From: Actinomycetota bacterium
Lineage (GTDB): Bacteria > Actinomycetota > CADDZG01 > WHSQ01
Direction of reading: 5' to 3'
Assembly (NCBI GenBank): GCA_034663635.1
Contig: JAXDJH010000020.1
Coordinates: 35,215 to 59,214 of the forward strand
Length of the DNA stretch: 24,000 bases
Shown one piece after another: positions 1-24,000 of this stretch. How positions within the stretch are numbered: position 1 is the first letter of the stretch; every line of letters begins with the position of its first letter. The notes under the pieces were generated by a model that did no database searches, was not told where the DNA came from, and saw nothing but the letters and a program-made list of their open reading frames with translations. The position numbers and the translations under genes were made by a program.

Positions 1-2
1 TG

Positions 3-425
3 ATGCTCGGCTACTGGCGTTCGGAGGAAGCAACTGCCGACGCGACGAAGGGCGGCTGGTTCCATACCGGCGACATCGGGAAGGCCGACGAGGACGGTTA
101 CCTCTGGATACTCGACCGCAAGAAAGATCTGATCATCCGGGGTGGGTTCAACGTCTACCCGCGCGATGTCGAGGATTGTCTGCTGGAGCACCCCGCTGTT
201 TCTATCGCTGGGGTCGTCGGCAAGCCCGATCCGGTTCGAGGTGAAGAAGTTGTCGCATTCGTGTCGCTCTCCCCGGGTCAAGACGCGACGCCTGAAGAGC
301 TGATCGAGTTCGCGAAGGGCCGCATCGGCGGCTACAAGTACCCGCGCGATGTGAGGATCGTCGGCAACGTTCCGTTAACCCCGGTCGGGAAGATCGACAG
401 GAAAGTCCTTCGAACGATGCTCTAG
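3..425 (+). CDS. Acyl-CoA synthetase / AMP-dependent ligase, C-terminal fragment (5' end lies outside the window)
   Basis: The ORF runs from the window edge. It carries adenylate-forming family C-terminal motifs: GWFHTGDIG, DRKKDLIIRGGFNVYPRDVE, and PLTPVGKIDRK near the end. Confidence 0.85.
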   Translation: MLGYWRSEEATADATKGGWFHTGDIGKADEDGYLWILDRKKDLIIRGGFNVYPRDVEDCLLEHPAVSIAGVVGKPDPVRGEEVVAFVSLSPGQDATPEELIEFAKGRIGGYKYPRDVRIVGNVPLTPVGKIDRKVLRTML

Positions 426-434
426 ATCTTCGCC

Positions 435-950
435 TTAATACCCGTACCCCGAGTCGGAGTCGTTCGTGCTGCCGGAGTCGTCGGTGTAGCCCTTGTCGTA
501 CTTGTTGCCGCCACCACTCCCGCCGTTCGAGCCACCCGCCCCGGCCCCCGTTCCTCCGGCGACGGTGATCGTGCCCATCATCGAGGAGTGGATCTCGCAG
601 TGGAAGGTGACGAACCCGCTGTCGGGGGCCGTCGCGGTGGCCGTAACCGTTTGACCTGGGTCGGCTTTGACGTTCACATCCAAGTCGCCCGACGTGAAGG
701 TGTGTGGAGCCTCGTCTTTGTTGATGAAGGTGATTTCGAACTCGGCCCCCGCCGCAACCTCAACCTCTCGAGGGTCGTAGGCGAAGTTGATCGCCGACAC
801 CGTTACGCCGGAGGTGGCGGCCGGGGCCGAGTTCGAATCGGTAGGAGGCGCTCCACTGCCCGTGTCATCGGCGGCCTTGTCGCCACAGGCCGAAGTGAGC
901 GCCACGATCGCCAGGACGACGAGTGCCCACCTTGTTTTGGATGGAGCCAT
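435..950 (-). CDS. Cupredoxin (plastocyanin/amicyanin-like type-1 copper) lipoprotein with a Gly/Ser/Asp/Tyr-rich C-terminal tail
   Basis: 171 aa. The signal peptide ends in a lipobox-like LTSAC. Copper ligand pattern: His in APHTF, then C-x2-H-x3/4-M in HCEIHSSMMG. An SD (GGGAGG) lies upstream of ATG 950. Confidence 0.75.
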   Translation of the reverse strand: MAPSKTRWALVVLAIVALTSACGDKAADDTGSGAPPTDSNSAPAATSGVTVSAINFAYDPREVEVAAGAEFEITFINKDEAPHTFTSGDLDVNVKADPGQTVTATATAPDSGFVTFHCEIHSSMMGTITVAGGTGAGAGGSNGGSGGGNKYDKGYTDDSGSTNDSDSGYGY

Positions 951-1007
951 CTCCCTACCTCCCTTTAGTCCGAAGTAATACGGTGACCGCAGGGGAGGGG
1001 GATTGCA

Positions 1008-1040
1008 ATGAATCCAACCGACGCCCCCGTGCGTATCTAG
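1008..1040 (+). CDS. Candidate 10-codon upstream ORF / leader peptide (MNPTDAPVRI) ahead of the ECF sigma gene
   Basis: The purine tract AGGGGAGGGGGA (991-1002) lies 5 nt upstream of ATG 1008. TAG at 1038-1040 ends 2 nt before the sigma ATG at 1043, and that ATG has no SD of its own. Confidence 0.35.
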   Translation: MNPTDAPVRI

Positions 1041-1042
1041 CT

Positions 1043-1597
1043 ATGTGGGCGCTGTCCGATGAAACCTTGCTGGCGGGCCTCGGCTCCGACGATCCGGAGT
1101 CCGCGACCGCCTTCGTTCGCAGGTTCCAGGGCCGGGTGTTCGGGCTCGTGTTCACCATCCTTGGAAACACCAAGGATGCGGAGGAAGCAGCCCAGGAGAC
1201 CTTCGTTAGGGCGTGGCGTCATGCCTCCGCGTTCGATCCCCGTCGAGGCGCGGTGGCGACCTGGCTGTTGACGATCGCAAGGAATGTGGCCATAGACATG
1301 CTTCGAGTGCGGAAACCGGATCCGATAGATCCCGGTGGCATCGCGTCGTTCGAGATGTCACTCCTCGATCGGAGGAGCGACGAACAGAGGACGCCCGTCG
1401 AGGACGCGGATCTCCTGCGCACAGCACTCGCTCGGTTGCCGGAGGATCAGCGCAGGGCGGTGGTGCTCGCCACCTTCTACGGTCGCACGGCACGCGAGAT
1501 CGGCGAGATGGATGACGTGCCTATCGGAACTGTGAAGACGCGCATCAGGGCGGCGATGTCAAAACTGAGAGCGGCTCTGGAGGTCGGCGATGACTGA
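1043..1597 (+). CDS. ECF-type RNA polymerase sigma-70 family factor
   Basis: Region 2 (FVRRFQGRVFGLVFTILGN...EEAAQETFVRAWR...WLLTIARNVAIDMLR) and region 4 HTH (RRAVVLATFYGRTAREIGEMDDVPIGTVKTRIRAAMSKLR) are present. I placed the start at the first ATG. The GTG at 923 in the track ORF would overlap the divergent cupredoxin gene. Confidence 0.85.
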   Translation: MWALSDETLLAGLGSDDPESATAFVRRFQGRVFGLVFTILGNTKDAEEAAQETFVRAWRHASAFDPRRGAVATWLLTIARNVAIDMLRVRKPDPIDPGGIASFEMSLLDRRSDEQRTPVEDADLLRTALARLPEDQRRAVVLATFYGRTAREIGEMDDVPIGTVKTRIRAAMSKLRAALEVGDD

Positions 1598-2273
1598 CCC
1601 TTCGCCGGACTGCGCACGGATCAGAGAGCTCGCTCCCGAGTTCGTCCTCGGGGTGGCTCCCGGTGACGAGCGAGCCTTCATCCTCGATCACATCGCTTCT
1701 TGTGAGGAATGCCGACGCGTCGTGCAAGAGATGTCAGCGGTGGCCGACGAGTTGCTGCTCCTAGCTCCTAGCCAAGAGCCCCCGTTGGGGTTCGAGAACG
1801 CAGTCGTCCGCAAGCTCTCTTCGAACGACGGGCGAGGGAGCGCTCGTCGCGGCTGGCTGACGGTCGCGGCCGCGGTCGTCGCTTTGATCGTTGGGGCCTC
1901 GACCGTTTGGTTCGCGACCGGACCTGATCGGCGCGTGGGCGCCTATTACAGAGCGGTTCTTGCCCGGGCCGAGGGTGAGTACTTCACCGCACGTGAGCTT
2001 TGGGACGACGATGGCAACCGAGCCGGAGTCGTGTTCGCGTACGAAGGCGATCCCTCGTGGCTCTTCATGGTCGTCGACCGAGAAGACATCGAAGGCGAAT
2101 TCACCTGTTACGCGGAATTGGAGAACGGCCGATCGGTCGCGCTTGGCACCTTTTCGCTAGGCGGCGATCACCGAACGTGGGGGGCCGCGGTCGACCAGGA
2201 GATCCACGACCTCGATCGGGTCAAGCTGGATGGCTCCTCGCAGGATCTCGTAGCGACGTTCGCAAACGGCTGA
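1590..2273 (+). CDS. Membrane-anchored zinc-finger (ZAS-type) anti-sigma factor
   Basis: ATG 1590 overlaps the sigma stop (ATGACTGA). It has an H-x3-C-x2-C motif (HIASCEEC) plus an upstream Cys, a single TM helix (WLTVAAAVVALIVGASTVWFA), and an extracytoplasmic domain of roughly 125 aa. Confidence 0.75.
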   Translation: MTDPSPDCARIRELAPEFVLGVAPGDERAFILDHIASCEECRRVVQEMSAVADELLLLAPSQEPPLGFENAVVRKLSSNDGRGSARRGWLTVAAAVVALIVGASTVWFATGPDRRVGAYYRAVLARAEGEYFTARELWDDDGNRAGVVFAYEGDPSWLFMVVDREDIEGEFTCYAELENGRSVALGTFSLGGDHRTWGAAVDQEIHDLDRVKLDGSSQDLVATFANG

Positions 2274-2275
2274 TC

Positions 2276-2671
2276 TCAACTCTGGGTAGCACACACCTTC
2301 TTGGGGGGCGATTCGTAGACCCAAACGACTGTGCTGATGATCTCCGCGGAGGGCACGCCTTTCTCCAGGTAGGCAGTGGCACACCGCGAGATGGCGCGTG
2401 CTGCCATCGTCGCGTCGTTGAAGGCCGACAGCATCAATATGCGCGTGCCGGGGGAGGCTTCATGGAGAAGAGGGATCGCTTGAAGCCCGTCCATGCGCGG
2501 CATGGAGACATCCAGCAGGATCACATCTGGCCGCGTCTCGCGCGCGATCTGTACCGCTTCGACCCCGTCGCCCGCTTCGCCGACAACTTGGAACCGAGGT
2601 TCGGCGAGAGCCAATCGGAACAACTCTCTCAACGCAGGGACGTCGTCGACGATGAGCACCCGTATGGGCAA
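2276..2671 (-). CDS. Stand-alone response-regulator receiver (REC) protein with no output domain
   Basis: Receiver signature: IRVLIVDD, DVILLDVSMPRMDG (phospho-acceptor Asp), ILMLSAF, YLEKG. I chose TTG 2671 as the start because a perfect AAAGGAGG lies 5 nt upstream. The track ORF starts at an upstream TTG (2722). Confidence 0.8.
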   Translation of the reverse strand: MPIRVLIVDDVPALRELFRLALAEPRFQVVGEAGDGVEAVQIARETRPDVILLDVSMPRMDGLQAIPLLHEASPGTRILMLSAFNDATMAARAISRCATAYLEKGVPSAEIISTVVWVYESPPKKVCATQS

Positions 2672-2757
2672 CGCCGCCTCCTTTCTGACAAGATGATGAG
2701 CACGGAAGGCTTCGCGGAGCAATACGCTTTATTGGAGGGCCTTTCCCGGGAGGGTGG

Positions 2758-4080
2758 ATGCAGGCCGTAGCCGACGCATTTCAGTACGTAAACGCCGCTG
2801 CGTTCCTTTTTCTTGGTTTGCTTGGGGCCCGCGTCTGGATGAGGCGCCACGATAGCCAGAGCGCGTGGATGAGCCTTACCTTCGGGATCCTGGGCGTTAT
2901 CGCCATCATCGGTCTCGTCCAGCCCGAGAAGGTTGAGTCGGATCTTGGGCAGCTCCTCCTCAAGTTCGAGATCGGGGTGCTGCTTCTCTTCCCGTACTTC
3001 CTCTATCGCTTCGCCGCGAGCTTCGACCCCCCGTCGCGAAGGACGGAATATCTGGCCGCGATCGTTACGGGTATCGCCATCATCTGGCCCTTCTTCCTCG
3101 GGGGCAACATCCCGCAACAGGGTGAAAGGCAGACGACTGAGTGGCGTATCTACATTCTGGTGTTGCTCTTCCAGTGGACCTTGTTGTCGATCCTGGCAGC
3201 GGTTCGATTGTGGCGTGGGGGGGGTGATCTTCCCGAGGTGGCGCGTCGTCGAACCCACCTGCTGAGCATCGCGACGCTCCTATTGAGTGTTGTGATCATC
3301 ATCTCGGGGTCCAGCTCGTCCGAGCCCGCGCCCGAGGTTCAGGTGATCACGGCAGGCATGACCCTTGTTGCGGCCCTCGCCTTCTACTTCGGTTTTTCGC
3401 CGCCAAGATTCGTTCTCATGGTTTGGCGACGACCGGCTCAGGACGCGCTTTACCGGGCCGTCACGGATCTCGTGAGCGCGGAGACCGAGCAGGACGTCAC
3501 CTCGTCGTTGTTGCCGCACGTGACCGACATCATCGGGGGCCGGGCCGTTGCCTTGGTCGAGAGAGAGGAAGTGATCCTCGACGCGCACGGTGCGACCCAA
3601 GAGATGCTCGATCACGTTCCCGGCCTCCTGAACGACCCTCAAACCCAGAGGGAGGGCGTCATCGTCGTTCCTTTGACATTTGCGACCGTCATCGTTTGGA
3701 CCAGCAGGTTCGCTCCTTTCTTCGGCGAGGAGGAACTCGAGCTCGTCAAGACGCTGGGTACCCTCGGACACTTCGCCTTGGAACGGACCAGGGCCACGCG
3801 TTTGAAGGCCGATCTGGCGGAAGCACAGAGGAGACGCGAGCAGGCGCTCCAGATCAACGACAACGTCGTGCAGGGTCTCGCCGTGGCGAAATACTCATTC
3901 GAGATGGGTCTTCAGGATCGCGGGATCGAAGCGATCGACAAGACCCTTTCGGCCGCGCGGTCGATCATCTCCGACCTTCTCGAGGAGATCGGTGGGGACA
4001 CGAACCTCGAGGCCGGCGCGTTGATCCGCCACGAACCTGCAGGCTTCGATCCCGAACGTTCTGCGGAGACCGGCTCCTGA
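2758..4080 (+). CDS. Polytopic membrane sensor-like protein: about 6-7 TM helices, a GAF-like domain, and a degenerate HisKA_3-like dimerisation helix with no HATPase domain
   Basis: 440 aa. The N-terminal half is hydrophobic. The middle has a GAF-like end pattern (VIVVPLTF...FGEEELELVKTLGTLGHFALERTR). The C-terminus reads QINDNVVQGLAVAKYSF...AIDKTLSAARSIISDLLEEIG, which follows the HisKA_3 pattern ELHDxVxQxL with Asn in the His position. The protein ends about 70 aa later with no N/G1/G2 boxes. Confidence 0.6.
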   Translation: MQAVADAFQYVNAAAFLFLGLLGARVWMRRHDSQSAWMSLTFGILGVIAIIGLVQPEKVESDLGQLLLKFEIGVLLLFPYFLYRFAASFDPPSRRTEYLAAIVTGIAIIWPFFLGGNIPQQGERQTTEWRIYILVLLFQWTLLSILAAVRLWRGGGDLPEVARRRTHLLSIATLLLSVVIIISGSSSSEPAPEVQVITAGMTLVAALAFYFGFSPPRFVLMVWRRPAQDALYRAVTDLVSAETEQDVTSSLLPHVTDIIGGRAVALVEREEVILDAHGATQEMLDHVPGLLNDPQTQREGVIVVPLTFATVIVWTSRFAPFFGEEELELVKTLGTLGHFALERTRATRLKADLAEAQRRREQALQINDNVVQGLAVAKYSFEMGLQDRGIEAIDKTLSAARSIISDLLEEIGGDTNLEAGALIRHEPAGFDPERSAETGS

Positions 4081-4127
4081 CCCTCGACCGCAAGTTCCTC
4101 GACCGATTCGATCGGCTTCGCAAGGAG

Positions 4128-5162
4128 ATGTCCGAACGAGGCATCGATCACCTGTGGGTCGAACCCTCGGTCGGGTTCCTCTATCTCACTGGTCTCGAAC
4201 CGATAAGCGTGGAGCGGATCACCGCATTGCTGATCCCGGCCGATGGGGACCTTCGTCTTCTCGTTCCACTGATGCTTGCGGAGGAGTGCGAAGTCATCGG
4301 AGCAGAGGCAGTGACCTGGGACGACACGGAGGGTCCCGACGCAGCGGTAGGTCGCATCTTGTCCGGCATCAAAACCTTGCACGTCCAAGGTTCGCTTCCG
4401 ACATGGGCGATGTTCGCGTTGCAAGCAGCGGCTCCTGGCACCACGATCGATCTCGATCCGGGAACGCTCGAGCGACTTCGCGAGATAAAGGACGACTCCG
4501 AGATCGAAGGCCTGAAGGTCTCCGGCGCGACGACCGACGGCGTTATCTCGTGGATCGAGACGATGCCACCCGCCGGTCTGACCGAGGTGGCTCTGGGGAA
4601 GCGGATCCAGATGCGTTACCTCGAGCTCGGTGTTGTGCCGACGGACATGCCGCTCGTTGCGTGGGGCGCGAATGCAGCGATGCCTCATCATGCCGGCGGC
4701 GACGTCCTGATCGAACCCAACGCCCCCCTGCTCGTGGACATCGGATGTCGCGTCGATGGCTACTGGTCTGACATCACTCGCGTCTACTTCCCCGAGAACA
4801 CCTCATCCGAGATCAACGGTGCCTTCGATGTGGTTTGCGCGGCACATGACGCGGCCCTGGCCTCAGTGGCGGTGGGCGTTCCTTGCTCCGAGGTTGACCG
4901 CGCCGCGCGCGCAGTGATCGAAGAAGCGGGACTGGGAGAGCGCTTCGTGCACCGGACCGGCCATGGCCTGGGCCTCGAGATGCACGAAGCTCCCTACATC
5001 AGAAGCGGTAACGAGCAGTTGCTAGAGGTCGGTCACGTGTTCAGCATCGAGCCGGGCGTCTATCTGCCCGGGAAGTTCGGGTTACGTTTCGAGAACATCG
5101 TCGCGGTGACCGCAGATGGTCCGCTCGTTCTTAACCAAGCCGCCCGCAGGCACAAGCTCTAG
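4128..5162 (+). CDS. M24B family Xaa-Pro aminopeptidase/dipeptidase
   Basis: Metal-ligand and signature blocks: VDIGCRVDGYWSDITR, HRTGHGLGLEMHEAPYI, GHVFSIEPGVYLPGKFGLRFENIVAVT. The first ATG is 4128, but N-domain-like sequence continues upstream to a CTG at 4077, so the start is uncertain. Confidence 0.85.
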   Translation: MSERGIDHLWVEPSVGFLYLTGLEPISVERITALLIPADGDLRLLVPLMLAEECEVIGAEAVTWDDTEGPDAAVGRILSGIKTLHVQGSLPTWAMFALQAAAPGTTIDLDPGTLERLREIKDDSEIEGLKVSGATTDGVISWIETMPPAGLTEVALGKRIQMRYLELGVVPTDMPLVAWGANAAMPHHAGGDVLIEPNAPLLVDIGCRVDGYWSDITRVYFPENTSSEINGAFDVVCAAHDAALASVAVGVPCSEVDRAARAVIEEAGLGERFVHRTGHGLGLEMHEAPYIRSGNEQLLEVGHVFSIEPGVYLPGKFGLRFENIVAVTADGPLVLNQAARRHKL

Positions 5163-6043
5163 ATCGGGTCGGCGTAGCCGTACCAACCGGCGTCGCCAAC
5201 GGCGGCACATTCTTCTTTCGCGAAACAGTAGAAGGGCCCGTCGCTGCCTCCGGCCCACCACAACGTCTCGATCCCCGACGGCGCGAGCTTCTTGCGGATG
5301 AATATGTAAGCCCTTGTCCCGTCGCTCGTGAACAGCCCCTTCATGCCCGGCTGCCAGTCCCCCCAGACGAACGCGAGTCTGACCTTGTCCCATCCCTCGG
5401 TGGCTTCCTTCATGTCGGCGGTTTGGGGATCGATCGTGAAGAAGTAGTGGCCGTTCGGCTTCGTAAGGCGATAGAGCGTCCGGGTCGGCGTCGGTGGGGC
5501 AGGCTCTTCTGGCTCAGCGGGCTTCGGGCGATGCTTCGGCGAGGCGGTGTTCGCTCGATGCTCCGTGGGAGGCGGTGAGACCGGGGCCGGAGCGGAAGTG
5601 GACGCAGGGGGTGCGTCCTGGGGCGCGAGCTCGATGGGTTGAGCGACCTTCCGGTGTGGCGAGTGGGCGGGAGCTTTCGAGCGTTGTGAGCTCTTAGCGT
5701 GATCCTTCGGGCTTCGTCCGTGTGGGCGATCGACTGGGTAGACGAGGCGAGGAGACTCAACCGGATCGGCGACCGAGATCTCGACGAGGGCCGGGGGAGC
5801 CTTCACTTGCGCCGGGTTCGAACGGCCGGCGAGCATCGCAGCGGTCACGGCCACAACGAGGAGAGCGGCCATCGCCTGATAGGCAGCCCCGCTCTTGATC
5901 CAACGGATCGGCGCGCGGAGGCGGCGAGCTCGGCGTGAGGCCCGGTCGGGCTCTGACCTCTCTGGTGTCGGTGGCGATTCGGCGCGCCCCGAGGGAGGCA
6001 GATGTTGATCGGTTCCGTCGAAGCGCCCGCCCGGCATGACCAC
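5159..6043 (-). CDS. Hypothetical membrane-anchored proline-rich protein with an uncharacterised Trp/Gly-rich C-terminal domain
   Basis: 294 aa with GC3-rich codons. It has an N-terminal basic segment, a TM helix (AMAALLVVAVTAAMLAG), a roughly 130-aa Pro/Ala/Ser/Lys linker, and a C-terminal domain (LYRLTKPNGHYFFTIDPQTADMKEATEGWDKVRLAFVWG...). That domain loosely resembles the YRFxNxxxGxHFYT-type (DUF5648-like) repeat. The start (GTG 6043 or ATG 6037) is uncertain. Confidence 0.55.
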   Translation of the reverse strand: MVMPGGRFDGTDQHLPPSGRAESPPTPERSEPDRASRRARRLRAPIRWIKSGAAYQAMAALLVVAVTAAMLAGRSNPAQVKAPPALVEISVADPVESPRLVYPVDRPHGRSPKDHAKSSQRSKAPAHSPHRKVAQPIELAPQDAPPASTSAPAPVSPPPTEHRANTASPKHRPKPAEPEEPAPPTPTRTLYRLTKPNGHYFFTIDPQTADMKEATEGWDKVRLAFVWGDWQPGMKGLFTSDGTRAYIFIRKKLAPSGIETLWWAGGSDGPFYCFAKEECAAVGDAGWYGYADPI

Positions 6044-6086
6044 GCATTCTTCATCGCCGCCCTCGGTTCCTTCCCGCGCCGCGCAC

Positions 6087-6092
6087 TAGAGT
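6087..6092 (+). promoter_or_regulatory. Candidate -10 box TAGAGT, 6 nt upstream of ATG 6099 (possible leaderless transcript)
   Basis: TAGAGT fits the actinobacterial TANNNT / TAGRRT -10 pattern. There is no SD between it and the start codon. Confidence 0.3.
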
Positions 6093-6098
6093 CTGGCG

Positions 6099-6887
6099 AT
6101 GGGGCGGGTCCTGGCGATCGCATGTCTTTTCTTCGCGCTCTTGGTTCCGGCCGCGTCCGGCGTCGACTCCTGTCGCGGCCATCCAGTCACGATCGACGGA
6201 ACTCGTGACGGCGACAACATCCAGGGAACGCCGGGCGACGATGTCATCTCGGGCGGACCCGGTGCCGACAGGATCCACGGTCTCGGGGGCCGCGACGTGC
6301 TCTGTGGCGGGGGAGGAGCCGACCTCCTCGACGGAGGCGATGGGGACGACCTTGTATTTGGTGGCGAGGGTGGGGACACGATCGATGGAGGCACGGGCGA
6401 CGATGTCTTGTCGGGTGAGGAGGCCAACGACGGTCTGACAGGTGGAGCGGGATTCGACGTCGTTCGCTATGGACGAGCTCCGTCTGCGGTGATCGTTGAT
6501 CTGAAAGACGGAACGGCATCGGCACGTTCCGGTGGTGGCACCGGGGCCGACACCATCCTCGAGGTCGAGGGCGCTTACGGCTCGTCTTTCGACGACCTAC
6601 TGATCGCCGGACCGGAGGGCTCTTTCCTCGTCGGCAATCGGGGAGCGGACGAGGCCATCGGCGGGCCGGGACCGGACCGAATCTTCGGAGGTCAGGGGCG
6701 TGACGATCTGATCGGTCGCCTCGGCCCCGACGAGTTGACCGGCGATGACGGCGCGGATCGGATGCGAGGCTCCGGAGGAGCCGACGCTCTCATCGGCGGT
6801 TCGGGCAACGACATCGTGGACGGCGGTAAAGGCCGAGATGATTGCGACGGGGGACCGGGTGACGACCGTTTCATCGACTGCGACTGA
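6099..6887 (+). CDS. Secreted hemolysin-type (RTX) calcium-binding repeat protein
   Basis: Sec-type signal peptide (MGRVLAIACLFFALLVPAASG). Two blocks of GGxGxD nonapeptide repeats (GGPGADRIHGLGGRDVLCGGGGADLLDGGDGDDLVFGGEGGDTIDGGTGDD... and GGPGPDRIFGGQGRDDLIG...GSGGADALIGGSGNDIVDGGKGRDDCDGGPGDD). They are separated by a VIVDLKDGTA...GADTILEVEGAYGSSFDDLL linker typical of such proteins. Confidence 0.85.
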   Translation: MGRVLAIACLFFALLVPAASGVDSCRGHPVTIDGTRDGDNIQGTPGDDVISGGPGADRIHGLGGRDVLCGGGGADLLDGGDGDDLVFGGEGGDTIDGGTGDDVLSGEEANDGLTGGAGFDVVRYGRAPSAVIVDLKDGTASARSGGGTGADTILEVEGAYGSSFDDLLIAGPEGSFLVGNRGADEAIGGPGPDRIFGGQGRDDLIGRLGPDELTGDDGADRMRGSGGADALIGGSGNDIVDGGKGRDDCDGGPGDDRFIDCD

Positions 6888-7326
6888 GCCCGCGCGGCTC
6901 TCATCCAAGGGCCGCCGGATCCGGCTGATGGCGACGGCTCTCGTCGGCATCGCGCTGCTTCTGGGCGCGGCCTTCGGCAACGATGACAACTTCCCCTTTG
7001 GTCCGTTCCGGATGTACTCGACGACGAACGATCTCGACGGGACCGTCAATGCGGTGAGGTTCTATGCCGTCGATTCCGAGGGCCGAGAGCTCACTCCAAG
7101 GTCGCAAGACTTCGGATTGAGACCGGCCGAGGTGAATGGTCAGGTAGCCCGTTTCCGAGCCGATCCCGATCTGCTCGGTCGACTCGCCGAGGCCTACGTG
7201 AAGGCCCATCCCGACGCGGCACCTCTCCGCGAGCTGACTCTCGGATACGGGATCTGGACCTTGGAGGGCGGACGGCCGGTCGCCTACCGGGAGGAAAAGC
7301 TCGTCACGTGGAGGACGGAGGCATGA
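6859..7326 (+). CDS. Hypothetical small signal-anchored/secreted protein, translationally coupled to the downstream HTTM gene
   Basis: GC3-rich frame. A basic segment (SSKGRRIR) precedes the hydrophobic helix MATALVGIALLLGAAFG, followed by a soluble domain of roughly 115 aa. Start is either GTG 6859 (a GGGGGA SD-like tract 4 nt upstream, 29-nt overlap with the RTX gene) or ATG 6928. The stop overlaps the next start (ATGA at 7323-7326). Confidence 0.55.
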   Translation: MTTVSSTATEPARLSSKGRRIRLMATALVGIALLLGAAFGNDDNFPFGPFRMYSTTNDLDGTVNAVRFYAVDSEGRELTPRSQDFGLRPAEVNGQVARFRADPDLLGRLAEAYVKAHPDAAPLRELTLGYGIWTLEGGRPVAYREEKLVTWRTEA

Positions 7327-8189
7327 GCTCGGTTGGGGAGCGGCTGTCCGAGTGGTGGACGATGCCGATCGCGCGCGGCCGTCTCGCGGCGCTTCGGACG
7401 ATCCTGTATCTGTTCGTTTTCGTCGATGTGCTGGTGACCACCTCGTGGGTTGCTCGACACGCGCTGGTGCCGGGAGATCTCTACCAACCCCTGTTCTTAG
7501 CTCGCTTCTTAGGCCTCCCTGAACCTGAAGGCATGGCGGTAACCGCCATCGAGATCTTGCTCTTAGTCACTGCCGCGGTCGCTGCGAGTGGACGTTCGCC
7601 GCGCGTTGCGGGGGCCGCGGTCTTCGTCCTCTATCTCGTGTGGATGTTCATCGGCATGAGTTACGGCAAGGTCGACCACGACCGGTTCGCGTTCCTTGTC
7701 GCGCTGGCGGTTCTTCCCACAGCTCCGAAAGCTAGATGGGGCGATCAGACTCCGGATGAAGCCGCGGGCTGGGCGATCCGCTGCATCCAGGTATCGGTGG
7801 TCGCGACGTACTTCCTTGCCGCGTTCGCGAAGTTGAGGTTCGGGGGGCCGGGGTGGGTTAATGGAGCGACCTTGATGCGGGCAATCCTCCGGCGCGGAAC
7901 GTCCTTGGTCGAGTGGCTGAAGAGCTCACCTTGGGTCCTGAGGATCAGCCAGTACGGGATCGTGGCCTTCGAACTGTTGTCGCCCTTGATGTTGCGCCGC
8001 GACCGGATCGGAAAGGCTTTCGTGCTCGCGGCGTTCATGTTCCACATCGTCACGTACGCGTCCATAACGATCGTCTTCCTGCCACACGTGATGTGCTTAC
8101 TCGCATTCCTCCCGCTGGAACGCATCCCATCCCCTCTGGAAGCATTGAGACGACGTTCTTCAGGTTCGGCGGTCTTGACGGAATCTTGA
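7323..8189 (+). CDS. HTTM-domain polytopic membrane protein (vitamin K-dependent gamma-carboxylase-like / SdpB-like family)
   Basis: 288 aa with about 8 hydrophobic helices. The layout follows the HTTM pattern: an N-terminal R..LAALRTILYLFVFVDVL helix, YQPLFLARFLGLPEP, then a loop with YGKVDHDRFAFLVALAVLP, then W-containing AGWAIRCIQVSVVATYFLAAFAKLRFGGPGWVNGATL. Assigned by eye only. Confidence 0.6.
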   Translation: MSSVGERLSEWWTMPIARGRLAALRTILYLFVFVDVLVTTSWVARHALVPGDLYQPLFLARFLGLPEPEGMAVTAIEILLLVTAAVAASGRSPRVAGAAVFVLYLVWMFIGMSYGKVDHDRFAFLVALAVLPTAPKARWGDQTPDEAAGWAIRCIQVSVVATYFLAAFAKLRFGGPGWVNGATLMRAILRRGTSLVEWLKSSPWVLRISQYGIVAFELLSPLMLRRDRIGKAFVLAAFMFHIVTYASITIVFLPHVMCLLAFLPLERIPSPLEALRRRSSGSAVLTES

Positions 8190-8222
8190 CAACTCGCTGG
8201 CTACTTAGAACAGCGTGATGGC

Positions 8223-8228
8223 TAGCGT
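8223..8228 (+). promoter_or_regulatory. Candidate -10 box TAGCGT, 6 nt upstream of ATG 8235 (possible leaderless transcript)
   Basis: TANNNT match with no SD before the start codon. Confidence 0.3.
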
Positions 8229-8234
8229 TGGGGC

Positions 8235-8714
8235 ATGGCAATCGCAAGGGATCTCTCTTCAAGCGCGGTCATGGTGCGAGCGACCGAACGGATGGGCTTC
8301 GTCGACCTGACGGAGGAACTCGTCGATGCAGTCACGTGGTCGGGCATCGAGGACGGCTTCTGCCTGGCCTTCTCCACGCACACGACCTGCGCTCTCGTGG
8401 TGAACGAGTGGGAGGACGGAGCACGCGAGGACTTCGTCGCGCGGCTCCGAACTCTCGTTCCCCAAGAGACTTACTACGCCCACGATGATCTCAGCCGGCG
8501 TACTCAGAACCTCGTCGAGGACGAGCGGAGCAACGGGTGGTCTCATGTGGTGGCGATGCTGATGGGTGGCTCGTCTCAGGTGATCCCCGTTGTCGACGGT
8601 CGTCCGGCCCTCGGGCGCTGGCAACGCCTGATCCTCGTCGAACTCGACGAGCCTAAGGATCGAACGGTGCTGTTCCAAGCCTTTGGCTCGGGACCGTCCC
8701 TACACTTGAGCTAG
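8235..8714 (+). CDS. yjbQ: YjbQ/UPF0047 family protein (secondary thiamine-phosphate synthase-like)
   Basis: Family-typical blocks: FVDLTEEL, HTTCALVVNEWEDG, NGWSHVVAMLMGGSSQVIPVVDGRPALGRWQRLILVELD. Confidence 0.8.
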   Translation: MAIARDLSSSAVMVRATERMGFVDLTEELVDAVTWSGIEDGFCLAFSTHTTCALVVNEWEDGAREDFVARLRTLVPQETYYAHDDLSRRTQNLVEDERSNGWSHVVAMLMGGSSQVIPVVDGRPALGRWQRLILVELDEPKDRTVLFQAFGSGPSLHLS

Positions 8715-9391
8715 TGAAACAGCGCTCGGTTGCCGTGATAGAGGACGAGGCCACGATCGCGTCGTCGATCGCCGCCCGGCTTCGCAAGGAGGGCTTCTCA
8801 GTTGAGATCGCCGTCGACGGGCCGAAGGGCGTCGAGCTCAGCGACCGGATGAAGCCGGATCTCGTCATCCTCGATCTGATGCTTCCGGGACTCGACGGCC
8901 TCGAGGTGTGCAGACGCATCCAGCGTGAGCGCCCGGTGCCGGTTCTCATGCTCACCGCCCGAGACAGCGAGACCGACATGCTCGTTGGGCTCGGCATGGG
9001 GGCCGACGATTACATGACCAAGCCGTTCTCGCTCCGTGAGCTTGTGGCGCGCGTCCACGTCCTGCTCCGCCGCGTTGATCGTGCGCCGAATCCACCGGGT
9101 GCCCCGATACGGATCGAGGAGGTCGAGATCGATCCCGGCCGCCGTCAGGTGTCCAAGAAGGGCGAGGTCATCCACCTAACGCCGATCGAGTTCGACCTCC
9201 TCTACAAACTCGCGTCGAGGCCGGGCATCGTCTACTCGCGCGAGCAACTCCTCGGCGAGGTCTGGGGCTACCGAGATGACTCGAGCGCACGCACGGTCGA
9301 CACGCACGTTGGATCGCTTCGGCGGAAACTCGGCTCCGATCTGATCCGGACCTCTCACGGCGTGGGGTACGCGTTCCGCTCAAACCGATGA
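8714..9391 (+). CDS. OmpR/PhoB-family response regulator (REC + winged-helix DNA-binding domain)
   Basis: GTG 8714 overlaps the yjbQ stop (TAGTG). Receiver blocks: VAVIEDE, DLVILDLMLPGLDG, LMLTARD, ADDYMTKPF. Winged-helix blocks: LTPIEFDLLYKLA...REQLL..VWG....RTVDTHVGSLRRKL. Confidence 0.9.
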   Translation: MKQRSVAVIEDEATIASSIAARLRKEGFSVEIAVDGPKGVELSDRMKPDLVILDLMLPGLDGLEVCRRIQRERPVPVLMLTARDSETDMLVGLGMGADDYMTKPFSLRELVARVHVLLRRVDRAPNPPGAPIRIEEVEIDPGRRQVSKKGEVIHLTPIEFDLLYKLASRPGIVYSREQLLGEVWGYRDDSSARTVDTHVGSLRRKLGSDLIRTSHGVGYAFRSNR

Positions 9392-10389
9392 GGCCGCTGG
9401 ACCCACTGTCGTCGATCAAGACCAAGCTGGGCGTCTTGATCGTGTCGGCCGTCGGAGTGACTGTCGTTGCGATCGTGATCGGCGTGCGGATCGGCTCGCC
9501 CAAATGGTTGACCGGAGGGCTGGCCGCGATCCTCGCTCTAGGCATGGTGCAGTTCCTCGCGAGAGGGATGACATCGCCGCTGCGTGAGATGGCGGCGGCC
9601 GCTCGAGACATGGCCCGTGGCGACTACACGAGGCGTGTGAGCGCTTCCTCTCGAGATGAAGTCGGAGAGCTCGGGCGCGCTTTCAACAAGATGGCCGCGG
9701 ATCTCGCCGAGGTCGACCGGATGCGCAAGGACCTCGTCGCGAACGTCTCGCACGAGCTCCGCACGCCGATCAGCGCCCTACAGGCGGTGCTCGAGAACAT
9801 GATCGACGGCGTCGAACCACCCGATCCCGCGACGCTGCAAACGATGCTGACGCAGGTGGAGAGACTCGGTCGGCTCGTCTCTCAGCTCCTCGACCTATCG
9901 CGCCTCGAGTCCGGCGCGATCCCAATCGACGTTCGCCCGTTCGAAGTGGGGACTCTTCTCGAGCAAGCGGCCGCGGAGTTCAAGCTCGGCTCCCAGCGCG
10001 CCTCCGACAAGAACGTCCGTCTCGATGTGATCCTGCCGGAGGCAGGTCTGACTGCAACCGGAGACGCGGAGCGCGTTCATCAGGTCGTCGCCAATCTCCT
10101 CGATAACGCGGTCAGGCATTCGCCCGAAGGGGGAGTGGTCGGCTTAACCGCGACGGAAGACGACGGAGGCGTGCGCATCGAGGTGCGTGACGAGGGGCCC
10201 GGGATCCCAGAAGGCGAAAGGGAACGGATCTTCGAGCGTTTCTATCGGTCCGACAGCGCGCGGGCCGGTGGGGGCTCCGGGCTGGGCCTCGCTATCGCTC
10301 GTTGGATCGTCGATATGCATGGAGGCGAGATCAAGGCCGAGAACGCCGATCCCAGTGGCTGCCGGGTGGTCGTCCGCTTGCCCCGCTAG
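9388..10389 (+). CDS. Sensor histidine kinase (two TM helices with a roughly 7-residue external loop, HAMP, HisKA, HATPase_c)
   Basis: ATGA overlap with the regulator gene. H-box SHELRTPISAL, N-box LLDNAVRHSP, G1 VRDEGPGIP, G2 GGSGLGLAIARWIV. Confidence 0.9.
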   Translation: MRPLDPLSSIKTKLGVLIVSAVGVTVVAIVIGVRIGSPKWLTGGLAAILALGMVQFLARGMTSPLREMAAAARDMARGDYTRRVSASSRDEVGELGRAFNKMAADLAEVDRMRKDLVANVSHELRTPISALQAVLENMIDGVEPPDPATLQTMLTQVERLGRLVSQLLDLSRLESGAIPIDVRPFEVGTLLEQAAAEFKLGSQRASDKNVRLDVILPEAGLTATGDAERVHQVVANLLDNAVRHSPEGGVVGLTATEDDGGVRIEVRDEGPGIPEGERERIFERFYRSDSARAGGGSGLGLAIARWIVDMHGGEIKAENADPSGCRVVVRLPR

Positions 10390-11402
10390 CGCGAGCGAAA
10401 GATCAGTTTCATCTCGGTCGCATCCAGCGTGCAAGGAAGACCGACAGGCATCGTCAACATCGGGTCTGTGTGACCACAGTCGATGTTGGCGAGGACGGGG
10501 ATGCCGGCGACCTCGGTCCTGTATCGCACGACATCCCAGAGGACCGACACGTTCTCCCTTGGGTATTCCGCGGGGCGGGCGATCGTGAGACCCGCGATCG
10601 CATCGAACACACCGAGGTTGTCTAGGTCGCTGAGGTACGCGTCGACGTGCTCGGGCGATGGTCCCTCCTCGGAGGTCTCTAGATGCAGGATGGCGCCCTC
10701 GAGATCGAGCCACTCGGTCGATCCCTTCAGGTGCCAGACGATCGTCTCGAGACAGCCGGCGACGAGCGGACCCGTAGCCCGGCCCCCGCGGATCGCGACC
10801 CATCCCTCGCCGGGAATGAGCGTGCGCGCCCGCTCCAGATCGGCCTGCGTATCCCAGTCGAGGAACTCATCGGTCCATTCCTGAGCCGCGTCCGGTTCGA
10901 TCGGTCCGTCGTCGAACCACGCGGCCTTCAGATACCGATCGGTGTAGTCCAGAACCTTGGGGTACTCGGCTATCCCCGTGGTGAGGGCCGTCCCATAGAA
11001 AGAGGCCAGACCGGCGTGCTTCAGAAGGGCCCATTGAAGAACCGTGTTGTCGGAATAGCCCTGGAACCATTTCGGATGAGCGCGGATCAGGTCGTAGTCG
11101 AGATGAGGAATCATCTGGTTCGAGTGGTTACCGCCGATCGACGCGAGGACCAAAGTGACCTCGTCGTCCACGAAGGCCGCGTGGATGTCCGCCGCCCTCT
11201 CGGCCCCGGATCCCGAAGTCCATCGGCCGTCGTCGCCGCGGGCATTCGGCATCAGCTTCACTCGAAGACCCAGCGACTCGAGGTACGCGACTCCGCGCTC
11301 CATCCGATGCGGATGACGCGCCGGCGCGGGATAGGAAGGAGTGGCGATCGCGACGGTGTCTCCAGCCTGCAGCGGCGGGGGAACGATGGGTTGGAGGGCC
11401 AT
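10386..11402 (-). CDS. S66 family LD-carboxypeptidase (MccF-like)
   Basis: 338 aa. GDTVAIATPS at the N-terminus, the nucleophile block FQGYSDNT, and a C-terminal CGHTDPMLTMPVG His block. Confidence 0.8.
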   Translation of the reverse strand: MALQPIVPPPLQAGDTVAIATPSYPAPARHPHRMERGVAYLESLGLRVKLMPNARGDDGRWTSGSGAERAADIHAAFVDDEVTLVLASIGGNHSNQMIPHLDYDLIRAHPKWFQGYSDNTVLQWALLKHAGLASFYGTALTTGIAEYPKVLDYTDRYLKAAWFDDGPIEPDAAQEWTDEFLDWDTQADLERARTLIPGEGWVAIRGGRATGPLVAGCLETIVWHLKGSTEWLDLEGAILHLETSEEGPSPEHVDAYLSDLDNLGVFDAIAGLTIARPAEYPRENVSVLWDVVRYRTEVAGIPVLANIDCGHTDPMLTMPVGLPCTLDATEMKLIFRSR

Positions 11403-11450
11403 GAAGCGGGCAGACTACGTCCGAGATGAACCATCCAAGGAGGGGCGAAG

Positions 11451-11603
11451 ATGACCGACACCGAGAAGAACGAGACCGAAAGCACCGACGGCCCGGGCGG
11501 CGTGACCATCGACGAGCCAACCGATCCCGCCTTGACGGGAACGGACTCGGACGACTTCGGTGAGGAAGCTCCGGAACCGGGAGTCGGGTCGGACGATTCC
11601 TAG
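11451..11603 (+). CDS. Candidate small acidic protein (50 aa: MTDTEKNETESTDGPGGVTIDEPTDPALTGTDSDDFGEEAPEPGVGSDDS)
   Basis: It is not in the ORF track because it is under 60 aa. A strong SD (AAGGAGG, 11437-11443) lies 7 nt upstream of the ATG. Codons are GC3-rich. It fills an otherwise empty gap. Confidence 0.4.
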   Translation: MTDTEKNETESTDGPGGVTIDEPTDPALTGTDSDDFGEEAPEPGVGSDDS

Positions 11604-13552
11604 AGGGGCCAGCGCGGCGTCGTCAAAGTGAGCCACCTCGGGATCTGGTCGGCGGGCATCGGACGACTTTTGTAGAACCCCTGCGCGTAGTCACACCCGA
11701 GTAGCTCGAGCTGACGCCAGACGGCCGCCGTCTCGACCCCTTCGGCGACGACCCGAAGCCCGAGGTTTCGGCCCAGGTCGATCGTGGATCGCACGATCAC
11801 GGCGTCGCTCTCGTCGACATCCATGTTCATCACGAATGACTTGTCGATCTTGAGTTCCTTGACTGGAAGCTTTCGCAGATGTCCGAGGGACGAGTAGCCC
11901 GTTCCGAAGTCGTCGATAGCCATATCGACGCGCATCTGAGACAGGCGAGCCAGGATGCTCATCGCCCTGATGGGATCGTGCACCAGCGTGCTCTCGGTGA
12001 TCTCGAGTTGCAGACAGCCCGGCGGGAGACGCCACTTGCGCAGCAGGCGCTCGACGTGATCTGGGAAATGAAGATCGAGGAGGTTACGCGGCGACATGTT
12101 CACCGCGACGGTCAGATCGATCCCCTGATCCCTCCAGGCAGCCACCTGGCGGAGGGACTTGTCGAGCACGTACATCGTCAGTGGTTCGATCAACCCGGTG
12201 TGCTCGGCGATCGGGATGAATTCTGCCGGCGGGAGCACGCCTCGCATCGGGTGGTCCCAACGAACGAGCGCTTCGACCACGATGGCTTGACCGGTTTTCA
12301 GATCCACCTTGGGCTGGTAGTGGAGGATGAACTCCTCGTCATCGATCGCCCGGCGGAGCTCCGCGACGAGCGCGAGGCGGGACGGCGAGTACTGGTCGCG
12401 CTCGGCCGTGTAGATCTCGCATCCCGTGCCTGCCGCTTTTGCGAGGTACATCGCGACGTCGGCTCGTTGTAGGAGCAGGTCGACGTCTTTGCCGTGGCCG
12501 GGGAAGAACGAGATACCGATGCTCACTCTCACATCGAGGGCCATGCCCTCGACCACGAATGGATGATGGAAGGCCTCGCGGATCTTCTCGGCGACATTGA
12601 GGGCCGCTACAGGGTCCGGGATATTGGGCAGAAGGATCGCGAACTCATCGCCACCGAGTCGGGCGACCGTGTCCGTTTCACGCAGAGCTTGTTCGAGCCG
12701 TCTCGCGATCTGTTGAAGGACGAGATCGCCTTTGTGATGCCCGAGCGTGTCGTTGATCTCCTTGAATCTGTCGAGGTCCATGAGCATCACGCCCGCGATG
12801 AGGTCCTCGCGCTCGGCCACGAGCAGTGCCTGATGAACACGGTCGTGGAACAGTCCGCGGTTGGCAAGACCGGTCAGGACGTCGTGGAAGGCTTGATACG
12901 CGTTGTAGTCGGCCTGCGTCCGAAGTTTGCGCGATGCGTCGGCCACGATCCGGAACACCGCGAGGTAGAGCAGGAAAAGGCCACCGATAACGACGAGCAT
13001 CAGTTGGCGCGAATCGGTCCGGATTGCCCCGGCCAGCGGTTCGTAGGGGAGCGAGATCTCGACCACGCCCGAGGGCGCCGACCCCGGATCGAAGCGAAGT
13101 GGGACGAAGACGTTGAGGACCTCCATAGCGGTGTCCCCACTGCCCGTCCAGCCGGTGATGGCTTGTGACTCGCCGGCAAGCGCCCCTTCGAGTGAGGGCT
13201 CGTTTTCGGCCCTTTGACCGATGAGAGATGAGTCGCCGGAGTAAACGACCTTGAAGTTGCGGTTCATGATCTTGTAATCCGCCACGGAACCCTCGATCAG
13301 GGTTTCGCCTCGGAGGGCCTCTTCGAGAGCTCGGGATTCGCTGCTAGACAGCCCGGACTCGAGGTTCCCTTCGGTGATGTGGGGTTGGATGCCGAGTTGC
13401 GCGCCCACTTCGACGCTTTGCTTCGCGCTGGCGATCGCGCGCTCACGGATGAAGGTATTGAGGATGTGGTTCAGCACCAGCCCCAGCAGCAGCATGGGGA
13501 CGGCGCTCATCAGACCGAATTTCGCCAGAAGGCTAAGTTTTCGCACGATCAC
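11600..13552 (-). CDS. Membrane-bound GGDEF-EAL protein (diguanylate cyclase/phosphodiesterase) with a periplasmic sensor domain between two TM helices
   Basis: GGDEF domain with intact RLGGDEF and an RxxD (RETD) 5 residues upstream. EAL domain with EALVRW, QLEITES, DDFGTGYSSL, ELKIDKSF, VAEGVET, QGFY. Confidence 0.9.
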   Translation of the reverse strand: MIVRKLSLLAKFGLMSAVPMLLLGLVLNHILNTFIRERAIASAKQSVEVGAQLGIQPHITEGNLESGLSSSESRALEEALRGETLIEGSVADYKIMNRNFKVVYSGDSSLIGQRAENEPSLEGALAGESQAITGWTGSGDTAMEVLNVFVPLRFDPGSAPSGVVEISLPYEPLAGAIRTDSRQLMLVVIGGLFLLYLAVFRIVADASRKLRTQADYNAYQAFHDVLTGLANRGLFHDRVHQALLVAEREDLIAGVMLMDLDRFKEINDTLGHHKGDLVLQQIARRLEQALRETDTVARLGGDEFAILLPNIPDPVAALNVAEKIREAFHHPFVVEGMALDVRVSIGISFFPGHGKDVDLLLQRADVAMYLAKAAGTGCEIYTAERDQYSPSRLALVAELRRAIDDEEFILHYQPKVDLKTGQAIVVEALVRWDHPMRGVLPPAEFIPIAEHTGLIEPLTMYVLDKSLRQVAAWRDQGIDLTVAVNMSPRNLLDLHFPDHVERLLRKWRLPPGCLQLEITESTLVHDPIRAMSILARLSQMRVDMAIDDFGTGYSSLGHLRKLPVKELKIDKSFVMNMDVDESDAVIVRSTIDLGRNLGLRVVAEGVETAAVWRQLELLGCDYAQGFYKSRPMPADQIPRWLTLTTPRWPL

Positions 13553-13611
13553 ATTCAGGTTAGGGCACGTCGCCGTCTCTGCCCATGCGTAGTTTCAGTC
13601 TTTCTGCCTGG

Positions 13612-14847
13612 TTATACCGGGCTATTACCGGACAAATCTGATGAGGAGGACCGGACGTTGAGCAGAGCGAGAACCCCGATGACTGCAACGATCAGGTTGC
13701 GTGCCAGCAGAACCATGAGACCCGGCAGATTGCCGGTTCGGGTGCCTCCTTCGAACAACGGCTGGATCACTTCGCCGATCGTGTACGGGAAGACGATCTG
13801 CGTGAGACCTGCAACGACGAGCACGAGCAGAAGCGGGATCAATGCTCGGGTCGAGCGCGGCCAGCAAGCAGCTACGGCGGCCAGCGCGACCAGCCAGATC
13901 CCGTACTGGGGCGAAAACACGGTGCCGAAGAACATGAGCAGGGCCAGGATCCCGTAGAGCCCAAGCGCGAGCGTCGGAACGTCGTCACGTTCGATCTTCC
14001 GGTGCACGAGGAACGTGCCCGCCACCAAGGCGATCAGAGAGCCGCTCAGCGCGAGGTTCTTAAGGAGCGAACCGGCAGTCGAGATCACCTCGTACGCGCC
14101 AAATCTGATCGTGACGAATATCGCATAGCCGAAGCGACTCGCCAGCAGCAGGAAGCCTCCCCACGTGCTCTCGATCTGGATGCCGCGCAAGCCGTGGTAC
14201 TGAACTACATCGCGCATCAGGTCTGGACCCGCCCCCGTGATGAAGATCGGGATCACAAGGGCCGCGACTATCGCCACGCATCCGAGCGCGAACGATCGCT
14301 TGCGCGGCGAAGCGACGAAGGTCGCCGGGATAAGGAACGCGGGGTAGACCTTCGCGGCCGCTCCGAAACCAAGGAGGGCGCCGGCGGCCGACCACGCTCC
14401 GACCGAAGCACGTTCCACGGCCCAGATCGTCGCGACCGCCGGAAGGAGATCGAGGCGCAGGTAGATGATCGGACCGAGCAGTAGACCGCCGAGGATCCAT
14501 AGGGCGGGGCCGATCCATGAGCCGTATCGATGAGCGAGGACGATCACTCCCGCGAACCCGATCAGGTCGACGACGGTCATCAGCCAGACGAACCGGTCCC
14601 GGTAGGTGTCGCCGGCGAAGCCCAGGACCTTGGGGGCCGCGATGAAAGGGAGAGACCCCGGCGGGTACTCGATCTCGATGTCCTTATAGGCGCGCTTGTC
14701 TCCGTCGATTAGGTCGTTCGCCCACGATTCGTATTTCCCGACATCACCCGAGGTCGCGATATTGATCGGGCGGAATGCAGCGGCTGTTGTGAAGATGCGG
14801 CAGGCGATGAATGCGATGCCCAGGATGACGAGCGTGCGTCGACTCAC
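13612..14847 (-). CDS. Polytopic membrane glycosyltransferase-like protein (GT87 / DUF2029, PimE-like GT-C fold)
   Basis: About 10-11 TM helices. It has an early loop IEYPPGSLPFIAAP typical of DUF2029/GT87. I placed the start at GTG 14847 because it forms a GTGA overlap with the ligase stop and gives a basic N-terminus (VSRRTLV) before TM1. Alternatives are ATG 14889 and the track start at 14979. Confidence 0.6.
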   Translation of the reverse strand: MSRRTLVILGIAFIACRIFTTAAAFRPINIATSGDVGKYESWANDLIDGDKRAYKDIEIEYPPGSLPFIAAPKVLGFAGDTYRDRFVWLMTVVDLIGFAGVIVLAHRYGSWIGPALWILGGLLLGPIIYLRLDLLPAVATIWAVERASVGAWSAAGALLGFGAAAKVYPAFLIPATFVASPRKRSFALGCVAIVAALVIPIFITGAGPDLMRDVVQYHGLRGIQIESTWGGFLLLASRFGYAIFVTIRFGAYEVISTAGSLLKNLALSGSLIALVAGTFLVHRKIERDDVPTLALGLYGILALLMFFGTVFSPQYGIWLVALAAVAACWPRSTRALIPLLLVLVVAGLTQIVFPYTIGEVIQPLFEGGTRTGNLPGLMVLLARNLIVAVIGVLALLNVRSSSSDLSGNSPV

Positions 14848-15932
14848 GACCTCGTTCGGCCGCGCGGCATGATCTGGTCGAAGCGACATTCCTCGGGAGG
14901 CTTGTCCGGTCGCCAGCGTTGGAATCTGGCCGCGTGGCGGAACCGACCGTTCTGGAGATGCTCGTATCGGACCTCGCACGCAAGCACCGGCTTGATGGGC
15001 ACGTAACTCGCGTCTCTACCGGTCATGCCCGTCCACCGACTCGGCCCCCCCGGAGTGCGGCCTCCTCCGAAACTTTCATGGCCTTCGTACTTCTTAAGGT
15101 CCGCGAGCAGCTTCTTACGCTCCGGGGCCTTGAATGACGACGTGTGACCTACGTACTGCAGGACGCCCTCGTCGTCGTAAAGGCCGAGCAGCAACGATCC
15201 GACTCCGTCGTTCGTCTTGTTGATCCTGTAACCGCCCACGACGCAGTCGGCGGTCCGGTGATGCTTGATCTTCAGCATCGCGCGGACCCCGGGCGCGTAG
15301 ACCTGATCGGTCTTCTTGGCGATGACTCCATCGAGCCCCGCGCCCTCGAACACCTCGAACCAGAACTCCGCGATCTTCGGGTCTGCCGTCTGCGGAGTGA
15401 TCGCCACGAGGGGGCTCGGTTGAAGCGCCTCGATCACTTTGTCCTCGAGATCGCCGTGGTCTTCCTTCGGACCGTCTCCGGGTAGATGGACCGCATTCGC
15501 AAGGAGCTCCTCGAGTCGAGCCCGCCGGGTGTCGAGCCGCGCCTCGCGCAGATCTTTCTTCCCTTCTGAGAGGAGGTCGAACGCGACGAAGGATGCTGGA
15601 GTTGTCTCGGACAGCATCTTCACGCGCGACGCCGCGGGATGGATCCGCTGGAGGAGTCGGTCGAAGTCGAGACCTTCCTTCATCGGCACCACGATCTCGC
15701 CGTCCAACACGCAGGCTTTCGGGAGCGAGTCGGCAAGGGCCGCCTCGACCTCCGGGAAGTATCGGTTCAAAGGCTTGAGGTCCCGGCTGTAGATGGTGAC
15801 GTCGGACCCATCCTTGAAGACGACCGCCCTGAAGCCGTCCCACTTCGGCTCGTAGACCCAGTCTCCAGTGGGCATCCCCTCCGAGACCTTGGCCAGCATC
15901 GGCTCGATGGGAGGGTCGAAGGGCAGCGCCAT
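14844..15932 (-). CDS. Stand-alone ATP-dependent DNA ligase (LigC / LigD-ligase-domain type)
   Basis: Motif I YEPKWDGFR (adenylated Lys), LDGEIVV, GLDGVIAKK, MLKIKH, plus a C-terminal OB-fold region. Start candidates are ATG 15932, 15941 and 15944. The track start at 16019 adds non-homologous residues. Confidence 0.85.
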   Translation of the reverse strand: MALPFDPPIEPMLAKVSEGMPTGDWVYEPKWDGFRAVVFKDGSDVTIYSRDLKPLNRYFPEVEAALADSLPKACVLDGEIVVPMKEGLDFDRLLQRIHPAASRVKMLSETTPASFVAFDLLSEGKKDLREARLDTRRARLEELLANAVHLPGDGPKEDHGDLEDKVIEALQPSPLVAITPQTADPKIAEFWFEVFEGAGLDGVIAKKTDQVYAPGVRAMLKIKHHRTADCVVGGYRINKTNDGVGSLLLGLYDDEGVLQYVGHTSSFKAPERKKLLADLKKYEGHESFGGGRTPGGPSRWTGMTGRDASYVPIKPVLACEVRYEHLQNGRFRHAARFQRWRPDKPPEECRFDQIMPRGRTRS

Positions 15933-15966
15933 GGGGTACATCATCCCTTCGATGAGCCTCACGAAT

Positions 15967-16980
15967 ATGCAGCTAGCGGAACTCTGTGCGATCGGGGCCG
16001 AACAGTTCACCGAGAACAAGGAGAAAGCCCTCCGCAGGACGTCTCGGAAGGCCCTTCAATGGCCCGAGGAGGCGGCGAAGATCGCGTCCGACGGGCGCTC
16101 ATTGCGTGAACTGGACGGGGTCGGGCCGTGGGTCGCGGCCCAACTGGACGCTCTCCTTAACGAGCCGCCGGAGGAGATCCCAGAGCCACCCCCGATCAGA
16201 GCCGGCTTCGAGTCGTTCGCCGCTTCAAGGGAGCTGCTCGCCACAGAGCCGGCTCGCCGGCGTGACATCAAAGGCGATCTCCAGATGCACACGCGCTACA
16301 GCGACGGCCGGGCATCGATCCGCGACATGGCGAACTCGGGCATCGAACTCGGTTACGACTACATCGCGATCACCGACCACAGCAAGGGTCTGAAGATCGC
16401 CGGCGGCATGGACGAGGACACGCTCGCGAATCAGGGGGCCGAGATAGACGACGTCAATGGCGAGCTGGACGGCTTCCGTGTTCTGAAAGCGTTGGAGATG
16501 AACGTCAGTCCCGACGGGAGCGGCGACATGGAGCCCGATGCCCTCTTGAGTCTCGATCTCGTTCTGGGCTCGTTCCATTCCAAGCTGCGGATCAAGGAGG
16601 ATCAAACGGAGCGCTATCTGAGCGCGCTGCGCAATCCCTACGTTCATGTCCTCGGTCACCCGAGGGGGCGCATCTTCAATTTCAGATTGGGACTGAGTGC
16701 CGATTGGCCTCGGGTGTTCGAGGAGGCCGCTGCACTCGACAAGGCGGTCGAGATCGACGGATTCCCTTACCGGCAAGACCTGAACGTCGGGTTGCTAGAG
16801 CTTGCTCGTGAGTCCGGTGTTCGTATCTCGATCGGAACGGACGCGCACAACGAGGCCGAGATGCAATACATCGAGGTAGGAGCTGCGGCGGCGCTCGCTG
16901 CGGGGATCCCGACGGATCGGATACTGAACTACAAGCCGGCCGACGAGATCCTGGCCTGGACGGATTCGCTCAAGCCTTAG
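15967..16980 (+). CDS. PolX-like protein lacking the polymerase core: N-terminal 8-kDa/HhH-like segment fused directly to a PHP phosphoesterase domain
   Basis: PHP motifs: GDLQMHTRYSDG, AITDHS, ALEMN, LGSFH, VLGHP, IGTDAH. The N-terminus has an HhH-like LRELDGVGPWVAAQLDALL. Only about 105 aa precede the PHP domain, too few for palm, fingers and thumb. Start is uncertain (ATG 15931, 15952 or 15967). Confidence 0.75.
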   Translation: MQLAELCAIGAEQFTENKEKALRRTSRKALQWPEEAAKIASDGRSLRELDGVGPWVAAQLDALLNEPPEEIPEPPPIRAGFESFAASRELLATEPARRRDIKGDLQMHTRYSDGRASIRDMANSGIELGYDYIAITDHSKGLKIAGGMDEDTLANQGAEIDDVNGELDGFRVLKALEMNVSPDGSGDMEPDALLSLDLVLGSFHSKLRIKEDQTERYLSALRNPYVHVLGHPRGRIFNFRLGLSADWPRVFEEAAALDKAVEIDGFPYRQDLNVGLLELARESGVRISIGTDAHNEAEMQYIEVGAAAALAAGIPTDRILNYKPADEILAWTDSLKP

Positions 16981-16992
16981 TCTGCGGCGACC

Positions 16993-17439
16993 ATGGCAGA
17001 GAGCAAACAAGATCGAGAACTCATCGAGCTGTTGAATGAGCTGCGCGTCGTTCTTCCCGGCGTGCAGGTCCTGTTCGCATTCCTCTTGACAGTTCCCTTC
17101 GCCCAAGGCTGGACGAAGGTGACGGGCTCCGAGAAGGCGGTCTTCTTCACTGCCTTCGTGTGCATGGCGATAGCCACGGCCCTGCTGATCGCGCCGAGCG
17201 CGTATCACCGCATCCGGTGGCGGGAGAAGGACAAGGAAGCGATGCTCGTCTATTCGAACCGTTTGGCGATCGCGGGGATCTTCTTCCTTGCCATCGCGAT
17301 GACGTGCGTCGTCTATTTCCTGACCGACCACCTCTACACGGGCTTAGCTCCATGGGTTACCGCGGGCGTCGCCGGTCTGTTCACCTGGTTCTGGTTCGGC
17401 CTCCCGATCATGAGGCACATCCAAGACTCAGACAACTAG
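16993..17439 (+). CDS. DUF6328-family small membrane protein
   Basis: N-terminal ELIELLNELRVVLPGVQVLFAFLLTVPF signature followed by 3 further TM helices. Confidence 0.7.
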   Translation: MAESKQDRELIELLNELRVVLPGVQVLFAFLLTVPFAQGWTKVTGSEKAVFFTAFVCMAIATALLIAPSAYHRIRWREKDKEAMLVYSNRLAIAGIFFLAIAMTCVVYFLTDHLYTGLAPWVTAGVAGLFTWFWFGLPIMRHIQDSDN

Positions 17440-18950
17440 GTCCCATCCGCGTCGTAGGCGATCGTGACGTAATCGCCATCCCAGAAGTCGCCTCCCACTC
17501 CGGTAATGAACACGTCTCCATTCGACGAGATCGCGCCATCTTGCGCGTTGTCTTCGGAGGTCCCCTCGGGGCTGCTGTTGTAAGCGGCGCTCCATATCAC
17601 CGCTCCCGTCGCTGAGTCATATGCGATGGTCCGGAAATCCCTTGAGAACCCCCGCTTGATGTCCGTGGCGATCAGGTATGCCGTGGCTCGACCCGAATCC
17701 ACCAGCACGTCGACTGCGATGGTCCCTTGAGCGCGTGCGTACGACTGTTCCCAGATCTGGGATCCATCGAAGATCGAGTAAGCGCGGGTCGTGACACTGT
17801 CGAATGCGGACGGCGTCGGATCCACGTCGGGGAGCATGCCCGTCACGATCACCCGGTTTCCGCCACGATCGAGGGCCATCTCTGGGCCCGATCCGTAACC
17901 CTGGGAATGCGTCTCGTGTTTGGTTGACCAGATCTGCGATCCGTCATCTCCAGACAAGGCCAGAGTCTCGTACCGCCAGTCGTATTCATCGGTCGTGTCG
18001 TTGGTTCGTCGAAAGTGGGTTGCGGTCACGAGGAGATAACCAGATCCGCCGTCGAACTCCATGTCGACCGTGCCGTAGGGGAACCACCGCGGGTTGGAAT
18101 GCGTCTGCACCGCCCAATCCTGTCGTTGTGTCGCGTCGTCCTGGAGTTCGTAGTGAAGGCTTGTGATGTCGAAGTCTCTGATCGCGTCGTCTCCTCGACT
18201 TTCGCCCGTCACGTAGAACGACGTTCCGTCAGTGTCCAAGGCGATGTCGTGCGCGACGTCCTCGTTTCCTGCCGGCCCGTCGTAGAGAGTGCGCCACAAC
18301 ACCTTTCCCGTCGCAGCCGAGAACGCAACGGTCACCATGTCTTGCTGGCGCTTGTCGTCGACCCGCACCGTCCCAGAGACCAGGAGGGTGGATCCATCGG
18401 AAGTTACGGCTGTTGCGGTTGGATAGCCTTTCTTAGCGATGGGAGTTGCCGCCCATAGCTCTTCGCCAGTGGCCGCCGAGTAGGCGAGGATGCGCCAGCG
18501 ACTGTCGACGCGACCCGAATTGTGGAGGCCCGCGACGAAGACGCGATCGGACTGTGGCGAGACCACCATGTCGGCGGGAAAGTCGGATTCGCCTTCCGGA
18601 CCATCATGGTGGGCCACCCACAGCTTCTGGCCGGTTGCGGCGTCGTATGCGACCGTCGCGATGTCGATGTCCTTGCCCTTCAAGGGGCTTTCGCCGGTCA
18701 CAAATACACGTGAGCCGTCCGGGGAGGTTTTGATCACGAACGGACGATCCCACTGTTGCACCCCCCGACTCGGCGAGGAATCGCGTTCGGAACTCCACTT
18801 CTTCGCCCACAGCTCACACCGATCGTCGTCGGGCAGGTCACATGTGCCTACGGCCCGCGCCGGGGTGGTCATGAGAATCGACAAGGACAACAGACACATG
18901 GCTATCGCTACGGTGCCGGTCCGCCGAGACATGTTCCTCACGCGCTTCAT
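17436..18950 (-). CDS. Secreted beta-propeller repeat protein (PQQ-like / SBBP-like blades)
   Basis: Signal peptide ending TTPARA. About 7-8 repeats of the pattern hhVTG...(Y/F)xAATGxxLW (e.g. YDAATGQKLW, YSAATGEELW, FSAATGKVLW, YDSATGAVIW). SD GGGAGGG lies 8 nt before the ATG. Confidence 0.7.
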   Translation of the reverse strand: MKRVRNMSRRTGTVAIAMCLLSLSILMTTPARAVGTCDLPDDDRCELWAKKWSSERDSSPSRGVQQWDRPFVIKTSPDGSRVFVTGESPLKGKDIDIATVAYDAATGQKLWVAHHDGPEGESDFPADMVVSPQSDRVFVAGLHNSGRVDSRWRILAYSAATGEELWAATPIAKKGYPTATAVTSDGSTLLVSGTVRVDDKRQQDMVTVAFSAATGKVLWRTLYDGPAGNEDVAHDIALDTDGTSFYVTGESRGDDAIRDFDITSLHYELQDDATQRQDWAVQTHSNPRWFPYGTVDMEFDGGSGYLLVTATHFRRTNDTTDEYDWRYETLALSGDDGSQIWSTKHETHSQGYGSGPEMALDRGGNRVIVTGMLPDVDPTPSAFDSVTTRAYSIFDGSQIWEQSYARAQGTIAVDVLVDSGRATAYLIATDIKRGFSRDFRTIAYDSATGAVIWSAAYNSSPEGTSEDNAQDGAISSNGDVFITGVGGDFWDGDYVTIAYDADGT

Positions 18951-19013
18951 CCCCGTGACCCTCCCTAGGTGTCTTCAGATTAGACGTTCGAGGGGCCGGT
19001 AACGCTGCATCGG

Positions 19014-19190
19014 TCAGCTTGAAGAGACGACGGGGCCGTGTTTGCGGCAGCGCGCTTCGTAGCCTTGCGGGGTGACCTGGACGTCTAGCTTTCGGCCACA
19101 TTCTTTGCAGAACCTCGGAGGATCTAAAGGACGTCGGCAGGACCCGTCACATTCGTCGGCCGGTTTTCCGCATCCTTGGCAGAACAACAT
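19014..19190 (-). CDS. bsaP: Biotin synthase auxiliary protein BsaP-like small Cys-rich protein (58 aa)
   Basis: The start ATG shares one base with the bioB stop (TGATG), and GAAGG lies 7 nt upstream. The core PPRFCKECGRKLDVQVTPQGYEARCRKHG matches my recollection of the conserved core of the small protein encoded downstream of mycobacterial bioB (Rv1590/BsaP). It also has an extra N-terminal CQGC-x6-C-x3-C. Confidence 0.7.
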   Translation of the reverse strand: MLFCQGCGKPADECDGSCRRPLDPPRFCKECGRKLDVQVTPQGYEARCRKHGPVVSSS

Positions 19191-20191
19191 CAGATGACCT
19201 TCGAGAGCACTCCGATCGGCATCCGGAGATCGTCCAGCATCTGAAGGTCCTGCTGTGGCTTGCGGCCGAGCGTCGTCAGGTAATTGCCGACGATCAGCGC
19301 GTTGATCCCCGCCGTCATCCCCATGGCCTGGAGTTCGCGCAAGGTCACCTCGCGGCCCCCGGCGTAACGCAGGATGACCTCGGGTAGCGCGAGACGGAAC
19401 AGTGCGATCCACTTGATGGCTTCCAGCGGCTTGACGAGGTTGCGGTCTCCCAACGGAGTGCCGGGCCGGGGGTTGAGGAAGTTGAGCGGCACCTCCGCCG
19501 GCTCGACATCGCGGAGCTGGCTGAGCAGTTCGATGCGTTGTTCGTCCGTCTCGCCCATCCCCAGAAGCGCGCCGCAACAGAGCTCCATCCCGACCTCGCG
19601 CACGAGCATGCACGTCTCGAAGCGCTCGTCGAACGTGTGGGTGGTGACGATCTCAGGGAAGAACGAGCGGGAGGTCTCGAGGTTGTGGTTGTAGCGGTGC
19701 ACCCCGCCCTCGGCGAGGCGCTTCGCTTGATCGCGATCGAGGATGCCGAGGCTCGCCGCGACGTTCAAGCCGGTCTCGGCTTTCACGAGCTGGGCCGCCT
19801 GGATGACGTTGTCGACGACTCGATCATCGGGGCCGCGCAATGCCATGACGATGCAGAACTCCGACGCTCCGAGCTCGGCCGTCTCGCGAGCCGCCGACAG
19901 GATCTGATCCATGTCGAGGTAGGGAGTCGGCCGAACCACGGTGTCGAACTTCGACGACTGTGAGCAGAAATGGCAGTCCTCAGGGCAGCCGCCCGTCTTG
20001 GCCGACAGGATCCCTTCGACCTCGACCTCCGGCCCACAGCGAGCGAGTCGCACTTCGTGGGCGGTTGCGGCGAGGGCGGGCACCGAGTCGTCGGGCAGCG
20101 CGGCTAGCTCGCGCAACTCGTCGAGGTCGAGGTCTCGGCGTTCGTCGATCAGGGCGCGGGCCGCGCCCTCGAGCAGTGCTCGGGTGGTCAT
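19190..20191 (-). CDS. bioB: Biotin synthase (radical SAM)
   Basis: CPEDCHFCSQS radical-SAM CxxxCxxC. Full-length BioB-like sequence (YNHNLETS, LCCGALLGMGE, NFLNPRPGTPL, RYAGGRE). Confidence 0.95.
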   Translation of the reverse strand: MTTRALLEGAARALIDERRDLDLDELRELAALPDDSVPALAATAHEVRLARCGPEVEVEGILSAKTGGCPEDCHFCSQSSKFDTVVRPTPYLDMDQILSAARETAELGASEFCIVMALRGPDDRVVDNVIQAAQLVKAETGLNVAASLGILDRDQAKRLAEGGVHRYNHNLETSRSFFPEIVTTHTFDERFETCMLVREVGMELCCGALLGMGETDEQRIELLSQLRDVEPAEVPLNFLNPRPGTPLGDRNLVKPLEAIKWIALFRLALPEVILRYAGGREVTLRELQAMGMTAGINALIVGNYLTTLGRKPQQDLQMLDDLRMPIGVLSKVI

Positions 20192-20811
20192 CCAACCTCC
20201 ATCTGTAGTGCTGCGAATAGGTCAGCGAGTTCGGAGGGCGAGGTGACGACCTCGGCCCCCACTTCGGTCCGGAGCCAGTCGCGGTTCCGAGTGTGCATCT
20301 CATCCATGGGATCGAAACGATTAAGAGCGACGACCACCCTGTGGGGCGCGAACGCATCGATCCCGAGGCGAACGTCATTGATGACTCCGAGCTCGGCTTG
20401 TGCAACGAGAACGATGACGTCCGCGGTGATCGAGCTGGCGAGGGTGACTGTGTCTCCGTCCGAAGCTAGGGGAGAGCGCGGCCCGCCGACTCCTTCGACG
20501 AAGGTGATGCCCGTCTCGGGTACGTGAAGGTCCCAGAGGATGTCGATCAAGCGCATCTCCGGCTTGCCGAGAACGCGCGCTGCCATCGGGGGTGCGAGCG
20601 GGAACTCGTAGGAGTGGCGGCACACATCCGTCATGTGGTCACCGCTTGCTCGCGCCAGGATCTCGGCGTCGGTCACCTCGCCGGGCTCGAAGGACTGAAC
20701 GGGCTTGCGGGCATGGGCCTCTATCCCGCGCCGCCGAAGCATCTCGATCGTTCGGGCCGTGAACCACGTCTTTCCTATCTCGGTGCCGGTGGCCGAAACG
20801 ACGACGATCAT
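20188..20811 (-). CDS. bioD: Dethiobiotin synthetase
   Basis: MIVVVSATGTEIGKT P-loop and VEGVGG block. ATGA overlaps at both ends (with bioF and bioB). The 576-aa track ORF is this gene fused in frame to an out-of-frame shadow of bioF. Confidence 0.9.
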   Translation of the reverse strand: MIVVVSATGTEIGKTWFTARTIEMLRRRGIEAHARKPVQSFEPGEVTDAEILARASGDHMTDVCRHSYEFPLAPPMAARVLGKPEMRLIDILWDLHVPETGITFVEGVGGPRSPLASDGDTVTLASSITADVIVLVAQAELGVINDVRLGIDAFAPHRVVVALNRFDPMDEMHTRNRDWLRTEVGAEVVTSPSELADLFAALQMEVG

Positions 20812-21926
20812 CGAGCCACCCCCGCCATGGCGACGCGGTCGAGCGCCTCCTTCAGAGCATCTATCTGTTCGAACGTGTGGAGGGCGGAAAGCGTGACGCG
20901 CAGACGCGCGGTTCCGGGCGCGACCGACGGGGGCCGGATCGCCGGGACGAGGAATCCGTCCTCGAGCAAGCGAGCGGCCGCGTCCACCGCGACGCGGTCG
21001 TCGCCGATCACGACGGGAACGATGGGAGAGGGATGACCGGGCCGGAACCGCTCGATGTTGTCCGCCAGTCGTGTCCGGAGGGCCGCTCCCTCGTCGGATC
21101 CGACTAGCTCGACAGCGGCGAGAGCTGCTCCGGCGTCCGCCGGGCTCCCGGCCGTCGTGAAGATGAAGGGCCGGCAGTTGTTGATGAGGTAGTCGATGAA
21201 GGGCTCGGCCGCGGCGACGAATCCGCCGGCGGAGCCGATGAACTTCGACAGCGTCCCGACCCGGATGACGTGATCGGCCGCGGGGACGGGGGGGCCGAGG
21301 ACGGCATGCGCCTCGTCCAGGACCAAAAGCGCCCCGTGACGGGCGGTGAGCTCGACCAACCCGGCCACGTCGGCGACGTCGCCGTCCATCGAGAAAACGC
21401 TGTCGGAGACCACTATGGGTTCGTTTGCCCCCGATAGCATCCGTTCGAGTTCGCGGAGATCGTTGTGTGGATATACGCGCGACTCCGCGCGCGCGAGCCT
21501 GCATCCGTCCACGATGGACGCGTGATTCAGCTCGTCGCTGAAGATGGTCGCGCGTTGCGTCCCGAAGGCACTCAGAACCCCCAGGTTGGCCGCGAACCCC
21601 GTCGGGAACAGGAGTGCGCGCGCGGTTGCCTTCCAGCGCGCGAGGGCGCGCTCGAGTTCGTCGTGGATCGGTCGCGCACCTACGATTAGTCGCGCGGACC
21701 CCGATCCGGCCCCGTAACGCTCCAATGCATCGCGAGCGGCCGCGATAACGCGCGGATGCCCCGTGAGGCCCAGGTAGTCGTTGGACGCGAAAGAGACGAC
21801 CGGCCGGCCATCGGGCAGGGTCTTCTCGATGCCAGGCTCTCCATCGAGGGCTCGGATGACCCGCCAGCGGTCGTGCTCTGCGGTCTCGGCGTTCGCGCCC
21901 CGGGCTCGCTCCACCCAATCCGTCAT
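20808..21926 (-). CDS. bioF: 8-amino-7-oxononanoate synthase
   Basis: Class-II aminotransferase blocks: FASNDYLGL, DELNHASI, VLDEAHA, GTLSKFIGSAGGF (PLP Lys). ATG 21926 forms an ATGA overlap with the bioA stop. Confidence 0.9.
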   Translation of the reverse strand: MTDWVERARGANAETAEHDRWRVIRALDGEPGIEKTLPDGRPVVSFASNDYLGLTGHPRVIAAARDALERYGAGSGSARLIVGARPIHDELERALARWKATARALLFPTGFAANLGVLSAFGTQRATIFSDELNHASIVDGCRLARAESRVYPHNDLRELERMLSGANEPIVVSDSVFSMDGDVADVAGLVELTARHGALLVLDEAHAVLGPPVPAADHVIRVGTLSKFIGSAGGFVAAAEPFIDYLINNCRPFIFTTAGSPADAGAALAAVELVGSDEGAALRTRLADNIERFRPGHPSPIVPVVIGDDRVAVDAAARLLEDGFLVPAIRPPSVAPGTARLRVTLSALHTFEQIDALKEALDRVAMAGVAR

Positions 21927-23191
21927 GCGTAGACCTCTTCTATGGCTGCGTCGAGCGCGTCGACGATCCGATGGATCTCGTCGGAGGTGATCGTGAGCGG
22001 AGGCATGATCACGACGACGTCTCCTAGCGGGCGGAGGAGCACGCCACGTCTCGTCGTGGCCGCGCATGCCCTGCGCCCGACGCGCTCGCCGGGCTCGAGC
22101 TCGACGCCGAACATCAGGCCGCGCCTCCGGACCTCCTTAACGTGGCGGGTCAGACGTTCGGCGAGAAGCCGCTCCAGCTCGTCGCCGCGCTCGTTGACGT
22201 TTCGCAGCAGATCGTCGTCGATCAACTCGAGATGCTTGAGCGCGACGGCCGCGGCGAGCGCATTCCCCGAATAGGAATGGCCGTGATACAGCGTCTTGGG
22301 CCCGAGATCCTCGCCGAGGAACGCCTCGTAGACCCGTGCGTTGGCGACCGTCGCAGACATCGGGAGATAACCGCCCGTCAGGCCTTTGCCGAGACAGAGG
22401 ACGTCGGGTTGCAGCCCGCACTGCTCGCTCGCGAACAGCGTGCCCGTCCGCCCGAAGCCTGTGGCGACCTCATCGCAGATCAAGAGCACGCCGGTGTCTT
22501 TACACGCCTCCGCGAGTTGAGCGAACTCGGCCGGATCGGCCACCTGCATGCCGGCGGCTCCTTGGACCAGTGGCTCAACAACCACAGCGGCGAGCTCGTC
22601 ACGATGCGTGCGCACCATCTGCGCGGCCTTGTAGAGCGCGTCGGGCGACTCGTAACCGGGAGCGCGAAGTACAGGGAAACGAAGTGGATCGAAGATGTCG
22701 GTTCCGAACCCGCCCGCACCGAGCGAGAGCGAGCCGATCGTGTCGCCGTGATACGCGCCCCCGAGGGCGAGGTAGTTGGTGCGTCCCTCGACGCCTGAGT
22801 TGATCCAGTACTGGAACGCGATCTTGAGTGCCTGCTCGACCGCCGCGGCTCCATCCGATGCGAACAAGAAATGAGGCCGATCGACGGGCACGCGTTCGGC
22901 AAGTGCCTCGGCCAGCTCGATCACCGTGCGGTTGCCGTTGCCGAGCATCGTGGAGTGTGCGATCCGCCCGGCCTGCTCGATGAGGGCCGCGTCGAGCTCC
23001 GATATCCGGTGACCCAGCGTCGTCACCCAGAGCGATGAGATGGCGTCGAGGTAGCGATTGCCGTCGACGTCGATGAGCTCCCGGCCCTCGGCGCGCTCGA
23101 CCACCACGGGCTCGTTGTCGGCGTAGGTCGCCATCTGAGTGAACCCGTGCCACACGACGGATGCGTCGCGCTCGATCCAGTCCGGGGTCAT
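21923..23191 (-). CDS. bioA: Adenosylmethionine-8-amino-7-oxononanoate aminotransferase
   Basis: Class-III aminotransferase blocks: VWHGFTQM, HGHSYSGN, ICDEVATGFGRTG, LCLGKGLTGGYLP. I placed the start at ATG 23191. The track ORF extension would run through tRNA-Cys. Confidence 0.92.
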   Translation of the reverse strand: MTPDWIERDASVVWHGFTQMATYADNEPVVVERAEGRELIDVDGNRYLDAISSLWVTTLGHRISELDAALIEQAGRIAHSTMLGNGNRTVIELAEALAERVPVDRPHFLFASDGAAAVEQALKIAFQYWINSGVEGRTNYLALGGAYHGDTIGSLSLGAGGFGTDIFDPLRFPVLRAPGYESPDALYKAAQMVRTHRDELAAVVVEPLVQGAAGMQVADPAEFAQLAEACKDTGVLLICDEVATGFGRTGTLFASEQCGLQPDVLCLGKGLTGGYLPMSATVANARVYEAFLGEDLGPKTLYHGHSYSGNALAAAVALKHLELIDDDLLRNVNERGDELERLLAERLTRHVKEVRRRGLMFGVELEPGERVGRRACAATTRRGVLLRPLGDVVVIMPPLTITSDEIHRIVDALDAAIEEVYA

Positions 23192-23199
23192 CGCCGGGG

Positions 23200-23205
23200 A
23201 CCCTA
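23200..23205 (-). promoter_or_regulatory. Candidate -10 box TAGGGT, 8 nt upstream of the bioA ATG (possible leaderless bio operon transcript)
   Basis: The minus strand reads TGTCATAGGGTCCCCGGCGATG. This is a TANNNT match with no SD. Confidence 0.3.
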
Positions 23206-23260
23206 TGACATGGCGGGAAGGGGAGCGGGGGCCGGGGCGTTTATCCTGCGTTGCCAGCCT

Positions 23261-23332
23261 GGCGGCGTGGCCGAGTGGTTTAGGCAAGGGACTGCAAATC
23301 CCTGCACAGCGGTTCGATTCCGCTCGCCGCCT
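23261..23332 (+). tRNA. tRNA-Cys (anticodon GCA)
   Basis: Cloverleaf by eye: acceptor GGCGGCG/CGCCGCC, anticodon stem AGGGA/TCCCT with loop CTGCAAA, T-arm AGCGG-TTCGATT-CCGCT, discriminator T. CCA is not encoded. Confidence 0.9.
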
Positions 23333-23424
23333 CAAAGCCCGCATTCTTTTCCACGGTGCAGGACCTGAGGCCTCGGAACATGGAAAAGAGTGCGCCTAGC
23401 CGCGTTGGTAGACTCGGCGACCCT

Positions 23425-23496
23425 GGGGCGTTAGCTCAGCGGGAGAGCGCTTGCTCGACACGCAAGAGGTCATTGGTTCAATCCCAATACGCCCCA
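23425..23496 (+). tRNA. tRNA-Val (anticodon GAC)
   Basis: Acceptor GGGGCGT/ACGCCCC, D-arm GCTC-AGCGGGA-GAGC, anticodon stem CTTGC/GCAAG with loop TCGACAC, T-arm ATTGG-TTCAATC-CCAAT. CCA is not encoded. Confidence 0.9.
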
Positions 23497-23500
23497 CTAG

Positions 23501-23533
23501 AAAATCCCCTAGTCGAAGGGGGTTTTCTTATTT
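23501..23533 (+). terminator. Rho-independent terminator after tRNA-Val
   Basis: AAAATCCCCT-AGTCGA-AGGGGGTTTT forms a 10-bp stem (one G-U pair), followed by CTTATTT. Confidence 0.5.
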
Positions 23534-23548
23534 CCGGAACACGAACAC

Positions 23549-23575
23549 AAGAAGAAAGGCCCGGTTTCCCGGGCC
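23549..23575 (-). terminator. Rho-independent terminator of the minus-strand gene ending at 23578
   Basis: Perfect GGCCCGG-(TTTC)-CCGGGCC hairpin at 23558-23575, followed on the minus strand by TTTCTTCTT. Confidence 0.6.
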
Positions 23576-23577
23576 AG

Positions 23578-24000
23578 TCAGGCTCGGTGGCTCAGCACGT
23601 CGACAACCGTCTTCGCACTTCCCTTTGAGGGCCCGGGGACCTCTAGTGTCCAGCCCTCGCCGTTGCTGAATGTGATCGTCAGCGAAGGAGCGGCCCCGCC
23701 GCCTAGCTCTGCCGACGCGACCTCGCTTCGCGGGATCCGCTCGACCACCTCATCCAAAAACACGCGGACTATTCCCGACTTAAGTTTGATCAGCGCGAGT
23801 TCGCTCTGAGTGACGGCTATGTACGCGAGTCGGCCAAATTCCGGTGTATCGGGCGTCGTCGGGGTTGACGGTCCGTAAGCGATCCGGGTCGGTAACTGGC
23901 CGGCAACACCTCTGGATACGCGCCTCGCCATCCCGAGCGGATTGACCTTTACCCCGGCGAGTTGCGGTGAGCCAAGTAGCTGCGAAGCGTCAAGCGCCAC
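23578..24000 (-). CDS. Hypothetical protein (the ORF reaches the window edge, so the N-terminus may be incomplete)
   Basis: GC3-rich 140-aa frame followed by a good terminator. I recognise no motif. Confidence 0.5.
   Translation of the reverse strand: MALDASQLLGSPQLAGVKVNPLGMARRVSRGVAGQLPTRIAYGPSTPTTPDTPEFGRLAYIAVTQSELALIKLKSGIVRVFLDEVVERIPRSEVASAELGGGAAPSLTITFSNGEGWTLEVPGPSKGSAKTVVDVLSHRA

Follow-up and report, generated by a model that had tools for sequence, protein, structure and literature searches.

We analyzed a pair of divergently transcribed genes in a 24,000-nt stretch of DNA from an Actinomycetota bacterium (hereafter, the window), comprising a membrane sensor of 440 aa on the forward strand (2758..4080) and a single-domain receiver on the reverse strand (2276..2722). 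As drawn from the ORF limits, the short region between them spans 2723..2757, and a receiver start downstream of the TTG would lengthen it. The sensor has 66 full-length relatives, is modelled by AF2 with a pLDDT of 89.5, and consists of seven transmembrane helices, a GAF-like domain, a helical hairpin that lacks the phospho-accepting His of histidine kinases, and a short tail. Its ATG lies at 2758 with GGGAGGG just upstream, and its stop codon occupies 4078-4080.

The seven transmembrane helices (residues 1-213, 2758..3396; AF2 helices H2-30 to H192-213) are HisKA_7TM-like: their Foldseek matches are 7TM receptors, and PF16927 (HisKA_7TM) is matched weakly in 17 of the 66 relatives, with a best E of 1.2e-3. 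The same 7TM module is also present in true HisKA/HATPase kinases. A small alpha/beta domain with a GAF-like fold follows (residues 225-322, 3430..3723), delimited from AF2 secondary structure and Foldseek. The initial annotation had labelled it GAF, a label that has some support at the level of the fold only. The top Foldseek matches in the PDB are GAF domains, all of them weak (4y2f, the GAF domain of KdpD, E 0.022 and TMt 0.58; 3ci6, E 0.036), whereas Pfam GAF, GAF_2 and GAF_3 match neither the sensor nor any of the 66 relatives, and NCBIfam returns no GAF for these proteins either.

The C-terminal part is a two-helix hairpin, predicted by AF2 at high confidence as a single chain. The long helix alpha-1 (residues 324-382, 3727..3903; AF2 H324-382, pLDDT >90) runs as a signalling helix into an H-box-like segment; its a/d heptad pattern, read from the sequence, is continuous and puts N367 at a core position. 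Helix alpha-2 (residues 386-411, 3913..3990; AF2 H386-411) carries T-L-x-A-A-R-x-I-I-S-D-L-L, and the tail (residues 412-430, 3991..4047), predicted to be disordered (pLDDT ~50), carries L-x-P-G-D-L-V-R-x-x-P-A. In an alignment of 85 hairpin domains that includes other architectures (A2), the T, L, A, R and L-L of alpha-2 and the G, L and R of the tail are conserved at 90% or more. The ORF ends about 30 residues past the second helix, and a gene for an M24 peptidase starts at the sensor's stop codon, directly 3' of it, so that there is no space for an ATP-binding domain; no remnant of one was found after the hairpin. HATPase_c is absent in the 66 orthologues, and among 144 family representatives it occurs only in five receiver-HisKA-HATPase fusions. 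The earlier claim that the sensor has no catalytic ATP-binding domain is thereby borne out.

The receiver (up to 148 aa) is NarL/CheB-like, with a TTG start at 2722 that is uncertain, relatives being called at 130-158 aa. Pfam finds Response_reg (E 1.4e-26, residues 22-132) and no other domain, and the best NCBIfam matches are MctR, CheB and NarL. NarL-type receivers are the partner type of HisKA_3 kinases. The residues for phosphorylation are present (D26, D27, D71, S99 and K121), the codon of the phospho-acceptor Asp71 lying at 2510..2512 on the reverse strand (numbering from the translation). Across hairpin-associated receivers, D26, D27, D71, S/T99 and K121 are kept in 70/70, and so is F101, which in our own alignment corresponds to the lid residue Phe82 of DesR. 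The receiver is thus, as first described, divergently transcribed, intact in its phosphorylation residues and without an output domain.

A conserved hairpin that lacks the phospho-accepting His

The core motif of the hairpin is N367-D368-N369-V-V-Q372 (3856..3873, forward strand), in which Asn replaces the phospho-His and D-x3-Q is kept. Nucleotides 3850-3879 (cag atc aac gac aac gtc gtg cag ggt ctc) encode Q365-I-N367-D368-N-V-V-Q372-G-L, with the Asn codon at 3856-3858, the Asp codon at 3859-3861 and the Gln codon at 3871-3873; re-reading the DNA gave exactly the motif and positions reported initially. In an alignment of the 66 full-length relatives (A1; 36-81% identity overall), ten residues are invariant (I366, N367, D368, N369, V371, Q372, L374, A375, A377 and Y379), and N367, D368 and Q372 are also invariant across the 85 domain copies of A2, making this the most conserved stretch of the sensor. 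Such conservation of the motif is far beyond chance. In the H-box register, both the Asp at His+1 and the Gln at His+5 are present, as had been claimed for D-x3-Q, and the phospho-accepting His is absent, its position being held by Asn367 in 66/66 orthologues. Among 145 family sequences, the residue at this position is N in 122, H in 10-12, Q in 2 and S in 2; His thus stands at the Asn position in ~8% of family members.

The hairpin is a mobile domain. It forms 696 clusters at 50% identity, the sampled genomes being all Actinomycetota, among them the cultivable Marmoricola sp. URHB0036 (locus L048), and is found downstream of 7TM, PAS, GAF, HAMP or Cache sensors, at the position that HisKA plus HATPase take in paralogues with the same sensor. 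The sensor is thus part of a large actinobacterial family that lacks annotation. Taken at face value, the missing His and ATPase could indicate a decayed two-component system, in which a kinase was recently truncated or pseudogenised beside its one-time regulator. We reject this explanation as scarcely credible: the 66 relatives, at 36-81% identity, share the same C-terminal end with an invariant motif, the family extends over the 696 clusters, the next gene begins at the sensor's stop codon, and a relative at 80% identity is syntenic and of equal length. The loss of His and ATPase is fixed family-wide, in agreement with the initial annotation, which had argued against decay.

The ancestry of the hairpin is less direct. 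HisKA_3 (PF07730, gathering cut-off 24 bits) matches neither the 440-aa sensor nor its 66 orthologues even at E<=10; NCBIfam likewise finds no HisKA_3 in these proteins, and neither library finds HisKA. Because the sensor itself has no Pfam match in this region, the case for HisKA_3 ancestry rests on transitive evidence. Related copies of the hairpin score 15-23.7 bits against PF07730, just under the threshold. Matches were obtained for all ten His-type members tested (E 7e-5 to 0.04) and for four of the eight Asn-type members tested (E 8e-4 to 0.034), with a fifth at E 0.19. Altogether, 33 of the 144 representatives match HisKA_3 at E<=0.05 and no other DHp family in the region. The register is constant in 13/13 checked matches, model position 10 falling on His or Asn, and the matching members are 40-57% identical to the 440-aa sensor. 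By transitive homology, then, the C-terminal helix pair is a diverged HisKA_3-type DHp. The initial designation of the hairpin as HisKA_3-like had been accompanied by the caveat that absence of a HisKA_3 score would speak against it; such a score is indeed absent for the sensor taken alone, while some family members score just under the threshold, in constant register.

Other comparisons were less informative. Aligned by hhalign with HisKA_3 DHp profiles (NarX, NarQ, UhpB, DesK and Nocardioides kinases), which were shallow (Neff 2.8-3.9) because the source searches gave mostly close orthologues, the domain profile fell into the same register at P 0.03-0.08 and ~1% probability; with HisKA paralogues, only helix 2 aligned (P 0.014). 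A local HMM built from the same HisKA_3 sequences was too weak to be of use. Searches of PDB chains with the sensor, the family profile and the domain profile returned only designed helical repeats, and Foldseek with the isolated hairpin returned only unspecific helical proteins at E above 2. The missing Pfam match, the low hhalign probability and the unspecific Foldseek result would all suit a coiled-coil or dimerisation hairpin of a generic kind that has no relationship to histidine kinases and resembles an H-box by convergence or coincidence. We consider this very unlikely, given that the 33 representatives match HisKA_3 and no other DHp family there, that a single register holds throughout the 13 checked matches, that ~8% of members have His at the critical site, and that the hairpin sits where a transmitter would, downstream of PAS, GAF or HAMP, with a receiver behind it in the manner of hybrid kinases.

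Linkage of the hairpin to its receiver

The pairing of sensor and receiver proposed initially is confirmed. Of 84 domain copies, 66 have a receiver of this one type, either fused C-terminally to the hairpin (~38) or encoded by an adjacent gene (~28); the other 18 have no receiver nearby. The divergent arrangement recurs in eight related loci (L086, L008, L010, L011, L013, L014, L015 and L020). At 45% identity, the receiver is closer to the hairpin-fused receivers of L024 and L073 than to other receivers (27-39%), and it is a member of a clade dedicated to the hairpin. To call it an orphan, as had been done, understated this membership. A HisKA paralogue, the 7TM-GAF-HisKA kinase P0077, has a divergent receiver of its own, which is of another type.

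In five loci (L043, L044, L060, L082 and L073), the receiver stands at the head of a sensor-less HisKA-HATPase kinase; therefore, the hairpin protein may supply the input of that kinase via the receiver. No candidate kinase for the receiver was found in the window, where the only histidine kinase (9388-10389) pairs with an OmpR-type regulator, and HisKA_3 kinases are present in only 2 of 80 related loci (L078 and L081). Mutual information over 66 hairpin-receiver pairs puts its highest-scoring pairs within canonical interface regions, in a sample that is small and confounded by phylogeny and that we do not count as evidence.

A candidate phosphatase-only transmitter

We favor the reading that the sensor is a signal-gated, phosphatase-only transmitter acting on its receiver, to which we give a probability of about one half. 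Two hairpins would come together as a four-helix bundle whose core contains Asn367, resembling the His-buried phosphatase state of DesK. The phosphorylated receiver would dock on the exposed ridge D368-Q372-A375-Y379, Gln372 would orient a water molecule for hydrolysis of the acyl-phosphate at Asp71, and the 7TM/GAF sensor would gate this activity by way of the long connecting helix. Phosphate would have to reach the receiver from a kinase encoded elsewhere or from a small-molecule donor. More tentatively, the whole family may represent natural phosphatase-only transmitters derived from a HisKA_3 DHp, which would have shed His and ATPase and now work with a receiver clade of their own, fused or adjacent to it and sometimes ahead of a sensor-less kinase.

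The phosphatase reading draws on what is known of HisKA_3. D-x3-Q is described as its phosphatase motif in PMC3510030, which cites work on NarX (Huynh 2010); Gln193 and Asp189 are phosphatase residues of DesK (PMC5231405), and HisKA_3 phosphatase activity is independent of His (PMC12632262). Phosphatase activity is the sole known D-x3-Q-dependent function left to a HisKA_3 domain that has lost its kinase function, and the invariance of N/D/Q counts in its favor. So do the HisKA_3 ancestry and transmitter position of the hairpin, its linkage to one type of receiver, which is NarL/CheB-like and intact in its phosphorylation residues, and the phosphatase activity of the DHp of EnvZ alone. On the other side, ChrS_CA-fs, a CA-frameshifted HisKA_3 kinase, behaved as phosphatase-defective in vivo and acted by heterodimerising with a paralogue (PMC9491836), and the CA domain forms part of the DesK:DesR interface (PMC5231405). 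The phosphatase model alone leaves unexplained why the His site is fixed as Asn rather than any residue. The 18 domain copies with no receiver nearby and the absence of a receiver kinase from the window also count against it.

Two other functions are conceivable for a conserved hairpin. It could be a non-catalytic pseudo-transmitter that only binds the receiver, in a signal- or phosphorylation-dependent manner, and acts by sequestration or allostery as in DivL-DivK, possibly with reversed flow. The same fusion and adjacency data (66/84) and the succession of a sensor-hairpin protein and a receiver-HisKA-HATPase protein fit pure binding equally well; the exposed, invariant Tyr379 and Ala375 resemble a docking ridge; known pseudo-histidine kinases, in the accounts of PMC4211667 and PMC12963549, act by binding; and the CA-less ChrS is apparently without phosphatase activity (PMC9491836). 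However, docking needs no absolute invariance of both Asp368 and Gln372, which in HisKA_3 and CheZ phosphatases make up the catalytic pair (PMC3510030). Phosphate turnover also appears to matter, because 70/70 partner receivers keep the full phosphorylation chemistry, although a reader of the phosphorylation state would still be compatible with this. On balance, we regard binding alone as rather unlikely.

The hairpin could also modulate a true HisKA_3 kinase from another locus by pairing with its DHp, as in RocA-CovS or CA-less ChrS-HrrS, the receiver being the substrate of that kinase. ChrS_CA-fs offers a precedent in an actinobacterium (PMC9491836), the hairpin is itself HisKA_3-derived, and the related loci L078 and L081 do hold HisKA_3 kinases. 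Yet the window contains no HisKA_3 kinase, and such adjacency is not recurrent, at 2 of 80 loci. The recurrent partner is instead a receiver, often covalently fused, and the recurrent neighboring kinases are of the HisKA type and placed behind the receiver. A heterodimerising pseudokinase is, in our estimation, quite improbable.

Relation to known systems

The closest comparison is with the HisKA_3 DHp of NarX, DesK and ChrS/HrrS (PF07730). Both have a hairpin after a signalling helix and a NarL-like partner receiver, and both share the register R-x-R-x-A-x-E-[LI]-X-D-x-[VI]-x-Q-x-L, in which +1 is Asp and +5 is Gln. The hairpin differs in having Asn for the phospho-His, no HATPase_c and a score below detection; its L-x-P-G-D-L-V-R tail replaces the CA linker, and its receivers lack a DNA-binding domain. 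ChrS_CA-fs, laboratory-evolved in Corynebacterium glutamicum, is likewise an actinobacterial membrane sensor with a HisKA_3 DHp and no CA. However, it arose by frameshift, keeps its His, is apparently phosphatase-defective and heterodimerises with HrrS (PMC9491836), whereas the hairpin family is ancient and conserved. EnvZ domain A, a DHp on its own without CA, is able to dephosphorylate the regulator of EnvZ (Zhu et al. 2000, as cited in PMC5231405); unlike the hairpin, it is an engineered HisKA fragment that keeps its His and does not form a natural protein family.

With CheZ (D-x3-Q) and CheX/CheC (E-x2-N), the hairpin may share its chemistry, in which a helix-borne acid and amide position a water molecule (PMC3510030). 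These are dedicated phosphatases without kinase activity, as is proposed for the hairpin, but no sequence relationship to them was detected. CheZ is not sensor-linked, whereas the hairpin serves 7TM, PAS, GAF, HAMP or Cache sensors as their output module, often within one polypeptide with its putative substrate. The pseudo-histidine kinases DivL, PsmA and RocA are kinase-like and still signal without a phospho-His, and DivL reads the state of a single-domain receiver. They are HisKA-type and retain CA, so that of the features that define the DivL/PsmA type (DHp plus CA, with His substituted) the hairpin has the substituted His and not the CA. PsmA is described in PMC12963549 as also lacking the phosphatase motif and as variable at the His position, in contrast to the fixed substitute and invariant motif of the hairpin. 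Spo0B and ChpT are DHp-like four-helix bundles that act on receivers without kinase activity, but they require His for phosphotransfer, which only the His-type members, ~8% of the hairpin family, could perform.

Bifunctional histidine kinases join kinase and phosphatase in a single DHp, where the two activities are difficult to separate by experiment. If the phosphatase reading is true, the family would be a new class of auxiliary two-component phosphatases, in which kinase and phosphatase are naturally split into separate modules. Dedicated receiver phosphatases, known from CheZ, CheX, Spo0E and Rap, would thereby gain a class linked to sensors. Retaining only the phosphatase determinants, with ordinary sensor domains and a receiver of its own, the family would be a clean system for studying how transmitter phosphatase activity is controlled. 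The annotation of "orphan" single-domain receivers and of PAS-...-receiver proteins in Actinomycetota would change as well. A 2025 survey found that only 0.3% of Pfam-detected HisKA_3 domains lack His and used this against phosphatase activity as a general role of pseudo-kinases (PMC12632262). The hairpin family is invisible to the Pfam HisKA_3 model and therefore bears directly on that argument; under the phosphatase reading, it would explain the near-absence of His-less HisKA_3 domains in Pfam-based surveys. The hairpin domain has no Pfam-type model of its own, and the A2 alignment is a possible basis for one.

The sensor and its divergent receiver

The sensor gene (2758-4080, + strand) encodes 440 amino acids. 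The window DNA confirms the motif Q-I-N-D-N-V-V-Q-G-L at 3850-3879, and the placing of Asn for the phosphoaccepting His (N367, 3856-3858) and of the Asp and Gln of D-x3-Q (D368, 3859-3861; Q372, 3871-3873) in the initial annotation is correct throughout. The absence of an ATP-binding domain is equally borne out: the sensor contains neither such a domain nor a remnant of one, and its stop codon (4078-4080) abuts an M24 (Xaa-Pro) peptidase gene directly 3′ (4077-5162).

A confident AlphaFold2 model (pLDDT 89.5, pTM 0.78), built with a 66-sequence alignment of full-length relatives, has seven membrane helices (residues 2-213), a small alpha/beta domain (225-322), and a C-terminal helix pair (“hairpin”) in which a single 59-residue helix bearing the motif (324-382) is joined by a three-residue turn to a second helix (386-411). 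The tail that follows (412-430; nt 3991-4047) is predicted to be disordered and stands where the linker to an ATPase domain would; its signature L-x-P-G-D-L-V-R-x-x-P-A is nearly invariant across an alignment of 85 hairpin domain copies, and it may be a short binding motif. Foldseek searches of the PDB matched the cytoplasmic part to GAF domains and phytochrome GAF-plus-helix modules (best, the KdpD GAF domain, E 0.022) and the membrane part to 7TM receptors, all weakly. As Pfam finds no GAF domain in the sensor or the 66 relatives, the description “membrane/GAF protein” holds at the level of fold only; Pfam HisKA_7TM matches, also weak, occur in 17 of the 66.

The divergent gene (2276-2722, - strand; up to 148 aa) encodes a receiver domain only (Pfam Response_reg, E 1.4e-26, residues 22-132) and carries D26, D27, D71, S99 and K121, so that its reading as a receiver-only protein with intact phosphorylation residues stands.

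Conservation and ancestry of the hairpin

A search over 5.8 billion proteins returned approximately 70 clusters of full-length relatives (424-457 aa, 36-81% identity), all from Actinomycetota metagenome-assembled genomes and none with a Pfam domain. The most conserved stretch of the sensor in the 66-sequence alignment is I366-Y379, whose invariant residues include I366, N367, D368, N369, V371, Q372, L374, A375, A377 and Y379. A decayed gene is effectively ruled out by these clusters and the invariant motif; the earlier claim that this is not a decayed two-component system is upheld by both, and by synteny with L086, a locus with an 80%-identical relative. In distant relatives that have only the 7TM-GAF sensor in common, the sensor is followed by HisKA and HATPase_c, and sometimes then a receiver, so the hairpin takes the place of a kinase transmitter; in others a PAS domain is inserted ahead of the same hairpin.

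The hairpin also occurs apart from this sensor. A scan of 185,579 species, each represented by one genome, for [EQ]INDN[VI]VQ or GLAVAKY[AS][FM] yielded 252 stretches, 210 of them confirmed relatives. All 80 loci kept are from Actinomycetota (Marmoricola, Nocardioides, Solirubrobacterales, Acidimicrobiia, Nitriliruptoria and others), and most align to sensor residues ~340-430 only, within other architectures: PAS-PAS-hairpin-receiver (~600 aa), PAS-hairpin-receiver-HisKA-HATPase (L073), receiver-hairpin (L021) and small membrane proteins (~200 aa). In the 85 domain sequences the residues A, N, D, V, Q and G are invariant. An exhaustive phmmer search with the 90-residue window domain against 1.84 billion representatives (E<=1e-3) found 696 clusters carrying the hairpin. 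Among 144 representatives Pfam reports PAS (43), receiver (20), HAMP (8), ETR1_N (7), GAF (6), dCache (5) and MASE1 (4); HATPase_c appears in just 5, each time with a separate HisKA behind a receiver. At the Asn position, 122 of the best 145 representatives have N and 10-12 have H, while Q and S occur in 2 each. Loss of the His and of the ATPase is mostly conserved.

Neither Pfam nor NCBIfam matches HisKA_3 (PF07730) in the sensor, nor does Pfam in the 66 relatives; PDB sequence and profile searches with the sensor or hairpin gave no match, and Foldseek with the hairpin alone gave unspecific ones. Against HisKA_3 profiles from NarX, NarQ, UhpB, DesK and Pfam-labelled Nocardioides kinases, hhalign settles on the expected register, which sets N367 against the His, D against D and Q against Q, with a P value of only 0.03-0.08. 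The link comes through relatives. His-type members (P0326, P0327, P0344, P0355, P0359, P0361, P0371, P0416, P0430, P0443) make up some 8% of representatives and have no ATPase domain either; their E values against the window domain, taken over the whole library, lie between 1e-9 and 1e-14. All ten tested match Pfam HisKA_3 (E 7e-5 to 0.04) over model positions 1-57 of 68, with 15-23.7 bits where the cut-off is 24. Four of eight Asn-type members do so too (P0417, 8e-4; P0381, 0.011; L044, 0.023; L043, 0.034), with P0442 next at 0.19; overall, 33 of 144 representatives match. H or N falls on model position 10 in 13 of 13 matches examined. Since these matches share one register, we conclude, by transitivity, that the hairpin is a diverged HisKA_3 dimerisation/phosphoacceptor (DHp) helix pair; an unrelated coiled coil is very improbable. 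The proposed HisKA_3-like helix pair therefore stands by way of the relatives and not by any HMM match of the sensor itself, and the window domain falls outside strict HisKA_3 membership on score, His and ATPase alike. The His-type, ATPase-less members may act as Spo0B-like phosphotransferases or represent intermediates in evolution; one, P0443, has a MEDS sensor domain.

We found no account, in the literature searched, of a conserved natural family lacking both the His and the ATPase. HisKA_3 DHp domains share register and motif with the hairpin but have the His and the ATPase; the closest known cases include an EnvZ DHp fragment, which is engineered, and a ChrS truncation, which is laboratory-made. 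A 2025 survey counted 56 His-less among 16,025 Pfam HisKA_3 domains (PMC12632262), using the very model that this family escapes.

Association with one receiver class

Among 84 hairpin copies in distinct loci, a receiver is fused C-terminally in ~38, encoded directly downstream on the same strand in 18, downstream and convergent in 2, upstream and divergent in 8 plus the window, and directly upstream on the same strand in 1; 18 have none, and contig ends truncate 2-3 of these. In 12 of 15 loci of the 7TM-GAF-hairpin subfamily a receiver adjoins. The suggested pairing of sensor and receiver is accordingly backed by most copies. Hairpin-associated receivers form one class: against the window receiver they reach 70-260 bits, versus 40-50 bits for other receivers in the same loci. 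The fused receivers of L024 and L073 share 45% identity with the window receiver, as against 27-39% for NarL, UhpA, an OmpR-type regulator and a HisKA paralogue's receiver. The top NCBIfam ranks of the window receiver are NarL-, MctR- and CheB-type receivers, the partner class of HisKA_3 kinases. D26, D27, D71, S/T99 and K121 are kept, together with R32 and F101, in 70 of 70 distinct associated receivers, which are thus likely true phospho-receivers. A paralogous true kinase, P0077 (7TM-GAF-HisKA-HATPase; L090, 4353-6746), has the same divergent layout with a stand-alone receiver of a different type, just 39% identical to that of the window.

In L043, L044, L060 and L082 the gene downstream of the hairpin encodes a receiver-HisKA-HATPase protein without its own sensor; in L073 all modules are fused. 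In these systems the signal must reach the kinase via the receiver. The upstream hairpin proteins are small, and in L043 (5401-6264) and L044 (5668-6282) carry ETR1_N, an ethylene-receptor-like membrane domain, as in L033 (2178-2774), P0359, P0416 and P0430; a split ethylene- or copper-type sensor in Actinomycetota is possible. Tandem hairpin-receiver genes in L072 (3092-4003, 5914-6747) and L079 (3002-4564, 5026-6966) indicate local duplication of the module.

Candidate function and genomic surroundings

The most economical reading, at a probability of roughly 0.5, is that the sensor acts as a phosphatase-only transmitter. A sensor-gated hairpin dimer would dock the phosphorylated receiver and hydrolyse its Asp71-phosphate. 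The phosphate donor would be another kinase, acetyl phosphate or, where the versions are fused or adjacent, the attached HisKA-HATPase. By heptad reading, L349, L353, A356, R360, A363, N367, V370, L374, A377 and F381 form the helix 1 core (a/d) and D368, Q372, A375 and Y379 are exposed (b/f), the same face as DesK D189, Q193, S196 and L200, which contact DesR; in DesK, Gln193 sits where it can position the hydrolytic water, and His188 is buried in the phosphatase state (PMC5231405). NarX phosphatase activity depends on D-x3-Q, a motif common to CheZ (PMC3510030), and HisKA_3 phosphatase activity does not need the His (PMC12632262). CheZ and CheX, unrelated in sequence, use the chemistry proposed here. 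The initial interpretation is partly supported; its phosphatase or phosphate-sink function we infer on good grounds.

Two observations count against the phosphatase-only transmitter: the DesK:DesR interface includes the catalytic ATPase (CA) domain (PMC5231405), and a ChrS with a frameshifted CA domain (HisKA_3, Corynebacterium) seemed defective as a phosphatase and worked via HrrS heterodimers (PMC9491836). The main rival, less probable, is a non-catalytic module of the DivL type that would dock the receiver or read its state; a heterodimerising pseudokinase comes after it, at low probability. The pseudo-kinases DivL and PsmA keep the CA domain, unlike the hairpin family, and PsmA lacks a phosphatase motif and varies at the His position (PMC12963549).

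The window and L086 share the order cupredoxin (435-950, - strand), ECF sigma factor (923-1597), zf-HC2 anti-sigma factor (1590-2273), divergent receiver, sensor and M24 peptidase, the first three lying directly upstream of the receiver. Sensor and peptidase genes, which overlap by 4 nt in L086, probably form one operon, in these two loci only. Farther along lie genes for an RTX nonapeptide-repeat protein (6099-6887), an unannotated 193-aa ORF (6745-7326) and an HTTM-domain membrane protein (7308-8189), followed by a classical pair of OmpR-type response regulator (8714-9391) and HAMP-HisKA-HATPase kinase (9388-10389), not an obvious partner for a NarL/CheB-like receiver. A 650-aa GGDEF-EAL protein (11600-13552, - strand) has a counterpart at the corresponding position in L086. 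An ATP-dependent DNA ligase (14844-16019, - strand) and the adjoining PHP-domain protein (15868-16980) look like an NHEJ LigD-type module, and at the matching position L086 carries a gene for a LigD primase-polymerase. A biotin synthesis cluster (19190-23344, - strand) comprises a BioB-like radical SAM/BATS protein (19190-20191), a 576-aa ORF whose AAA_26 domain is dethiobiotin-synthetase-like (20188-21918) and a BioA-like class III aminotransferase (21923-23344).

Follow-up and report, generated by a model that had tools for sequence, protein, structure and literature searches.

Which function is encoded by two overlapping plus-strand genes from an Actinomycetota bacterium, the first specifying a small membrane-anchored protein and the second a polytopic protein, is the question raised by the locus described here. 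The window, i.e. the whole stretch of DNA that was analysed, is 24,000 nt long. A first-pass annotation made from the letters alone had assigned the second protein to the HTTM family and had likened the pair to SdpA and SdpB, with an upstream RTX protein or a nearby surface-anchored protein as possible substrate. SdpA and SdpB are both required together for function and mature the SdpC toxin in Bacillus. To our knowledge, HTTM proteins are abundant in bacteria, and a function is known for only a few of them (SdpB, MloH and a Leptospira epoxidase). The earlier statement that bacterial HTTM proteins are essentially uncharacterised is partly outdated by the existence of the MloH carboxylase and of a proposal for DUF5819/HTTM proteins.

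Layout of the gene pair

The genes and signals considered here are the following:

6099..6887, plus strand: gene of an RTX calcium-binding repeat protein, given for context only (Pfam HemolysinCabind, 110.8 bits)
6838..7326, plus strand: gene of the small signal-anchored protein, the putative small subunit (162 aa from ATG 6838)
7310..7314, plus strand: Shine-Dalgarno-like GGAGG within the small gene, 8 nt 5' of the HTTM ATG, read from the sequence
7323..7326, plus strand: ATGA start/stop overlap between the small-gene TGA (7324-7326) and the HTTM ATG (7323), pointing to translational coupling
7323..8189, plus strand: gene of the HTTM protein, the putative second subunit (288 aa, about eight membrane helices, Pfam HTTM match)

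According to the ORF list and the sequence, the small gene lies in a single reading frame that is open from 6745 to 7326 and offers three in-frame starts, ATG 6838 (162 aa), GTG 6859 (155 aa) and ATG 6928 (132 aa). Public gene callers choose ATG 6838 (protein P0001), and GTG 6859 is the start that was taken in the first-pass annotation. ATG 6928 appears an unlikely start, because the positive flank KGRRIR would be lost and because Val stands there in P0003, a close relative. The ATGA overlap with the gene of the 288-aa polytopic protein, which had been noted before, is seen directly in the sequence. A scan for promoters and terminators found none and is uninformative for a high-GC genome.

Conservation of the pair in Actinomycetota

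At least 558 stretches matching the pair were found, and every named one belongs to Actinomycetota. From these we drew 80 related genome loci for examination. Both genes lie side by side in all 80, and in 74 of them the same 4-nt overlap occurs (RTGA or TTGA, in the HTTM frame), so that the arrangement is far beyond chance. The translational coupling of the small gene to the HTTM gene that had been proposed for the window is thus matched in the related loci, and the small gene did prove to be conserved beside HTTM homologues, a point on which the first-pass annotation had made its own proposal depend. We conclude that this two-gene operon is a real, conserved module, present in hundreds of actinobacterial species.

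Across the 80 loci, which come from several actinobacterial orders, the HTTM protein is about 46-69% identical to that of the window. More than 2,400 HTTM homologues exist; the 120 listed are, apart from the identical self-match, about 59-77% identical, and most of the listed ones carry PF05090. In one locus (L015) the pair has been duplicated as a whole, and two others (L053 and L072) have an extra HTTM copy with space for another small gene. One natural fusion was found (P0347), in which the HTTM part is followed by a linker, a helix, the FPFGPF loop and the domain; the sequence after it, translated by eye only, looks like a DCC1-like C-terminus. An apparent fusion of the small protein to HTTM (P0376) was rejected as a frameshift artefact. 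The six contexts that we inspected are ordinary chromosomal ones, and in one of them (L084) the pair has heme A/O synthase genes on one side and a cytochrome c oxidase operon on the other.

The small protein

Residues 31-46 of the small protein in its 162-aa form make up its one hydrophobic helix, and from the positive charges just before it we infer, by the positive-inside rule, that the N-terminus lies inside and the C-terminal domain outside. Three parts can be distinguished:

6928..6975, plus strand: single transmembrane helix MATALVGIALLLGAAF, preceded by KGRRIR
6976..7023, plus strand: signature loop GNDDNFPFGPFRMYST, adjoining the helix on its C-terminal side, formed by invariant or near-invariant alignment columns
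7024..7323, plus strand: predicted outer alpha/beta domain of about 100 aa (AlphaFold2 model and alignment)

The signature of the family, right after the helix, reads G-x-D-D-x-FPFGPFRMYST, and the loop has a low pLDDT, of 58-64, in an AlphaFold2 model of the small protein alone. The outer domain is modelled with a pLDDT of 95-98 as a strand, helices and a hairpin of two strands, so that its sheet has three strands. It contains the motif R-x-A-E-x-x-G-Q, which is conserved, and ends in a W that is nearly invariant. The family alignment shows no Cys in the small protein. A word-indexed search yielded 196 family members at E≤1e-3, and 341 cluster representatives were found at the same threshold among 1.84 billion representatives.

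None of 23 family members matched a Pfam entry at E≤10, DUF5819 and VKGC_lumenal_dom (PF22777) included, and a PDB fold search with the model of the small protein alone gave nothing (best E 0.2). Neither the small protein nor the HTTM protein of the window matched NCBIfam at E≤1, a library which we take to include models of the SdpA and SdpB families. The likeness to SdpA/SdpB drawn in the first-pass annotation therefore does not extend to family membership, as there is no NCBIfam match, no Pfam match of the partner and no conserved SdpC-like third gene. Judged by these profile comparisons, the small protein is an unannotated family and neither SdpA, DUF5819 nor the GGCX lumenal domain.

The HTTM protein and its equivalences to GGCX

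The assignment of the second protein to HTTM was borne out by Pfam, with a PF05090 match of 32.9 bits (gathering cut-off 27.7, E 6e-8) that covers residues 25-266 and profile positions 8-251 of 259. The 288-aa protein stops after this domain and has no lumenal domain in the same chain. For human GGCX, nine helices, a clamp A/B architecture and the roles of K218, W223, D263 and LL9 have been described (PMC12647623). Two sites of the HTTM gene are relevant for the comparison:

7659..7685, plus strand: invariant SYGKVDHDR loop that joins helices 3 and 4, in the region of GGCX N159/H160 (Glu-binding LL3), with differing residues
7830..7832, plus strand: Lys170 codon (within AKLRFGG), putative equivalent of the GGCX general base Lys218, followed by Trp178 as equivalent of Trp223

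K170 and GGCX K218 both fall on position 162 of the Pfam HTTM profile, a mapping that assumes an indel-free stretch of 21 residues. E217 shares its profile position with D263, and F240-H241 with F286-H287, and all of these equivalences depend on a Pfam match of 33 bits and on coordinates of fragments that are assumed to be free of internal indels. With a partial GGCX profile, hhalign pairs K170 with K218 and W178 with W223 in a collinear alignment of only 0.9% probability. K170, W178, E217 and F240-H241 are invariant in the HTTM family of the pair. Read from these alignments, the HTTM protein keeps the residues with which human GGCX deprotonates vitamin K hydroquinone (K218, W223, D263 and FH286-287). 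N159, H160, Y395 and F299 of GGCX are not clearly kept, the N-terminal GGCX fragment being without profile coordinates. In the same hhalign alignment (partial profile, 0.9% probability) the Glu-binding H160 stands opposite F122, with H119 three residues off, and by Pfam profile coordinates the CO2-stacking F299 maps to L253, which adjoins the invariant F252. Compared with the PDB chains of GGCX by HMMER and hhalign, the HTTM protein of the window and its profile gave no significant sequence match. Neither protein matched an MFS or other transporter family in Pfam or NCBIfam; some database entries name an HTTM homologue 'MFS transporter permease'. No Cys pair is conserved in the family alignment of the HTTM protein. 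In both proteins conservation is highest in loops that are predicted to lie on one and the same side of the membrane, the outer one.

Fold comparison of the fused model

We built a fused AlphaFold2 model of the two proteins from an unpaired block alignment (pTM 0.60). The signature loop has a pLDDT of 41-52 in this model, its confidence not being raised by fusing, and is thus not docked with confidence. A Foldseek search of the fused model against the PDB returned 13 GGCX chains (E 9e-6 to 2e-3, probability 1.00), and the next best match has an E of 0.8. The alignments to GGCX extend over 463-489 columns, so that both parts of the fused model are covered; with an rmsd of about 18 Å, GGCX superposes with part of the model only. 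About eight helices of the HTTM protein and one of the partner add up to nine.

The small protein resembles TM9, LL9 and clamp A of GGCX in position, topology and size, and homology is not claimed. Descent of the small protein from the same ancestor as the GGCX lumenal domain (TM9-LL9-clamp A) was considered and rejected, as the profile comparison is not significant. Smith-Waterman scores between the two did not rise above those of shuffled sequences. hhalign gave 0.05-0.34% probability, whether the target was GGCX by itself or a lumenal alignment of 19 sequences, and also when the query was a profile of 245 sequences; the values for the lumenal alignment are 0.05-0.17% (P 0.35-0.82). The top hhalign alignment was always the identical one, running collinearly through strand, helix, strand and strand to the conserved Trp, and was not significant.

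Neighbouring genes and alternative explanations

The RTX protein has a signal-like N-terminal sequence, and the 3' end of its gene overlaps the 5' end of the small gene by 50 nt when counted from ATG 6838 and by 29 nt from GTG 6859. In the window it is probably co-transcribed with the pair. Only in two of the 80 loci, the closest relatives L003 and L004, is an RTX gene found upstream, so it is not a conserved partner, and the RTX neighbour is probably not the substrate. The Pro-rich anchored protein had no match in any of the 80 loci. Of the neighbourhood foreseen in the first-pass annotation, the small partner (80/80) thus stood and the RTX-like gene (2/80) did not, and both candidate substrates fail as conserved ones. 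No third, SdpC-like gene is conserved across the 80 loci. YjbQ (2/80), a two-component system (1/80), an MR_MLE enolase-type gene (4 loci), a MaoC-like gene and DUF6758 (30/80 each) were considered as conserved third genes and rejected as lineage synteny. The commonest functional neighbour is a DCC1-like thiol-disulfide oxidoreductase, present in 36 of the 80 loci as a separate downstream gene that is convergent and therefore outside the operon of the pair. A thioredoxin gene lies upstream on the same strand in 23 loci. Both neighbours occur mostly in Micromonosporaceae-like genomes, and their adjacency could reflect lineage synteny. No ORF with a DGxCxxC motif is present in the window.

An SdpAB-like module, in which the pair would process or modify a secreted protein or peptide, here the upstream RTX protein, agrees with the sdpAB-like order of small partner gene and HTTM gene, with the RTX overlap through which all three genes may be co-transcribed, with the RTX gene of L003 and L004 and with the HTTM genes found in linaridin peptide clusters (PMC9927463). 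We nevertheless consider this explanation quite unlikely, as the RTX gene is missing from 78 of the 80 loci, a conserved third gene and immunity genes are lacking, the NCBIfam models are unmatched by both proteins, and an HTTM protein that stays about 46-69% identical through 80 loci of several orders in ordinary chromosomal contexts is unlike accessory toxin loci. The pair could also be a non-catalytic membrane pair, e.g. a transporter or a structural or assembly factor, as the 'MFS transporter permease' label might suggest and as the position of the L084 pair beside the oxidase operon could hint for an assembly role. This is very improbable: no transporter family was matched, the polar and charged residues that never vary lie in loops and at the K170 site, as is typical of an active site, and the fold match is restricted to GGCX; the oxidase context is one of the six inspected.

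Also unlikely is a quinone-linked thiol redox module, in which the HTTM pair would move electrons between menaquinone and thiol proteins (DCC1-like or thioredoxin, cytoplasmic or of the envelope) without C-H activation or carboxylation. The DCC1-like gene convergent downstream (36/80), the thioredoxin gene upstream on the same strand (23/80), the HTTM-DCC1 fusions reported in Firmicutes and the apparent DCC1-like C-terminus of P0347, seen in the by-eye translation, are all compatible with it. The window, however, contains no DGxCxxC ORF, the neighbours may be a matter of lineage synteny in mostly Micromonosporaceae-like genomes, a conserved Cys pair is absent from the HTTM protein and any Cys from the small one, and the residues that are conserved are those of the GGCX quinol-deprotonation site. 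This explanation overlaps in part with that of a two-subunit enzyme, as DCC1 could recycle the quinone.

Proposed function

We see about an even chance that the two genes encode two subunits of one HTTM/vitamin K carboxylase-type membrane enzyme. We infer for this enzyme a physical complex in which about eight helices of the HTTM subunit would surround a menaquinol pocket, with Lys170 as general base, held by Trp178 and flanked by Glu217 at the outer membrane interface. The small subunit would supply the ninth helix, its FPFGPFRMYST loop closing the quinol pocket and its outer three-stranded-sheet domain shaping the substrate site, thereby taking the roles of TM9, LL9 and clamp A of GGCX, and the ATGA overlap would ensure equal synthesis of both subunits. 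By analogy to GGCX, menaquinol and O2 would generate a strong base that activates a substrate C-H outside the membrane, leading to carboxylation or another base-driven modification. No gene for the substrate would lie next to the pair, and the substrate is probably not the RTX neighbour but a cell component that is widespread. A more specific version, in which the pair is a split GGCX-type menaquinol/O2-dependent carboxylase or base-generating oxygenase across Actinomycetota, acting on a housekeeping substrate of the outer face, with DCC1-like or thioredoxin proteins as recycling arm, which would make it the bacterial equivalent of a vitamin K cycle, is unlikely. Under this version the RTX protein could serve as a further substrate in the lineage of the window, since calcium is bound by carboxylated acidic residues.

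The pair thus represents a widespread two-gene module of Actinomycetota and adds a partner family that is unannotated and sharply defined by its signature, and the tempting link to the neighbouring RTX protein is corrected as unsupported. If the chemistry is GGCX-like, vitamin K-type carboxylation or oxygenation could be studied, and its substrates sought, in a simple bacterial system provided by culturable genera such as Micromonospora, Actinoplanes and Blastococcus.

Comparison with known systems

With GGCX the pair shares the Pfam HTTM membrane domain, the putative equivalents of K218, W223, D263 and F286-H287, and a helix, conserved loop and three-stranded-sheet domain on the non-cytoplasmic side, comparable to TM9-LL9-clamp A. 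The nine helices of GGCX compare with eight plus one in the pair, and GGCX is its sole significant fold match in the PDB. In contrast to GGCX, the pair is split into two polypeptides with reversed gene order (partner first), lacks the clamp B jelly roll, the C-terminal domain and a PF22777 match, and has the loop FPFGPFRMYST where GGCX has GLYGYSWDMMVH, the two not being demonstrably homologous. Eight plus one helices with a small outer domain give the testable picture of a minimal GGCX.

SdpA/SdpB of Bacillus subtilis (and YitP/YitO) likewise have the small partner gene directly 5' of the HTTM gene, whereas the actinobacterial pair has no SdpC-like precursor and no sdpRI immunity genes and is a widely conserved chromosomal locus instead of an accessory toxin locus. 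MloH is referred to as a bacterial vitamin K-dependent carboxylase in the accounts that cite it (PMC12647623; bioRxiv 10.64898/2026.08.19.745780). This HTTM enzyme of the Streptomyces malonomycin pathway contains a region equivalent to the partner domain, in the order seen in the fusion P0347, but it is a single fused protein, encoded within a biosynthetic gene cluster, and its small-molecule substrate is known; the pair is split and has no surrounding cluster. For Firmicutes, a small DUF5819 protein and an HTTM-DCC1 protein have been proposed, from an AlphaFold 3 complex, to rebuild together an assembly like GGCX in which residues of the partner contact the quinone pocket (bioRxiv 10.64898/2026.08.19.745780). 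Our pair differs in phylum and in having a shorter small protein without DUF5819 match, and the DCC1-like protein is unfused in its loci, being absent from the window and encoded by the separate convergent gene in 36 of 80. Common to both are adjacent genes, a partner composed of an N-terminal helix and an extracytoplasmic domain (about 100-150 aa), and perhaps a link to DCC1-like proteins. The theme of a small partner joined to an HTTM protein is thus already known, and the Actinomycetota pair adds to it.

The gene pair and its conservation

All features described in the first-pass annotation are present in the window: a small one-helix protein, a gene overlap, a 288-aa HTTM protein and an upstream RTX gene. 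The features are as follows.

6099-6887: RTX calcium-binding repeat protein gene, upstream of the small gene (110.8 bits, Pfam)
6745-7326 (+): reading frame of the small protein, with starts at ATG 6838 (162 aa), GTG 6859 (155 aa) and ATG 6928 (132 aa)
7323-8189 (+): HTTM ORF, 288 aa

As read from the sequence, the TGA stop of the small gene (7324-7326) overlaps the ATG of the HTTM ORF at 7323, which is preceded by GGAGG 8 nt upstream. Public gene callers chose ATG 6838 for the small protein (P0001). ATG 6928 is an unlikely start, because the KGRRIR flank of the helix would be lost and the 82%-identical homologue P0003 has Val at this position. The HTTM protein scores above the Pfam HTTM cut-off (32.9 vs 27.7 bits).

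A word-indexed search yielded 196 homologues of the small protein, and 341 out of 1.84 billion cluster representatives matched it at E≤1e-3; a Pfam domain was found in none of either set. When one genome per species was scanned, relatives proved to be encoded in at least 558 stretches. All named organisms among the matches listed are Actinomycetota, including the genera Micromonospora, Actinoplanes, Blastococcus and Nocardioides and the higher groups Frankiaceae, Mycobacteriales, Acidimicrobiales and Microthrixaceae. The 80 related loci retrieved (L003-L082) all have an HTTM homologue, 46-69% identical, beside the small gene; in 74 of them the stop of the small gene shares a 4-nt overlap with an HTTM-frame ATG, GTG or TTG, and two further loci show a TGATG junction. 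One locus contains the pair twice in tandem (L015, 2467-4990), while two others (L053, L072) carry a second HTTM copy ~470 nt downstream of the first (about 4000-6600), with space for a second small gene. Four further HTTM homologues were checked on their contigs, and in all four an unannotated gene of 129-145 aa overlaps the HTTM start. The 429-aa protein P0347 is a natural fusion of HTTM, linker, helix, FPFGPF loop and domain, in which HTTM precedes the small protein, opposite to how the genes are usually arranged. It is encoded at L083:154-1443, known from one 1.6-kb Logan contig only, and its gene is flanked by unrelated genes; the reverse strand downstream resembles a DCC1-like C-terminus in our own translation. 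The pair is more general than the first-pass annotation had assumed and is carried by hundreds of species, and we consider it probable that the two proteins are obligate partners.

The two subunits

The small protein has a single hydrophobic helix and no Cys. Its AlphaFold2 model (23 sequences, pLDDT 88) places the helix at 16-39 (numbering of the 155-aa form), and pLDDT falls to 58-64 exactly over the invariant loop G-x-D-D-x-F-P-F-G-P-F-R-M-Y-S-T. The outer domain is modelled confidently, with a strand, several helices and a beta hairpin giving a three-stranded sheet, and the alignment shows that the family also keeps R-x-A-E-x-x-G-Q and a near-invariant terminal Trp. In P0282/P0306 (256-261 aa) the outer domain occurs twice in tandem and the loop is slightly changed (FPFGPLRQYST/FPFGPMRQYAT). 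None of the 23 members matched any family at E≤10 in the whole of Pfam-A, and DUF5819, SdpA and VKGC_lumenal_dom are therefore among the families unmatched; NCBIfam likewise gave no match. Membership of an SdpAB-type family, as suggested earlier, was thus not borne out, and the small partner family is previously undescribed.

More than 2,400 homologues of the HTTM protein were found, the best 120 being ~59-77% identical, the identical self-match aside. The alignment reveals the invariant blocks SYGKVDHDR (113-121), AKLRFGG..W (169-178), R190-R191-G192, FEL.SP (216-221), FH (240-241) and F.P (252-254). The model has about eight helices, and we infer that both termini are cytoplasmic. For comparison with the human gamma-glutamyl carboxylase that depends on vitamin K (GGCX), whose query sequence was confirmed to match 13ib_A and other PDB chains exactly, fragments of both proteins were mapped onto Pfam's HTTM profile. 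K218 of GGCX and K170 both fall on profile position 162, D263 and E217 on 207, and F286-H287 and F240-H241 on 230-231, and GGCX F299 lies one position past F252. An independent hhalign comparison with a partial GGCX profile was collinear over 247 columns and paired K170 with K218 and W178 with W223, at a probability of only 0.9%. In GGCX, the general base K218 stacks on W223, with D263 adjoining (PMC12647623). Since K170, W178 and E217 are the equivalents of K218, W223 and D263, the quinol-activating site appears, at the sequence level, to be kept in the HTTM protein. The loop that holds the Glu-binding N159/H160 in GGCX is replaced by the invariant GKVDHDR, and the substrate site therefore probably differs from that of GGCX.

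Genomic neighborhood and candidate substrates

The first-pass annotation had considered the RTX protein and a surface-anchored protein as substrates, and neither proposal held. Only L003 and L004, which are the closest relatives, have an RTX gene upstream of the pair (2 of 80 loci), and no locus among the 80 contains a match to the Pro-rich anchored protein. The latter (5159-6043 (-)) is 294 aa long and rich in Pro/Ala, has a single hydrophobic helix and belongs to no family. Clustering of all flanking ORFs revealed no third gene shared by more than 36 of the 80 loci. The commonest neighbor, in 36 loci, encodes a DCC1-like thiol-disulfide oxidoreductase (PF04134) and is located shortly downstream of HTTM in convergent orientation (e.g. 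L057:5334-5819 (-), L011:5834-6283 (-)), followed by mesaconyl-CoA hydratase-like and DUF6758 genes (30 loci each) and a same-strand thioredoxin gene directly upstream of the small gene (23 loci, e.g. L037:3429-3815 (+)). YjbQ was found in two loci and a two-component system in one. The recurrence of DCC1-like and thioredoxin genes suggests a thiol-based recycling or redox partner; it could alternatively reflect lineage synteny, and in the window neither gene is present near the pair. Because RTX is limited to 2 of 80 loci, no gene occurs in more than 36 and no window ORF contains a DCC motif, the pair is a self-contained two-gene module and RTX a lineage-specific neighbor.

In four loci (L086 (8861-10108), L087, L016, L006) the HTTM gene is followed by a mandelate racemase/muconate-lactonizing (enolase superfamily) gene, whose start overlaps the HTTM stop in L086 and L087; this neighbor appears to be lineage-specific. 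In one relative (L084:1-10882), the genes for heme A synthase (COX15-CtaA) and for UbiA/heme O synthase lie to one side of the pair, and cupredoxin together with a complete operon for cytochrome c oxidase lies to the other. A cupredoxin gene also occurs in the window itself (435-950 (-)), ~6 kb from the pair, which may be coincidence.

Further genes of the window are listed below.

2758-4080 (+): 440-aa protein, N-terminal half polytopic, C-terminal half soluble, no Pfam family; beside an opposite-strand response-regulator gene and downstream of a sigma factor/anti-sigma (zf-HC2) pair
13612-14979 (-): membrane protein just under the GT87 glycosyltransferase cut-off (24.2 vs 25 bits)
17436-18950 (-): 504-aa PQQ_2/BamB-like beta-propeller protein
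19190-23344 (-): biotin synthesis cluster with a BioB-like radical SAM/BATS protein, a class-III aminotransferase (BioA-like) and a 576-aa protein that is dethiobiotin-synthetase-like (AAA_26) only at residues 372-528, its long N-terminal part unexplained

Proposed mechanism

We propose that the pair would act as a two-subunit membrane enzyme. The HTTM subunit would bind menaquinol, and K170, with W178 and E217, would start its oxygenation; the FPFGPFRMYST loop of the small subunit would close the pocket and its outer domain would face the substrate. The strong base so formed would activate the substrate at the outer membrane surface. We regard this picture as a whole as evenly balanced between right and wrong, and actual carboxylation by the pair as improbable. 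That the module is autonomous and highly conserved in ordinary chromosomal contexts favors a common component of the cell as substrate over a toxin or the RTX neighbor.

Comparison with known systems

GGCX has nine membrane helices. After TM9 comes a highly conserved loop, LL9 (GYNNWTNGLYGYSWDMMVH, with Y395, M401 and M402), which lies over the vitamin K pocket and touches K218; clamp A, built round a three-stranded sheet, follows LL9 (PMC12647623). Pfam divides GGCX likewise (HTTM 56-315, VKGC_lumenal_dom 361-506). In the pair, the partner adds one helix (N-in, C-out), an invariant loop and a three-stranded-sheet domain, so that order and topology are the same as in GGCX and size is similar; in P0347, the natural fusion, the parts are arranged in this order too. 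A fused model in which the small protein was placed behind HTTM (block alignment A7; pLDDT 80, pTM 0.60) matched only GGCX in the PDB (13 chains, E 9e-6 to 2e-3; next best E 0.8), in alignments that span 463-489 columns and therefore extend through the partner part. Profile-profile alignment of the small family with the GGCX lumenal alignment was not significant (probability 0.05-0.17%), the best alignment always being the collinear one. The small-protein model alone found nothing in the PDB, the loop gained no confidence in the fused model (pLDDT 41-52), and superposition of the latter on GGCX gave an rmsd of about 18 A. For these reasons we claim functional and positional equivalence rather than homology.

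Our full-text searches found no description of this actinobacterial pair. Bacillus SdpA and SdpB are a genetic precedent for a small partner with an HTTM protein (PMC6818787), and linaridin clusters also contain HTTM genes (PMC9927463). A 2026 preprint puts this idea forward for another partner family: the Firmicute DUF5819 protein consists of an N-terminal helix and a domain, its gene adjoins HTTM-DCC1, and AlphaFold 3 predicts a complex of the two that resembles GGCX as a whole and also MloH, a fused carboxylase of bacteria, with DUF5819 residues touching the quinone pocket near conserved Lys, Trp and Phe (bioRxiv 10.64898/2026.08.19.745780). The theme of a small partner with an HTTM protein is known, and this variant with its undescribed partner family is new; while a very recent publication presents the concept for another family, the module reported here is widespread, sharply defined and experimentally tractable.
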